Shown here: positions 1 through 64,000 of the stretch, piece after piece | Numbering within the stretch: position 1 is the first letter of the stretch | How the letters are laid out: each line of letters starts with the position of its first letter | The notes under the pieces: model-generated | What the model was told of the DNA's origin: nothing | What the model saw: the letters and a program-made list of their open reading frames with translations, nothing else | The model's database searches: none | Made by a program: the position numbers and the translations under genes | DNA from: an uncultured Ignavibacteria bacterium | GTDB lineage: Bacteria > Bacteroidota > Ignavibacteria > UBA10030 > SZUA-254 | DNA length: 64,000 nucleotides | Assembly (NCBI GenBank): GCA_963724215.1 | Contig: CAVRTZ010000013.1 | Location: 14,877-78,876, forward strand | Direction of reading: 5' to 3'

Positions 1-2680
1 CAGGGAGTCAGACACCCTCGAATCAGGGCAAGGATTTTGGATAAAATTTGGTTCTGCAGAAACGGTAATAGTTGGCGGTTTGCAGAATTTCAGTAGCTCG
101 ATCAATCTCCAGACGGGTTGGAATCTCGTCGGTTCAATCTCTACTCCGATCGCGATAGGCAGTGTTCGAACCGTTCCCCGGGGCATTGTTGTGTCGGGCT
201 ATTATTGGTTTCATCCAGATTCTGGGTACAAATCGGTAGACACCTTGAAACCAGGGGTGGGGTATTGGGTGAAGCTGAGCCAATCTGGTTCGATGGTCAT
301 GAATACGACGAATGTACCATGTCTTGGGGCGCCGACGATTACCTATGGTGGGAAAGTATACACCACCACACAGATCGGGGATCAGTGTTGGTTGCAGGAA
401 TATCTTGATCTCGGAACGATGATTCAAGGGAACCAGGAAGCTTCGGATAATGACACCATTGAGAAATATTGCTACCAGAATAATCCCGCCAATTGTTCGA
501 CTTATGGCGCGTACTACCAATGGAATGAAGCGATGGCATACGTTACAGTGAACGGTGCCGGTGGGATTTGCCCGTCTGGTTGGCATCTCCCGACATCTGA
601 AGAATATGAAACCTTAAAGTCGACCGTCGATGGTGATGGAAATAGCTTGAAAGAAGTTGGGCAGGGGACCGCAAGCGGTGCGGGAACAAACACTACGGGA
701 TTCTCCGCGCTCCTTTCGGGTTTCAGCCGATCTAATAGTTTCAATAGTCTCGGTTACTTCACCTACCTATGGACATCCACCGAAGGTGTTGACCCTGGCG
801 TGGACGCCCGCTACCTAGCCCTGCTCAGTACAATAAGTAGAATAGATTTCAACTATGAGGAAAAGAGTACTGGATTCAGTGTCCGCTGCCTCCGTAATGT
901 GGGCGCTCCCCCGAATGCTCCGGCAATCCTCACACCAGCCAATAATGATACAGGGGTGTCCACGTTAGTCCCTCTCGCGTGGTCATGTGACGATCCTGAC
1001 GGCGATGTCCCCAGATATGAGGTTTTCTTCGGAACGGATAACCCACCCGTAGCGAGGGTATACTCGAATATAGATACGACGAACATACTTCACGGCAGGT
1101 TGGATAATAACACGACATATCACTGGCGAATTGTTGCCCACGACGGCCATGGCAATTCCATGTCGGGCCCCATCTGGAGTTTCAGAACGGAAACATTTGG
1201 GGTCCCCTGCCCCGGTACGCCAGTGGTTGATCATGCCGGGAGGTCCTATAATAGCATCAAAATTGGCGATCAATGTTGGTTGAAAGAGAACCTCGACATT
1301 GGGGAGATGATACCGGGCACCGATACCTCTAAGGATAACGGAGTGATCGAAAAGTATTGCTACAACAATGACACTGCAAACTGCACCAGCAATGGTGGAT
1401 TATATTCCTGGAATGAAGCGATGCAATATTCAAGCAGTGTCGGAGGTCAAGGGCTCTGTCCGGATGGATGGCACCTGCCGACGGGGGCCGAATATGATAC
1501 CCTCATCTCAGTTACGAATCTTGACGGTAATTCTTGGAAAGCCATTGGTCAGGGATGGGATGATGGCGCAGGAACAAATACGACCGGTTTCACCGCGTTA
1601 CTCTCGGGTTGGCGCTCCTTTGAGGGGAGCTTTCTCAATTCAGGCTTATTCACCCATTTTTGGAGTTCAACCGGAGACGATGACGCCGGTGTGGATTACG
1701 TGACTCTTTATGCCCACGCCAACAACGTCAGTATTTGGCCCCATTCCATTAGAAGTACCGGGTTTTCCTTGCGATGTATAAAAAACTCAGGCGCTCCTCC
1801 TAATCCACCGTCTACACCCTCCCCCGCAGAGGGTGATACGGCGTCATTCACGTCCGTCATCCTTCAATGGAGTTGTGAGGATCCCGATGGCGATTCGTTA
1901 ATCTACGATCTCTATTTTGGGACAATAAATCCTCCTACTTCGAAAGTGTATTCGAATTTGGAAACTGAGAGTCAGAGCCTTACCGGGCTGACCAATTCCA
2001 CTACCTACTACTGGAGAGTCATCGTTAATGATGGTCACGGTAATTTTACAACAGGCACCACGTGGAGCTTCAGGACGGGGGGACAGTTTGGTCTCCCTTG
2101 TCCAGGTTCACCAACTGTGGATTATGCGGGTAGAACATACAACACCGTCCAAATCGGTGATCAATGTTGGTTGAGGGAAAATCTCGATGTCGGGGCGATG
2201 ATCCCGGGCGCATATCTTACGTTCGATGAGGGGGTACTCGAGAAATACTGCTATGATGACGATCCGGCAAACTGTACTGCCTACGGTGCTCTTTACTTGT
2301 GGGGTGAGGCCATGAAATATAGTAATGCGCCGGGTGCCCAGGGGATCTGTCCGACAGGTTGGCACATACCAACGTTAGAGGAATTCGATTCTGTACGCTC
2401 AGTGGTGATGTACGATGGGAATGCTTTGAAAGCACTGGGCCAAGGAACCGGGGTTGGATCAGGAACGAACACGAGTGGATTCACAGCATTGATCGCAGGA
2501 AGACGAGACAACTTCGGCTACTTTCTGGAATTTGGTCAGCACAGCGAATTCTGGAGTTCGACGAAAGTCGATTTGGAGGGGGCTCACAGCGTAGGCTTGG
2601 ATCAATTAGATGGCGAGATTTCTGTCACTAATCACGACTTCAACTATTTCGGATTCAGTGTGCGCTGTATAAAAGATTAA
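1..2680 (+). CDS. Secreted surface protein, 5'-partial: N-terminal GWN/GYWxK module followed by 3 x (FISUMP domain + Fn3-like linker)
   Basis: The frame of ORF 80..2680 stays open back to nt 2 (..SDTLESGQGFWIKFGSAETV..), so the gene starts upstream of the window. Three copies of GDQCWLxENLD..EKYCYxNDxANC..YGxLYxWxEAM..CPxGWH[LI]PT..GFS[VL]RC[LI][RK] match the Fibrobacter succinogenes major paralogous (TIGR02145-type) pattern as I remember it. They alternate with Fn3-like segments (L.WSCxDPDGDxxxYxxxFGTxNPP..YxWR..DGHGN). Confidence 0.8.
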   Translation, partial: RESDTLESGQGFWIKFGSAETVIVGGLQNFSSSINLQTGWNLVGSISTPIAIGSVRTVPRGIVVSGYYWFHPDSGYKSVDTLKPGVGYWVKLSQSGSMVMNTTNVPCLGAPTITYGGKVYTTTQIGDQCWLQEYLDLGTMIQGNQEASDNDTIEKYCYQNNPANCSTYGAYYQWNEAMAYVTVNGAGGICPSGWHLPTSEEYETLKSTVDGDGNSLKEVGQGTASGAGTNTTGFSALLSGFSRSNSFNSLGYFTYLWTSTEGVDPGVDARYLALLSTISRIDFNYEEKSTGFSVRCLRNVGAPPNAPAILTPANNDTGVSTLVPLAWSCDDPDGDVPRYEVFFGTDNPPVARVYSNIDTTNILHGRLDNNTTYHWRIVAHDGHGNSMSGPIWSFRTETFGVPCPGTPVVDHAGRSYNSIKIGDQCWLKENLDIGEMIPGTDTSKDNGVIEKYCYNNDTANCTSNGGLYSWNEAMQYSSSVGGQGLCPDGWHLPTGAEYDTLISVTNLDGNSWKAIGQGWDDGAGTNTTGFTALLSGWRSFEGSFLNSGLFTHFWSSTGDDDAGVDYVTLYAHANNVSIWPHSIRSTGFSLRCIKNSGAPPNPPSTPSPAEGDTASFTSVILQWSCEDPDGDSLIYDLYFGTINPPTSKVYSNLETESQSLTGLTNSTTYYWRVIVNDGHGNFTTGTTWSFRTGGQFGLPCPGSPTVDYAGRTYNTVQIGDQCWLRENLDVGAMIPGAYLTFDEGVLEKYCYDDDPANCTAYGALYLWGEAMKYSNAPGAQGICPTGWHIPTLEEFDSVRSVVMYDGNALKALGQGTGVGSGTNTSGFTALIAGRRDNFGYFLEFGQHSEFWSSTKVDLEGAHSVGLDQLDGEISVTNHDFNYFGFSVRCIKD

Positions 2681-2886
2681 AATGGTCGATCAGACCGCCG
2701 AATTCCCAAAGGCAGGGATAATCCTTCCCCCGACAAAATACTGTCCGAAAACACAGACCGTTGTTCGTGCGCATCAGTGTGGAACGCTGATGGGATCCCA
2801 CAAATATCTGAATCAGTGTGTTTTATTTTGGGTTCTGTTAACTGTCGTGTTAACACCGGGTCCTCACTGCACCCCCCTGAAATCGC

Positions 2887-3773
2887 TCAGGAATTATCTT
2901 CTTCAATATTTAAATCTGCCGGATAAAACAATCTCCATTCCTTGTCAAATACTGCTTCCTTCATTCCATGAGTTAGGTAAAAATCATAACTGAGGCCTAA
3001 TCTTTTTAATGGTTGTAGCTCGGCGGGAGAAAATATTCCAGTCCTTGTGAGATAAAACCCAATCGCTTGATGATACGGATACGCATAATCCAATTTAATG
3101 AGATATTCCGTCAGCTTGGTCATTGATATTCGTTTGCCGACACTCTTGTACGATTGGAATACATTCATCGATCCATTTGCGTAGGCTGGCCTCACAGTGA
3201 TATCTATAAGAGTTCTTTCGAGGTCGGTGTGTCGATGGATTGTCCGGTTCCGCCAAGCGTATCAACCACACCAAGTTGACCAGTATATTTCCCATTCAGC
3301 AATCTTACCTGGTAACCATCATACCCAAAAAAGCTTTTCGATTGGCGTTGCTGTGATTGGAAGGCTCGATCGATGTTAGCTTGATGGAGACTATTATCCT
3401 GTCTATTTTTTGGAGCTTGCTCTACATTTACATATACAATCTTGGGATTATCAATAGTACCATTAAGGTACAATGCGGTGAGGTGGGTGAAATAGGCTTT
3501 CGGTTTAAGTAGTATTGCCAGGTCGAGCACATTAGGGTGGTTCCATATATATCGTTTTTCGATCCTAACCCCTAATTGAAGTGTGATCAAGCCCAATAAG
3601 TTATTAGTGATCAGAAAGTCGATTATTCTGCGAATTGAGGATTTATTAGGTATTCGAAGGGTAAAGCGGTTAGATGAAAATAAAGACTTTAATTCTGTAT
3701 ATGTGAATATCTGTTTACCCTGGGCCTGGAGTAGGTTTATTAGAGAAGCTCTTTGCTGCTTGGTCATCTTCAA
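2887..3773 (-). pseudogene. AbiEi-family (type IV TA antitoxin-like, wHTH + AbiEi C-terminal domain) gene, split by one frameshift as assembled
   Basis: ORFs 3204..3773 and 2887..3195 are consecutive on the minus strand. Changing frame at about 3200-3215 reads ..TSKERTLIDITVRPAYANGSMNV.. This restores the S/T-x-ERTLxD..RP motif that I associate with AbiEi-family C-terminal domains. No adjacent AbiEii partner lies on this strand. Confidence 0.55.
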
Positions 3774-3791
3774 TCCCTCATCTCTGTTTGC

Positions 3792-3823
3792 AGTACCATG
3801 ATGTATATATACATCATGGTACT
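3792..3823. promoter_or_regulatory. Perfect 32-bp palindrome, candidate operator directly upstream of the minus-strand AbiEi-like gene
   Basis: agtaccatgatgtata|tatacatcatggtact is its own reverse complement. It lies 19 nt upstream of the ATG at 3773. Confidence 0.5.
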
Positions 3824-3906
3824 GAAACTGTCAATCCACGTCTTAAGGCTATGAAACTCAATAAAATACTCTTAAACGAGTAGAATTCGCGTATTATTTC
3901 ATGCTT

Positions 3907-3983
3907 TACACCCCTTTTACTCTTGAAATTCTGAACCGAATGTTATATAATATTACACTATACTGACCTTTTAGAGGGGTGTA
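3907..3983 (+). promoter_or_regulatory. Candidate abiEi promoter (TTGAAA-17 nt-TATAAT, 3923..3951) bracketed by a 9-bp inverted repeat
   Basis: TACACCCCT (3907..3915) and AGGGGTGTA (3975..3983) are reverse complements. The -35/-10-like hexamers lie between them, and the GTG start of abiEi is at 3986. Confidence 0.4.
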
Positions 3984-3985
3984 TC

Positions 3986-4793
3986 GTGCAAAAATATATA
4001 ACTGAATTAGGGCCAAAAGAAGCTGAATTTCTGTCCATCATGGCGAGTTCTGGTTCTGGGCAATTTGATATTGATCGGGCGATCGGTTATTGGGGTGGAG
4101 ACCGGATCGCATGGAAAAAGCTTCGCCATCTTGTGAAGAAGGGCTGGATATCAAGAATCGAGCGGGGTAAATACATGGTCATCCCTCTCGAAGCAGGGGT
4201 TAATCGCGCTTGGACGGAGGACCCTTATATCATTGCATCCACACTGGTTCAGCCTGCGGTCATTGCCTATTGGAGTGCAATTCGCCATTGGAATTGGACA
4301 GAGCAGATTCCGCGTGTTGTTTATATCCAAACAACCAGTAGGAAAAAGGAATCTGGGCGGGTTGTATTTGGTGTACATTATCAATTTGTCACTGTTACCA
4401 AGCGTAAATATTTTGGATGTATCAAAGAGTGGCTTAATGGGAGGGAGGTGTTGATAACCGACAAGGAAAAGACGCTCCTAGATTGTTCCGATGATGTCGA
4501 TAGGGCTGGGAGTATCGAAGAATTACTGAAGGCGGTTAATGCAGGGGTTCCGGAAATATCTTGGAAGAAATTAGATCAATATGCGCTTCGTTTCCCGAAA
4601 CCGCTCGGCAATGAAACGTCTGGGCTATCTAATCGAGAACTTAGGGATTCCGCTTCCAGAAGAAGCGGTTGAATTACTAAATTCTTGGAGATCTAGATTG
4701 AGTGCAGGCGTAGTTCCTCTCCAACCTGGTGGAAGGCGGGATGGTAAAATAAGCACGAGATGGCGTCTGCGTGTAAATGCGGTACTAAGATGA
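3986..4793 (+). pseudogene. abiEi: AbiEi antitoxin/transcriptional regulator (type IV TA), one frameshift near 4597 as assembled
   Basis: ORF 3986..4672 carries the wHTH part (..LVKKGWISRIERGKYMVIP..) and the core (..ITDKEKTLLDCSDD..). After ..QYALRF the conserved C-terminus NRSAMKRLGYLIENLGIPLPEEAVELL..WRLRVN continues in the frame of ORF 4581..4793. That frame's TGA overlaps the abiEii ATG (ATGA at 4790-4793). Confidence 0.75.
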
Positions 4794-5647
4794 TATCTGC
4801 TGATGAAATACGCCGCATTGCGGGTGCACTCAGTATCGACCCAAGGGTTGTTGATCATGATTATGTGATAGGTTGTTATTTGCATTATCTCGCAATTAAT
4901 TCTGATGTGCAAGAGTCATGGATATTTAAAGGGGGAACATCGTTACAGAAAAGCCATTTTGGCCTTTACCGTTTTTCTGAAGATCTCGATTTTACGTTAA
5001 GGTCTCCACTAACGGCTGATGGTGTTAAATATATTGCTGATCAAGCTAAACACGAACTTCAGCATTCAATCGGCATTCGGACGGATGAGGTCTCCACGCT
5101 TGTTGAGATGATGAATGATGATTATGGGAGAGAGTCGGTTGAGGTACGGATCTATTATCGAGGGCCCGGAGATTACAGAGGCTCCCCTCGATCAGTCCGA
5201 CTTCACCTGAGTGGAGATGAAATCGTGGTTTTCACTCCATTATCCAAAAGAATTATCCACAACTACTCGGATGCGGGCGATCTCCCATCGATTACACTGA
5301 AAACCTACTCACTGGAAGAGGTTCTTGTTGAAAAATTAAGGGCATTTTCTGGACAACGTAAATATGCGATCGCCCGTGATATTTTCGATATTCATTATTT
5401 ACTGACGAAGGGGGTAGATCGTGAGTCCTCGATCAAGGCCTTGAGGGATAAATGTGAATTCAAAGGGATAAAGGTCGACTCGATCAACACTACTTCCGTA
5501 GAATCAAGAAAAGCGGAATTCCGTGTTAGTTGGAATGATTCGCTTGCATATCTCCTTCCAGCCGAACTGAAAACTTCTTTTGACGACGCCTGGGATTCGT
5601 CGACTACCCTGCTTAAGGAAGCGGTGGAATACTATCAATCACACTGA
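4790..5647 (+). CDS. abiEii: AbiEii/AbiGii-family nucleotidyltransferase toxin (type IV TA)
   Basis: The start is taken at the internal ATG 4790 (ORF opens at 4760) because it overlaps the abiEi stop. The N-terminus is MISADEIRRIAGALSIDPRVVDHDYV. The NTase motif is FKGGTSLQK..RFSEDLDF. Confidence 0.8.
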   Translation: MISADEIRRIAGALSIDPRVVDHDYVIGCYLHYLAINSDVQESWIFKGGTSLQKSHFGLYRFSEDLDFTLRSPLTADGVKYIADQAKHELQHSIGIRTDEVSTLVEMMNDDYGRESVEVRIYYRGPGDYRGSPRSVRLHLSGDEIVVFTPLSKRIIHNYSDAGDLPSITLKTYSLEEVLVEKLRAFSGQRKYAIARDIFDIHYLLTKGVDRESSIKALRDKCEFKGIKVDSINTTSVESRKAEFRVSWNDSLAYLLPAELKTSFDDAWDSSTTLLKEAVEYYQSH

Positions 5648-5774
5648 GACATTTACACAGAAGATAGATGAGCCTTTTGAGCTGAGGTGATCATCCGCAT
5701 CGTTCTGCGAATCCGCGTTAATCCGCTGAGTGCAACAGCTATGTTAACAAGCAGCTCTTGCGAGGATATCGTGC

Positions 5775-5987
5775 ATGAAAAAACAGAATCTCAAATTCGA
5801 AGTTATTCCCGGTCGTGAAATGACCCCAGCCGAGGTCGATACGCTCGCGAGGCTTTTAGCTGAATGGTGCCTTCGAGACCTCAAATCAAAGCAGACTGAG
5901 AAAAAGAATCAGGTTAGACCATCGGCAGACCGGGGGGACTTAAAAGTAGGTTATAACCCCATTGCATCGCCCGATGGATCTTCATAG
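5775..5987 (+). CDS. Hypothetical small protein (70 aa)
   Basis: This is the only open frame in the 5.65-6.19 kb gap. No recognisable motif, so coding status is uncertain. Confidence 0.2.
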   Translation: MKKQNLKFEVIPGREMTPAEVDTLARLLAEWCLRDLKSKQTEKKNQVRPSADRGDLKVGYNPIASPDGSS

Positions 5988-6192
5988 CTTTCCGCAAGTC
6001 GATTCCGCCGATACTAACCTCTTGATCGCTCCTCCCTGATCAACTGGATGGTGCAGGCGGGATTTTAGTTTTGAAGGGGGGTGCCCCCCAGCTTCAAGAA
6101 CTGGTGGCTTTTAGTACCCCAGATGGTACCAGACACGTTTAATGAATCCTTAATTACACGTGGCTGTCGCTTCAGTCCTGAACGCGAAATAA

Positions 6193-8334
6193 CTATTTTA
6201 TTAAGACCATTTTCCTCATTACCCTGGAAGACTCGTGAGCAGATGATCTGTCTTGGGCCGTGAACCGGACAAAGTAGATGCCAGACGGGAAATGTGAACC
6301 GTCCCAACTGAACGAGTGTACACCACTGGGATATTCTCCCTTAATGGGTTCATCGATGACCTCCCCCAGAACATTATAAACCTCACAGACCACTCTTGAC
6401 GCCGAAGGAAGATCGAATCGAAAATATGTTATAGGATTAAATGGATTGGGATAGTTGTTCGAAAACGTAAACTCCCGGGGAATTGGAAAGACATCACCAG
6501 GTTGATCTATATCTGTAATCCCACCAGAAGTGGTCGAGAGAATTGTCCCATCTGAACCAGAGATCCAACCTCTGGTGTGATCAATAAAATGAACGCTGGA
6601 CAGCATGCTCCTTGAAGGGTTTGCCTGTTTGGACCAGGAGATACCTCCATTCGTCGTCGATAAGATGCGTCCCGTATGTCCCACGGCCCAGCCGGTCGTA
6701 TTATCGATGAAGAATACTGATACGAGCGCATTGAGGGTACCACTCGTGGCCGACAGCCAGGTTGTCCCACCATTGGATGTTCTGACGATCGTGCCGTTGC
6801 CTCCGACAGCCCACCCGTGTCCCGTATCCGAGAAAAAGATGGATTGAAGGGCTGGCACAAAACCTTGCATTTGCTCCGCCCAACTATTTCCGCCATTCGT
6901 GGTGTGGATAACCCAACCACCGTCACCAGCGGCCCACCCATGTAATGAATCGACAAAATGGACGTCATACAAGTCAAACGGGTCGGGACTGTATTGCTCC
7001 GTCCAGGTGGTGCCACCATCGACCGTCATTCTGATTGATCCCGAGGCTCCCACCACCCATCCCTGCTGTAAGCTCGTAAAATGGATTGCATGAACCAGAC
7101 CGATTCCCGGACTTTGTTGAGACCACGACACGCCGCCGTCGGTGGTCTTGGAAACCGATCCCGATCCCCACCCTCCGACATAACCGGTCAGGCTGTCGAG
7201 GAAATGAAGACAGGACCCGCCCGGAAGGCCGTGATCTGATTCAATCCACTGGGTGCCGTAATCCGTTGTCCTCAGTAGGACCCCATCGGGTCCGGCCGCC
7301 CATCCACGCCCGTCAGCAAACATCTGAATACTCGGTAACTCGGTGGTTGGTCCGTGGGATTGGAGTGTCCACGTGGTGCCCGCATCCGTCGTTCTGATGA
7401 TTGATCCGTTATCTCCTACTGCCCAGCCGGTACTCTCATCAGCGAAACGGATCGAGGTATAATAACCCGAGATCATATCTGACGCAGTGTCCCAGGTAGA
7501 ACCGCCGTCAGTCGTTCCCATAATCAAGCCTGATATCCCCGCCGCCCATCCCCGCAAGGAATCAACAAAATACACCGAACGCATATCTGGAGAAACACCA
7601 TCAGTGTTGCGTTCCCACGTGAGCCCACCATTTGAAGTCCGAAGCGTGGCTGCTATGCCCCATGCCCCGACTACCCAGACTTGATCGGGGCTGATAGCGT
7701 GGAGCGATTGCGGTATTCCGGCCTCAGGGGTAGGTTGGACCTGCCACGTCCCCCCGCTATTGGTGGTGTTGAGAATCCCGCGGCCGTCACCGAGAATCCA
7801 ACCAACAGTTGAACTTCCGAAACAGATTGAGTGAAGGGGGTCGAGACTTCCGATCGATTGCGATGTCCATGACCAACCCCCATCTGTGGTGATGGCGAGC
7901 GTCCCGGAAAGCCCGGTTATCCACCCAGTGTCTTGATTGATGAAAAATAGCGAAGATAGGTCGGGGAACACATTGTACGATTGCGTCGACCATATGACCC
8001 CGGCATTAGTGGTTCTAAGAATGATCCCGCTATCGCCTGCGATCCATCCATTGACCTCATCAACGAAATAAACAGCATTAAACGAGGCAACATACCCTTC
8101 AACGAGAGTGCGTACATCCCAGTCCGTTCCGCTATTGGTTGTATGAATGATGGTGCCAGAGCGGCCAACGGCGAATACGATTTGAGGGTTGATGGGAAAA
8201 ACCGATTTAAGTTGATTCGGCTGAGGTATTGGATTTTGCCATTCCCATCCTGGGCCCCCACTGACGGCATCAGTGATGGGGAGGAGAAGGAGCGGAAAAA
8301 TCCAGAAGCGCTTACCAAGTCGATGTAATTTCAT
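6193..8334 (-). CDS. BNR/Ycf48-like beta-propeller repeat protein with T9SS C-terminal sorting domain
   Basis: Many blades of type [ST]T[ND]GGxxW / TxDGGxTW. A signal-peptide-like MKLHRLGKRFWIFPLLLLPI starts at the internal ATG 8334 (ORF opens at 8403). The C-terminus is [30 protein letters not shown]. Confidence 0.8.
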   Translation of the reverse strand: MKLHRLGKRFWIFPLLLLPITDAVSGGPGWEWQNPIPQPNQLKSVFPINPQIVFAVGRSGTIIHTTNSGTDWDVRTLVEGYVASFNAVYFVDEVNGWIAGDSGIILRTTNAGVIWSTQSYNVFPDLSSLFFINQDTGWITGLSGTLAITTDGGWSWTSQSIGSLDPLHSICFGSSTVGWILGDGRGILNTTNSGGTWQVQPTPEAGIPQSLHAISPDQVWVVGAWGIAATLRTSNGGLTWERNTDGVSPDMRSVYFVDSLRGWAAGISGLIMGTTDGGSTWDTASDMISGYYTSIRFADESTGWAVGDNGSIIRTTDAGTTWTLQSHGPTTELPSIQMFADGRGWAAGPDGVLLRTTDYGTQWIESDHGLPGGSCLHFLDSLTGYVGGWGSGSVSKTTDGGVSWSQQSPGIGLVHAIHFTSLQQGWVVGASGSIRMTVDGGTTWTEQYSPDPFDLYDVHFVDSLHGWAAGDGGWVIHTTNGGNSWAEQMQGFVPALQSIFFSDTGHGWAVGGNGTIVRTSNGGTTWLSATSGTLNALVSVFFIDNTTGWAVGHTGRILSTTNGGISWSKQANPSRSMLSSVHFIDHTRGWISGSDGTILSTTSGGITDIDQPGDVFPIPREFTFSNNYPNPFNPITYFRFDLPSASRVVCEVYNVLGEVIDEPIKGEYPSGVHSFSWDGSHFPSGIYFVRFTAQDRSSAHESSRVMRKMVLIK

Positions 8335-8605
8335 TTCCTTCCAGATCGAAGCTTGGAGTGGGACTAATTGAGAAAGATTGGGAGCGGACCGAAATGAAGG
8401 CAAAGTGTTAATTTGCGAGTTCGAGAATTTCGGGTAATGTACAAATACGAGCGATTGATTTCAATTGTGTTCTCTCCCGAAGGAACACCATATCACCTCC
8501 ACGCCATCAAGATTAAATGCGGTTTTCGACAGAGGGGCGGTGCATGGAGGCATGAAGGCGGGAATCATCGATGCAAGGTGGGGGTGCTTTATTCAATGCA
8601 GTAGC

Positions 8606-8650
8606 ATCAGTCTGCAAAGCTGTTGCTCTATCCAGTTGAGCTACTGACGC
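8606..8650 (-). other. tRNA-like 5' half (acceptor strand, D-arm, anticodon-arm-like hairpin with UGC); no T-arm or 3' acceptor strand
   Basis: The minus strand reads GCGTCAG TA GCTC AACTGGATA GAGC A ACAGC TTTGCAG ACTGA TGC.. The D-arm is canonical and the anticodon stem has only 3 good pairs. The sequence that follows (..CTACTGCATTGAATAAAGCACCCCCACC..) cannot be folded into a T-arm or acceptor end. Confidence 0.35.
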
Positions 8651-8726
8651 GTAAGCAGTTCAAAGATATGAAAAACCGCGCCGATATTCAAGGAAATCAG
8701 CTCACTCCCTCTTTCGACATCGGACT

Positions 8727-10028
8727 TCACCCGATTCTCAACCGGTGGGTTGCCGCTATTCTCTCGACAACGGGCCGGGGGACACCGATCTCGCCGGCGA
8801 AGCGCGGCCAGAGAGAAACCGCCTCCTTCACCTGATCGAGTATCGCCGGGGCATGTTTGATCCCATACTGCCGGGACACCGACAGAAGGTCATCCTTCGT
8901 CAGCTCATCCCGTTTGCCGTTGACGGTCATCTGGTGTTGGTTTGTCCAGGGTCCCGCGGAATTGTACGCCCAGATGACATCGAACGCGGGGGCGAGCACC
9001 CATGCTCCGTCATGGGTCATCAGAAACGAAACGTTTTTAGTGTGGTCGTCCTGATTCCGGGCGATGATGTTGAATACCATCCGCCGGTACATCTCCGCGA
9101 GCGAGTCGTAGCCGAGTTGTACTTGCTGCATCGTCGAGAAGGCTTGTTCGTAACTGTGCGCTCCCGGCAGGTTGAAGTCGAAATGCGCCATCGCGCAGAG
9201 CGATTGCATGTGGATTTTTTCGTTGTTCGTGCCCCGGTCGAACCGGCGCGTCATGAAGTGGGCCCTTCCGTTCTCCTCGAAAAGCCGGCACGGGGACATC
9301 CGGATCCCGGCAGACAGGGCCATCCTGTGATAGGCGTACTCGATGCGGCCGTATCCTTTCGATGCTCCGACCGAGCGGTCCTCCACGCCGTCGAACTTCA
9401 TGATCCAGGGCTCAAATCCCGGAGGCGGCGTGACCTGACCCGACCGGACCTCGTTGGTCGAGGGGTTCCACGCGATGAGCGCCTTCGCGCGCGCGCCGCC
9501 CGCGGATGTTCCCACGCGGATGATGGTGTCGAGGGCGTCGGCGTCGTGCTTCAGGTTGACGAGCATCTCCGCCCGGTTATCCACCACGAGTTGCGCCAGT
9601 TCGACCATTCTGCCGATCTCGATCGTGACGGACCTGGTCTCCCTCGGCCGGATGGCGGGCTTGAACTCTAGCGCCCCCATCCCGCGGGTCCCGATGTAAC
9701 AGAGGCGTTCGACCGGCGAGAAATCTTCCCTGCTTCGTCCCTCGCGCGCCAGCCACGCATCGATCAGGGTGTTGCCGAATTTATCGGGGAGGGAGTCGGC
9801 CAGCAACCCGGGAAGACCGTAATAGGTATTCCGATCGAGTCCGGGAAACGAAAATATTCCGGGCTTGCGCGGAAGGACCAGCGGCGAGATGTCGAATCCT
9901 TCCCGGAGGAATGAGGGGGCATATTCGAACGATGCCAGGCCGCGGTCGGTGTCCCACGCCACGGCCCCAACCTGCCTGCCCCAGAGCAGCACCTTCGCTG
10001 CGGAAACGCGTTTTCCCGCCATGGTCAT
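8727..10028 (-). CDS. hipA: HipA-family serine/threonine kinase toxin (type II TA)
   Basis: Motifs seen: ..GLPGLLADSLPDKFG.., ..VGTSAGGARAKA.., ..ARNQDDHTKNVSF.. The start is chosen at ATG 10028, which overlaps the hipB stop (ATGA). The ORF itself opens at 10202. Confidence 0.85.
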   Translation of the reverse strand: MTMAGKRVSAAKVLLWGRQVGAVAWDTDRGLASFEYAPSFLREGFDISPLVLPRKPGIFSFPGLDRNTYYGLPGLLADSLPDKFGNTLIDAWLAREGRSREDFSPVERLCYIGTRGMGALEFKPAIRPRETRSVTIEIGRMVELAQLVVDNRAEMLVNLKHDADALDTIIRVGTSAGGARAKALIAWNPSTNEVRSGQVTPPPGFEPWIMKFDGVEDRSVGASKGYGRIEYAYHRMALSAGIRMSPCRLFEENGRAHFMTRRFDRGTNNEKIHMQSLCAMAHFDFNLPGAHSYEQAFSTMQQVQLGYDSLAEMYRRMVFNIIARNQDDHTKNVSFLMTHDGAWVLAPAFDVIWAYNSAGPWTNQHQMTVNGKRDELTKDDLLSVSRQYGIKHAPAILDQVKEAVSLWPRFAGEIGVPRPVVERIAATHRLRIG

Positions 10029-10360
10029 GAACCTTTGGGCTTCGCCGGTTTGCGTCCCCTGCTCCCGGAGGCTTCCTGCCGGATCTTTCCGCCCATCCGG
10101 GCAAGTTCGAGCGGGCTGATCCCCGGTTCCGGAAGGAGAAGGCCGACCTGATCGAGCTTTCCCAGCGCCCGCAGGACACGGATGAAATTCCCGAGGGTGC
10201 ATCCCCGTCCGTTCTCGAGCCGGTTGATGACGATCCGGCTTACGCCGGCCGACTGCGAAAGCTGTACCTGGGTTTTATTCTGGTTGAGCCGCTCCTGCCT
10301 GACCCTGCTTCCGAGTGTCCGGAGAATCCCGGCATCGTTCACCCTTGAAATTACCGTCAT
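10025..10360 (-). CDS. hipB: HipB-like XRE-family HTH antitoxin
   Basis: The HTH reads ..RQERLNQNKTQVQLSQSAGVSRIVINRLENG.. It lies immediately upstream of hipA and is translationally coupled to it. Confidence 0.75.
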   Translation of the reverse strand: MTVISRVNDAGILRTLGSRVRQERLNQNKTQVQLSQSAGVSRIVINRLENGRGCTLGNFIRVLRALGKLDQVGLLLPEPGISPLELARMGGKIRQEASGSRGRKPAKPKGS

Positions 10361-10431
10361 ACGTTATCCTTTTCCCCGATTCAATTTTAAGATACGATTT
10401 AAACGTGTGATAATCAAATATATGGTATTAT

Positions 10432-10474
10432 ATATATAGCATAATACGATATATTCCTTATATATGCTATAAAT
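10432..10474. promoter_or_regulatory. Inverted repeat in the AT-rich hipBA upstream region, candidate HipB operator
   Basis: ATATATAGCATA (10432..10443) and TATGCTATAAAT (10463..10474) are inverted repeats. The core TATAGCATA/TATGCTATA is perfect and the 12-bp arms match at 11/12, with a 19-bp spacer. The repeat lies 70-115 nt upstream of the hipB ATG. Confidence 0.4.
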
Positions 10475-10687
10475 ATATTACCTATAAGTGGAAATATAAA
10501 CTGAATTTGCTCTCGAGCCACCTCCCGGATTACAGAACCTGGGTCCCTTCAGCACTTGTCCCTGACCCTCAATATTTCGTTGAAACGAAAGGATTCAGGG
10601 TCTGTTGATTACCACCGGTATTGTGTCTATGCTGTACCAAGTGTTCTATGATCGGATGATCGGGTCAACATAAGGGAGGGATCGGAT

Positions 10688-12745
10688 ATGAAATTCTGGA
10701 AAATTGTCTTCTGTGTCCTCGGATTGGTCGTGCTCCGGGAGAGTGGCGCCGCGCAGGTCCATGCACAATGGATCGCCTCGACGGACAGCCTTTCGGCCTC
10801 GGCGATCACCGTCGATCGCAGCGGGAATGTGTACGTCGCCGGGGGCATGTTCCGCGGGACAAGCGGATACAACATCACCCTTGTGAAATACGATACCGCC
10901 GGCGTCCCGCAATGGATGAGCGAGTTTAACGGCATCGGCGACGACGCGGATGTCGCGACCGCGATCGCGCTCGATACGAGCGGAAACATCTTCGTCACCG
11001 GCTACAGTTTCCGAGGCCCGGCGGCGTTGAATTTTGAAATGGTCACGATCAAATTCACCCCCGCCGGCGATTCGCTCTGGGTCCGTCGTTTCAACGGGAC
11101 GGGCGCGCAGGATGACCGCGCATTCGCGCTCGCGGTCGACACCGCGGGAAATGCCTACGTGGGAGGGTACCTCAACAACATCTCCCTGGGCAATGTCTAT
11201 GGCCAGGACTATATCACCATCAAGTACGCCCCCGACGGGACCCAGCAGTGGGCGGCGCAGCTCGATCTTTTCGAGGCTTGCGTGAACGCCCTGGCGGTCG
11301 ACCCGGCCGGGAACGTCTACATCACCGGGGCGGGAACCGATGGCACCCCCGCCAACACCGGCATCACGGCGAAGTACGGCCCGGGCGGCGGTCTGCTCTG
11401 GTCGAAAGGCACCCCCGCCCAAATCGCCACCGGCCTCGTCCTCGATGACAGCGATAATGTGTACGTCACCGGGTACGGCCAGGGAGTAACAGGATTTTAC
11501 GATTTCGTGACGATGAAATACGACAGCGCGGGGACGGAACAGTGGACGAGCCGGTATACCGGGCCGGTCGATGAAGACGACAAGGCGAGGGGCATCGTCG
11601 TCGATAAAAATCACAATGTGTATGTAACGGGTGAGGCGAGTGTTATGCCGGGATCGTACGTCAGGGATTACGCAACCGTTAAATATGGGATCGACGGGGA
11701 TTCGCTCTGGGCAAAACTGTATGATGGCGCAGGGTCGATCGACAAGCCCGTCGACATCGCCATCGATTCCGCCGGGAGTGTCTATGTCACGGGGAGCAGT
11801 GTGGGTTCGTTCCTGGAGGGTAGTTCGAACGATTACGCCACGATCAAGTATGGCGCGAACGGCGATTCGCTCTGGGCCCGGCGGTACAACCCGGCAAACC
11901 TGGAAGACCAGGCGGTGGCGGTCGAGGTTGACCTCCGGGGCAATGTCTACGTCACGGGGGTGATCCAGACGAGTTTCACCTCCGGTGGCTCCGGCACGAT
12001 CAAATACTCACAGGCGGTCGTGCCTGCCGCCTGGAGCACCGAAGTGCCGGCCGGCGGCGCGGGCTCAACGACGCTCTTCGGCGGGACGGGCCTGACGTTC
12101 ATCGGCGACGTGACGGTGCCGGATTCCGTGACCGTGTTCTACTATCTCGAATCGCCGGATCCCGGAGAGTTCCCTTCGGGCATCGTCGGGATCGGCGATT
12201 ATTTCTGGCGGGTCTTTAACGACGGGACGATCTTCACGAACGGGTATATGCGCCTTTCAACCGAGGACCTGGTTGGAGTTACGGTCGGAGGGTGCGGTGC
12301 GTGCCTGGTATGGCTGAAGCGCGACAATGCCGGAGACGCCTGGGAGAACATCGGCGGGAGCCTCGACGGGACGCTCGACAGCGGGACGCTGACGAGCACG
12401 ACCCCGTTCGGATCGTTCTCGGAGTTCGCCATCGGATCGACCGACAGCACGACCCTCGACGTTGAAGAGGGGACCGGGCCCTATGCGTTCGAGCTCGCGC
12501 AGAACTACCCCAACCCGTTCAATCCGGTGACGAGCCTGCAGTACGCTCTTCCGGAAAACGCTCACGTCCGATTGAATGTTTTCAACGTCCTGGGAGAGGT
12601 CGTGGCGACACTGGTCGATGGCGAACAGGAGGCGGGGCGCAGGGTGGTTCAGTGGGACGCCGCTCACCTTCCGAGCGGGGTGTACTTCTCGAGGTTGACC
12701 GCCGGTCCGTTGATGCAGACCGGAAAGATGGTCCTCATGCGGTGA
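10688..12745 (+). CDS. SBBP-repeat beta-propeller protein with T9SS C-terminal sorting domain
   Basis: Signal peptide MKFWKIVFCVLGLVVL. About ten repeats of D.[SA]GNVYVTG..(D)..T.KY...G...W. The C-terminus is [32 protein letters not shown]. Confidence 0.8.
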   Translation: MKFWKIVFCVLGLVVLRESGAAQVHAQWIASTDSLSASAITVDRSGNVYVAGGMFRGTSGYNITLVKYDTAGVPQWMSEFNGIGDDADVATAIALDTSGNIFVTGYSFRGPAALNFEMVTIKFTPAGDSLWVRRFNGTGAQDDRAFALAVDTAGNAYVGGYLNNISLGNVYGQDYITIKYAPDGTQQWAAQLDLFEACVNALAVDPAGNVYITGAGTDGTPANTGITAKYGPGGGLLWSKGTPAQIATGLVLDDSDNVYVTGYGQGVTGFYDFVTMKYDSAGTEQWTSRYTGPVDEDDKARGIVVDKNHNVYVTGEASVMPGSYVRDYATVKYGIDGDSLWAKLYDGAGSIDKPVDIAIDSAGSVYVTGSSVGSFLEGSSNDYATIKYGANGDSLWARRYNPANLEDQAVAVEVDLRGNVYVTGVIQTSFTSGGSGTIKYSQAVVPAAWSTEVPAGGAGSTTLFGGTGLTFIGDVTVPDSVTVFYYLESPDPGEFPSGIVGIGDYFWRVFNDGTIFTNGYMRLSTEDLVGVTVGGCGACLVWLKRDNAGDAWENIGGSLDGTLDSGTLTSTTPFGSFSEFAIGSTDSTTLDVEEGTGPYAFELAQNYPNPFNPVTSLQYALPENAHVRLNVFNVLGEVVATLVDGEQEAGRRVVQWDAAHLPSGVYFSRLTAGPLMQTGKMVLMR

Positions 12746-12759
12746 TCGCGCTCCTGACC

Positions 12760-14079
12760 CTACGAATAGTACATCACGAACCTCGTCTGTTCACCGGGCG
12801 CGCTCTCAAGCGAAAACTCGAAATTGTGCTGCCGCAGGATTTCCTGGACGAGGGTGAGCCCGATCCCCTGGCCGTTCTCCTTGGTGCTGAAGAAGGGGGT
12901 GAAGAGCTGCACTCGAACCTCTTCGGTGATACCCGGCCCCGTGTCCTCGATCGAAACCGCGTTCCGCCCGTTCGTTCGTCCAAGTCGGATCGTGATCGTC
13001 CCATCGGACCCAATCGCCTCCATCGCGTTTTTCAGGACGTTGAGAAACACCTGCTCCATCTGCTGGGCGTCCATCAACACGGGGTCCGGCTCCGCTCCGG
13101 CTCCAGCCCCATCTTCCCAGGAGAGCGCGATCCTTCTCCGGGCGAGTTCGGCGTGCAGCAGCCTCGCGATGTTCTTCAGCGGGACGCGCACGTCGCCGAA
13201 GGCGCGCCGCGGGGGCGGCAGCCGCAGGATGTCCGCGAATCCCTTCATGAACGCGTTCAGGTGGTCGGTCCTCGCGATGGCCACGGTGAGGGCTGTTTCG
13301 AAATCGGCGCGGTCCTCCGCGCGCAGTTGCTGTCCGTAATGAAGGCACGAATGCAGGAGGGAATTCGCCGCCCCGAGTGAATTGTTCACCTCGTGCGACA
13401 GCATCCGGATCAGTTTCTCGTACGCCGCCCGCTCGTTCTTCCTCAACTCCTCCGTCAACTCTTCGAAAAGATAAAACGTCCGCGAATGTCCCCGGTCGAG
13501 GAAACTCGATTTCCGGCAGAGGACCTTTCGCGTGCCGCGGAGGATGAAAATGGCCGCTTCCCCCGGATCCAGCCGGTCCATCTGGGTCGCGAACGGGACG
13601 CCGAGGTCGGTGGTCTTCTTTCCCCCGAGTGTCCCGTTCGAAGCCTGGAAGAGGGAGTGCGCCGAGGGGTTCGCGTACGAAATCGTCCCCTGGTGGTCGA
13701 GGATGATGATGGCCGACGGTGAGACCTGGAGGATCTTGTCCAGGAAATAGTGCTGCTCCTGGATCGTCAATCTTTCGGTGCGGAGTGTGTCGACCATCTG
13801 GTTGTAGACGCCGACCAGACGGTCCATCTCGGGCGGGCCCGTCGCGCGCAGCCGGGTCGAGAAGTCCCTCTCCCGCAGGAATTCCACACTCGATGCGATC
13901 AGTTCGAGGGGGCGGAAGAGGCCGCGGAAGATGGCGAGGGCGGCGAAGAAGGACAGCAACAGGAACAGCTCGAGGGCGACGAGCCAGATCCGGTCGTCCC
14001 GGAGGAGCCACACGATGACCGAGGCGAAGACGAGGTGGACGGCGAGCAGGTAGAGGGTGAACGCGCGGCGCAGGGTCAC
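12760..14079 (-). CDS. Sensor histidine kinase (2 TM, PAS-like, HisKA, HATPase)
   Basis: H-box LSHEVNNSL, N-box NVLKNAMEA, G-boxes DTGPGI and GQGIGL. GTG 14079 overlaps the stop of the upstream regulator (GTGA). The ORF opens at 14388, but that part overlaps the regulator gene. Confidence 0.8.
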   Translation of the reverse strand: MTLRRAFTLYLLAVHLVFASVIVWLLRDDRIWLVALELFLLLSFFAALAIFRGLFRPLELIASSVEFLRERDFSTRLRATGPPEMDRLVGVYNQMVDTLRTERLTIQEQHYFLDKILQVSPSAIIILDHQGTISYANPSAHSLFQASNGTLGGKKTTDLGVPFATQMDRLDPGEAAIFILRGTRKVLCRKSSFLDRGHSRTFYLFEELTEELRKNERAAYEKLIRMLSHEVNNSLGAANSLLHSCLHYGQQLRAEDRADFETALTVAIARTDHLNAFMKGFADILRLPPPRRAFGDVRVPLKNIARLLHAELARRRIALSWEDGAGAGAEPDPVLMDAQQMEQVFLNVLKNAMEAIGSDGTITIRLGRTNGRNAVSIEDTGPGITEEVRVQLFTPFFSTKENGQGIGLTLVQEILRQHNFEFSLESAPGEQTRFVMYYS

Positions 14080-15457
14080 GACGGGATTCCGAACTTCTCG
14101 AGCCTCCGGTAGAGGGCGGCCCGGCTCAGGCCGAGGCTCTCGGCCACCCTGCTGACGTTTCCCTTGAACTCCTTCATACACATCTCGATCATCGCCTGCT
14201 CCATCTCCTCGAGGGTCATCGTGCCGGCCGCCGGCAGGCCGTTCCGCGCAAGCCCGGTCGCGTCCATTTTTCCCGGCAGGCTGAAATCCTCGACCTCGAG
14301 GACGTCCCTGGAGGTCATCATCACGGCCCGCTCGACGGTGTGTTTCAGCTGGCGGATGTTGCCGAGCCAGGGGAGTTGCCGGAGCCATTCGAGGGCCTTC
14401 TCGCTCATGGTGAGGCCGCTCTTCCTGTAGACGCCGGCGCTGTTGCCGAGGAAGTGGAGGGCGAGCAGCGGAATGTCGTCCCGTCGTTCGCGCAGGGGAG
14501 GGACGTGGAGGGCGATGAGGTTCAGTCGATACAGCAGGTCCTCGCGAAACTCCCCGCGCGCGATCAGGTCAGCGAGGTCGGCGTTCGTGGCGGAGATCAC
14601 CCGCACGTCGACCTTCCGCGACTGGCTCGATCCGAGGACTTCGTACGTCCGGTCCTGGAGCACCCGGAGCAATTTCACCTGGCACGCGCCGTCGAGGTCG
14701 CCGATTTCGTCTAAAAAGATGGTCCCCCCGTCGGCGATTTCGAACCGGCCCTTCCTGTTCTCCCGCGCGTCGGTGAAGGCGCCCCTGACGTGGCCGAACA
14801 TCTCGCTCTCAAAAAGGGGTTGCGAGATCCCCCCGAGGTTGACCTTGATGAACGGTTTGTCCCTCCGCGCGCTGTTGCGGTGGATCGCCTCGGCGATCAA
14901 TTCCTTCCCGGTCCCGCTTTCGCCGGTGATCAGGACGGTGGCGTCGGTGGGGCTCGACTTTCCCGAGGATCTCGAGGATGCGCAGGAGTTTCGGGTCGCG
15001 GCCGACAATCCCGCCAAAGTCGTATTTCGAGTCGAGCTCCCCGCGGGTGAGGGGAGGGGCCGACGATTCCCTCGAGATTTCCGCAAGCCCGAGGGTGGTC
15101 CGTATCGAATGCAGCAGCTCCTCGTTCGTCCACGGCTTGGTGATGAAATCAGCGGCGCCCGGCCTTCATCCCCTGGACGGCGAGGGAGATCGACCCCCAG
15201 GCCGTCATCAGGATCACCGGCACCGCGGGATGGAGAGACTTGATCCTGCGCAGGAGGGAGAGTCCCTCGTCCCCCGACGTGCTCCGGGAATAATTCATGT
15301 CCTGGATGACGAGCCGGACCGGGCCGTTCTTCATCTCGTCGATCGCGCGTCCCGGCGAGGTGATCCCGCGGGACGGATAACCGGCCTGCTTCAGGAGGAG
15401 GGAGAGGGATGCGACGATCGATGGGTCATCGTCGACGATCAGGATTACGCCGTCCAT
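14076..15457 (-). pseudogene. NtrC-family sigma54-dependent response regulator, at least 2 frameshifts as assembled
   Basis: Receiver domain (MDGVILIVDDDP..), AAA+ domain (GESGTGKE, GAFTDA, IFLDEIGD) and Fis-type HTH (..SRAALYRRLEKFGI). The frame breaks at about 15150, where removing one G from GCCGGGCGCC restores ..GMKAGAADFITKPW.. It breaks again at about 14950 (..ILGKV | SPTDATVLITGESG). Confidence 0.8.
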
Positions 15458-15588
15458 ACGTGCTTTCAAACTAACCGAAACGGACTCGAAAAGCAAGGGT
15501 TTCCCGGCGGCCCCGCCGCTGTCGGAGCCATCGCGGGACCCGCCCCCTCCCGACACGGCCGGATCCCCGCGCAATACCGCTGCGGCGC

Positions 15589-16775
15589 TCAATCGTAATG
15601 GAGCGCTTCAGCGGGCTGGATCTCCATCGTCAGCCAGCTGGGGTAGAACCCGCAGGTCATCGTCAGGAGGTACATCAGCACGACGGAGATGCCGAACCCG
15701 GTGCCGTAGACGGAGGCGGGGATCTCCGGGATGAGGTCGAGCATCGGGAACTGCACGATGACGAACGCTCCCGATGGCCAGGCCGAAGGTGGTCAGCACG
15801 AACATTTCGCCGAGGATCTGGTGATGGACCTGGTGCGCCGTCCCGCCGACCGCGCGCCGCAGGCCGATCTCCTGCGTCCGCTGGGAGATGTTCTGCCAGA
15901 GGACCCCGATGAGTCCGAGGGCCACCATGAAGAGGAGGAACCCGGCGATGACCCCCCCGGCGATCAGCGGCGTGAGGCGTGTTTTCAGGTCCGATTCCCG
16001 TTCGTTCTCGAGCCGGAGGATCCGGAACGTCCAGCCCTTCTGCGTCGCTTCGAGCGTCTTCGCGAGTTTTTCCTGGAACTCCGCGGTGGTCCCCGGTTTC
16101 ACCCTGTATCGAGGATGTCCCAGGGGAAGAAACTGCCTCGACGTATCGGGGGGGTTGATCCTGGTCAGCAGATAATTCACCGGCAGGGAGAACTCCCCGC
16201 CTTCCTGAAATCCCGGACGACTCCGACCACCCGCCGCTTGTCGAACGGGAGTTCCTTCCCGAGCGGGTCGGCCGACCCGAAGAGGTCCTTCGCCAGCCGT
16301 TCGTTGATGATGGCCGGTCCCTGCGTGGCCCCGTCGTCCTCGCGCGAGAACCACCGCCCCGCGATGACGTCCACCTTCAGGAGTTCCCCGGCCGCGTCGG
16401 TCACGTCGTTGACATGCGCGTCGACGTTCCTTCCTTCGAACTTCGCTCCCGTAGATCGAAGTCGACGTGGAGTACGGCGACATCGAGATGCCCGCCACCG
16501 CCTCGATCTGCGGCAGGTCGCGCAGCGTGTTCTCGATCAGGGCCATCGCTTCGAGGTTCGCCTTCCTGTTCGAATCCGCGGCTCACGTGGGGGTCGACGC
16601 CCACGCTCCAGACGCGTTCGACCGAGAAGCCGAGCGGCCTGCGATAGTTGACCGTGTAGAGCGTCGCCATCACGATCACGCCGAAGAGGACCAGGAACGA
16701 GAGCACGATCTCGGTCAGGATGAGGCCGTTCACCCGCTTCCTGTTCCAGATGATTTTCAACAGATGTTTGATCAT
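15589..16775 (-). pseudogene. MacB/FtsX-type ABC transporter permease, at least 4 frame changes as assembled
   Basis: TM1 is MIKHLLKIIWNRKRVNGLILTEIVLSFLVLFG, followed by a periplasmic MacB-type part and the FtsX bundle (..QRTQEIGLRRAVGGT..). The last 57 aa (..FYPSWLTMEIQPAEALHYD*) read in a frame not listed in the ORF track. The pieces lie in ORFs 16401..17168, 16177..16404 and 15608..16546. The ATG at 16775 overlaps the stop of the upstream permease (ATGA). Confidence 0.7.
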
Positions 16776-18043
16776 CGCGTCACTCCTCTCAACGCCTTCA
16801 CCGGGTGCAGCCGGGCCATCCTCCACGCGGGATACGCTCCCGAGATCAATCCGAAGGCGAGGATCAGGAGGAAACCGTAGACGAACACCCTCAGGTTCAT
16901 CGAAAAATGGGCGTACTGGATGAGCCCGCTCTCGTTGAGCATCCCGAGGACGATCGCGGTGCCGATGAACCCGAGGATCCCGCCGATCGCGGTCAGGATG
17001 ATGTTCTCGACCACGAACTGTCCCACCAGCGTCGACCGACGACGCGCCGAACGATTTCCTGACGCCGATTTCCGAGGAGCGCTCGATCATCCTGCTGACG
17101 TTGAGGTTGACGAGGTTGATGGTCGGCAGGAGCATGAAGAGCAGGATCGCGATCGCCAGGGCGCCCACGGCCCGCCCGACGTACGATTCGATCGTCGAGA
17201 CGCCACCTTCGGGTCCGTTGCTGTATCGCGGCCCCGATCATCTCCCGCGCCGTGGCTTCGAACATCGTCTCGGCGGCGCTCTCGAACCTGTCGTAGGCGG
17301 AGCTCGGCAGCGGTACGTCGCGGAGCCGGCCCTTCAGCTCCTGCTTGATCCGGTCGAAGTCCCCCTCGTCGCGCGCGAGGATGAGGCCGTTGAAACTTCC
17401 CGTCAAACGTTCCCGGTAGTCCGCGTCGGGTGTGGTGCTCACCGGGACCCAGACGTCGGCGAAGGGTATGTCGCGGTACCTCGGAATGTTCCGGACGACG
17501 CCGCAGACACGGTATTGTCGGCCGTCGAACTCGATGAATTTTCCGAGCGCAGGAGCCCCCCCGAAATACTTTTCCCTCGTCGCTTCGTTGATGACGCAGA
17601 CGTCGTTCGCGCTGGTTTCATCGTCGATCGTGATCGGCCCGCCTTCGACGAACGGAAAGTCGAGGATTTTCCAGAACTCCCCGTCGGTCCGTTTGACGGT
17701 GAGTTTGATCTCCGACCCGTCCCGGTACGCCGACACCGTCCCTCCGGAACCATAGATCGACACCATTTCGACGTCGGAGAGCGTCTTCACGTACTGCGAG
17801 AGAAACCCGTACCCCGCGTTCCCGGTCATGATCGTGTGTTCGCCGACCATCACGGTGTTGAAGACGCCGAGGGTCCGGTCCTGTTTCGTCTCGGGGGGAG
17901 CGGGCGCGAACATGTTGTCGAGCGCGGCGCGTGACCACCATCAGGACGACGAGGGTGAAGCTGATGCCGAACAGGCTGATGAGCGTGAAGAACTTCCTCC
18001 GGAGGAGGACCTTGATCGCGATCTTGAAATAATTTTTCAGCAT
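16772..18043 (-). pseudogene. MacB/FtsX-type ABC transporter permease, at least 3-4 frame changes as assembled
   Basis: The N-terminus MLKNYFKIAIKVLLRRKFFTLISLFGISFTLVVLMVV is in ORF 17618..18043. The periplasmic domain is in ORF 16993..17913. ..LPTINLVNLNVSRMIERSSEIGVRKSFGAS.. is in ORF 16401..17168. The C-terminal TM bundle is in ORF 16772..17026 (..AYPAWRMARLHPVKALRGVTR*). Confidence 0.7.
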
Positions 18044-18056
18044 CGTGGGGTCCTCC

Positions 18057-18723
<667 letters not shown>

Positions 18724-18739
18724 TGCGCGTTCCTCCGGT

Positions 18740-19985
18740 TTAATGGATTTTGATTTCCGTGACGTTCGAGTATTCGCCCATGTCCGAGATGATCGCCTCG
18801 TCGCCCTCCGCGAGTCCGTCGACGATTTCCACCGCGTCGAACCCGATGACGCCGCTGGTCACGGCGGTGCGCCGGGCGCTCCCCCCGTCGATGACGAAGA
18901 TCTCCTGGCGGTTCCCGCCCGTGAGGTAGGCACCTTTCGCCAGGATGAGCGCGTCGTCCCTGCTGCTGGTGATGAGTGAAACGTTGACGCGGAGGTTGGG
19001 GCGGAGCGCGGGGTGCGAGGGTTCCTTCAGCGACAGGATGATGCGCACGACGCCGTTTTCGACGTTCGGGTAGACCGTCTCGATGGTGCCCGCGAGGGCC
19101 GAATCGTTCAGCCGGACGACGGCCGCCATCCCGGGGCGGAGGGCCGGGGCGTGGACGTCCGAGAGCGTCGCCTCGACGCGGTAACTGCTCAGGTCGGCGA
19201 TGCGGGCGACGACATCGCCCCGGTGGATGCTCGACCCGATCTCGTCGCGGACCCAGGTCACCACGCCGTCGCGGTTGGCTTCGCACCCGAGCAGTTTCAT
19301 CTGACGCTGGAGGTCCTCCTTTTCCTTCAGGAGGGTGCGGGCTTCGGCCGTGATCCCCTCGAGCCGGTTCTGCGAGCGACATCTTCGTGCTCTGGATCGA
19401 TTTCTCGAGGTCCTCCTTCTCGATCCCGGCGATCCGCTGTTCCAATTTCGTCTGGTCGAGCTGGTCCTGGGAGATGGCCCCGATCGTCATCATCTTTTCC
19501 GCCTGGGCGCTCTTCGACACCAGGTACTCGAGCCGGAGGTTTTTGATGGTCAACTGGCCGGCGAGGTCGTTGAGGGTGCGCTCCATGTCGAGCCGGAGCT
19601 GGGTCTTATCATTTTCCCTGAGCGCGAGCTCCTTCCCGGTCCGTTCCAGCGAGAGATTCAGTTCGCTCGGATCGAGGGAGAGGACCGATTCGCCTTTCTT
19701 CACGGCGTCGCCCGGTTTTTTCCTCACCGCGATCAGCCGGGTCTCGCCGGGACTGGAGATGACCTGCTCGAAATTCGGGACGGTGGTGCCGGTCGCGGAG
19801 ATGGCACCCTCGATGCTGCCCCTGCGGACGATGCCGGTCCGGATCTCGTCGCGGCCGAGCGACGGCCGGAGGAGCGCCGAAAGCAGCAGCAGAAGCGCGA
19901 TGCCTCCCGCGGCGACGAGGCCGACCTTGAGAATTCTGCCGTTCAGGCGCCTGCGGATGGTGCCACTGTCGAGGGGACGATCCAT
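18740..19985 (-). pseudogene. HlyD/MacA-family periplasmic adaptor (membrane fusion protein), one frameshift near 19300-19390
   Basis: The start is taken at ATG 19985 inside ORF 18720..20126. It is followed by a TM anchor (ILKVGLVAAGGIALLLLLSALL) and a coiled-coil segment. The C-terminal barrel part is ORF 18740..19300. Confidence 0.7.
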
Positions 19986-19997
19986 GAGGGGAATACG

Positions 19998-20013
19998 TTC
20001 AAGGATCGTGCCA
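19998..20013 (-). promoter_or_regulatory. Candidate sigma54 (-24/-12) promoter in front of the exporter cluster
   Basis: The minus strand reads TGGCACGATCCTTGAA, against the consensus TGGCACG-N4-TTGCW. The -24 element and the spacing fit, but the -12 GC is GA. It ends only about 12 nt before the adaptor ATG. Confidence 0.3.
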
Positions 20014-20198
20014 GAACGGATCGGCGTGTTCCGTTCGGTTTCACCGCCGGTGGGACGGTGAGTGTCCGCAATCGGACAGCGGTGTCCGGTTCCGACGGGT
20101 GCGGTTGATGCCGCTTTGGAACTCACCCCGGTGTTGCCTACCTTGATACGTCATCAGAGCCCCATCACCCCCGCATGCTTGCAACCGAAGTACCGTCG

Positions 20199-20324
20199 AT
20201 GCTACCGGAAATAGTGAGCCGCAACCTGCGCGTCCTCTTCGTCGTCACGCCGCAGGAGCGCGAGTTCCTCCCTGATTGCAGGGAAGCCGGATCATTTTGG
20301 CCGAAAGATGGAGAACCACCATGA
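20199..20324 (+). pseudogene. Decayed duplicate of the 5' end of the Mug-like glycosylase gene (41-codon ORF)
   Basis: 20199..20244 matches 21632..21677 at 43/46 nt. 20241..20272 matches 21782..21813 at 27/32 nt. Relative to the intact gene there is an in-frame 108-bp deletion between two GTCG motifs. The TGA of this ORF overlaps the ATG of the cfa-like gene (ATGA, 20321-20324). Confidence 0.6.
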
Positions 20325-21545
20325 AAGAACTTTTCCACAAATTGTTTTCACAGGCGGTCGGCATGCCTTTCACCATTACATATCCCGACCGGACTACTCA
20401 TTGAATACGGAGGCGCCGGAGAACCGAAATTCAACCTGATATTCAAGACGGAAAAGGCGATGCGCGCCATGCTCATCAACGTCGACCTGGGATTCGGGGA
20501 GGCCTACATGCTGGGGGACATCGACATCGAAGGGAAGATGACCGACCTGATGACCATCGTCATGACCGGGGACCTGATCAACGCGTTTCGCAAGGTCATT
20601 TATAAACCTGGCAATATCCTCCGCCACCTGCCGGGCCACGTGAATGTGTTCTGGAATTACCTCTACCAGCGGCACACGTACGAGAACGACAAACGGTTCA
20701 TCTCCGAGCCCTACGACCTCGGCAATGCGTTCTACGCGTTATGGCTGGACAAGGACATGCAGTACAGTTGCGGCTACTTTAAGACCCCTGAAGACCCCAT
20801 CGATCTCGCGCAGGAACAGAAACGCGAGCAGATATGCCGGAAACTCCGACTGAAATCCGGCGAGACGCTTCTCGACATCGGGTGCGGCTGGGGAGGAATG
20901 CTGATCTATGCCGCTCAACATTACGGGATCGGCGGGGTGGGTGTGACCCTCTCGAAGGAACAGGCCGAAGAATCGAACCGCCGGATCAGGAATGCCGGTT
21001 TGCAGGACCGGATTCGTGTGGAACATACCGACTATCGGGATCTGGCCGGTCAGGGCCGGGTGTTCGATAAGATTGTCTCCGTGGGTTGCCTGGAGCACAT
21101 CGGCAAGGAGAACCACGACCTTTACTTCTCGATCGTCAAACAGTTGCTGAAGCCCGGGGGCACGTTCGTCCTCCACACCATCAGCCGGTTGAAGCCCGGC
21201 CTCACCCTCGCCTTCGGCAACAAGCACGTCTTCCCGGGTGTCTACGCCGCGTCGCTGGTGGAGATCAGCGAGTGCCTTTCGAAGCTCGACATGCGCGTCC
21301 AGGACGTCGAAAATATGCGCCTGCATTACTCCTATACCATCCAGAGATGGCTGGACGCGTTCGAAGCGCACGTCGATGAGATCCGCGCGATGTACAATGA
21401 GCAGCTCGTCCGGCTGTTTCGCCTCTACCTGAGCCACGGCGTCGCATTGATGAGGTACGGTGATCAGGAGCTCTACCAGATCATCGTCACGCCCGGCGTC
21501 GACAACCAGCGCCCGATGACGCGCGACTATCTCTATGTGAAGTAA
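20321..21545 (+). pseudogene. cfa: Cyclopropane-fatty-acyl-phospholipid synthase family SAM-dependent methyltransferase, one frameshift near 20385-20400
   Basis: MKELFHKLFSQAVGMPFTITYPD.. runs into a stop. The frame of ORF 20460..21545 continues upstream as ..EYGGAGEPKFNLIFKTEKAMRAML..GEAYMLGDIDIEG.. The SAM motif is LLDIGCGWGGMLIYAA. Confidence 0.75.
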
Positions 21546-21631
21546 TTGGAACTCAACCCGCCGTTGCCTGCATTTCCGCGTCACCGGTCACGGTACGCCG
21601 CTTCCCACAGTCACGCTCAAAGGACCCGACC

Positions 21632-22228
21632 ATGCTCCCGGAAATACTGACCCGCAACCTGCGCGTCCTCTTCGTCGGAACGACCGTCGCCGAGACTTCG
21701 AGCGAGCTCGGGTTCTACTACCTGGGCCCCAACAACCGGTTCTGGGGCCTGCTCGAATACGCCGGCATCACCCCGACGTCCGTCGTCACCCCCCAGGAGC
21801 GCAAGATCCTCCTGGACACGCTGAAAACCCACGCGCTCACCGAGATGTACAAGAAACTCTTCTTCGAGAAGAAGGAGGGGGTGCTGGCGAAATTTCGCAT
21901 CGGCCTTACCGACCTCAACCGGCGGCGGGTCTTCAGCAACGACGACGAGCCGGACGCCCGACCGACGCCCGACGACGTCCGGAAGTTCGTCCTGAAGGTG
22001 GAGAAGTTCCAGCCGCAGGTCGTCGCGTTCGTCGCGAACCTCGAACTCTTCGAGAGCTGCTTCAAACCCCTCTACCCGGCGGCGACCCGCGAGAGGGGGA
22101 AACAGGATTTCACGATCGGCGCTTCCGAGGTCTGGCTCCTCGGGAGCACCAGCGGCAGAGTCAAGGACACGGAGGCGCTCGAACAGGTGTTCGAGGACCT
22201 CGAGGCCCGGATCAAGGCCATTCCCTGA
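21632..22228 (+). CDS. Mug/TDG-like (UDG superfamily) DNA glycosylase family protein, divergent active-site motif
   Basis: LRVLFVGTTVAETSSELGFYYLGPNNRFWGLLEYAGITP follows the Mug pattern L.V.F.GINPG..S...G..Y..P.NRFW..L. The GINPG motif is replaced by GTTVA. Confidence 0.5.
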   Translation: MLPEILTRNLRVLFVGTTVAETSSELGFYYLGPNNRFWGLLEYAGITPTSVVTPQERKILLDTLKTHALTEMYKKLFFEKKEGVLAKFRIGLTDLNRRRVFSNDDEPDARPTPDDVRKFVLKVEKFQPQVVAFVANLELFESCFKPLYPAATRERGKQDFTIGASEVWLLGSTSGRVKDTEALEQVFEDLEARIKAIP

Positions 22229-22299
22229 GACGCCGTTCGCCGGAATTTGACATCCGACCGCCATTTGATATCTTGATGAACACCCAGCGACGCTGACCC

Positions 22300-22845
22300 A
22301 TGAAAAAGAACCCTGACGCCCCGTGCCCCTGCGGCAGTAAAAAAAGTTATCGCTCCTGTTGCAAGCCGAGAGACGACCGGAACAGGATGTTCCTCTTCAT
22401 CGGCGTCACCATCGGGGGCATTTTCGCGGCGAAGCTCATGTTCACGGACCCTCGCATTCCTCCGGCTCCTCCCGGGAAGGTCTGGTCGGCGGAACACGGC
22501 CATTACCATGACGCGCCGCAAACCAATGCCCAGACACCCGCCGGCGGCGCCAACACCACCCCGGGATCGGCCGCCGGATCGACCGCGCCACCCGCCGGCA
22601 ATTTGAATATGCCCCAGCCGGACGGCCCGGTCCCCCCGGGAAAGGTCTGGTCCACCGAGCACGGTCACTGGCATGACCTCGTGCAAACGAATGCCCAATC
22701 GCCCGTCGCCCCATCCCCGGGCGCGCCGGGACAGGGTGCGACACCCGCCGGCAATGCGCTCGTGCCCCAGCCCGCCGGCCCCGTCCCGGCAGGGAAGGTG
22801 TGGTCTCCGGATCACGGCCACTGGCACGACGCGCCGAAACCCTGA
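22300..22845 (+). CDS. Membrane-anchored protein: N-terminal SEC-C motif, one TM helix, three GKVWSxEHGHWHD repeats
   Basis: CPCGSKKSYRSCC at aa 9-21. TM helix MFLFIGVTIGGIFAAKLMF. The repeats are PPGKVWSAEHGHYHD, PPGKVWSTEHGHWHD and PAGKVWSPDHGHWHD, separated by P/A/G/T-rich linkers. Confidence 0.7.
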   Translation: MKKNPDAPCPCGSKKSYRSCCKPRDDRNRMFLFIGVTIGGIFAAKLMFTDPRIPPAPPGKVWSAEHGHYHDAPQTNAQTPAGGANTTPGSAAGSTAPPAGNLNMPQPDGPVPPGKVWSTEHGHWHDLVQTNAQSPVAPSPGAPGQGATPAGNALVPQPAGPVPAGKVWSPDHGHWHDAPKP

Positions 22846-22931
22846 TCCGGGTCTGCCGCCCGCCGCGCGGAATCTTGAGGGCGATTTTTGTATCTTTGGG
22901 TGTCCACGCCCCCAACATCGACTGAATCGCC

Positions 22932-24017
22932 ATGCAAATCGGCATCGTAGGCCTTCCCTTCTCAGGAAAATCCACCCTCTTCCAGACCATCACAAAAACG
23001 CACATCGACCCGCACGCGCTTGCCCGCGCCGAGTCCCACCACGCGATCGTCCGCGTCCCCGACGCCCGCCTCGGCAAGATGTCCGAACTCTTCAAACCAA
23101 AGAGCACCGTCTACGCCACCATCGAGTTCGTCGACGTGGTCGGCCTGAAGAAAGGTGACTCGGGGTCGACGCAGTTCACCACGTCGTTCCTCTCCAGCGT
23201 AAAAACCAACGACGCGCTCGTGCAGGTGGTGAGGCTCTTCGCGAGCGATACGGTCCCGCACCCGGACGGCAGCGTCGACGCCCTGCGCGACATCTCCACC
23301 TTCGAAACGGAGTTCGTTCTCTCGGACCTGACGGTCGTCGATACGCGCATCGAGCGGATCAGGAAAAACCTCCAGAAGGGATCGGACGAGGTCGGCAGGA
23401 AGGAATTGCCGGTCCTCGAAAAATGCAACGCGCTCCTGCAGGAGGGGAAGCCGCTCCGCGAGGCCGGGCTGTCAAAAGACGAGCTCCACATCCTGAAGAC
23501 CTATCAATTATTGAGCGTCAAGCCGATGCTGATCGCCCTCAACGGCGACGAGAGCCAGCTCCCGAGGATGAAGGAGTTCGAGGAATCGGTCCGGAAGGAA
23601 AAGGGGGGGAAGCACACGAAAGTGTTGTCGTTCTTCGGGAAGATCGAGCTGGAGATGTCGGAACTGCCCGAGGACGAGGCGGCCGTCTTCATGGGAGAAT
23701 ACGGCATCAGGGAATCGGCGCTCGACACGCTCCTCCGGGAGGCCTACGACCTTCAGGGCCTGCAGTCGTTCTTCACGGTCGGCGAGGACGAGTGCCGCGC
23801 GTGGACGATCAGGAAAGGGATGACGGCACAGGAGTCGGCCGGCGTGATCCATTCGGATTTCGTGAGCAAATTCATCCGGGCGGAGGTGGTCCATTACGAC
23901 GACTTCGTCGCCCACGGCGCCTCGTTCGCGAAGGTGAAGGAGAAGGGGCTCTGGCGCCTCGAGGGGAAGGAGTACGTCGTCCACGAGGGGGACATCCTGA
24001 ACATCAGGCATAGTTGA
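22932..24017 (+). CDS. ychF: Redox-regulated ATPase YchF (Obg-like)
   Basis: MQIGIVGLPFSGKSTLFQTIT.. G1 motif, full-length colinear YchF pattern, and a TGS-like C-terminus (..EGKEYVVHEGDILNIRH). Confidence 0.9.
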   Translation: MQIGIVGLPFSGKSTLFQTITKTHIDPHALARAESHHAIVRVPDARLGKMSELFKPKSTVYATIEFVDVVGLKKGDSGSTQFTTSFLSSVKTNDALVQVVRLFASDTVPHPDGSVDALRDISTFETEFVLSDLTVVDTRIERIRKNLQKGSDEVGRKELPVLEKCNALLQEGKPLREAGLSKDELHILKTYQLLSVKPMLIALNGDESQLPRMKEFEESVRKEKGGKHTKVLSFFGKIELEMSELPEDEAAVFMGEYGIRESALDTLLREAYDLQGLQSFFTVGEDECRAWTIRKGMTAQESAGVIHSDFVSKFIRAEVVHYDDFVAHGASFAKVKEKGLWRLEGKEYVVHEGDILNIRHS

Positions 24018-24018
24018 T

Positions 24019-25212
24019 ATGCGCGCCCTACCGGCCTGGATGGTCGCCGTCGCCGCCATCTCCCGGCTCTCCTGCACGGACGACGCCCCGGTGGAACCCG
24101 GCGATCCGACAATCGTCCGGGGACTCTGGAAGAACACGGCGCCGATGGACACGATCGAATACATTGCCGGTTCGACGCACCACCTCGGGTACATCGAGCT
24201 CGGAGCCGATTTCCGGGGCAGGGTCTACCTCCAGACACGGGACCGGTTTCGATGGTCGACCCCCTCTTCGTACTCGGTCGACGGCGCCACGATCCACCTG
24301 CAGGACCTGGTCCTGATGGAGCCGGAATACGATTATTTGAAGGACGTCCTCAGCGTTGGCGATCAGCAGTTTGAGCGCTCTGTGGACACGGCAATCGTCG
24401 GGGCGTGGGCCGATTCGGTCGCGCTCACGGACCTTGTCGTTCTCCCGGGGGATGGGCGGCGGGGCCTCACCTACCAGGGACTCGCGTTCGACGGGACATC
24501 GTTGTATACGCTGGAATCGTTCGCCATCAGGAATTATTCGACGTCTGGCGCGCTCATCCGGGTCGTCCCGATCCCCGCGGGGGATTCGCTCTCGGGCGGG
24601 TTCCGGCAGTACACGACCTGCATCGCCTATGCGAACGGATACATCTGGCTCGCAGTCGTCCACAACCTCGAAGCCCAACGGGTCTATAAACTTCACCCGG
24701 ACAGCCTGACGCCGGTCGGTTCGATCGTCCTCTCCGGCACGTCCCGCCTGCTGCGATCGATGGCGGTCTCCGACGGCGGGGACACGATCCGGGCGATCGC
24801 GCAGGGCTTCAACGGCGACGCCGTCTGCTGGTTGCACACGATCGACGCGGCGACGGGCGCGGAGATCGTGGAAAGCCGTCGCCTTGCAACGGATCCCGAA
24901 CCGCTGGCCTTCCGCGACGGCTACCTCTGGGGTGAACGCATCGTCACCACGTCGTCGTCGATCGCCGAGCGGCATTACCTTCAGGAGTTTGATCCGACCG
25001 ACCGGATGACGCGCCGTTCGGTCCGCCTCACGGGCTTCCCCGACCTCCAGTTCTATCCCTTTGGTCCCAGGATATCCGGGGTCGCGTTCGTCGACGGGGG
25101 GGTCTATGTGCTGGACGGTTATGATCATACGCTCTGGCGCGATGCGCCAGCATCCCCGGTGGCAGGGAACCCGCCGCCGTCCCCGGAACCCGACACTTCA
25201 TCCCGGAGGTAA
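24019..25212 (+). CDS. Hypothetical lipoprotein
   Basis: Lipobox-like ..AAISRLSC. No motif recognised. The codon bias matches its neighbours. It starts 1 nt after the ychF stop. Confidence 0.5.
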   Translation: MRALPAWMVAVAAISRLSCTDDAPVEPGDPTIVRGLWKNTAPMDTIEYIAGSTHHLGYIELGADFRGRVYLQTRDRFRWSTPSSYSVDGATIHLQDLVLMEPEYDYLKDVLSVGDQQFERSVDTAIVGAWADSVALTDLVVLPGDGRRGLTYQGLAFDGTSLYTLESFAIRNYSTSGALIRVVPIPAGDSLSGGFRQYTTCIAYANGYIWLAVVHNLEAQRVYKLHPDSLTPVGSIVLSGTSRLLRSMAVSDGGDTIRAIAQGFNGDAVCWLHTIDAATGAEIVESRRLATDPEPLAFRDGYLWGERIVTTSSSIAERHYLQEFDPTDRMTRRSVRLTGFPDLQFYPFGPRISGVAFVDGGVYVLDGYDHTLWRDAPASPVAGNPPPSPEPDTSSRR

Positions 25213-25214
25213 CC

Positions 25215-25802
25215 ATGAAATCCCTGGCGTTGTTCCTGCTGACGGCGATGATCCTCTCCTGCACCGACGGCTACGGGCAGATCAAGACCAAGGAAACCCG
25301 CGTCACCGTCGACTCGCTGAAGGGTGACACCACGATCACGAAATCCGAGACCATCTCGGAGAGCGAGGACATCACCCCGCGCACCTCGATGATCGTCATC
25401 AATCCGCTCAAGTTCTTCCTCTTCTACAACATCTCCTACTTCCACAAAATCTCTCCGTCCGTCGTGATCGGCGGAGGGATCCAGTTCCCGACGCCGTCGG
25501 AGTGGGACGGCTTCGGCGTGCTCGCGGAGGTCCGCATCCATCCGTCGAAGAAGGCGCTCCGCGGGTTCTACGTCGCGCCCAACATCTCCTACAACCACCT
25601 CGAGGAAGGCGGGGAGGAGACTTCCCCGTTCTCTGTGGGAGGGCTCGTCGGCTGGCAGTGGTTCCCGGGGGATGAATTCGCAATGGGACTCGGCATCGGC
25701 GCAGACTATTATATGGGCTCGGTGACTTCGAACGGCGCCCAGGATGAAAAATACGACGGATGGGCCCCCCTGGTCCGGTTCGACATCGGGTACGCGTGGT
25801 AG
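25215..25802 (+). CDS. Hypothetical lipoprotein / small outer-membrane beta-barrel-like protein
   Basis: Lipobox LTAMILSC. Alternating hydrophobic strands and an aromatic C-terminus (..VRFDIGYAW). Confidence 0.45.
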   Translation: MKSLALFLLTAMILSCTDGYGQIKTKETRVTVDSLKGDTTITKSETISESEDITPRTSMIVINPLKFFLFYNISYFHKISPSVVIGGGIQFPTPSEWDGFGVLAEVRIHPSKKALRGFYVAPNISYNHLEEGGEETSPFSVGGLVGWQWFPGDEFAMGLGIGADYYMGSVTSNGAQDEKYDGWAPLVRFDIGYAW

Positions 25803-25938
25803 GACCGTTCCGGCCGTACGCCGGCCCCGGTTGACCGCCGGGTCCCGCGCGGAATTTCCGATCGCCCACGACGACGGCTTGCCTCTTTCAGGATAACTCG
25901 GTACTTTCCCGGATCATCCGTCCCTGAGAGGTGCCGTC

Positions 25939-27459
25939 GTGAATCACGCGAATCTTTCACTTTTTCTTGCGCTCCTGCTCGGCCTCGCGCCGGTTGCTCC
26001 GGCGCAGTGGGTCAGGCAAAACCTTCCCGTCGACATGGGCATGGCGCTCGACGTCGCCCGTTCCGGCGATTCGTCATATGTCGCATCCGGATACATCCTC
26101 TCGGGTGATTTCAGCGGCCGGGCGGCGTACACGAACGACGGCGGTACCACCTGGAACCTGTCGTCGTTGCCCGATTCCTCCCGCGCGCTCGTCGCGGTGG
26201 AATTCACTTCGACGGACACGGGGTTCATCGCCGCGGCGTACAACAAATCGACCTTCTCGCGCGCGTCGTACGTCCTCCCGGCGGGTGAATGGTTGTCCTC
26301 CTCCGACGGAACCCTTCGAAAGCTCCGGCGGATCGGATTCACCGGGGACCCGTACACCGTGGGCCCGTACACCGAGGGCGTCTTCACCGGCGGGATGCTC
26401 CTCATGACCACGAACCGGGGACAGGTCTGGTCGGTGAAACACATCTTCCCGGACAGCGTCACCTACCTGCTCGGCGGCTCGTTCCCGACGGCGCGTACCG
26501 GCTTCGTCGCCGCCGCCCTGCTCCCCTCATCGGGTGAATATGCGATCCTGAAAACCACGGACGGCGGGTCGACCTGGGCGGCGCTCCCGATTCCCGATTC
26601 CATCACGGTGCTGAACGACGTCTGCTTCACCGACTCGCTCCGCGGGTATGCCGCCGGCAGACAGTTCCGCAATTCAATGATCAGCGGCGTCGTCATCCGC
26701 ACAACAGACGGCGGGGCCACGTGGGACCGCACGGATTTCCCCGCCGTCACGGGATTGATGGACCTCGAATTCCCATCGGCGACGACCGGGTATGCCGTCG
26801 GGACGAAGGCGAATTCCTTCATCCATAAGACGACCGACGGCGGAACGAGCTGGACGCCCCTCTCCTATCAACCGGACACGATCATGCTCGACGGGGTCTG
26901 TTTCGCGCCCGGGGGCGTCGTCGGAACGGCGTACGGCGTGAGGATCCGGAACGACAGCCTGGGATCACCGCTCCCGCTGATCCCCGTCGCCGTGACGACC
27001 ACCGACGGCGGGGCGAGCTGGGCCGCGAGCTTCACCGACACTTCCCTCACCGGTTGCGTCGTGGCGGGCGGCATCCAGATCGATCCGCTCAGGGCGTACC
27101 TCTCCGGCGGGAAACTGTTCAGCGACGGCCTGATGCTGCACACCGAGAACGGCGGACTCACGGAAGTTCCGGCTGGAAACGGGGAGGTGCTCCCCGGACG
27201 CTTCCTCCTCCATCAAAATTATCCGAACCCCTTCAACGGAACCACCCATCTCAGGTACAGTCTGCCGGCGGCGGCGCGTGTTTCGCTGAAAATTTTCGAT
27301 GTGCTCGGCAGGGAGGCGTCCGTCCTGGTGGAGGAATGGCAGGACCCGGGTGACCGGGAGGCGGCATGGCGGGCCGATGACTTCCCCAGCGGCGTCTATT
27401 TCTGCTATTTTTCAGCCAATGGCCGTGTACAGATCCGGAAACTGATCCTTATGCGTTGA
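25939..27459 (+). CDS. BNR/Ycf48-like beta-propeller protein with T9SS C-terminal sorting domain
   Basis: Signal peptide (GTG start, ..LALLLGLAPVAPAQW). Blades TNDGGTTW, TTDGGSTW, TTDGGATW, TTDGGTSW and TTDGGASW. The C-terminus is [32 protein letters not shown]. Confidence 0.8.
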   Translation: MNHANLSLFLALLLGLAPVAPAQWVRQNLPVDMGMALDVARSGDSSYVASGYILSGDFSGRAAYTNDGGTTWNLSSLPDSSRALVAVEFTSTDTGFIAAAYNKSTFSRASYVLPAGEWLSSSDGTLRKLRRIGFTGDPYTVGPYTEGVFTGGMLLMTTNRGQVWSVKHIFPDSVTYLLGGSFPTARTGFVAAALLPSSGEYAILKTTDGGSTWAALPIPDSITVLNDVCFTDSLRGYAAGRQFRNSMISGVVIRTTDGGATWDRTDFPAVTGLMDLEFPSATTGYAVGTKANSFIHKTTDGGTSWTPLSYQPDTIMLDGVCFAPGGVVGTAYGVRIRNDSLGSPLPLIPVAVTTTDGGASWAASFTDTSLTGCVVAGGIQIDPLRAYLSGGKLFSDGLMLHTENGGLTEVPAGNGEVLPGRFLLHQNYPNPFNGTTHLRYSLPAAARVSLKIFDVLGREASVLVEEWQDPGDREAAWRADDFPSGVYFCYFSANGRVQIRKLILMR

Positions 27460-27608
27460 GAAAGTCCACCCTCTACGGTCGGGCGGAAGGGGTTGAATTA
27501 CCCGCTTGGGCCATCACCCCCCCTCGTCATCGCCAGGTAGTCGAGTCGTCGTCGGTACAGAAAAGTGATCAAAATGTGATGAATTATTCGGCATTCGACG
27601 ATTTTTCC

Positions 27609-27637
27609 TTGACACAGGCGGGGGGAAAAGGTATATT
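27609..27637 (+). promoter_or_regulatory. Sigma70-like promoter candidate (TTGACA-17 nt-TATATT) upstream of the giant adhesin gene
   Basis: Hexamers at 27609..27614 and 27632..27637, about 265 nt upstream of ATG 27901, in a 440-bp AT-richer intergenic region. Confidence 0.3.
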
Positions 27638-27900
27638 CGTCATGCGAATAAGGGGGCCTGAATCAGGGCCGAAGATGATTATCATGAATTTCGTTCTTCC
27701 TTTTCTCCGCGGCCACGCGCCTGCCGGTCGCGAGTTGGATTTCCATCCGAGATCCCTGTTGATCCCGATACCTTGTGATTATTAAAAATCGACGCGATCG
27801 ATCGCGCCGACACGGCAGCGTTATGCTTGCGCCGGACGCCGTCCGTTCATAACACTGAACATATTTCCATCATCCCCTCATATCATCGATAGGAGTTCTT

Positions 27901-30900
27901 ATGAAACATTTGTACTCTCTGCTCGTCGCGGTGGTGGTTCTCGCGGCGATACCGCTTCTGCCGGTATTCGCGCAGGACTGCCCGCCCGATTCGATCCCGA
28001 ACCCGGGCATCATCGGGACGTTTTCGCCCGACACCACCTGCATCGACAAGGGCGATAACCCCGCCGGCGGCACACCCGACCGGCCCCACTGCCTGTACGC
28101 GTGCGAGCTGCACTACGCCACGTTCTGCACCGCGTTGAATCCCGGCAACACCTATACCTGGTCGGTCGGCGGCGGCGTGATCACCGGCGGACAGGGGACC
28201 AACTGCGTCACCGTCCTCTGGGGACCCGCCGGCAACGGCACGATCAGCGTCACGGAAATGAATCCCGACTCCTGCGTCGGGACGGATTCCACCTGCGTCA
28301 AGATCATCGCCTCTCCGGTGGCGGCGTTCACCTCGAGCGTCAACGCCTGCCTGCAGACCCCGATCAGTTTCATGAACAACTCCACCGGCGCGGTAAGTTA
28401 CCAGTGGAATTTCGGCGACGGGAGCCCGATCGTCAACACCTTCAACGCTTCCCACGCCTACCAGAACCCCGGCTCCTACACCGTCACGCTGATCGCGTTC
28501 AACCAGTGCGGGTGCTCGGACACGGCCACGGGCGTGGTCAATATCAGTTCCGACCCCGGACCGGTGATCGAATGCCCGGCCACGGTGTGCGCGTTTGACC
28601 AGGAATGCTACTCCACGCCGAGCGGATGCCCCACGGCGGTCTATACCTGGATCGTCACCGGCGGCACGCCGATCGGCCCGACCAACACCTCGAGCCTCTG
28701 CGTCCAGTGGGGCGCGGGACCGGTCGGCACCGTTTCGCTCATCATCACCGGCTGCGGCGGCACCTGTCCCGACACGACGACCGCGATCGTTCCGATCGTC
28801 AGCCCGACCGCGAACATCGCGGGGCCCAACCCGGTCTGCATCGGCGCGATCGGCACCTACACGCTTCCGACGTGGCCCGGCGTCTATTATAACTGGTCGC
28901 TTTCCGGCGGCGGCACGATCGTCTCCGGCCTGAACACGCAGGCCCTCACGATCCAGTGGGGCCTCTCGCCCGGCAACTACGTGCTCTCCTGCTACTGGAA
29001 CGACACGACCCTCGGCTGTTCCGGCTACGACTCCATCATCGTCAAGGTGCGTCCCGAGTGGTTCATCAGCGGGGCCACCGGTCCGTTCTGCCTCGGCGAC
29101 AGCACCGTGTACAGCACGCCCGGTCCCGCCAACTGGACCGTCAGCGGCGGCAACGCCTCAGCGGGCAACGGCACGCCCAACTTCACGGTCTACTGGAGCG
29201 TCGCGGGCACGCACACCGTCACGGCGACCACACTCACCCCCGGCCAGTTCTGCAACCCGGTCGACAGCCTGACGGCGACGGTGATCTTAGTGCCGACCGC
29301 TCTCTCTCTCATCGGCCCGGCGAGCGCGTGCGCGTCGATACCGTACCAGTACACCGCCACGGCCTCCGGACCGGGGTATACATTCCTCTGGTCGGTCACC
29401 GGCGGCGGGACCATCATCGGCTCACCGACCGCCAACCCTGTGACCGTCATGTGGTCTGCGCCAGGCACCATCTCCGTCCAGCAGGTCCAGACGAGTCCGC
29501 CACAATGCCCCTCGGCCCCGATCTCGATGAACGTGGGCCTCTTCACGGTCTCGACCATCACCGGCCCCGACACGGTCTGCATGGACCAGGCGGCGGTCTT
29601 CTCGGCCGGCGCCCCGAACCCCTTCATCGACTACCAGTGGTCGATCGAGGACGGCCTCGGCAATCCCTCCTCCGCCGGCAGCATCACGGGCGGGCAGGGG
29701 ACCAACCAGATCAACGTTCTGTGGCACGGCCCCGGCGGTAACGCCGTCGTCGTCCTCAAGGTCTGCAACGGCACGATCAACCACCCGGTGGTGATCCTGC
29801 CGAAACCGACCCCGACCATCCTGGTGAGCGGCACCGTCTGCGCGGTCGGAGGCGGCACGGCGACCCTCTCGCTCTCGAGCCCGTACGCCTCGTACGTCTG
29901 GTTCGACGCGACCACCGGCCCGACGACCACCGTGACCGCGCCCGGCACGTACAGCGTCACCGTGACGAACGCCAACGGCTGCACGGCCAGTGCGACCGTC
30001 ACCGTGGCCGCGGCACCGGCGCCGATCGCGAGCATCTCGACGCCCGACCCGACCGCCTACTGTCTGCCGGCCTCGATCAGCACGACGTTCTACGCGCTCG
30101 TCGGGACCGGGTACAGCTACACCTGGTACCCCGGCGCGATCGCCGGCGGACCGACGTTCACCGCGACCGGCACCGGCACCTACTATGTCGTCGTGACCGG
30201 GCCGAACGGCTGCATGGCCACGTCGAACCAGATCACGATCACCGCGGCGACCTGCCCGCCCGGGTCGTGCACGCCCCAGGCGTACACGCTCGCGATCGCC
30301 GACACGGCCCAGAACCCGAACTGCAACCTGATCAACTTCGGGGCGATCAGCACGAACGTGAGCAACTTCAACTGGAGCTTCGGTGACGGCGGGGTCGCCG
30401 GCAACGTCGTGAACACGTCGCACCTCTATACGACCGCGGGGTATTACACCGTGTCGCTCTGCGGCGACGTTCCCGAGGCGCTCCCCGGAACGGGCGTCTG
30501 CCCCGTGTGCACGTCGATCTCCGTCGCGATCCCGGTCGCGTCGGACTTCGATACGCTGGTGAGCTGCGACACCGTCTACTTCACGGAGATGGCGACAAAC
30601 CTCCCGGCGAACACGATCACCGGGTACAGCTGGAGCTTCCCCGGCGGTTCGCCGTCGGCGTTCAGCGGACCCGTTCCCCCGCCGGTGTATTACGCGACCT
30701 CCGGCCCGCACCTGGTCACCCTGACCGTCACCGACGGCGCCTGCCAGGCGTCGATCACGAAGTCGGTCACCACGAACCCGGCGCCCTCGGGCACCTTCAC
30801 GATGCCCCCGACGGCGTGCGCCGGCTCCAACATCCCGCTCAACGGGATCGGCGCGGGCATCACCAGCTGGGCGTGGAACTTCGGCGACGCGAGCACTTCG

Positions 30901-33762
30901 TCGCTCCAGAACACGTCCCATACCTGGACGGTCGGCGGGACGTACATCGTCACGCTGACGGTGACCAACGCGGCGAACTGCACCGGCGTGTTCGCGGACA
31001 CCATCACCATCTTCCCGCCCGACACGAACTGCTCGGTCTCGCCGCCCTTCACGGCGCCGATCTGCCAGGGCGACTCGGTGATGCTCTCGGCCTCCACCGG
31101 GACGGCGTACCAGTGGCTGCTGAACGGGAACCCGATCCCGCTCGCCACCGGCGCGACGTACTGGGCGAACGCGACGGGCAACTATTCGGTGATCGTCTAC
31201 GACGCGAACGGCTGTCCCTGCACCACCGGGGTCGTGGCCGTGACCGTCAACCCGCCGCCGACGGTCAACCCGACGTCTCAGCCCGGACCGGTGCTCTGCG
31301 GACCGGCGAACGTCAACCTCACGACGTACAACGACCCGACGTACACCTATAACTGGACGTACGTGTCGGGTCCCGGCGCGCCCTTCATGGCGAACACCAA
31401 CACATTCCAGGCGTTCGCCGCGCTCACCGTCCCCGGCACCTACGTCTTCCAGGTCTGGGCGATGGACGGCTTCGGCTGCATGGACAGCGCGACGGTCGCG
31501 GTCCTCGTCCACCCGGTGCCGGCGCCGCAGTTCATCACGCCGTCCGGCAGCACCATGCTCTGCAAGGGCGACTCGGTGACGCTCACGAGTTCGAGCCCGA
31601 CGGGCAACTTCTGGAGCACCGGCGCGACGACGCAGAGCATCACCGTCTACGCCGGAGGCAACTACACCGTGACGGTCACCGACGCGAACGGCTGCACCAC
31701 GACCGCGAGCCTCACGGTGACGATGTCGATCGCCGACTTCAGCCTCTATCCGTTCGGGTGCGACACGCTCTGCGACTCCGCGTGGATCCCCGGGCCGATC
31801 GGGCCGTTCCTCGGCTACTACAGCTACCAGTGGCAGCTGAACAACGTCAACATCCCGCCGGCCAACGGCACGAACCAGCAGCTCCTGGCGACGCAGAGCG
31901 GCATCTACACGCTGATCCTGACGGGCCCCGGCCCTGCGTTCTGCAAGGACACCTCCGGCAACTATAACATGACCATCGACAGCTGCGACACCGCGGGCTG
32001 CGGGGTCAAGATCTGCGGCCGGAAGTGGTGGGACAAGAACGGCGACCATAAGTTCAACTACGGCACGGAGACCGGGATCCCGAACTGGAAGTTCTGCCTG
32101 GTGCGGTGCGACGAGAACGGCAGACCGACCAAGGACACCGTCGCGTGCACGACGACGGATTCCCTCGGGTTCTACTGCTTCGAGAACATCTGCGCCGGTT
32201 GTTACGTGATCGTCGAGGAGCACAAACCCGGATGGGCGCAGACGTGGCCCGTGAGCCCGCCGTGGTACACCATCACGGTCGGCGACACCGGGACCTTCAT
32301 GGGCTTCGACTTCGGCAACAAGTGGAAGAAGCTGAGGCTCTGGTCCACGAAGGACACGATCGGCGTCCCGATCGACCCGGTGCTGCCGGGCGACGTGGTC
32401 CTCCCGGACAACCAGCCGTGGCCGTACATCGTGGAGCATTCGACCAACGACGGCTCGAGCTGGACGACGGTCTTCACGGGCGTGGTGAACGACAACTCGG
32501 ACATCATCCCGGGCTTCCTGCCGGGTACGTACCGCGTCACGCGCCAGAAGGTCGCCAACTACGTGTCCGACCGGATCTACCTGAACGACACGATGGTGTC
32601 CGACGGGACGAACAACGTGGTGATCATCAACTTCCCCGACTCGTCCCACGGCGCGTCGATCCTGTTCCTGAACGTCTACCAGCCCGACACCACCGTGGGC
32701 TTCAGGACGTTCACCGCCGACCAGCTGGCCGGCGACGAGCAGAAGAAGCCGGTGAAGAGGGCGAAGAAGAACAAGCCCGTCCTCATGCCGAACACCGCGA
32801 ACGTCATCGACGAAATCCTCAAGCAGGGCTTCGCGGTGGTGGTGGGCGTCCCCGACGAGCTGAACGACGCGGGCAAGATCCTGCCGTACCTCCTGCCGGG
32901 CAAGCAGGCGAACGTGTTCAAGACGTTCAACAACAAGAGCGTCCGGCACACCGGCACGCCGCACGGCCTCGACTTCGACGTGAAGGGCAAGCCGATCATG
33001 AAGCGTCAGAAGGTGGTCCTGCCGACGAAGCACAACAACCGCTTCCTGGCGAACCTGCTGGCGCTGAAGATCAACATCGCCGCGTCGGACGCCGGGAAGA
33101 CCCCGGTGGGCTTCGGCGACCTTGTCTACCTCGATACGCAGAACTCGCCGTGGTTCACGGGCCAGGGGACCTGGACGGTGGATGAGATCGCGGAAATGGC
33201 CGACGACGCCCTGACCAACTGGGCGGGCGTCCCGTACCAGAAATACGAGGACATCAACACGGTGATGGAGCTGATCAACGCGTCGTTCGCGGATTCGCTG
33301 CCGATCGGTCCGGAGGACACCACCTCCTGGCTGGGCGGCGCGAAACTGGCCCTCAACGGGGTCCGCCCGCTGAGCGAGGTGCCGATCTTCATCGACATCG
33401 ACGGCGCGACGGCGCCCAGGAACATCCATTACCTGAGCGAGTTCTCGATCCAGCCGGAGATCTTCCTGCTCGAACAGAACTATCCGAACCCCTTCAACCC
33501 GACCACGACGATCAGGTTCACGCTCGACGAACCGGCGGTCGTGACGCTGAAGGTGTTCACGATGGTCGGTGAGGAGATCGCGACCCTCACGCAGAACGAG
33601 CACCTGGACGAGGGATCGTGGGATTATGACTTCGACGCGAAGAAGCTTTCGTCCGGGGTCTACATCTACCAGCTGACGGTGCAGACGACGGCCGAGGACG
33701 AAGAGGAGGGCGGCGCGCCGAAGGTGTTCAAGGAAGTGAAGAAGATGTTGCTGCTGAAGTAA
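27901..33762 (+). CDS. Giant (1953 aa) cell-surface protein: PKD and Cys-rich Ig-like repeats, SdrD-B/Cna-B-like domain, T9SS C-terminal sorting domain
   Basis: Signal peptide MKHLYSLLVAVVVLAAIPLLPVFA. PKD signatures W.FGDGS..N.SH.Y..G.Y.V.L occur four times. There are many C..C.G....Y.....Y.W..GG Ig-like units. ..ICGRKWWDKNGDHKFN..GIPNWKF.. resembles an SdrD-B domain. The end is [32 protein letters not shown]. Confidence 0.85.
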   Translation: MKHLYSLLVAVVVLAAIPLLPVFAQDCPPDSIPNPGIIGTFSPDTTCIDKGDNPAGGTPDRPHCLYACELHYATFCTALNPGNTYTWSVGGGVITGGQGTNCVTVLWGPAGNGTISVTEMNPDSCVGTDSTCVKIIASPVAAFTSSVNACLQTPISFMNNSTGAVSYQWNFGDGSPIVNTFNASHAYQNPGSYTVTLIAFNQCGCSDTATGVVNISSDPGPVIECPATVCAFDQECYSTPSGCPTAVYTWIVTGGTPIGPTNTSSLCVQWGAGPVGTVSLIITGCGGTCPDTTTAIVPIVSPTANIAGPNPVCIGAIGTYTLPTWPGVYYNWSLSGGGTIVSGLNTQALTIQWGLSPGNYVLSCYWNDTTLGCSGYDSIIVKVRPEWFISGATGPFCLGDSTVYSTPGPANWTVSGGNASAGNGTPNFTVYWSVAGTHTVTATTLTPGQFCNPVDSLTATVILVPTALSLIGPASACASIPYQYTATASGPGYTFLWSVTGGGTIIGSPTANPVTVMWSAPGTISVQQVQTSPPQCPSAPISMNVGLFTVSTITGPDTVCMDQAAVFSAGAPNPFIDYQWSIEDGLGNPSSAGSITGGQGTNQINVLWHGPGGNAVVVLKVCNGTINHPVVILPKPTPTILVSGTVCAVGGGTATLSLSSPYASYVWFDATTGPTTTVTAPGTYSVTVTNANGCTASATVTVAAAPAPIASISTPDPTAYCLPASISTTFYALVGTGYSYTWYPGAIAGGPTFTATGTGTYYVVVTGPNGCMATSNQITITAATCPPGSCTPQAYTLAIADTAQNPNCNLINFGAISTNVSNFNWSFGDGGVAGNVVNTSHLYTTAGYYTVSLCGDVPEALPGTGVCPVCTSISVAIPVASDFDTLVSCDTVYFTEMATNLPANTITGYSWSFPGGSPSAFSGPVPPPVYYATSGPHLVTLTVTDGACQASITKSVTTNPAPSGTFTMPPTACAGSNIPLNGIGAGITSWAWNFGDASTSSLQNTSHTWTVGGTYIVTLTVTNAANCTGVFADTITIFPPDTNCSVSPPFTAPICQGDSVMLSASTGTAYQWLLNGNPIPLATGATYWANATGNYSVIVYDANGCPCTTGVVAVTVNPPPTVNPTSQPGPVLCGPANVNLTTYNDPTYTYNWTYVSGPGAPFMANTNTFQAFAALTVPGTYVFQVWAMDGFGCMDSATVAVLVHPVPAPQFITPSGSTMLCKGDSVTLTSSSPTGNFWSTGATTQSITVYAGGNYTVTVTDANGCTTTASLTVTMSIADFSLYPFGCDTLCDSAWIPGPIGPFLGYYSYQWQLNNVNIPPANGTNQQLLATQSGIYTLILTGPGPAFCKDTSGNYNMTIDSCDTAGCGVKICGRKWWDKNGDHKFNYGTETGIPNWKFCLVRCDENGRPTKDTVACTTTDSLGFYCFENICAGCYVIVEEHKPGWAQTWPVSPPWYTITVGDTGTFMGFDFGNKWKKLRLWSTKDTIGVPIDPVLPGDVVLPDNQPWPYIVEHSTNDGSSWTTVFTGVVNDNSDIIPGFLPGTYRVTRQKVANYVSDRIYLNDTMVSDGTNNVVIINFPDSSHGASILFLNVYQPDTTVGFRTFTADQLAGDEQKKPVKRAKKNKPVLMPNTANVIDEILKQGFAVVVGVPDELNDAGKILPYLLPGKQANVFKTFNNKSVRHTGTPHGLDFDVKGKPIMKRQKVVLPTKHNNRFLANLLALKINIAASDAGKTPVGFGDLVYLDTQNSPWFTGQGTWTVDEIAEMADDALTNWAGVPYQKYEDINTVMELINASFADSLPIGPEDTTSWLGGAKLALNGVRPLSEVPIFIDIDGATAPRNIHYLSEFSIQPEIFLLEQNYPNPFNPTTTIRFTLDEPAVVTLKVFTMVGEEIATLTQNEHLDEGSWDYDFDAKKLSSGVYIYQLTVQTTAEDEEEGGAPKVFKEVKKMLLLK

Positions 33763-33877
33763 GCGCCGCTGCCTGAATCCCCGCAGTGCCGTTCACCCGG
33801 CGCGACGCGGGGGAAGAAAGCGGGTGCTGCATCCCGGCGTTTCGAGAGGAAACGTCCGGGGCCGGGGTTTCCCGAAC

Positions 33878-33910
33878 GAGGGGTCCGTCCAACGGACCCC
33901 TCTTTTTTTT
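33878..33910 (+). terminator. Rho-independent terminator after the adhesin gene
   Basis: GAGGGGTCCG-tccaa-CGGACCCCTC followed by T8. Confidence 0.8.
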
Positions 33911-34028
33911 GACATCCGCGCCGAATTATTGTATTTTAGCGCCACAGGGCAGCAGCGTACCCGGTCCATCCCCGGAGCGGGTCTGTACGACATCGCATCC
34001 TAAACAAGCATTCATCGCGGAGACAATC

Positions 34029-35614
34029 ATGGCAAAGGACAGGAATAAAAAACGGAAGCTCACGACGGCGTCCGGAAAGCCGTACGCCGAACACGAGAAC
34101 AGCATGACCGTCGGTCCCCGCGGGCCGATACTGTTGCAGGACTTCATCCTGCACGAGAAGATGGCGCACTTCAACCGGGAGAGGATCCCCGAGCGGGTGG
34201 TGCACGCCAAGGGCACCGGGGCGTTCGGGACGCTCACCGTCACGAACGACATCACGAAATACACGAAGGCGAAGCTCTTCAGCAGGATCGGCAACACCTG
34301 CCGGGTCCTGGTGCGCTTCTCCACCGTCGGCGGCGAAAAGGGGAGCGCGGACGCCGAGCGCGACCCGCGCGGCTTCGCGATCAAGCTCTACACCGAGGAC
34401 GGCAACTGGGACCTCGTGGGGAACAACACGCCGGTCTTTTTCATCAAGGACCCGAAGAAGTTCGACGATTTCATCCACACGCAGAAGCGCGACCCGCGGA
34501 ACAACTGCAAGAGCCCCACGATGATGTGGGACTTCTGGAGCCTCAACCCCGAGTCGCTCCACCAGGTGCTCATCCTGATGAGCGACAGGGGGACCCCCGC
34601 GAGCTACCGCAACATGCACGGATTCGGCTCGCACACGTTCTCGCATGATCAACGCGAATGATGAGAAAGTCTGGGTGAAGTTCCATTTCAAAACGGCGCA
34701 GGGCATCAAGAACTTCACCGACGCGGAGGCCGCGGCGATGAAGTCGAAGGACCCCGACCACGCCCAGCGCGACCTGGTCGCCGCCATCGACCGGCGGCGA
34801 CTTCCCGAAATGGAACCTGAAGATCCAGGTGATGAGCGACGCGCAGGCGAAGAAGTTCCCCTGGAACCCCTTCGACCTCACGAAAATCTGGCCGCACGCC
34901 GGTTTCCCGCTGATCGACGTCGGCGTGATGGAGCTGAACGAGGTGCCGGAGAACTACTTCGCGGACGTGGAGCAGGCGGCGTTCGCCCCGGCGCACGTGG
35001 TGGACGGCATCGGCTACTCGCCGGACAAGATGCTCCAGGGGCGGCTGCTCTCGTACCCCGACGCGCACCGGTACCGGCTCGGCGTGAACTACGAGCAGAT
35101 CCCGGTGAACAAGTGCCCGTTCCACGTCGCCAATTACCAGCGCGACGGCTTCATGCGCGTCGACGGGAACAGCGGCGGCGATCCCAATTACCGCCCGAAC
35201 TCCTTCGACGATATCCATGAAGATCCCTCGTACAAGGAGCCGCCGATGAAGCTCGACTCGATGGTCGCCGACTGGTTCGACCGGAACGAGAACGACGACG
35301 ACCACTTCACGCAGCCGGGGAACCTCTTCCGGAAGGCGATGAGCGCGCAGGACCGCAGGAACACGATTTCGAACATCGTGGGCGCGATGAGCGGGATCTC
35401 GGGGCCGAAGCGGAACGAGATCATCAGCCGGCAGGTCGCCCTCTGGACGAAGGTGGACAAATCGCTGGGCACCGCCGTCGCTGCGGGGCTGGGGCTGAAG
35501 GGCGGCGCGACGATCACTGTCCGCGTGATGAAGTACGTCGATAAGGGGAAGAACGGCGCGGCGAAACGTCCCGTGAAAGCGGCCGCGAAACCGAGGAAAA
35601 AGGGACGAAGGTAA
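34029..35614 (+). pseudogene. Monofunctional haem catalase, 2 frameshifts as assembled (about 34648 and 34797)
   Basis: ..[41 protein letters not shown].. is in ORF 33786..34661, from ATG 34029. ..[16 protein letters not shown].. is in ORF 34645..35220. ..KWNLKIQVMSDAQAKKFPWNPFDLTK..RLLSYPDAHRYRLG.. is in the frame of ORF 34829..35614. Removing the C in TTCTCG[C]ATGATC restores SHTFSMINAN. There is an unusual K/R-rich tail of about 40 aa. Confidence 0.85.
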
Positions 35615-35717
35615 CCCGTATCTCCCGTATCCACGCATCACCGACGATGAACCCCGGCGGGGTCTCCCGCCGGGGTTCGTCCGTCGTATCCCTCGCATAC
35701 CATCCAGGAACCTCGGC

Positions 35718-36356
35718 ATGACCTACGAAGAGATATTCATCAACAACCGGAAGTGGGCGGCGTCGAAAAAACGCGGCGACGGCGAGTTTTTCCGGAAGCT
35801 GGCGTCCGGGCAGCGGCCGGAGTTCCTGTTCATCGGGTGCAGCGACAGCAGGGTGACGGCCGAAGAGATGATGGGTGCGGGACCGGGGGACATCTTCATC
35901 CATCGGAACATCGCCAACCTCGTCCCCAACAACGACCTCTGTTCCTCCGCGGTGGTCGAATATTCGATAAAACAGCTGGCAGTGAAACACATCATCGTCT
36001 GCGGCCATTATGTCTGCGGGGGAGTGAAGGCCGCCATGGAGGCGAAAGACCTCGGCATCCTCAATCCCTGGCTGAGGAACATCCGCGACGTCTACCGGCT
36101 GCACCTCGCGGAGCTCCGCGCGATCGCCGGCGAAGAGGCGCGGTACGACCGGCTGGTGGAATTGAATATCCAGGAACAGTGCCTGAACGTCATCAAGATG
36201 GCGGTCTGGCAGAGGAGTTTCCTGGAAACGGGCGGCCCGAAGATCCACGGCTGGGTGTTCGACGTGAAATCCGGCAACCTGGTCGACCTGAAGATCGATT
36301 TTCAGAGTCTGCTCGGCTCGATCCGGGAAATCTACGACCTGGGGACGACCAGCTAG
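35718..36356 (+). CDS. Beta-class carbonic anhydrase
   Basis: Zn-ligand motifs FIGCSDSR and CGHYVCGG. Full-length colinear beta-CA pattern. Confidence 0.85.
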   Translation: MTYEEIFINNRKWAASKKRGDGEFFRKLASGQRPEFLFIGCSDSRVTAEEMMGAGPGDIFIHRNIANLVPNNDLCSSAVVEYSIKQLAVKHIIVCGHYVCGGVKAAMEAKDLGILNPWLRNIRDVYRLHLAELRAIAGEEARYDRLVELNIQEQCLNVIKMAVWQRSFLETGGPKIHGWVFDVKSGNLVDLKIDFQSLLGSIREIYDLGTTS

Positions 36357-36375
36357 CGCCGCCGTTCGGCCCCCG

Positions 36376-36463
36376 CGGGCCCGCCAACCCCGCAGACCCA
36401 GCCAACTCCGCGGGCCCGCCAACCCCGCAGACCCAGCCAACTCCGCGGACCCCGCCAACCCCG
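36376..36463. repeat. 35-bp GC-rich tandem repeat, 2.5 copies, intergenic
   Basis: cgggcccgccaaccccgcagacccagccaactccg occurs at 36376 and again identically at 36411. A degenerate partial third copy starts at 36446. Confidence 0.85.
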
Positions 36464-36559
36464 TCACACCCGGGCTTGATTCTCTTCGAAAGTATCTCGT
36501 TCTTGAGGGATCCCGCGCCGGGTCCCCGGGATCCACATTCAATCCATCCAGGAGGTCGT

Positions 36560-39183
36560 ATGGCAATCAAGGCACCTCGTGTGGCCACTGTTCTTTCGCT
36601 CCTCATCCTTCTCCCCGCCATCCTGCCCGCCCAATGGGCGCAATCCAACGGTCCCTACGGGGGCTACGGTTACGCTCTCACGGCGAACGGTCCGTATGTC
36701 TTCGCCGGCACGCACGGCGGCGGGGCGTTCCGTTCGTCGGACGACGGGCTCAGCTGGACGAAGGTGAACTCGGGATTCACCACGCCCCACGTCTACGATT
36801 TTCTCGTCTCCGGCGCCGACCTGTTCGCGGCGAGTCCCGGAGGGGGAGGAGTCTACCTCTCGACCGATGACGGCACGACCTGGTCGCCGAGGAACTCCGG
36901 CCTCTACAACACGGAGGTCTACTCCCTGGCCCGGATCGACACGAACCTCTTCGCCGGGACGATGTCGAACGGCGGCGTGTTCCGTTCCACCGACGACGGG
37001 GCGAGCTGGAATTCCGCCAGTTTCGGACTGGGCGCCATGTCCGTGTGGGCGCTCGCCGTGGACGGCTCGAACCTCCTCGCGGGGACGTACGGGGGCGGCG
37101 CGTACCTCTCGACGGACCTCGGCGCGACCTGGGTCGAGTCGGATTCCGGCATCACCAACCCCTACGTCGAGGAATTCGCCGTCACCGGCGCGGGAATTTT
37201 TGCCGGCACGTTCGGCGCCGGCGTGTTCCTCTCGACCGACAACGGGGCCCACTGGAGCACGGCCAGCAACGGCCTGACGGACCTCTACCTGCGGGACCTG
37301 TACGCCGACGGATCGAACGTGTGGGCCGCGTGCGACAAGGGGATATTCCTGACCATCGACAACGGCGCGAACTGGCAGCCGATGAACAACGGGATCGGCA
37401 ACGTCAACGTGCGTTCGATCGTGCAGGAGGGGGGGCTGGCTCTTCGCCGGGACGAACGGCGGCGATTTCTACCGTTCCTCGGATGACGGCGCAAGCTGGA
37501 CGGCGGCGGACGACGGCATCATCAACACGTCCGTCGTCTCGTTCGGGAGGCTCGGCCCGGACCTCTTCGCGGGGACGGACGGGGCGGGGGCGTTTCTCTC
37601 GACCGATAACGGGGAGAACTGGACGGGCGTCAACAACGGGTTGACGCAGTCGAACGTCCGGGCGTTTGCGGCGCAGGACTCCACGATCTACGCCGGGACG
37701 TACAAGGGGGTGTTCCTCTCGACCGATCACGGCGGCAGCTGGTCGGACGTCAGCGCGGGGATGACCTACAAGTTCGTGCTCAGCATGGCGGGCAGGGAGA
37801 CCAGCGTCTTCGCGGGCACGTCCGGCGGCGTCCAGCGCTCGACGGACAACGGGGTCACCTGGAACGTGATCAACGCCGGGCTCACGAACCCGAACGTCTA
37901 CGCGCTCCACGTCAGCGGGCCGGACCTCTTCGCCGGGACCTCGGGCGGGGGCGTCTTCCGCTCCACCGACGACGGCGCCAACTGGGAGGAGGTCAACGGC
38001 GGGCTGACGAACAACGTCGTCTTCGCGATGACTTCCGTCGTCACCGGCGGCGGTGACACGGCCCTCTTTTGCGGGACGTCCGGCAGCGGTGTTTTCCGGT
38101 CGACCGACCGCGGTGACAACTGGACCCCGGTGAACAACGGCCTGGGGCTCAACTTCCTCGGCACGCTGACGACCGTCGGATCGAACGTCTTCGCGGGCGG
38201 CCCGGTGAACGGCGCCTACGTCTCCACGGATTTCGGGGACAGCTGGTCGCCGGTGAACACGGGATTGACGAGCATGTCGGTCAACGCGCTCGCGCCCGGG
38301 CCGAATCCGGCGCTTGTCGGGAGCCTCGTCGCGGGGACGCTCTACGGGGGCGCGTGGCAGCGACCGTTGTGGCAGATGGTCCTCGTGGACACGGGGTACG
38401 ACGTCAAGAAAGGATGGAACATCGTCTCCCTTCCGTTGAGCGTGGACGACCCGCGGGCGTCGGAAGTGTTCCCGTCGGCGATTTCACCGGCGTTCGAATT
38501 CGAGGCAAGCTACGTCGAGCGGGATTCTCTGCGGGCGGGAACCGGCTACTGGTTGAAGTTCGACCATGACCACAGGATCCCCGATTTCCGGCGACAGCGT
38601 CACCGTCGATTCCATCGACGTGGTGGAGGGATGGAACCTCATCGGGTCGATCAGTCACCCGGTCCCGACGGCGGAGCATCACCGCCGACCAGCCCGGCAC
38701 CGTCACGTCGAATTTCTTCGGATACGACGGCGGATATTTCGTGACCGATACGATCAGGCCCGGCCGGGGGGTACTGGGTGAAATCGGGCAGGGACGGGAC
38801 GCTGTATCTCTCCGCTTCCGGAAACGTGCCGGGGACGGTCCCCGTCAGGATCGTGCCGACGGACGAGTTGCCTCCCCCTCCGCCCTCCGGATCCACGGCA
38901 TCGACGGGGGTACCGCCGGCGTCGTTCGCGCTCGGGCAGAACTATCCCAATCCGTTCAACCCGTCGACGGTCATCAGGTACGAACTCCCCGAGGCTGCGA
39001 ACGTCTCCCTGATCGTCTATGACGTCCTGGGACGTGAGGTCGGGCAGGGTCGTGGATGGATTCAAAGCCGCCGGGTCCTACGACGCGGCCTTCGACGCGC
39101 GCGGGCTGACGAGTGGGGTCTATATCTACCGCCTCCAGGCGGGACGGTATCACGAGGTGAGGAAGATGGTGGTGTTGAAATAG
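36560..39183 (+). pseudogene. BNR-like beta-propeller protein + GWN/GYWxK module + T9SS C-terminal domain, about 5 frameshifts as assembled
   Basis: AGGAGG lies upstream of ATG 36560. Signal peptide MAIKAPRVATVLSLLILLPAILPAQW. More than 12 blades of type [FY][RL]S[ST]D.G..W. The frame changes near 37435, 38580, 38675, 38765 and 39045 (pieces in ORFs 35753..37486, 37641..38744, 38566..38781 and 38778..39338). The end is ..[18 protein letters not shown].. | ..[22 protein letters not shown]. Confidence 0.75.
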
Positions 39184-39209
39184 AGCCATCCGGACAATCC
39201 TTTCGTCCC

Positions 39210-39250
39210 AAAAAAAAGGGGCAGCCACGGTCGTGTGGTTGCCCCTTTTC
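39210..39250. terminator. Bidirectional rho-independent terminator between convergent genes
   Basis: A8-GGGGCAGCCAC-loop-GTGGTTGCCCC-T4. Confidence 0.7.
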
Positions 39251-39288
39251 AGTTACCGGTTCCGGTCGCGGGCGGGGAAAGGGTGAAA

Positions 39289-42200
39289 CTATTTCCCCGC
39301 GTTCTCCTTCTCCCACTCCTCGCGGCTCAACGGCCTGACGGCGTCCAGCTTGCGTTCGGCGAGCGCTTCGTTGATCCCGGGGAGCTCCTTCGCGGCCCAG
39401 TCGTCGAAGTCCTTCGCGACGTCGGCCAGCTCGCGGCCGAGGGCCTCGGTCCGCTCCACCTGCGCGCGTGACGGCCGGCCCTCGAAATTGTTGACGTTGC
39501 CGTAGAGGTCGGCCATGAATTCCCTCAGCCGTTCCTCGCCGGTGATCATCCCGCCCTCCTTGGTCGCGACGATCTTCCTGCGGACGTCGTCCGCCTCCGT
39601 CGACGCGTTTCGCAGGCGCTTCGCGAGGTCCTCGTCGGCGCCGGCGGCCCGCTGTTCCAGCGCGCCGCGCACACCGTTGATCTTGTCGACGAGATAGGTC
39701 ATCTCGCCCAGCATCCCGTGGATTTTCATCGTGAGGTCGAACTGGGCCCGGCGCTCATCGGCCGTGTACTTCGACCGGGGATCGGGGAGGACGTTCAGCG
39801 TGGTCGTGTACACCGACTTGTCCTTCGTCATCCGCACGGTGTACGTCCCGGGGAGGAGACGGGGACCGGTGGCGGCGCCGAACGCCGCGGTCGCGGCGGA
39901 CGGCACGCGCGGCGGCTTCACCCGCATCGGCCAGCCGGTGCGGTTGAGGCCGCGGCGCTTGCTGCTCGGCACGGTCCCGAGCACCGTGCCCGACTGGTCG
40001 AGCAGTTCGATCTTCAGGTCGCCGAAGATGTGCCGCTTCTTCTGGTAGTAGGTGATCTGCGCGTCGTCGGGCGGATTCGGGCCGTTGAAGACGTTGTCCC
40101 CCTCCGCCCAGCCGCCGAAGGCGTTGATCTCCTGCACCGTCGGGCGCGCCGCCACGAACGCCGCCTCGCTCGAGAGGACCTCCGGCGTCAGGCCGCGCAG
40201 GGGGGTGATGTCGTCGATGATCCAGATGCCCCGGCCGTGCGTGGCGATCACCAGGTCGTGGTCGCGGGGATGGACGACCAGGTCGTGGACGGCGACGCTC
40301 GGGAATTCGCCGCCCTTGTACTGCGCCCACTGCTTCCCGCCGTCGATCGTAGATCCAGAGGCCGAATTCCGTCCCCGCGAAGAGCAGGTCTTTGTTCACG
40401 AGGTCCTCCTTGATGACGTGGGCGTAGCCGCGCACCGGCGATTCCGGCGCGACGAGCGGCTCCCACGTCTTGCCGAAGTCGGTCGTGCGGTAGGCGTACG
40501 GCTTCATGTCGCCCGAGCGGTGCATGTCGATCGTCACGTACGCCGTCCCTTCGGCGAAGTGTCCGGCTTCGACCGACGAGACCCAGGCGTCCTTCGGCAG
40601 CCCCTTGATGTTCCCGGACGACGTTCGTCCACTTCTTCCCGCCGTCGCGCGTCACCTGGACGTTGCCGTCGTCGGTCCCCACCCAGATGACCTGCGGGTC
40701 CACCGGTCGATTCGCAGATATCGTAGATCGTGGTGTGCATCTCGGCCGCCGAGTTGTCGACCGTGACGCCGCCCGACTGCTCCTGCTTCTGTTTCTCCGG
40801 GTCGTTGGTGGTGAGGTCGGGAGAGATGCGGTCCCAGGACTGCCCGTGGTCGGTCGACCGGAAGAGGAACTGCGCGCCGATGTAGAGCGTGTTCTTGTCC
40901 GTGCGGCTGATGTGGATCGGGGTGTTCCAGTGGAACCGGAGCTTCCCCTCCTTGTAATCGGGCAGGGGCTTGATGCTCCTGACCTCGTGGGTCTTCCGGT
41001 TCACCCGCGCCGATTTCGCCCCCCTGCGCCTCGGCGTAGAGGTAGTCGTGGTCGGTCGGGTCGGCGAACATCCAGAAGCCGTCGCCGCCGTACATGTTCT
41101 CCCACCGCGCGTTGCCGATGCCCCCGGGATAGCGCGAGACGCCCACCCAGGAGCTGTTGTCCTGCAGGCCGCCGTAGACGTTGTACGGCGTGTCCATGTC
41201 GGCGCTGACGTGATAGAACTGCGAGATCGGGAGGGTCATGCACATCACCCAGTTGTTCCCGGCGTCGTACGAGATCGTAGAGCCCGCCGTCGTCGCCGGT
41301 GATGATGTTGTCGGAGTTCTTCGGGTCGATCCAGACGTCGTGGAAGTCGCCGTGGGCCGAGCCGCCGATCGCCGCTGAAGCGTTTTGCCGCCGTCGTTGC
41401 TCACGATCAGGCCGCCGTCCGTCTTGTAGACTTTGTTCTGGTCGTTCGGGTCGACGATCAGGTTGGCGAAGTAGAACGGACGCCAGACCATGTTCTGGCT
41501 CCGGTCGAGCGCCTGCCAGGTCATCCCGCCGTCATCGGACCGGTAGAGGCCGTTCTTCGGCGGCTCCGCCTCGATGAAGGCGTAGACGACGGAGGACTTC
41601 GACGGTGCGACCGCCACCGCCACGCGGCCCCACGGCTTCGACGGGAGGCCCTTCGCGCTTTGTCGTTCAGTTCGGTCCAGTGGCGCCGCCGTCGGTGGTC
41701 TTGAACAGCCCGCTGCCGCTGGGGGCGTCGGGCCGTCTCCGCCGGAACGGAACGTCCATCCCTTGCGCCGGAAATCCCACATCCCGGCGTAGAGCGTCTT
41801 CGGGTTCTTCGGGTCCATCGCGATCATCGAGCTGCCGGTCGACGGATTCGCGCCCCTTGAGCACCTTCGTCCAGGTCGTCGCCGGCGTCGGTCGTCTTGT
41901 AGACGCCCCGCTCGTCGCTGTCGCTCCAGAGCTTGCCGGTCACCGCGGCGTAGACGGTCTTCGGGTCCGTCGGGTCGACCAGGATCTTCGCGATCCGCTC
42001 CGACTCCTTCAGGCCCATGTTCGTCCAGTTTTCGCCGCCGTCGGTCGACGGTAGATGCCGTCGCCGATCGAGACGCTGTTGCGGACCCAGCTCTCGCCGG
42101 TCCCGGCCCAGACGATCTTCGGGTTCGTCGGGTCGACGGTGATCGCGCCAATCGACTGCACCGGTTGCTTGTCGAACACCGGCTTGAACGTCGTGCCGCC

Positions 42201-42459
42201 GTTGACGGACTTCCAGACGCCGCCGCTCGCGGCGCCGACGTAGACCGTGAGGCGGTTGCCCTCCTGCACGGCGTCGACGGCCGCAGATGCGGCCGCTCAT
42301 CGCGGCCGAGCCGATGTTGCGTGCGCCGAGGCCGGAGATCGTTTCCGCGTCGATCTTCACGGGCGTCGCCGCGGGCTTCGCTTGCGAAACCGCGCCCGTC
42401 GCGCCGAGCGCGGTGAGGGCGACGACGACGAAGGTCCGGGTGATGGTATTGATGTTCAT
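39289..42459 (-). pseudogene. Sortilin/VPS10-type BNR beta-propeller protein (about 1050 aa), at least 10 frameshifts as assembled
   Basis: Signal peptide MNINTITRTFVVVALTALGATGAVSQA at ATG 42459. Typical segments are scattered over all three minus frames: ..GGVWKSVNGGTTFKPVFD.., ..STDGGENWTNMG.., ..YRSDDGGMTWQAL.., ..YDAGNNWVMCMTLPISQFYHVSADMDTPYNVYGGLQDN.., ..IATHGRGIWIIDDITPLR.. (ORFs 42009..42269, 41824.., 40652..42151, 40534..41004, 40248..40703 and 39289..40251). Confidence 0.65.
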
Positions 42460-42536
42460 GGGTTCAATCCTTTTATCGTTCGGGGATGATGATCGTTGGG
42501 ACAGGCCGCGCTCCGGCGCGGCGACTGCCGGTTGGC

Positions 42537-43287
42537 CTATTTGCCCGCCGGCGCGGGCGCGACCGCCGGTTTGCTGAACCGGGCGTCGTCGATGGCGGTG
42601 TTCGCGTCGATCGTCTCGTAGGCGAGTTTCGACCGGAACTGGGCTCCCCTTCGATCCGCTTTCGTAGGAGAAGGGGAAGTACACCCCCTGGACTTCCTTG
42701 TAGTCGCCCAGGATGGCTTCGAATTCACGCTCGGCCCCGCGGACCATCCGCTTGGTTTCGATCTTGATCGGGACGAAGTAGTCGGTGTCCATGATAATAG
42801 TAGGTAGACGTCGCCGTTCGGGACGCTGACCTTCAGCTTGATCGCGTCGGTCCCCTCGACCGGCTCCAGCCCGACGTACTCCACGGTGTTCCCCTTCTCG
42901 CGGTAGTTCACCAGCGGGCCGTCGAAATCCGATTCCTCGAGGATCGATTTCAGCTCGTCTTCGCCGAGCTCTTCGGCGTCCTTCTTGCCGCCCCACGGTT
43001 CGATTTTCCATCCGTTCCTGCCGTCGTACGCGTTCACGCCCGTCAGGCCCTGGATCACGAACTCCTGCCTGACCATGTTGGGGCGCTTGTTCTCCTGGAT
43101 GAACGACGGCCTCGAACCCGCCGCCGCCGATGAACTTGCCCGACCGGCGGAGGCTCGTGACGGCCTTCATCTTCTCCGCGCCGCCCACGGTCGCGATGTA
43201 TTTCGCGATGATCTCGTCGGCGGTCTGCGCCTGCAGGGCGACGGCGAGGAGCGATAACGCGGCAACCTGCCACAGTCTCTTGTGCAT
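42537..43287 (-). pseudogene. LolA-fold outer-membrane lipoprotein-sorting-like protein, at least 3 frameshifts as assembled
   Basis: MHKRLWQVAALSLLAVALQAQTADEIIAKYIATVGGAEKMKAVTSLR.. is in ORF 41824..43287. ..MVRQEFVIQGLTGVNAYDGRNGWKIEPWGG.. is in ORF 42537..43076. ..DTDYFVPIKIETKRMVRGAEREFEAILGDYKEVQGVYFPFSYE.. is again in the first frame. Confidence 0.5.
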
Positions 43288-43405
43288 GATGGTCTCCTAG
43301 GTTTCGTTACTGTTGGAATGGGTCCCCGCAGGGGGGAATAAATGTGCGACGATCCCGGATGAAAACCAAACGGGCGCGACGGCGTCGCCATCCTCCGCTT
43401 ATACG

Positions 43406-43440
43406 GAAAAAGCCCCGGGAAGATTCGATCTTCCGGGGCT
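43406..43440 (-). terminator. Rho-independent terminator downstream of the helicase gene
   Basis: The minus strand reads AGCCCCGGAAGAT-cga-ATCTTCCCGGGGCT followed by TTTTT. Confidence 0.7.
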
Positions 43441-43511
43441 TCCGATGATGTATTTCCCGCCTCGAGAGCCCCGGGATGGGGATATCGGCGCGCCGAGAGG
43501 CTTTGAGCGGC

Positions 43512-44705
43512 CTACCTCTGGAAACGCCGGCGTCGCTGCTGACCGCCGTGCCGCGGCGCCGAACGCTCGCCCCTGGGGGATTCCGCGATGACCGGGAGGT
43601 CGGCCGGGTTGACGCTCTTGAGGGCGATCTGCCCGTTATAGTTGAACAGGATCTGTTTGAAGAATTTCTTGTCCTCGTCGGTCGCCACCAGCGAAATCGC
43701 CTCGCCCCGCTTGCCGGCCCTGGCGGTCCTTCCGACCCTGTGCGTGAACGAGTCGACGTCCTTGGGGATTTCGTAATTGTAGACGTGGGTGATGTCGTCG
43801 ATGTGCAGGCCCCTGGCCGCCACGTCCGTGGCGACGAGGACCGTGAACTTCTTGCTCTTGAAATCCTCGGTGGCGCGTTCCCTCTGGTTCTGGGACATGT
43901 CCCCCTGGAGCGGCCGGGCGTGGACGCCCTGGCCGGCGAGCTTGCTGGCGATTTTCCTGGCGATGTGTTTCCGGTTGCAGAACACGATGGCGAGGTCGCG
44001 GTCCTCCTTCAGCAGGTGAACGAGGAGCGGCAGCTTGTTCTCGGGGTGGGTCTGGTAGTAGGTCTGCCGGAGGAACTCGGGTTTGAGCTCCGAGGCGAGC
44101 CTGATGTCGACGGGTTGCTGGAGATAGCGGCGCCCGATTTTCTCGATCTCGCGCGATATGGTCGCGCTGAAGAGCATCGTCTGTCGTTCCTTCGGGACCT
44201 GGCGTATGACCCTCTCGATGTCGGGGAGGAAGCCCATGTCGAGCATCCGGTCCGCTTCGTCGAGGACGAGAAACCGTACGGTGGAAAGCCGCAGCGCGCC
44301 CTGCTGGAGCAGGTCGAGCAGCCGCCCCGGCGTGGCGACGACGATCTGTGTCCTCTGGAGTTTCTTGACCTGCGGGCCGCTCGCCACGCCGCCGTACACC
44401 GGCGTCACGACGAGGCGCTTGCCCTGCGAGAAAATCTCGAATTCGTGCGCGATCTGGACCGCGAGTTCGCGGGTCGGCGCCAGGACGAGCGCGCTGATCG
44501 GGTCGGACGACCCGATCCTTTCGATCAGCGGAAGGGCGAAACCGAGGGTTTTCCCAGAGCCGGTCTCGGCCTGCGCGATGACGTCTTTGCCTGAAAACAG
44601 GTGCGGGAGACAGAGCTCCTGGATCGGTGTGGGGGTGACGATGCCGTGTTTGGAGAGGATACTGAGCGTGGCCTTGCCAACGCCGAGAGTTTCGAATGTA
44701 TGCAT
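43512..44705 (-). CDS. DEAD-box ATP-dependent RNA helicase
   Basis: Q-motif ..TPTPIQ.., Walker A AETGSGKT, VLDEADRMLDMGF, SAT, and an R-rich C-terminal tail. Confidence 0.9.
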   Translation of the reverse strand: MHTFETLGVGKATLSILSKHGIVTPTPIQELCLPHLFSGKDVIAQAETGSGKTLGFALPLIERIGSSDPISALVLAPTRELAVQIAHEFEIFSQGKRLVVTPVYGGVASGPQVKKLQRTQIVVATPGRLLDLLQQGALRLSTVRFLVLDEADRMLDMGFLPDIERVIRQVPKERQTMLFSATISREIEKIGRRYLQQPVDIRLASELKPEFLRQTYYQTHPENKLPLLVHLLKEDRDLAIVFCNRKHIARKIASKLAGQGVHARPLQGDMSQNQRERATEDFKSKKFTVLVATDVAARGLHIDDITHVYNYEIPKDVDSFTHRVGRTARAGKRGEAISLVATDEDKKFFKQILFNYNGQIALKSVNPADLPVIAESPRGERSAPRHGGQQRRRRFQR

Positions 44706-45103
44706 GTATGTATTGAGTGTGATTGGATTCCGTTAGCTGTGCTACCGGACTGGATCTGCTGCGGGGGGGCGAAACGATCGGATTCGATAGACGATACAAG
44801 GTAGTGAAAATCGGGGTGATTACCTAATTGACGATGTAGCATGCAATCCACATCGCGGCCGCCTTCCGTGTGTCGCGCGGTGGACAGGAGACGGGCCGAT
44901 TCCGCACGATCCGCGGTCCCGATTCCGAAAGTCCCCACCACACCACAGTCGCACTTTCTCGCTCGCGCCGCGCGCGGAGAAAATTATTTTTTTACCCGCG
45001 CGATCCTTGACTCTCACGCGGGCGCGTCATACCTTTCCGTATCACTGCGCGCGATCTCGCTCCGCCGCCGGCTTCATCCGTTATCCCGAAAGGCGTCGTC
45101 ATC

Positions 45104-47179
45104 ATGAAGTATCCGTTCCTGCTCCTCGTCGTGCTGTTGTCCGTCCCCGCGACGCTCCCGGGAGCGCAGCATGTCGTCACGAATGCCGGGTTCACGTTCA
45201 CGCCGTCGACCCTCACGATTTCCACCGGGGACACCGTCGTCTTCTCACTCCCGGTGTTGCACAACGCGGCCCAGGTCGCCGAGTCCACCTGGAACGTCAA
45301 CGGCGACCTCCTCCTGCCCGGGGGGTTCCTCGTGCCGTTCGGGGGCGGTTCGGTGGTCCTGACTGACACCGGGACCCATTTCTACATTTGCGAGGCCCAT
45401 ATCGCCGGGGGGATGAAGGGAAAAATCATCGTCAACACCCCGCCGCCGCCCACCACGACCATTACCGTGAACTCCCTCGCCGACCAGGACGGACTCCACG
45501 GCACCGCGTCGGACAGGATCGCGAAGAATTGGGGGTTGAAGTTGTTCCAGGATTCCGTCGGGTCCGGGATCGTCCTGGATTCCGTCGTCTCGGGAACGAC
45601 GCTGACGGTCGCGGGGCTCACCGCGGGCACCTACGCGGCCGCCGAAGCCGACAGCGTTTCGTGGTCGCATATTTCACTGGTCGCCGACGGGGTTCCGCAG
45701 GGCGCCACGACCCAGAACGCCTGGACCTTCACCGTCGGGGCGGGGGAGAGCCACAGCGTGACGTTCCTCAATACCGCGCCGAACATGGTCATCAACAGCG
45801 GGCTGGCCTTCCTTCCCGACACGCTCACGGTGGACAGCGGGGACACCGTCTTCTTCGTGCTCACCCCCGGACACCCGGTCCGCGAGGTCTCGAAATCGAC
45901 ATGGCTCGCGAACGGCACGACGTCGAACGGCGGATTCGACCTCCCGGCGGGGGGCGGATGGTACGTGGCCGCGGCGGGCGGCATCGATTACTATGTCTGC
46001 GTCGCGCACGCCGGCAGCGGGAGCGAGGGATTGGTCATGGTCAACCCCATGCCGCCCTCGACGATCACGCTGAATTCATACGCGGACCAGGACGGGGACC
46101 ACGTGACAACGACCGACCGGGTCGACAAGGACTGGTCGTTGAAACTCTACCAGGATTCCGTGGGGTCGGGGATCGTGGTGGACAGCGTGGCCTCGTCCCC
46201 GTCGCTCGTCGTCGCGGGCCTCGTGCCGGGGGTCTACGTGGCGGTGGAGGCCGACAGCGCGCCCTGGTCGCACATCTCGCTCACGGCGGACGGCGCGTCC
46301 CAGGGGGCCACGTCGCAGAACGCATGGTCGTTCTCCGTCGGCTCGGGGGAGTCCAGGACCGTCGATTTCATCAACCATGTTCCGAACATGGTCATCAACA
46401 GCGGCTTCACGTTCTCCCCCGACACGCTCACGGTGGACAGCGGGGAGACGGTCTGGTTCGTGCTCGAATCCCCGCATACCGCGCGACAGGTGGACTCTGC
46501 GACCTGGGCCTCGAACGATACCGCGTCGAACGGAGGGTTCGATCTTCCCGAGCGCGGCGGTCCCGTGCTGATGGACGCCGGCGGGGTGGTTTATTACGTC
46601 TGCGTGCCGCACGCGTCGGGCGGCATGAAGGGCGTCGTCCGCGTGGTGGTGGAGCCGTACGAGGGGGCCCTCGCCGATTCGGTGCGGGACGGCTGGAACC
46701 TGCTCTCGTTTCCCTTCCTCGCGGAGGACACGGCCGTCTCCGCGCTCTATCCGGCGGCGGTCACACCCGCTTACGTCTACGAAACCGGATACCAGACCCG
46801 TTCGTCGATCGGCAACGGCCGGGGATTCTGGATGAAGTTCAACGGACCGCAGGTCCTGAACCTTTCCGGGCCCCTCGTCGGGTCCGATACGACCCCTGTC
46901 GCGCAGGGATGGAACATCGTCGGGTCGGTGAGCGCCCCGGTGCCCGTCTCCTCCGTCCAGAGCGTGCCGCCCGGGCTCGTGACGTCCGCTTTCTTCGGGT
47001 ACGACGCGGGCTACGTTTCCGCCGACACGATCAAACCGGGCCGGGGTTACTGGGTGAAGGTGTCCGCGCCCGGCTCGCTCGTTATCTCCGCCGCCCCGGC
47101 GGCCGCGCCATCGGCCGGCAGGATCCGCATCCTTCCGGCGGGGGAGGTCCCGCCCCCGGGCCGGGAACGGGAACGATGA
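45104..47179 (+). CDS. Secreted triple-cupredoxin (type-1 blue copper-like) protein with Ig-like spacers and C-terminal GWN/GYWxK module
   Basis: Signal peptide MKYPFLLLVVLLSVPATLPGA. Three domains carry H..(about 45 aa)..C-x2-H-x4-[M/S]: LHNAAQV..YICEAHIAGGMKG, GHPVREV..YYVCVAHAGSGSEG (Met replaced by Ser) and PHTARQV..YYVCVPHASGGMKG. No Por-tail at the end. Confidence 0.75.
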   Translation: MKYPFLLLVVLLSVPATLPGAQHVVTNAGFTFTPSTLTISTGDTVVFSLPVLHNAAQVAESTWNVNGDLLLPGGFLVPFGGGSVVLTDTGTHFYICEAHIAGGMKGKIIVNTPPPPTTTITVNSLADQDGLHGTASDRIAKNWGLKLFQDSVGSGIVLDSVVSGTTLTVAGLTAGTYAAAEADSVSWSHISLVADGVPQGATTQNAWTFTVGAGESHSVTFLNTAPNMVINSGLAFLPDTLTVDSGDTVFFVLTPGHPVREVSKSTWLANGTTSNGGFDLPAGGGWYVAAAGGIDYYVCVAHAGSGSEGLVMVNPMPPSTITLNSYADQDGDHVTTTDRVDKDWSLKLYQDSVGSGIVVDSVASSPSLVVAGLVPGVYVAVEADSAPWSHISLTADGASQGATSQNAWSFSVGSGESRTVDFINHVPNMVINSGFTFSPDTLTVDSGETVWFVLESPHTARQVDSATWASNDTASNGGFDLPERGGPVLMDAGGVVYYVCVPHASGGMKGVVRVVVEPYEGALADSVRDGWNLLSFPFLAEDTAVSALYPAAVTPAYVYETGYQTRSSIGNGRGFWMKFNGPQVLNLSGPLVGSDTTPVAQGWNIVGSVSAPVPVSSVQSVPPGLVTSAFFGYDAGYVSADTIKPGRGYWVKVSAPGSLVISAAPAAAPSAGRIRILPAGEVPPPGRERER

Positions 47180-47219
47180 TTTTTCTGAAACCACACAATC
47201 CGGTTGGAAGGAAATTCCG

Positions 47220-48710
47220 ATGAAACGGTCGTTTATCCTGGCCTCGATCCTCGCGATCGCGGCCTCCCACGCCACGGCGACGAAACACACCGTCACCTTT
47301 TCCGGCCTCACGTTTTCGCCGTCAACGCTCACGATCACCGAGGGCGACACGGTCGTCTTCGTTCTCTCCGGACTTCATAACGCGCAGGAAGTCAGCCAGT
47401 CAACCTGGAACGCCAACGGGACCACGCCCCTCGGGGGAGGGTTTTCGGTCCCGTTCGGCGGGGGAGAGGCCGTCCCCGCGGGGACGGGGACACACTACTT
47501 TGTCTGCCAGAATCACGTCATCTCCGGCATGAAGGGGAGAATCATCGTCGAAGCCGTCGTCGTCCCCCCCTCCAGCGTCACGATCAATTCGATCGTCGAC
47601 CGGGACGGGAGCATCGGCACGACCGCCGACAGGATCGGGAAGAACTGGTCGTTGAAGCTCTACCGGGACTCGGTCGGTTCGGGCATCGTGGTGGATTCCG
47701 TCTCCTCGGGAAAGACCCTCCTCGCCGATTCTCTGCCGGCGGGCACGTACGTGGCGGTCGAGGCCGACAGCGCGCACTGGACCCACATCTCGCAGACGGT
47801 CGACGGTTCCCCGCTCGGCCTGACCTCGCTCAATTTCCTTCAGATCGCCATCGGGACGGGGGAGGACCATACGGTCGATTTCCTGAACTACGCGAAAAAC
47901 GTGATCATCCACGAAGGGTTCACGTTCATCCCGGAAACGCTCGTCGTTGACAGCTCCGACACGGTCAGGTTCGTGCTCGAACCGACGCACAACGCCAGGG
48001 AGGTGGATTCGCTGACCTGGGCGGGGGACGACACGGTGTCGAACGGCGGGTTCGAAATTCCGTACGGCGGCGGGGAAGCCGTCCTTTCGCAGGTCGGGAC
48101 GGTTCGTTACGTCTGCGTTCCTCACGCGGTGGCGGGGATGAAGGGGGTCATCGTGGTGAAACCGGCGGGGACCCTTTCCCTGACCGTGACGGACGGATGG
48201 AACCTGCTCTCGATGCCCTTCCTTCCGGTCGACGGCAGCGTCGCCGTGCTCTATCCCACGGCGACCTCGCCCGCGTACTCCTACGAGGGGGGTTACCAGA
48301 CCGAGACGGTGGTCGGCCCGGGATCCGGATACTGGCTGAAGTTCGGGAGTGCGCAGTCGCTCGACCTGGACGGCGGTCTGCTGGCGGTCGATTCCGTTGA
48401 GGTGTCGCAGGGGTGGAACATCATCGGCACGATCAGCGCTCCGGTCGCGGTCGCGTCCATCGTGAGCGAGCCTGGCGGCCTGGTCACGTCGTCGTTCTTC
48501 GGCTACGACCTCGGGTATATCACCGCCGATACCCTGCACCCCGGGTACGGTTACTGGGTGAAGGTCGGCGCGCCGGGCGTGCTGATACTCCAGGATTCAC
48601 CGTCGATGGCCCCGGAATCGGGCCGGATCAGGATCGTGCCGGCCGTCGAGGTCCCGGCCGCGGCGGCTCCACCGGAGGTCGCGCCCCCGGGGGAAGCCCC
48701 GCGCCGGTGA
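47220..48710 (+). CDS. Secreted double-cupredoxin protein, paralog of the preceding gene, with C-terminal GWN/GYWxK module
   Basis: Signal peptide MKRSFILASILAIAAS. LHNAQEV..YFVCQNHVISGMKG and THNAREV..RYVCVPHAVAGMKG. The spacer and C-terminal module are colinear with 45104..47179. Confidence 0.75.
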   Translation: MKRSFILASILAIAASHATATKHTVTFSGLTFSPSTLTITEGDTVVFVLSGLHNAQEVSQSTWNANGTTPLGGGFSVPFGGGEAVPAGTGTHYFVCQNHVISGMKGRIIVEAVVVPPSSVTINSIVDRDGSIGTTADRIGKNWSLKLYRDSVGSGIVVDSVSSGKTLLADSLPAGTYVAVEADSAHWTHISQTVDGSPLGLTSLNFLQIAIGTGEDHTVDFLNYAKNVIIHEGFTFIPETLVVDSSDTVRFVLEPTHNAREVDSLTWAGDDTVSNGGFEIPYGGGEAVLSQVGTVRYVCVPHAVAGMKGVIVVKPAGTLSLTVTDGWNLLSMPFLPVDGSVAVLYPTATSPAYSYEGGYQTETVVGPGSGYWLKFGSAQSLDLDGGLLAVDSVEVSQGWNIIGTISAPVAVASIVSEPGGLVTSSFFGYDLGYITADTLHPGYGYWVKVGAPGVLILQDSPSMAPESGRIRIVPAVEVPAAAAPPEVAPPGEAPRR

Positions 48711-48713
48711 TCA

Positions 48714-49589
48714 TCACCGGATTTTGAATTTCTTCATCCTGTACCGGAGGTTCGCCTCCGACAGGTTCAGGATCTCCGCGGCGTGCGACTGGTTACCGCT
48801 CACACCGGCCAGCGTCCGTTCGATGAGCGTCCTTTCCAGGTTGGAGAGCGCCTTGTCGAACGAGAAACGCTTCTTCTCCCCGATGCTCGAAAGGATCCCC
48901 CTCAGTTGCGCGGCCTCGTCGACGAGTTCCGCCGGCAGTTCGAGCGCCGCGCCCTCCGATTCCAGGACCGCCTTCTCCACGACGGATTTCAACTCCTGAA
49001 CGTTCCCCTTCCACGTCCGCCTCCTGAGAAAGTCGAGGATGCCGTTCTCCATGGTCTTCGGGCCGTGGCCGGTCACCGACGCCGCGTTGCGCATGAACGA
49101 TTGGGCGAGCAGCGGTATGTCGTTCACCCGTTTGCTCAGGGGGGGAATGGCGACGCGGATAAACTTTCCGAGCATCGTCGCGAGCTCCCCGAGCATGGAA
49201 TTCGAGGCGGCGAGTTCGCCGGGTGCGTCGGCCACCGTCACGATCACCCTGGGGCCCCGCTTCGACGCCTGTGCCCGGATGAAGGATGCGATCATCGACT
49301 GATGGAGGAACGAATATTCGCCGACGTCCTGGATCAGGAGGGTGGAGCAGCCCCCGCCCTTGCCGAGCGCGGCGCCGAGCGTGGCGTCATCGGCGCCGTG
49401 GGGGCCGATTTCGAGCATGTCGCCCCGGGCGGAGGAAAGCCCGTGGAGCATCCGGGCGACGGTGCATTTCCCGCTGCCGGGTTCGCCCTCGATCAGGATG
49501 TTGTCCTTCCGCGCGGCGTATTTCGGAAGGTCCTTGCGCAGCCTGATGATGGCGTCGCTTTCGCCGATGAGCAACTCTTCGGATTTCAT
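48714..49589 (-). CDS. Sigma54-activator-like AAA+ regulator without receiver domain, with degenerate functional motifs and a Fis-type HTH
   Basis: Walker A GEPGSGKC. Walker B LLIQDVGE (DV instead of DE). No GAFTGA-like loop between them. ..IPPLSKRVNDIPLLAQSF.. fits the EBP core. The C-terminal HTH is GNQSHAAEILNLSEANLRYRMKKFKI. Confidence 0.65.
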   Translation of the reverse strand: MKSEELLIGESDAIIRLRKDLPKYAARKDNILIEGEPGSGKCTVARMLHGLSSARGDMLEIGPHGADDATLGAALGKGGGCSTLLIQDVGEYSFLHQSMIASFIRAQASKRGPRVIVTVADAPGELAASNSMLGELATMLGKFIRVAIPPLSKRVNDIPLLAQSFMRNAASVTGHGPKTMENGILDFLRRRTWKGNVQELKSVVEKAVLESEGAALELPAELVDEAAQLRGILSSIGEKKRFSFDKALSNLERTLIERTLAGVSGNQSHAAEILNLSEANLRYRMKKFKIR

Positions 49590-49735
49590 GGCTGTCCTCG
49601 CGTCGTTGTTGATCGTGGGATAGAGGAGCTATGGTCGCTTCGGTAGGAACGAGGGGGGCGCCGATCGGCGCCCGTACGGGGAGGGAGTCCCCGGCGATCC
49701 CCGCGGGACCGCAAGAACAGTCTCCGGGAGATCGC

Positions 49736-50455
49736 CTAACGCGCGATCGAGTCCCGGAGCATCATCGTGATCTGAGGTTTATAGGTGAGAACGATCGATT
49801 CTGATACTTTCCTGGTCATCCCGGTCAGGTGGTGCCCCAGGATGAGGTTGACCGCGAGATGGAGCAGCGCGGACGACCAGCAGACCGTGAAGAGCGTCCG
49901 GACCGAGGGGTCGTCGCCGGTGAGCATCGCGGCGAAACATCCGGCGGTCAGGATCGAGAAGGTGAACGTGCCGTAGTTCATCACCCAGTACCAGATCCAG
50001 TAGCGGAAGATGCCGCTCTCCATCAACGAGTCGAAGAGCCTGAAATTCTCCGCCAGCCGGGAGAAGACCGAATGGATCATGGAGTACCGTTCGTCGGACC
50101 GGAGGTCCCTGGCATGGGATTGATCGTCCGACTCGAGGACCCGGACCATGGCCTGAAAAATGATTTCGTTCGACTTTTCGAGAAACCCGAAGAACCGCCG
50201 GTCGAGCCAGATGTGCAGTTCTCCCAGCCAGTGGATTTTACTCACGACGTAATAGATGCCGCCGAACGCGAACAGGAACACGAGAACGGTATAGAACGCG
50301 AAATTGTCCACCCGCCTGAGGGCGTGCAGTGTCGGGCCGATCCCGGCGATGAGCCATCCCGTTCCTGACGTCAACAGAAGCAGGTAGAAGGCGAGAGCGA
50401 CCTTGATCGTCCGCTCGAGACTCGCGAAATAAACGTAGTGACCTTTATCGATCAT
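49736..50455 (-). CDS. Hypothetical 4-TM membrane protein (2 TM, about 70-aa soluble loop, 2 TM)
   Basis: Hydrophobic segments are IKVALAFYLLLLTSGTGWLIAGIG, FAFYTVLVFLFAFGGIYYVV, IFRYWIWYWVMNYGTFTFSILTAGCFAAML and LFTVCWSSALLHLAVNLILG. No family recognised. Confidence 0.6.
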   Translation of the reverse strand: MIDKGHYVYFASLERTIKVALAFYLLLLTSGTGWLIAGIGPTLHALRRVDNFAFYTVLVFLFAFGGIYYVVSKIHWLGELHIWLDRRFFGFLEKSNEIIFQAMVRVLESDDQSHARDLRSDERYSMIHSVFSRLAENFRLFDSLMESGIFRYWIWYWVMNYGTFTFSILTAGCFAAMLTGDDPSVRTLFTVCWSSALLHLAVNLILGHHLTGMTRKVSESIVLTYKPQITMMLRDSIAR

Positions 50456-50675
50456 CCCGCCGGTTCATAGACGAGGGAAAGTAACGAATTTCGGCAAAGG
50501 GAGCAACCCTTATATGCGGGGACCCCCTGAAAATGCTCAAAACGGGTTGATTGCCGGGGATCACTTTGTGATGGATGGCACATTCCCCCACGCCGGAAGG
50601 GGGTAAATTGTTGGAGTTTCTCATCGTCGCGGGTCTTGATGCGACGCGTTCTGCACTCTCCCGAAAGGAATCTCG

Positions 50676-52313
50676 ATGGATCCCCAGCAAGTCCTGGTGG
50701 GCCTGAATTTTGGCCGTGTCGACGGAGAATCGGACGACAGGTTCAATACCTGTTTCATCGGCACGGAAATGCTCCGGAGCATGCTCCAGGCCCAGCATAC
50801 GCTCCTGGTGGGGAACAAGGGCTCCGGGAAAAGCGCCATCTGCCGCCTCCTGATCGAAGACCTCGCGAAGGTGAAACCGCTCCTTCCGAAAAATTATCAT
50901 AACATTTACTGCATCCCGGCCTACGGGCTCCAGACCGAGGAGGACGTCCCCGTCGTCTCGCTGAAGGAACTCAGCCCGACCACGGTCGACGATTTCCGCG
51001 ACTTCTGGCTCCTGTACCTCGGGATGAAGGGCGCGCAAAGGCTGGTGAACGACGAAAAGGTCAGGAGCTTCGTCGCGAAGACGGAGAAGGCGAACCTGAA
51101 AAAATCGTTCGACACGCTCGAGCGGGTGCTGGTATCGCTCGGCCTGCGCGACGATCCGCGGCCCCTGGCGAAGCTGAAGGGCGTCCTCACCGGCGTGTTC
51201 GGACCGGGCAGGAACGGCCGTGACGTGACGGCGTCGGACGGCGCCGTCCGCTTCAAGGACCGCACCGGCGTCAGCATCGTCGGCCTCCTCGAACACGTCG
51301 ACATCGTCCTGCGGGAGACGAACGGCCTCGCCTGGATGATGCTCGACAAGCTCGACCTGCTGTTCGTGGACGATTTTCCGAAATTGAAGGCGTCGATCAC
51401 CGGCCTGGTTCAATTGCTGGTCCAGTACGGCAACCACTTCAGGCACATCCATCTGAAGATTTTCCTCCGGAACGACATCTTCCGGCAGCTGCACATCGTC
51501 AACAAGTCCCACCTCGTTTCCTACAGCAGCGAGATGAAATGGCGCGATTCGCTGCTGTTGAAACTCCTGGTGGCCCGCGCCGTGGACGATCCTCACGTGA
51601 AGGCGTACTGCCAGGACTTCCTCGGCGAGAAGGTCGACGTCACCGCCGTCATCCTCGGGACGGACGAATACGTCCTGAAGGTTTTTTACGCGATCTTCGA
51701 GCCCGGCATGGGGCAGGGGAAGAACGGACAGGCCACGCAGGCCAGGTCGGCGGCGACGCACGAGTGGATCCTCCGCAGGCTCAACGACGGCACGGGGAGC
51801 AGCTTCCCGCGCGAACTGATCCACCTCGGGAACAGGGCGGTGGAGAAACAGCGCGAGCTGAACCGGCTCGAGTCGAAACACCTTTCGACCCGGCTGATCG
51901 GCCCGAAAGCCATCCGCGAGGCGTTCGCGATGATTTCCTCGTACCGCTGCGATACGTACCTCTACTCCGAATTTCCGCACCTCTCGAAGCATTTCGACGT
52001 CTTCCGCGGCAGCGAATCGGCGACGTTCCACCGGGAGGAGCTGTACATGCTCTTCGCACCCCTCTCTCCGACGGGCGACGAGGCGATCCGGGCGCTCTAC
52101 GACACCGGCCTGCTCCTGCCTCTCGGGCAGACCGTGGACTCGAGCATGAAGTTCAAGGTGCCGCTCCTCTACCGGGCCGGGCTCGGTGTCCGGGACCGCC
52201 GTCCGAAGCCGATCCGGAAGGACCGGCCCCCGGTGAGGCACGCCTCGGCGCAGACGCACTCGTCCCCGGACGCTCTCGAACAGCTGCTCGACGGGGTCGA
52301 CGAGGAGCCGTGA
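50676..52313 (+). CDS. P-loop NTPase of unknown function, possibly Sll1717-like (conflict-system type); 545 aa
   Basis: Walker A LLVGNKGSGKSAI (aa 44-55) is preceded by LNFGRVDGESDDRFNTCFIG. Walker-B-like LAWMMLDKLDLLF lies about 175 aa later, then IHLKIFLRND. The long C-terminal region has no recognised motif. Confidence 0.6.
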   Translation: MDPQQVLVGLNFGRVDGESDDRFNTCFIGTEMLRSMLQAQHTLLVGNKGSGKSAICRLLIEDLAKVKPLLPKNYHNIYCIPAYGLQTEEDVPVVSLKELSPTTVDDFRDFWLLYLGMKGAQRLVNDEKVRSFVAKTEKANLKKSFDTLERVLVSLGLRDDPRPLAKLKGVLTGVFGPGRNGRDVTASDGAVRFKDRTGVSIVGLLEHVDIVLRETNGLAWMMLDKLDLLFVDDFPKLKASITGLVQLLVQYGNHFRHIHLKIFLRNDIFRQLHIVNKSHLVSYSSEMKWRDSLLLKLLVARAVDDPHVKAYCQDFLGEKVDVTAVILGTDEYVLKVFYAIFEPGMGQGKNGQATQARSAATHEWILRRLNDGTGSSFPRELIHLGNRAVEKQRELNRLESKHLSTRLIGPKAIREAFAMISSYRCDTYLYSEFPHLSKHFDVFRGSESATFHREELYMLFAPLSPTGDEAIRALYDTGLLLPLGQTVDSSMKFKVPLLYRAGLGVRDRRPKPIRKDRPPVRHASAQTHSSPDALEQLLDGVDEEP

Positions 52314-52385
52314 GTTTTCCCCGATTGACATTCACGGATCAATTCGGTACAATAAGCACGAATAGTTAAACTCCGCTGAATCGAC

Positions 52386-53479
52386 GTGCATTCAACTCCG
52401 AGCAGTCTGGAGATCGTTGCCACCCGGGAGGAACTCCGGGGACTCCAGCCCGGCTGGGACCGTCTTGCGTCGCGTTTCCCCACGCCGCTCCTCACATTCG
52501 AATGGTTCTCGTCCGCCGTCGACGCCCTCCATCCCCACGACCGGCTTTCCGTGCTCGTCCGGAGGTCCGGGACTGAAATCGTGGCGATCGCCCCGTTCGT
52601 ACAGCGCCGCAGGCTCGGCCTGAAATCCCTCGAGTTCATCGGGCACTCCGTCCTCCTCGAACCTTCCGGCATCCTCTATGATCACCCGGCGCACCTGCGG
52701 CAGATCCTGGAAGACGCGGTGGCCCTCGGCCTCCCCGTCAACTTCGACAGGGTGAACGATCCCCTGCTGATCGCCGAACTCTCCACCATCGCCGGGGGGA
52801 CGGTCGTCGCCATCCGGGATTCGCTGGCCACGATCCCCTGGATCAGGATCAAGGGCCCCTGGGCGGAATATTACGAGACCATCACTCCGAAATGGAGGTC
52901 GGCCCACCGTCGGGCGGCGAAGAAGGCGGCGTCGGCCGGTCCGGTCAGCGTTGAATTTTTCTCCCCGGGCCCGCGGAATTCGACGAGCTCATGGAACGTT
53001 TCATCGCCATCGAGGGTGAAAGCTGGAAGGCGAGACTCGGGACCGCGTTGAAGACGGATGGCCCCCTCCGCGCCTTCTTCCTGCTCTACGGCCGGGCGGC
53101 CGCCGAACGGGGAACGCTGCGCCTCGCGTTCATGCGCATCGGCGGGGTGCCGGTCGCCGGGCAGTTCGCCGTGGAATATGCGCACCGGTACTGGCTCCTG
53201 AAGATCGGGTACGACGAGCGGTTCGCCCATTGCTCCCCGGGGGTCCTCCTGATGTACGCCGCGCTCGAACGCGCCTTCGACGCGGGCCTGGAGGCCTTCG
53301 AATTCCTCGGGAGCAACGAATCGTGGATCCAGATCTGGAACCACGGCCTCCATAAATATTACGCGCGGTCGATCGACCGGGTCCCGGCGCGTCGCCTGCT
53401 CGGGCGCGCGCTGTCGCTCTCGGAGAGGGTGAACCGGAACGTCCGCACGCGGTTCGCCCGCGCCGTCGGAAGGGGCTGA
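52386..53479 (+). pseudogene. GNAT-family (CelD/BioF2-like) acetyltransferase, one frameshift near 52970
   Basis: ORF 52386..53051 carries ..LEIVATREELRGLQPGWDRLASRFPTPLLTFEWF.. The frame of ORF 52991..53479 carries ..AEFDELMERFIAIEGESWKARLGTAL..FMRIGGVPVAGQFAVEYAHRYWLLKIGYDERFAHCSPG.. Confidence 0.55.
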
Positions 53480-53545
53480 CCCATTTCCGCGATCCGCCGC
53501 ATCATCGGACGCCGGCTGGCCGCCAGCCACCTCGCCGGACCGGCG

Positions 53546-54319
53546 GTGGAGGACGCCATCCGGCTCGCGGACATCTTTTCCGGGCGCGGATGGTCGAGCG
53601 CCCTCGGCCCGTGGGTTTCCCCCGAAAGCGCCCCTCCTGAAAATTTTTCCCTTTACTGCGGCGCGATCGACGCGATCAACGCGCGCGGTCTCGACGCCTA
53701 CCTGTCGATCAAGCTTTCCACCATCGGGTACGACGAGGGGATGTTCCGGGAACTGCTGTCCCGGGCCCGGGGCAAACGCATCCACTGCGATTCGATCGGT
53801 CCCGAATCGGCCGATCGCACGATGTCGGTGGTCGGGCGCGCGGCGGCCGCGCATCCGAACGTCGGTTCGACGCTCCCCGCCGGCTGGAGGCGCAGCCCGT
53901 CGGACGCGGCGCGTCTGGCGGAATGGGGGGTGGCGGTCCGCATCGTGAAGGGCCAGTGGGGCGACCCCGGCGGACGGGTCGACGACATCAGGTCGGCCTT
54001 CGTCGGCGTCGCCCGCGCGCTCGCCGGACGCGGCGTGAGGGTCGGCGTCGCCACCCACGATGTCCGCGTCGCGCGCGAATCGATCTCCGCGCTCAGGGCG
54101 GCCGGCACGGCGTGCGACATGGAGCAGATCTCGGGCCTCCCGCAGAACTGCGCGCCGGTCGCGCGGTCCCTCGGCGTCCCGTTCCGCGTGTACATACCGT
54201 TCGGATATCCGTATCTTCCCTACAACATCTGGCAGGTCAGGACCCGGCCCGCGGTGGCGATGTGGGTGTTGAGGGACTTCATCGCCGGCACGACACCGGT
54301 CTGTCACCTGATCGACTGA
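53546..54319 (+). CDS. Proline dehydrogenase family protein (divergent); true start probably upstream of the GTG at 53546
   Basis: SIKLS, VRIVKGQW, GVATHD, MEQISGL and RVYIPFG are colinear with the ProDH motifs as I remember them (KLT/S, VRLVKGAY, ATHN, EFQxLxGM, VYxPxG). The frame is open from 53480 (..IIGRRLAASHLAGPAVEDA..) but has no ATG or GTG before 53546. Confidence 0.55.
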   Translation: MEDAIRLADIFSGRGWSSALGPWVSPESAPPENFSLYCGAIDAINARGLDAYLSIKLSTIGYDEGMFRELLSRARGKRIHCDSIGPESADRTMSVVGRAAAAHPNVGSTLPAGWRRSPSDAARLAEWGVAVRIVKGQWGDPGGRVDDIRSAFVGVARALAGRGVRVGVATHDVRVARESISALRAAGTACDMEQISGLPQNCAPVARSLGVPFRVYIPFGYPYLPYNIWQVRTRPAVAMWVLRDFIAGTTPVCHLID

Positions 54320-54341
54320 ACACACCGCCCGCACCGGACCC

Positions 54342-55063
54342 ATGAACAACGTCATCCTCGAAGTCTGCGTCGATTCACTCAGCTCCGCGCTCGCCGCGGA
54401 ACGGGGGAGGGGCGCACAGGGTGGAGCTCTGCGCCGCGATGCCGGTCGGCGGGATCACCCCGTCTCACGGCCTCATCCGCGAGGCCTGTTCCCGCCTGCG
54501 GATACCCGTCCACGTCCTCGTGAGGCCCCGCGCCGGGAGACTTCATCTACACCGCCGACGAGCTCCGCATCATGACGATGGACATCCTCGCGGCGAAGGA
54601 AGCCGGGGCGTCCGCGGTCGTCCTGGGGGTGCTCGCGACGGGCAGGTCGATCGATGCCCGGGTGATGGCGCGGCTCGTGCGCGCCGCGCGGCCGATGGGA
54701 GTGACGTTTCACCGCGCGTTCGACGAGGTCGCCGCTCCCCCGGCGGCCCTCGATACCCTGGTGCGGCTCGGCGTCGGGAGGGTGCTCACCGCCGGCGGCG
54801 CGCCGACGGCGTACGAAGGGAGGCGGGCCCTCGGCCGGCTGGTGTCGCGGGCGTCGGGCAGGATCGCGGTCATGGCCGGCGGCGGGATCGGGCGAGGGTC
54901 CGTCGCGGCGATCCTGGCTGACTCGGGGGTGAGGGAAGTGCACGTCGGGAGCGCGGTCGCGTCGACGCGTCTCCGCGGACGGGGGCCTTTCAGGGCGGAG
55001 GGGAGCGCGGTCACGGCCGCGAAAGTGGCATCGTTCCTGCGGCTGGCGGGTGTGCGCGGATGA
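54342..55063 (+). pseudogene. cutC: Copper homeostasis protein CutC, 2 frameshifts (about 54410 and 54540)
   Basis: The sequence reads MNNVILEVCVDSLSSALAAERGG | ..RVELCAAMPVGGITPSHGLI..VHVLVRPRAG | DFIYTADELRIMTMDILAAKEAGASAVVLGVL..VTFHRAFD.. across ORFs 54342..54575, 54421..54921 and 54572..55063. Confidence 0.8.
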
Positions 55064-56241
55064 AGATCGTCGCCGACATCGACCTCCCGTTTTTCGACAC
55101 GATGTTCGGCGATCGGGCCGACGTCGTCCGGCTCAGGGGAGATGCGATCACCCCCGATGCCGTCCGGGACGCGGACGGGCTCATCGTCCGGTCGGTGACC
55201 AGGGTCGGTGAACCGCTCCTCGCCGGCAGCAGGGTCGCGTTCGTCGGGACCGCCACGATCGGTTTTGACCACGTCGACACCGCCTGGCTCGCCTCCCGGG
55301 GGATCGGATTCGCCAGCGCCCCGGGCTGCAACGCCAACGCGGTTTCGGAGTACATTGCGGCCGCGCTGTTCGAGCTCTCCGCACGCTTCGCCATTGCGCT
55401 CAGGGGCGCCTCGATCGGGGTGGTGGGCGTGGGCAACGTCGGGAGCCGGGTCGCCTCGAAGGCCGCGGCGCTGGGGATGAAGGTCCTGCTCAACGACCCG
55501 CCCCTGGGCCGGTCGACCGGATCATCGCGTTATCTTCCCATCGACGACCTCATGGGCTGCGACATCGTCACGCTGCACGTGCCGCTGACGGCGTCCGGGC
55601 CCGACGCGACGCGCCACCTGTTCGACCGGCTCCGGATCGGCGCGATGAAGCAGGGCGCGATACTGATCAATTCCGCCCGCGGCGCGGTGGTCGACACACC
55701 TGCCGTGAGCGAGGCGCTCGCCGGCGGCCGGTTGCGCGGCGCCGTGCTGGACGTGTGGGAGGGTGAGCCCTCCGTCGACCCCGGACTCCTCTCCCGCGCG
55801 ACGATCGCGACGGCGCACATCGCCGGATATTCCGCCGACGCCAAGGCGACGGCATCACGCATGATGTACGACGCGTTCTGCGCCCATTTCGGGTGGAAAA
55901 AGGACCCTCTCGTGCGGGGGGGACTGCCGGAGCCCGAACATCCCCTCATCGGCCCGGACGTTGTCGCCCGGAAGGGCGAACGGACCGGTGAGGCCCGGTC
56001 GACCCGTGAAATCGAGGAGGCGCTCAGGCGGATCGTCCGGATTGCCTACCCGATCATGAGGGACGACGCCGCTCTGAGGGGTCTGGACGCGATCGCGCCC
56101 GCCGACCGGCCGGCGTACTTCATCCGCCTCCGCAACGAATACCCGCTGAGGCGGGAGTTTGCCGCGACGACCGTGACCGGGTCGGCGTCCCCGTCGTTTC
56201 CGGCGAAGGAGCTCGCGGGACTCGGCTTCCGGATTGCGTGA
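55060..56241 (+). CDS. pdxB: 4-phosphoerythronate dehydrogenase
   Basis: MKIVADIDLPFFDTMF.. N-terminus. ..FVGTATIGFDHVD..GCNANAVSEY.. NAD fold GVVGVGNVGSRV. ..LHVPLT.. The ATG overlaps the cutC stop (ATGA). Confidence 0.8.
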   Translation: MKIVADIDLPFFDTMFGDRADVVRLRGDAITPDAVRDADGLIVRSVTRVGEPLLAGSRVAFVGTATIGFDHVDTAWLASRGIGFASAPGCNANAVSEYIAAALFELSARFAIALRGASIGVVGVGNVGSRVASKAAALGMKVLLNDPPLGRSTGSSRYLPIDDLMGCDIVTLHVPLTASGPDATRHLFDRLRIGAMKQGAILINSARGAVVDTPAVSEALAGGRLRGAVLDVWEGEPSVDPGLLSRATIATAHIAGYSADAKATASRMMYDAFCAHFGWKKDPLVRGGLPEPEHPLIGPDVVARKGERTGEARSTREIEEALRRIVRIAYPIMRDDAALRGLDAIAPADRPAYFIRLRNEYPLRREFAATTVTGSASPSFPAKELAGLGFRIA

Positions 56242-56308
56242 TTCCCGTGAGAATTTTCCGTACAATGCAGCGACCCGCTCACTGACACCCTTATCCCAGG
56301 AGGAACCG

Positions 56309-57691
56309 ATGAAACCGGAATGGTCCAGAAGGAACTGGCTGCGAAGCGTCGGCACCGCCGTCACCGGCGGCATCGTCGCCGGGCCCGCGCTCGCCGACCT
56401 CGTCGCTCGGCCGATCATCATCACCCCCAACCCGGCTTTCCGGCCGCCCGACAGGCCGGTCACCGCGATCGTCTGCGGCGCCGGGAACAGGGGCAACACC
56501 TACTCGTCGTACGCGCTGAAATACCCGGATGAGCTGAAGATGGTCGGTGTCGCCGAGCCGATCCAGTTGCGGAACGACCGTTACGCCGCGAAATACTCGA
56601 TCGAGGACAAATACCGGTTCAAGACCTGGGAGGACATCTTCAAGGTCCCGAAATTCGCCGACGCAGTCCTCATCACGACCCCTGACCACCTCCACCACGG
56701 GCCGGCGATGGCGGCGCTCGCGATGGGCTACGACCTCATCCTTGAGAAGCCGATCGCCCAGACCTGGCAGGAATGCAAGGAGATCCTCGACCTCGCTGTG
56801 AAGAACGACCGGATCGTGGCGGTCTGTCACGTGCTCCGGTACGCGCCGTATTTCCGCAAGATGAAGGAGGTCGCGGACTCCGGGGCCATCGGCCGCATCA
56901 TCAGCGTCCAGCACATGGAGCCGGTGGAGCACATCCATATGTCGCACTCCTTCGTCCGCGGCAACTGGCGCCGCACCGACGAATCGAATTTCATGCTCCT
57001 GGCGAAATCGTGCCACGACATGGACTTCCTCCGCTGGGTGATCGGCAAGCCCTGCAGGAGGACGTCGTCGTTCGGGTCGCTGACCTGGTTCAAGGAGGCG
57101 AACGCGCCCGCCGGCAGCACGGCGCGGTGCACCGACGGGTGCGCCGTCGAGGCCGAATGCCCCTACAGCGCCCTGAAAATCTATTACCGTGAGAGGGGCT
57201 GGCTCTACCATATGGACCTGCCCGCCGAGGGGGACAAAGGTCCCGCGATCATGGAGAACCTTCAGAAGGGGCCGTACGGCCGGTGCGTCTACCGCTCGGA
57301 CAACGATGTGGTCGACCACCAGACCGTGATGATGGAGTTCGAGGACGACATCACGGTGACGTTCAACATGGAGGCCCACACGAGCTACGCCGGACGCCGC
57401 ACGAGGATCATGGGGTCGATGGGGGACATCGTCGGCGACGAGGACGACCTCTACATCGCGAATTTCAAAACGGGCGAGACCGCGCGCTGGAACACCGAGG
57501 AGAATTCGAAGGTCACCTCCGGGCACGGCGGCGGTGATTACGGACTGGTCCACGACTTCATCCAGGCGGCCTCACAGCACAAGCCGGAGCTGCTCACCTC
57601 GACCATCGGCGCCTCGATGGAGAGCCACCTGATGGCGTTCCGTTCCGAGGAGAGCCGGAAAAACGGAAAAATCATGGAGGTGAGTCTCTAG
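56309..57691 (+). CDS. Gfo/Idh/MocA-family oxidoreductase with Tat signal
   Basis: AGGAGG lies before ATG 56309 (ORF opens at 56234). The twin-arginine signal is SRRNWLRSVGTAV. The Rossmann N-terminus is AIVCGAGNRGN. ..DAVLITTPDHLHHGPAMAALAMGYDLILEKP.. Confidence 0.8.
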   Translation: MKPEWSRRNWLRSVGTAVTGGIVAGPALADLVARPIIITPNPAFRPPDRPVTAIVCGAGNRGNTYSSYALKYPDELKMVGVAEPIQLRNDRYAAKYSIEDKYRFKTWEDIFKVPKFADAVLITTPDHLHHGPAMAALAMGYDLILEKPIAQTWQECKEILDLAVKNDRIVAVCHVLRYAPYFRKMKEVADSGAIGRIISVQHMEPVEHIHMSHSFVRGNWRRTDESNFMLLAKSCHDMDFLRWVIGKPCRRTSSFGSLTWFKEANAPAGSTARCTDGCAVEAECPYSALKIYYRERGWLYHMDLPAEGDKGPAIMENLQKGPYGRCVYRSDNDVVDHQTVMMEFEDDITVTFNMEAHTSYAGRRTRIMGSMGDIVGDEDDLYIANFKTGETARWNTEENSKVTSGHGGGDYGLVHDFIQAASQHKPELLTSTIGASMESHLMAFRSEESRKNGKIMEVSL

Positions 57692-57711
57692 GTCCGGCGG
57701 CGGCGCCGCGG

Positions 57712-58311
57712 TCAGCGCGGCCGGATACTGGCGGCGGGAACGGGGTGTTCCAGGTCGAAGCCGAGCATCGCGTTCATCAGGACGGCCATCGAAAATCGTC
57801 CCAGGTCCGCGGCGTCGATCTCCGCGGGATGGATGACCCCCTCGTCGAGGAGCCGGGCGCGGGCCGTTCCGGGCAACAGGGGTGAGGCCGGCGTCAGCCA
57901 GTTCACCCCGTCGTAAAAAGCGACGTTCGCGTAGGACGCGTCGGTGACGAGGCCGTTCCGGACGATCAGGATGTCGTCGGCGCCGGCGCCGGCGAGGAGG
58001 CCGTCGAGGCCGGACCTGTCGACGAACTTGTGCGCGTACTCCAGTCCGCTCCCGTCGACGAGCGCGAGCGACCCGACCGGTTTCCTCGAGTATGGCGTGA
58101 AAGAAACTTCCCCGATCGTCTCGCCGTAGGTGACGCGGCACCGGAGGTCCCCCGCGTCCGAACCGGCGTGCACTTTGATCACCTTCCCCAGGTCGATGGC
58201 GTCAGCCGAACCGAAGAGCTCACGCCGGCTCCTGTTGAGCCTCGAGTTATGGTACGCGATGTGGCAGGGGTGTCCCCCGGCCACCCTGATCGTTTCAAAG
58301 AGCGGGAACAT
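57712..58311 (-). CDS. pabC: Class IV aminotransferase-fold protein, short aminodeoxychorismate lyase-like
   Basis: ..FETIRV..HI.YHN.RLN.S.. N-terminus and ..LIVRNGLVTDASYANVAF.. It overlaps pabB by 17 nt. Confidence 0.6.
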   Translation of the reverse strand: MFPLFETIRVAGGHPCHIAYHNSRLNRSRRELFGSADAIDLGKVIKVHAGSDAGDLRCRVTYGETIGEVSFTPYSRKPVGSLALVDGSGLEYAHKFVDRSGLDGLLAGAGADDILIVRNGLVTDASYANVAFYDGVNWLTPASPLLPGTARARLLDEGVIHPAEIDAADLGRFSMAVLMNAMLGFDLEHPVPAASIRPR

Positions 58312-59332
58312 AGACTTTCCCGATGAGCTCCCGGTACTCCGATTCCGCGTCGCTCTGCGCGGTGATCCCGCCTCCGCTCCTGTAGCACATCCCCTCCTCC
58401 GTCGTCTCGATGAACCTGATCATCACGCCGCTGTCCAGGTCTTTGCCGTCGAAATATCCGGCGATGCCGGTATAGAACCCCCTCGGACCCGACTCCACGC
58501 GCCGTATGATATCGACGGTTTTCTTCTTCGGAGCGCCGGTGACCGACCCTGCGGGCAGCATCGAAAACAGGATGGTCCCGAGGCGCCGGCGGTAGTCGCC
58601 GCCGAGGCGGCCGGTGATGAGCGAGCTCACCTGGAGGATGACCCCGCGGCTGGTCGACACCCGGTCGATGTACCGGAAGCGTTCCACCGCCACATCCGTC
58701 GCGACCGCGTTCAGGTCGTTCCTGATCAGGTCGACGATCGTGGTGTGCTCGGCGAGCTCCTTCGGGTCCGCGAGGATCGAGGACTCCGCCCCGGGCGACG
58801 AGGCGTCGATGGTCCCCTTCATCGGGCAGGACGAGATTGTCCCGCCGCTGATCCGGACGAAACGCTCGGGCGAAAAGCAGACAAAGCGCCCCGGGACCAG
58901 GACCCGGTATTTCGCCGGTCCGGAGTGGAAGATCTCCACCGGGTCCAGGTCCGTCTGTATCCTCGTCGGGAACGTGAGGTTGAGCAGGTAGGTGTTCCCC
59001 TCGGCGATTTCAGCCTGGACAGCGTCGAAAGCGCGGCGGTAGTCGGCGAAGGGGAGTGGAAATTTCCTGAACTCGAATTCCCGGAGGGCGCCCGCGCCGG
59101 TGGCGGCGTCGGAGCCGATGGTGGCATCGGTGCCGGCACCCTGGCCGGGCCGGGAAGATGCGTTGGTGTTTCCCGCGATATCGAACAGGATGCCCCGGCG
59201 TGTGGCTTCCCCCGGCGTGAGGATCAGCGACTCCTCCGTCGGGAAATCGACCAGGAAGAGAAACGGCTCCCCGCGCCCGCCGAGGCGGTCCATTTCCCTG
59301 ATCGCGTCGTCCCGTTTGCTCATGTCATTCAA
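58295..59332 (-). CDS. pabB: Aminodeoxychorismate synthase component I (short, chorismate-binding domain only)
   Basis: ..NTYLLNLTFPT.., ..SPERFVRI.., ..CPMKGT.., ..AEHTTIVDLIRNDL.., ..PAGSVTGAPKKKT..E..PRGFYTG.. Confidence 0.75.
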   Translation of the reverse strand: MNDMSKRDDAIREMDRLGGRGEPFLFLVDFPTEESLILTPGEATRRGILFDIAGNTNASSRPGQGAGTDATIGSDAATGAGALREFEFRKFPLPFADYRRAFDAVQAEIAEGNTYLLNLTFPTRIQTDLDPVEIFHSGPAKYRVLVPGRFVCFSPERFVRISGGTISSCPMKGTIDASSPGAESSILADPKELAEHTTIVDLIRNDLNAVATDVAVERFRYIDRVSTSRGVILQVSSLITGRLGGDYRRRLGTILFSMLPAGSVTGAPKKKTVDIIRRVESGPRGFYTGIAGYFDGKDLDSGVMIRFIETTEEGMCYRSGGGITAQSDAESEYRELIGKVYVPAL

Positions 59333-59381
59333 TTTTCAGTAGATTGAAAGTACGACAAAGATCATTCCGGTTCAATCGCGC

Positions 59382-59957
59382 ATGAGCGGCGACGTCCTCG
59401 TCGTTGACAACTACGACTCGTTCACGTTCAATCTGACCGCGCTCATCGCGGATTCGGGGCGGGGGTTCACGATCGTGCGGAACGACGCGATCGCTCAGGA
59501 GGACCTCGGCCGGTACCGAAAGGTGCTGATATCACCGGGACCCGGCACGCCGTCGGAAGCAGGAGGCATCTGCGGGCTCATCAGGGCGATCGCCCCGACG
59601 AAGAGCATCCTCGGCATCTGTCTCGGTCACCAGGCGATCGCGGAGGTCTTCGGGGCGCGCCTCGCCCGGCTCCCGCGGCCCGATCACGGGGTCGCGCGGA
59701 CGGTCAGCGTCAGGGACCGGGGCTGTTACCTGTTCGACGGCATTCCGCCGGAGTTCACCGCCGGTTTCTATCATTCATGGACCGTCGCTCCCGATCCCAT
59801 TCCTTCCTGCCTGAACGTCACGGCGGTCTCGGCCGGGGGCGCGGTGATGGCCCTCTCGCACCGCGAATACGACGTGCACGGTCTGCAGTTCCATCCCGAG
59901 TCGGTCATGACGCCCGTGGGAAGGGCCATCCTCGAAAACTGGCTCCGGGACCGCTGA
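59382..59957 (+). CDS. pabA: Glutamine amidotransferase, anthranilate/aminodeoxychorismate synthase component II
   Basis: VLVVDNYDSFTFNL.., ..ILGICLGHQAI.., ..GLQFHPES.. It is divergent from pabB-pabC. Confidence 0.85.
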   Translation: MSGDVLVVDNYDSFTFNLTALIADSGRGFTIVRNDAIAQEDLGRYRKVLISPGPGTPSEAGGICGLIRAIAPTKSILGICLGHQAIAEVFGARLARLPRPDHGVARTVSVRDRGCYLFDGIPPEFTAGFYHSWTVAPDPIPSCLNVTAVSAGGAVMALSHREYDVHGLQFHPESVMTPVGRAILENWLRDR

Positions 59958-59998
59958 CCGCCCGGTGCGCAGCCCGGCCGCCCGGCGTCCTGAGCGGA

Positions 59999-61561
59999 TC
60001 ACCCGCCTGAATCGTCCACGCTGAACTCCGAATCGTCCGGCCGCCTGCCGTCGTAGAGGTTCCTGAGGGCGTCGTAGGCCATCCTGCTCCCGCGCTGCGC
60101 CGCTTTCCGGTAGTACGAAATCGCACCCGGGATGTCCGCCGCCATCCCGCGTCCCCCCTCGTGGCAATAACCGAGGATGACCTGCGCCAGGACCGATCCC
60201 TCGGCGTCCCAGGCGGCGAGCCGTTTGAGCAACGCCGCGTCCACCGAACCACCGCCGGCGCCGCGGAGGGATGAGATGACGATGCGAAGCTCCGCTTCGC
60301 GGCTGCCGAGCCCGGCGGCGCGCGCCATCAGCAGGTCGCCGGCCGCGTTGTCGACCGGGACGACGAAGCCCGCGTAATGCCACATCGCGAGCTCGACCAT
60401 GGCGTCGGCCATCCCGGCGTCCGCGGCCCGGCGCAGGTGGTCGAGCGCCTGCTCCTGCGTCAGGCGATTGTCAAAACCCCTCGCCAGCAGGCAGGCCCAG
60501 ACGTACGACGCCTTCGGGTCGTTCCGGCCGATCCGCCGCGTGAGATCGTCGTAGAGCGCGGGACCCGACGAGAGCCTCCAGAGGAGGACCGGCGCCCACC
60601 TCGATTCGCAACGGACGGCCCGGATGTAGTAGTACGCCGCCTCCACCCGGTCCCTGCCCACGTCCGCGCCGCGGTCGTAACGGCGCCCGAGGAATGTCAG
60701 CGCTTCCGGGCTCCCCGCTTCGGCGGCGATGGAAATTCGCACGAGGTCGATCGAATCGGTTGCGACCGATGAATCGGCGTCGTCCGCCCGGTCACGCATC
60801 CGGTCCGTCGTGCTGTGGACCGCCTCGCGCGCGAGCGTCGTATCGTCCGGGTCGGCCAGCGTGTCGGTCGCGAGATCGAGGAACACCGGTTTCCACGCCG
60901 AGGAGGACGAGCCCGGCGCGCCGGACGACGCTTTCGGGTCCGTCGACGATTTCTTTTTCGCCGCCGCCTTCCCGCTGGCCCGGATCTGCGCCATGATGCC
61001 GGTCTTTTCGAAATCCGCCAGCACCTCGACCGCGTACTTGTTCCCCGAATCCGCCGCGGCCTTGATCCACCGGTAGGCCTCCGGGTAGTCCCTCGGAACC
61101 ACCAGGTTGTCGGTATGCAAAAGTCCCGTGATGTACATCCCTTCAGGCATCCCCTCCTCGGCCGTCCTCTCGAAATTCCGGTACGCGCCGAAGGGGTCCC
61201 AGTCCATCCCCCACCCGTTGTTTTTCAGGATGCCCTGGTTGTAGAGCGCGGGGAGGTAATCCTGCTCGGCGGCCCGCCCGATCCAGAGGGCGGCCTTCGC
61301 GGTATCGGGGGCGAAATCCTGGCCCTGCAGGTACCGGAGGCCGAGCTCGTGCTGGGCCACGGGGTCGCCGGTGTTCGCCTTCTTGACCAGCATGAAAGCG
61401 TCGAAGAGGATCTCGGTCGACCGGTCGACCTTCAGATAGAAGGGGCTTCTCCCGGCCGCGGGGTCGCGGAGCACCGGGCTTTTCGATTGGGCCGTCCCGT
61501 ACTGTCCGGCGCCGGGGCCCGACAGCGCCAGGAGCGTCACAAGCGCCAGGGACCGGGCCAT
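59999..61561 (-). CDS. Sel1-like (SLR/TPR) repeat protein, secreted
   Basis: Repeated A..W[YL]..AA..G...A...LG..Y..G.GV units. The signal peptide MARSLALVTLLALSGPGAG starts at the internal ATG 61561 (ORF opens at 61636). Confidence 0.7.
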   Translation of the reverse strand: MARSLALVTLLALSGPGAGQYGTAQSKSPVLRDPAAGRSPFYLKVDRSTEILFDAFMLVKKANTGDPVAQHELGLRYLQGQDFAPDTAKAALWIGRAAEQDYLPALYNQGILKNNGWGMDWDPFGAYRNFERTAEEGMPEGMYITGLLHTDNLVVPRDYPEAYRWIKAAADSGNKYAVEVLADFEKTGIMAQIRASGKAAAKKKSSTDPKASSGAPGSSSSAWKPVFLDLATDTLADPDDTTLAREAVHSTTDRMRDRADDADSSVATDSIDLVRISIAAEAGSPEALTFLGRRYDRGADVGRDRVEAAYYYIRAVRCESRWAPVLLWRLSSGPALYDDLTRRIGRNDPKASYVWACLLARGFDNRLTQEQALDHLRRAADAGMADAMVELAMWHYAGFVVPVDNAAGDLLMARAAGLGSREAELRIVISSLRGAGGGSVDAALLKRLAAWDAEGSVLAQVILGYCHEGGRGMAADIPGAISYYRKAAQRGSRMAYDALRNLYDGRRPDDSEFSVDDSGG

Positions 61562-61757
61562 CGTGGCGCGGGATGGAAACTCCGGGGGTAGGCGCCGGCC
61601 GGCGGCGATGTCGCGATGGAATCGATGGAAAATCATGCCCCGGAAAGATATAAATTTATTCCACCCGGTTCAAACGTATCCGGATGGCCTGTTTCACCGT
61701 ACAAAGACTGTATGGCCCTTACTCAATAACAAGAACGAACCGCCGGAGATTCATCCA

Positions 61758-63602
61758 ATGACGTCATTCATAAAATTTTTCCTCTCCGCGAGCATGCTCA
61801 CCGCCTGCGGAGTTTTCGACGCAACCGCCCGACCTCCGGGCGACGCGATGTTCCAGGCCGGCCCGTCCCGCTCCGGCGTCCAGGACACGAGGCCGATGGG
61901 CCGCTTCAAGCAGTTGCGCTTCGCCTTCCAGACCGGGGGGATGGTCAGGAGCACCCCGGCACTCTCCAATGGCGCGCTGTATTTCGGCAGCGGCGATGAA
62001 CACCTCTATGCGCTCGACGCCCGGAGCGGCCGGGAGCTCTGGCGGTACAAAACGGGCGGGGCGGTCCACAGCTCGCCCGCGGTCGCCGGCGGCACGGTCT
62101 GGTTCACCAGCCGGGACGGGAACCTCTACGCCCTCGACGCGGCGACCGGAACGAAGCGCTGGGCCCTGCGGTTCGGTCCGGAGTTGCCCTACCAGTACGG
62201 GTTCGATTATTACACATCCTCGCCCGCGATCGAAGGGGGGATGCTCTTCGTCGGCGCGGGGGACGGGAAGCTTTACGCGGTCGATGCGGCAACCGGCGAG
62301 GTCGGGTGGGCCTACCCGGCGGGTTCGCGCATCAGGAGCTCGCCCGCGGTGTCCGGGGAAACGATCGTCTTCGGCACGGTGGACGGGCGCGTGATCGCCC
62401 TCGGGAAGGCGGACGGCACGGAGAAATGGACGTTCGCGACGCAGGGGGCGGCGATGAATTTCGAGGAATGGGGGTTCGACCGGGCGGCCGTCATCTCGTC
62501 GCCGTCGGTCGCCGACGGGATCGTCACCGTGGGGTGCCGGGACGGGTTCCTCTACGCCCTCGATCTCGCGACGGGAGAATTGAAGTGGAAGAACGACCAC
62601 CGGATCTCCTGGGCGATCTCCACACCGGGCCGGGCCGACGGCCTCGTTTATTGCGGGAGTTCCGACGCGCGGTTCTATCAATGCCTCGACGCAAAAACAG
62701 GGGAAGAGCGCTGGAAGTTCGACGCGGCGGGCGGAGTCTGGTCCTCGCCGGCGATCGCGGGGAACGAGCTCTACTTCGGCGACTTCGGCGGCCACGTGTA
62801 TGGCATCAGCCGTACGAACGGCAGGGAAATCTGGCGGTACACCGTCGGCGCCGCGGTGTACGCCTCTCCGACGGTCGACGACGGCGTGGTGTTCTGCGGG
62901 AGCGACGACGGGGTGCTCTACGCGTTCGAGGGGACGGGGGACACCGCGGCCAGGCCGCCGCCGATGAAGGCGGTCTTCTGGGATTATCGGGCCGGCTTCA
63001 ACTGGTTCCGGAACGGTGTGGATGTCTGGGTCCGCGACTATTTTACAAAAGAGGGATACGAACTCCTCGACTCCCCGGGCCTCGTGAAATTCCTCACACA
63101 ACGCGCCGCCGACGGCGCTCCGAGCGTCGTCGTTTTCGCCGAGAACAGGATCCCCGACGATGTGTCCGGGTCGTCCCCGGAGAGCTCGCTCGTCCGGTCG
63201 TACCTCGATTCCGGCGGAAAAGTGGTCCTCCTCGGGCCGCAGCCGCTCGCGTACCTCCGGGATTCGGCGGGCCAGGTCGTGGACGTCGATTTCTCCCGCG
63301 CGGGAAAAATCTTCGGCGTGAGATACCCGGGGGACCGGTACGACCGCAAGGGCTGGTACGGCTCGCGGGTCACCGCCGACGGAACACGGTGGGGGCTGAC
63401 GGGATGGTGGGTCGGACTCTTCTCGACCGTCGAAACCGACCAGGTCACCACCGTCCTCGCGCTGGACGAATTCGGGATGGCCGGGGCCTGGGTGAAAAAT
63501 TACGGCGGTCCCGAGGGAACGGGTCTGGTCCAGCTCTGGATACCTCCGGGCACCGCTGTCGACCTGACAAGGGTGAAGGCGGCGGCGGAGCATGGGTTTT
63601 AA
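61758..63602 (+). CDS. PQQ-like (BamB-type) beta-propeller repeat protein with extra C-terminal domain
   Basis: MTSFIKFFLSASMLTACG lipobox at ATG 61758 (ORF opens at 61563). Eight repeats of type SSPAV..G.V[YF]FGS.DG.LYALDA.TG...W. Confidence 0.75.
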   Translation: MTSFIKFFLSASMLTACGVFDATARPPGDAMFQAGPSRSGVQDTRPMGRFKQLRFAFQTGGMVRSTPALSNGALYFGSGDEHLYALDARSGRELWRYKTGGAVHSSPAVAGGTVWFTSRDGNLYALDAATGTKRWALRFGPELPYQYGFDYYTSSPAIEGGMLFVGAGDGKLYAVDAATGEVGWAYPAGSRIRSSPAVSGETIVFGTVDGRVIALGKADGTEKWTFATQGAAMNFEEWGFDRAAVISSPSVADGIVTVGCRDGFLYALDLATGELKWKNDHRISWAISTPGRADGLVYCGSSDARFYQCLDAKTGEERWKFDAAGGVWSSPAIAGNELYFGDFGGHVYGISRTNGREIWRYTVGAAVYASPTVDDGVVFCGSDDGVLYAFEGTGDTAARPPPMKAVFWDYRAGFNWFRNGVDVWVRDYFTKEGYELLDSPGLVKFLTQRAADGAPSVVVFAENRIPDDVSGSSPESSLVRSYLDSGGKVVLLGPQPLAYLRDSAGQVVDVDFSRAGKIFGVRYPGDRYDRKGWYGSRVTADGTRWGLTGWWVGLFSTVETDQVTTVLALDEFGMAGAWVKNYGGPEGTGLVQLWIPPGTAVDLTRVKAAAEHGF

Positions 63603-63736
63603 CAGCGGCCTTCCGACGCCGGGGGGACCCTGACTTGATTTTCTAGCCGCCGGGAGATACATTTCTCGCATCCATCATTGATGCGTCGGCCGGCCCACTA
63701 CCCCGGAATCACGGCGGGAGGCCGGCCTTCTCCCGA

Positions 63737-64000
63737 AGAGGCCTGTTTGAAAATCATCGCGATCATTTTCTGTCTCGTTCTTTTGAACAGCGCGGGCGTG
63801 TCCGCCCAGCCGGCCGCCGCGACCCGCGGAGCGGGCGGCGGCAAGTTTCCACGGAACCCCGGAGAAGGTCTCCGTCAATTATGCCAGGCGCGCCCTCCAG
63901 GGATTCGACATGAGGGTGTGGATCAGCAACCAGATGACCCTCGGATTGGAGGCCTGGGACTGCGGGGTGGCCGGGAGCTGCATCCCCGAGGATCCACCCT
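63737..64000 (+). CDS. Possible 3'-truncated ORF with signal peptide (runs off the window end)
   Basis: The frame is open from TTG 63737 to nt 64000. It starts (L)KIIAIIFCLVLLNSAGVSAQ. It is not in the ORF track because it has no stop. Start codon and function are unknown. Confidence 0.25.

Follow-up and report, generated by a model that had tools for sequence, protein, structure and literature searches.

A low-GC block that meets high-GC DNA at a truncated tRNA-Arg gene: a probable tRNA-associated island in a Bacteroidota/Ignavibacteria-like contig

The canonical signature of an island integrated into a tRNA gene is an intact regenerated tRNA gene together with a displaced fragment, which is the 3′ piece in 3760 of the 3919 catalogued islands (PMC4383910). 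A 5′ fragment occurs in only 159 islands and must lie upstream of the regenerated gene, and crossover sites centred on the anticodon form the commonest class, with 2083 of the 3919 islands (PMC4383910). Here, the island criteria of Islander (Hudson, Lau & Williams 2015, PMC4383910) were applied to a stretch of 64,000 nt (the window), at whose left end a low-GC block is joined to high-GC DNA. A 5′ tDNA fragment oriented like the target gene was found upstream of the block, and the block has both host-unlike composition and variable presence among relatives. The locus resembles the 5′-fragment, anticodon-centred islands of that catalogue in its anomalous composition, its accessory cargo, the placing of the island 3′ of a 5′ tRNA fragment and the break at the anticodon loop. 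It differs from them in that the defining regenerated tRNA and tyrosine integrase are not visible, the second end is outside the window and the identity block of the anticodon loop is not conserved. We consider it probable that the block is a real island that a Bacteroidota/Ignavibacteria-like bacterium of ~64% GC acquired horizontally into its chromosome, at a tRNA-Arg hot spot.

Windowed GC, GC3 and tetranucleotide checks all separated the block from the rest of the window, which confirms the composition switch reported in a preliminary description of this DNA. The hand counts of single lines given there were also right (33.3, 46.7, 76.7 and 63.3%, the last having been put at 65%). GC is 0.480 in 1-8726 versus 0.641 in 8727-64000, and GC3 is 0.41-0.53 in the genes of the block and 0.75-0.94 in those outside, differences of 16 points for GC and ~35 points for GC3. 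The 1-kb windows inside the block have a mean GC of 0.479 (maximum 0.565), and those outside a mean of 0.642 (sd 0.032, minimum 0.521). In tetranucleotide usage, the first two 4-kb pieces correlate with the rest of the window at -0.04 and 0.23, against 0.89-0.97 elsewhere, and the block shows no sign of amelioration. GC within the block is uneven, with 36-45% around the AbiE genes and values reaching 58% within the BNR gene. The visible part of the putative island is taken as 1-8618, with its left end outside the window. It had been called an AT-rich 8.7-kb block; the low GC stands, but it means 48%, and a bounded unit of 8.7 kb does not hold, since the leftmost reading frame (FISUMP), free of stops from nt 2 on, is still open at nt 1 and runs off the left edge, making ~8.6-8.7 kb a minimum size.

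A two-segment maximum-likelihood fit placed the change point at ~8740 for the whole window and at 8720-8770 for the first 20 kb only, coinciding with the stop codon of hipA. The switch had earlier been assigned to 8404-8726; exact placement by GC within 8335-8726 fails because intergenic DNA of the host is AT-rich too (38% GC in 10361-10687). Hence, the tRNA homology break at 8618/8619 is the better estimate of the boundary.

What is left of a tRNA-Arg(ACG)-type gene is a 5′ stump at 8619-8650 on the minus strand, comprising the 5′ strand of the acceptor, the D-arm and the 5′ strand of the anticodon stem. Over 8619-8652 (minus strand), 32 of 34 bases are identical to the 5′ end of tRNA-Arg(ACG) in a related locus, L161, where this tRNA gene follows the closest hipA relative (84% amino acid identity), 1.4 kb further downstream; this arrangement links the stump to the hipA side of the join. 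The 21-nt D-arm is present once in the window, with 0 expected. The homology stops at the anticodon loop, at tRNA position ~31/32, with a loose tRNA-like resemblance on to ~8597, and neither past the break nor upstream was any significant similarity found. The anticodon loop reads TTTGCAG and not CTACGGA, so the stump has not kept the block of identity that a displaced fragment should show. The Rfam tRNA model gave 16.6 bits for 8597-8650 (minus strand), under the gathering score of 29. The truncated tRNA-like sequence that had been noticed at the join, with its missing 3′ end towards the block, is real but lies under gene-finder thresholds. ARAGORN reported no tRNA gene in the 64 kb, so there is no intact regenerated copy within the window, and the 3′ part of tRNA-Arg is likewise absent from all of it. 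Between the hipA stop and the stump is a spacer of 76 nt (8651-8726, minus strand) with TTGAAT-17 nt-TATCTT and, ~12 nt upstream of tRNA position 1, a TAnnTTTG box (TATCTTTG) that was read directly from the sequence. A consensus scan gave no score to these elements, which may represent the promoter of the stump.

The 3′ direction of the stump points into the block, placing the island on the 3′ side of a 5′ fragment. The earlier description took this to be precisely the arrangement that tRNA-targeted islands should have; a tRNA end fragment is indeed there in the required orientation, but it fits only the 5′-fragment minority (159/3919). On that reading, the regenerated tRNA gene would need to be located past nt 1, at the far end, as would the integrase. 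In agreement with the earlier remark that no integrase is visible, domain and profile searches detected no tyrosine integrase, and likewise no transposase, in any ORF of 1-8726, the visible part of the block, where stretches with no assigned gene are at most 545 nt long. An att-like direct repeat was not found in the window. In the proposed mechanism, the island would meet host DNA inside the tRNA-Arg(ACG)-type gene, leaving just ~32 nt at the promoter-proximal 5′ end of that gene. Crossover by a tyrosine integrase in or beside the anticodon loop is the most likely way to reach this state; the island would bring the 5′ part of a tRNA, and the host's own 5′ fragment would stay upstream of the island. 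Alternatively, a standard 3′-side island may later have lost the 3′ half of the tRNA and the adjacent integrase by deletion. A more specific version of the island reading appears unlikely, namely that the block is the end of a large mobile element that carries T9SS-secreted surface proteins and AbiE between low- and high-GC Ignavibacteria-like Bacteroidota, supplying the 5′ half of tRNA-Arg by anticodon-loop crossover.

The predicted cargo consists of one AbiEi/AbiEii module, an orphan AbiEi-like gene and two secreted or surface repeat proteins. Defence or toxin-antitoxin modules together with surface proteins are typical island content, which counts for an island. Two AbiE-type loci had been proposed, and PADLOC does not bear this out, the second being the orphan, split AbiEi-like gene. 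In the paired locus, abiEi (3986-4793, plus strand; PADLOC AbiEi, Pfam AbiEi_4), the putative antitoxin and repressor, is frameshifted near 4590-4670: an ORF at 3986-4672 covers profile positions 2-185 (PADLOC AbiEi, 1.9e-49) and an ORF in another frame at 4581-4793 covers positions 186-242 (1.3e-10). The following abiEii (4790-5647, plus strand) is intact and is predicted to encode the nucleotidyltransferase toxin of a type IV toxin-antitoxin or abortive infection system (Pfam PF08843, 6.1e-32; PADLOC AbiEii, 6.7e-55); its 285-aa product is on record for the deposited contig of 189,195 nt. The start of abiEii overlaps the end of abiEi at 4790-4793, in the AbiE-type gene order. The orphan gene (2887-3773, minus strand) is split over two frames (3204-3773 and 2887-3195), which match PADLOC AbiEi positions 3-132 (E 2.7e-5) and 154-244 (E 2.4e-5); it has no Pfam or NCBIfam match and no AbiEii partner.

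Characterised abiE systems are autoregulated: AbiEi binds an inverted repeat that serves as operator in their promoter. An inverted-repeat search found a 40-nt palindrome (3788-3827), a candidate AbiEi operator, in the promoter region from which the two AbiEi genes diverge, ~160 nt upstream of abiEi; its two 20-nt arms are 95% complementary with no spacer. The locus is like AbiE of Lactococcus and Streptococcus agalactiae in having bicistronic, overlapping abiEi-abiEii genes, strong profile matches and an upstream palindrome, and differs in that abiEi is frameshifted in this assembly and the system is a putative one known from profile matches.

The first surface-protein gene (2-2680, plus strand) is 5′-truncated by the window edge, and in its product a ‘GWN...GYWVK’ module at the N terminus is accompanied by three FISUMP (Fib_succ_major) domains and two Fn3-like spacers (PF09603, 4.4e-87 over 3 stretches; TIGR02145, 2.6e-103), with no Por tail or T9SS sorting domain. 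The second (6193-8334, minus strand) encodes a Ycf48/BNR-repeat beta-propeller with a signal peptide (PSII_BNR, 2e-50 over 6 stretches) and a C-terminal T9SS sorting domain (Por_Secre_tail, PF18962, 1.1e-6; TIGR04183, 3.9e-7), which makes it predicted T9SS cargo. The best relatives of the FISUMP protein are 50-53% identical and come from Bacteroidota/Ignavibacteria MAGs of 39-57% GC, and those of the BNR protein in the database are just 39-41% identical. A related low-GC FCB donor had been suggested, and the nearest relatives do belong to lower-GC Bacteroidota/Ignavibacteria, but at an identity of only ~40-53%. A Por tail and a GWN/GYWxK module shared with the high-GC part had also been pointed out. 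The former is present on the BNR protein and the latter on the FISUMP protein, but neither resembles its host counterparts more closely than those in other FCB genomes.

Synteny with three genus-level relatives (L158, L159 and L160; 78-81% nucleotide identity) breaks off at 12770-12801, at the stop of a histidine kinase gene. Everything to the left of this kinase (12760) is non-syntenic in the relatives, and the block is missing from the syntenic position in all three; downstream of the kinase each relative has different content, which in L158 includes another FISUMP gene. In the core relatives L164 and L165, hipBA occupies another site, between YchF and UDG. Moreover, bog run X1 contains a population 96-99.6% identical over 20.4-64 kb and almost none of 1-20.4 kb. 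These comparisons indicate that the left end, at least 20 kb, is a plasticity zone that differs between closely related populations. Word shares in X1 were ~6% for the block and 10% for 7900-9500 (1.6 kb across the junction), with 8727-18700 below listing level, and none of this shows block and host travelling together. X1 was the best of the indexed runs and contained just fragments of either side; none of these runs contained the source, and neither a read nor an independent assembly across the join was found.

The main competing explanation, which the preliminary description had left open beside an island, is that the block is DNA of a separate Bacteroidota/Ignavibacteria relative of ~48% GC from the same sample, misjoined to the end of a high-GC contig, as could result from a chimeric long read or from a wrong path taken through the graph where strains vary and the contig broke. 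We regard it as rather unlikely. Like chimeric metagenome contigs formed between genomes, this one changes composition abruptly and without amelioration close to one end of what is visible (tetranucleotide correlation with the host ~0), and neither mobility genes nor an att repeat are visible. The block runs past the window edge and may be long, its proteins have no close relatives, the nearest being in lower-GC genomes, and a separate organism would suit the block fragment in X1, which is 100% identical where host DNA is 96-99.6% identical. Contigs are also prone to break and misjoin in variable regions like this, and the many frameshifts are visible quality problems of the assembly. On the other hand, such contigs differ from this locus, where no repeat is shared at the join and the genes on both sides are intact: towards the block, the join occupies an intergenic spacer and is 284 nt upstream of where an intact gene starts, and on the other side it lies within a tRNA gene, a place that a random chimeric read would be very unlikely to hit. 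tRNA genes make up an estimated ~0.1% of a genome, and with a target of 75 nt a random misjoin would rarely land in one. A k-mer misjoin through a shared tRNA should yield a full-length hybrid tRNA, whereas here the similarity just stops. Matches across the join are short and exact only, the longest being 20 nt and inside the BNR gene (7131-7150 / 41684-41703), which is not long enough to mislead a long-read assembler; apart from such motif-sized matches of ≤20 nt, neither direct nor inverted repeats connect the two sides, and the junction itself has no shared repeat that could have been collapsed. The 189,195-nt contig deposited in NCBI/ENA carries genes of both sides. From the join within this one contig, its position inside a tRNA gene, the lack of a collapsible shared repeat and the variability of the region in relatives, we infer that the join existed in a cell and favour an acquired island.

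It is very unlikely that the left 20 kb, while real, arose by several independent, non-site-specific acquisitions and deletions (hipBA, SBBP, AbiE, surface genes), with the stump a relic of an unrelated deletion lying at the boundary by chance: hipBA relatives do occur in differing contexts, content downstream of the kinase varies by relative, the GC spread within the block suggests more than one origin, no integrase is seen and the anticodon loop is not conserved, but the composition change point and the tRNA break are within ~100 nt of each other, and one event is simpler than two independent ones.

A real join would make this a further tRNA-associated island, here carrying secreted surface proteins as well as defence modules, in a little-studied Bacteroidota/Ignavibacteria-like lineage of high GC from bog or soil, and the island may belong to the uncommon 5′-fragment class of tRNA integration. 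If it is an artefact, there is a misjoin in a deposited 189-kb contig, relevant to users of that genome. Either outcome is ordinary and leaves current understanding unchanged.

On the high-GC side, the first genes are hipA (8727-10028, minus strand; HipA_C 3.8e-49, Couple_hipA) and hipB (10025-10360, minus strand; HTH_3, TIGR03070), which overlap by 4 nt (ATGA) at 10025-10028 and have high-GC codon usage. Their products of 433 aa and 111 aa agree with public gene calls, and by domains and gene order hipBA is a predicted type II toxin-antitoxin pair. The clustering of AbiEi/AbiEii, the orphan AbiEi-like gene and hipBA in a region variable among close relatives recalls defence islands and plasticity zones rich in toxin-antitoxin genes, from which this locus differs in having only three modules. 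Still within the non-syntenic zone, a domain search identified a high-GC gene for a surface protein that combines an SBBP beta-propeller and a Por tail (10688-12745, plus strand). The last DNA syntenic with the genus-level relatives is the conserved cluster at 12760-20016 (minus strand), which encodes an NtrY-like histidine kinase, a sigma54 response regulator, two FtsX/MacB proteins, an ABC ATPase and an HlyD-like protein. Several genes of this cluster are frameshifted in the present assembly.

Base composition switches abruptly near the left end of the window, from a GC content of 0.480 over 1-8726 to 0.641 over 8727-64000, and the optimal two-segment change point lies at ~8740 over the entire window and at 8720-8770 when the first 20 kb alone is used, a position coinciding with the stop codon of hipA (8727). 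In 1-kb windows, mean GC is 0.479 within this low-GC block and 0.642 outside it (sd 0.032, minimum 0.521). Moreover, GC3 is 0.41-0.53 for the genes of the block and 0.75-0.94 for genes outside, and when 4-kb pieces are compared with the remainder of the window by tetranucleotide content, the first two correlate at -0.04 and 0.23, against 0.89-0.97 elsewhere. All three measures thus bear out the composition switch reported in the preliminary description, whose four hand counts of GC were right to within two points. Host intergenic DNA can match the block in AT-richness, since the spacer separating hipB from the SBBP gene (10361-10687) has 38% GC although it lies inside the high-GC part.

The leftmost ORF of the block (2-2680, plus strand) is without a stop from nt 2, thus this gene and the block extend past the window edge. 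It encodes a protein with three FISUMP (Fib_succ_major) domains, and the relatives recovered by scanning genome and metagenome contigs are all ≤53% identical. It is followed by an orphan AbiEi-like gene divided between two frames (2887-3773, minus strand), abiEi with a frameshift close to its 3′-end (3986-4793, plus strand), an intact abiEii (4790-5647, plus strand) and a Ycf48/BNR propeller gene with signal peptide and T9SS C-terminal domain (6193-8334, minus strand). The orphan AbiEi-like gene and abiEi are oriented divergently, and in the gap between them sits a near-perfect 40-nt palindrome (TTGCAGTACCATGATGTATA / TATACATCATGGTACTGAAA, 3788-3827), a candidate operator for AbiEi autoregulation. 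No mobility gene is visible in the block, and as the longest unassigned stretch is ≤545 nt, the visible block cannot conceal an integrase, in agreement with the earlier remark that none could be seen. By blastn the block matched no known plasmid or phage, and searches for att-like direct repeats, for a duplicate of the tRNA stump described below and for the 3′ half of that stump found none.

Within the 64 kb, no tRNA was detected by ARAGORN or by Rfam at gathering thresholds, and a permissive Rfam search gave a tRNA of 16.6 bits at 8597-8650 on the minus strand. The closest relative of the window's hipA (P0242, 84% amino acid identity) was found on a 3.1-kb ENA contig, L161, with the gene order hipB, hipA, PepSY_TM gene and an intact tRNA-Arg(ACG). 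At window positions 8619-8652, 32 of 34 bases match the 5′-end of this tRNA, covering the acceptor 5′ strand, the entire D-arm and the 5′ strand of the anticodon stem, and similarity ceases at the anticodon loop. Past the break, local alignment scores against the remainder of the tRNA or the L161 flanks equal the shuffle mean, the upstream flanks are likewise unrelated, and the 3′ part of an L161-type tRNA-Arg is absent throughout the window. An acceptor 3′ strand apparent in the Rfam alignment (5/7 pairs) is within chance by our estimate. Taken together, the match, its end at the anticodon loop and the absence of a 3′ part from the window show that the stump (8619-8650) is a true 5′ remnant of a tRNA-Arg gene. 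It is linked to hipA and its side of the join, and its missing 3′-end faces the block, as first described. The anticodon loop reads TTTGCAG in the stump and CTACGGA in the intact gene. The 76-nt spacer between hipA and the stump holds TTGAAT-17-TATCTT and a TAnnTTTG box, which may represent the former tRNA promoter.

In the Islander definition, a tDNA island combines an intact regenerated tRNA with a displaced cognate fragment and a tyrosine integrase, and a 5′ fragment must be upstream of the regenerated gene (PMC4383910). Among its 3919 islands, 3′ fragments were found in 3760 and 5′ fragments in only 159, and anticodon-centred sites are used by 2083 (PMC4383910). The geometry of the block fits the 5′-fragment, anticodon-site minority; however, the visible block is without an integrase, there is no intact tRNA within the 64-kb window, and the stump's loop differs from that of the intact gene, which counts against a clean site-specific event. 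We therefore liken the block to a tDNA island, as which it would work, but stop short of counting it among the proven ones. With integration of the 5′-fragment, anticodon-site type, an integrase together with an intact tRNA-Arg would be expected beyond nt 1; the same appearance would result from a standard island whose tRNA 3′ half and adjacent integrase were later deleted.

For abiEii, abiEi, the SBBP gene, hipB, hipA and the kinase gene, the exact products are all recorded on one 189,195-nt NCBI/ENA contig, and hence the join was not created by cutting out the window. Frameshifts relative to homologues affect the ABC ATPase, both FtsX genes, the regulator, the HlyD-like gene, the catalase and both AbiEi genes, and their scatter suggests a long-read assembly. 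As they occur on both sides of the join, their density does not discriminate between the two sides. The conserved efflux/two-component cluster (14079-19985, minus strand) carries at least 10 frameshifts compared with intact homologues in two syntenic relatives, L158 and L160 (ABC ATPase 1, first FtsX/MacB 3, second FtsX at least 2, sigma54 regulator 2, HlyD-like 1); amino acid identity within segments is 70-96%, the indels are single-base and mostly in G/C runs, a pattern that looks like consensus error of long-read assembly and not like decaying genes. Frameshifts extend to the core part of the contig, since the catalase gene (33786-35614, plus strand) is spread over three frames: 33786-34661 encodes profile positions 1-195, 34829-35614 encodes positions 256-382 together with Catalase-rel, and the section between these lies in another frame. 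A PKD-repeat protein of 1953 aa with a T9SS tail (27901-33762, plus strand, GC3 0.94) is intact across 5.8 kb despite the frameshifts elsewhere.

The preliminary description had left a genomic island and a chimeric join as two readings, and this two-way interpretation is partly supported. We consider that the block is probably genuine acquired DNA, an island located at a decayed tRNA-Arg. A chimera, in which block and host were wrongly joined during assembly, we retain as a distinctly less likely explanation. It would be in keeping with the entire absence of amelioration, the lack of any visible mobility gene or att repeat, the continuation of the block beyond the window edge, where its full extent is out of view, and the tendency of assemblies to break and misjoin in variable regions. 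A misjoin would, however, have had to fall within a tRNA gene, the classic integrase target and by our estimate ~0.1% of a genome, and on the block side in a spacer between genes, with 284 nt separating it from the start of an intact gene. Sequences common to both sides are short exact matches only, the longest being 20 nt in the BNR gene (7131-7150 / 41684-41703), with none at the junction itself, and an identity of 34 nt cannot cause a misjoin in an assembly of the long-read kind. A k-mer (de Bruijn) chimera via a shared tRNA was rejected because a full-length hybrid tRNA would be expected and is not seen. That the region is a patchwork of unrelated acquisitions, in which the tRNA relic is coincidental, appears improbable. 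Under any of these readings, the finding is an ordinary one.

Protein modules shared across the join appear uninformative as an argument for co-residence. The best match of the BNR T9SS tail in the nucleotide set is the host SBBP tail, at 47% identity, yet this is outscored by two database proteins, and for the N-terminal module of the block's FISUMP protein the host match ranks only ~12th. This 'GWN...GYWVK' module, covered by no Pfam family, is found again in the high-GC part, where two plastocyanin-like (Copper-bind) proteins carry it at their C-terminal ends with 40-42% identity (46805-47089 and 48321-48590), and also in a FISUMP protein beside the kinase in L158 (5946-6821).

Window positions 12770-20016, containing the kinase, the sigma54 regulator, two FtsX/MacB genes, the ABC ATPase and the HlyD-like gene, are collinear with three genus-level relatives, L158 and L159 (81% nucleotide identity) and L160 (78%), all of which diverge from the window precisely at the kinase stop codon, where L158 carries a different, higher-GC FISUMP gene and L160 phospholipid-synthesis genes. 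In two further loci, L164 and L165, whose YchF is 86% identical to the window's at the nucleotide level, hipBA is placed between YchF and UDG; thus the pair moves around within the lineage and, from its distribution among these sequences, is itself mobile. That hipBA pair is 72% identical in nucleotides to the window's, and in the corresponding stretch of the window (21626-24015) only ~700 nt separate YchF and UDG. Elsewhere, hipBA neighbours a type I restriction system (L162) or lies in a genome of 40% GC (L166).

Run X1, from a bog metagenome, contains a population with 96-99.6% identity to the window, whose coverage of 20.4-64 kb is even (37% of sampled words, gap-free pieces of 300-885 nt). 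Over 1-20.4 kb it gave only a 304-nt piece inside the FISUMP gene (100% identical) and a 261-nt piece inside hipA (98%), although such contigs are better evidence for presence than for absence. Neither X1 nor a second run, X2, both of which give short fragments only, contained a piece spanning 8.3-8.9 kb. The contrast in X1 coverage indicates that the entire left 20 kb is accessory relative to this population, a region much larger than the low-GC block, with its right boundary close to where GC drops at 20.0-20.5 kb.
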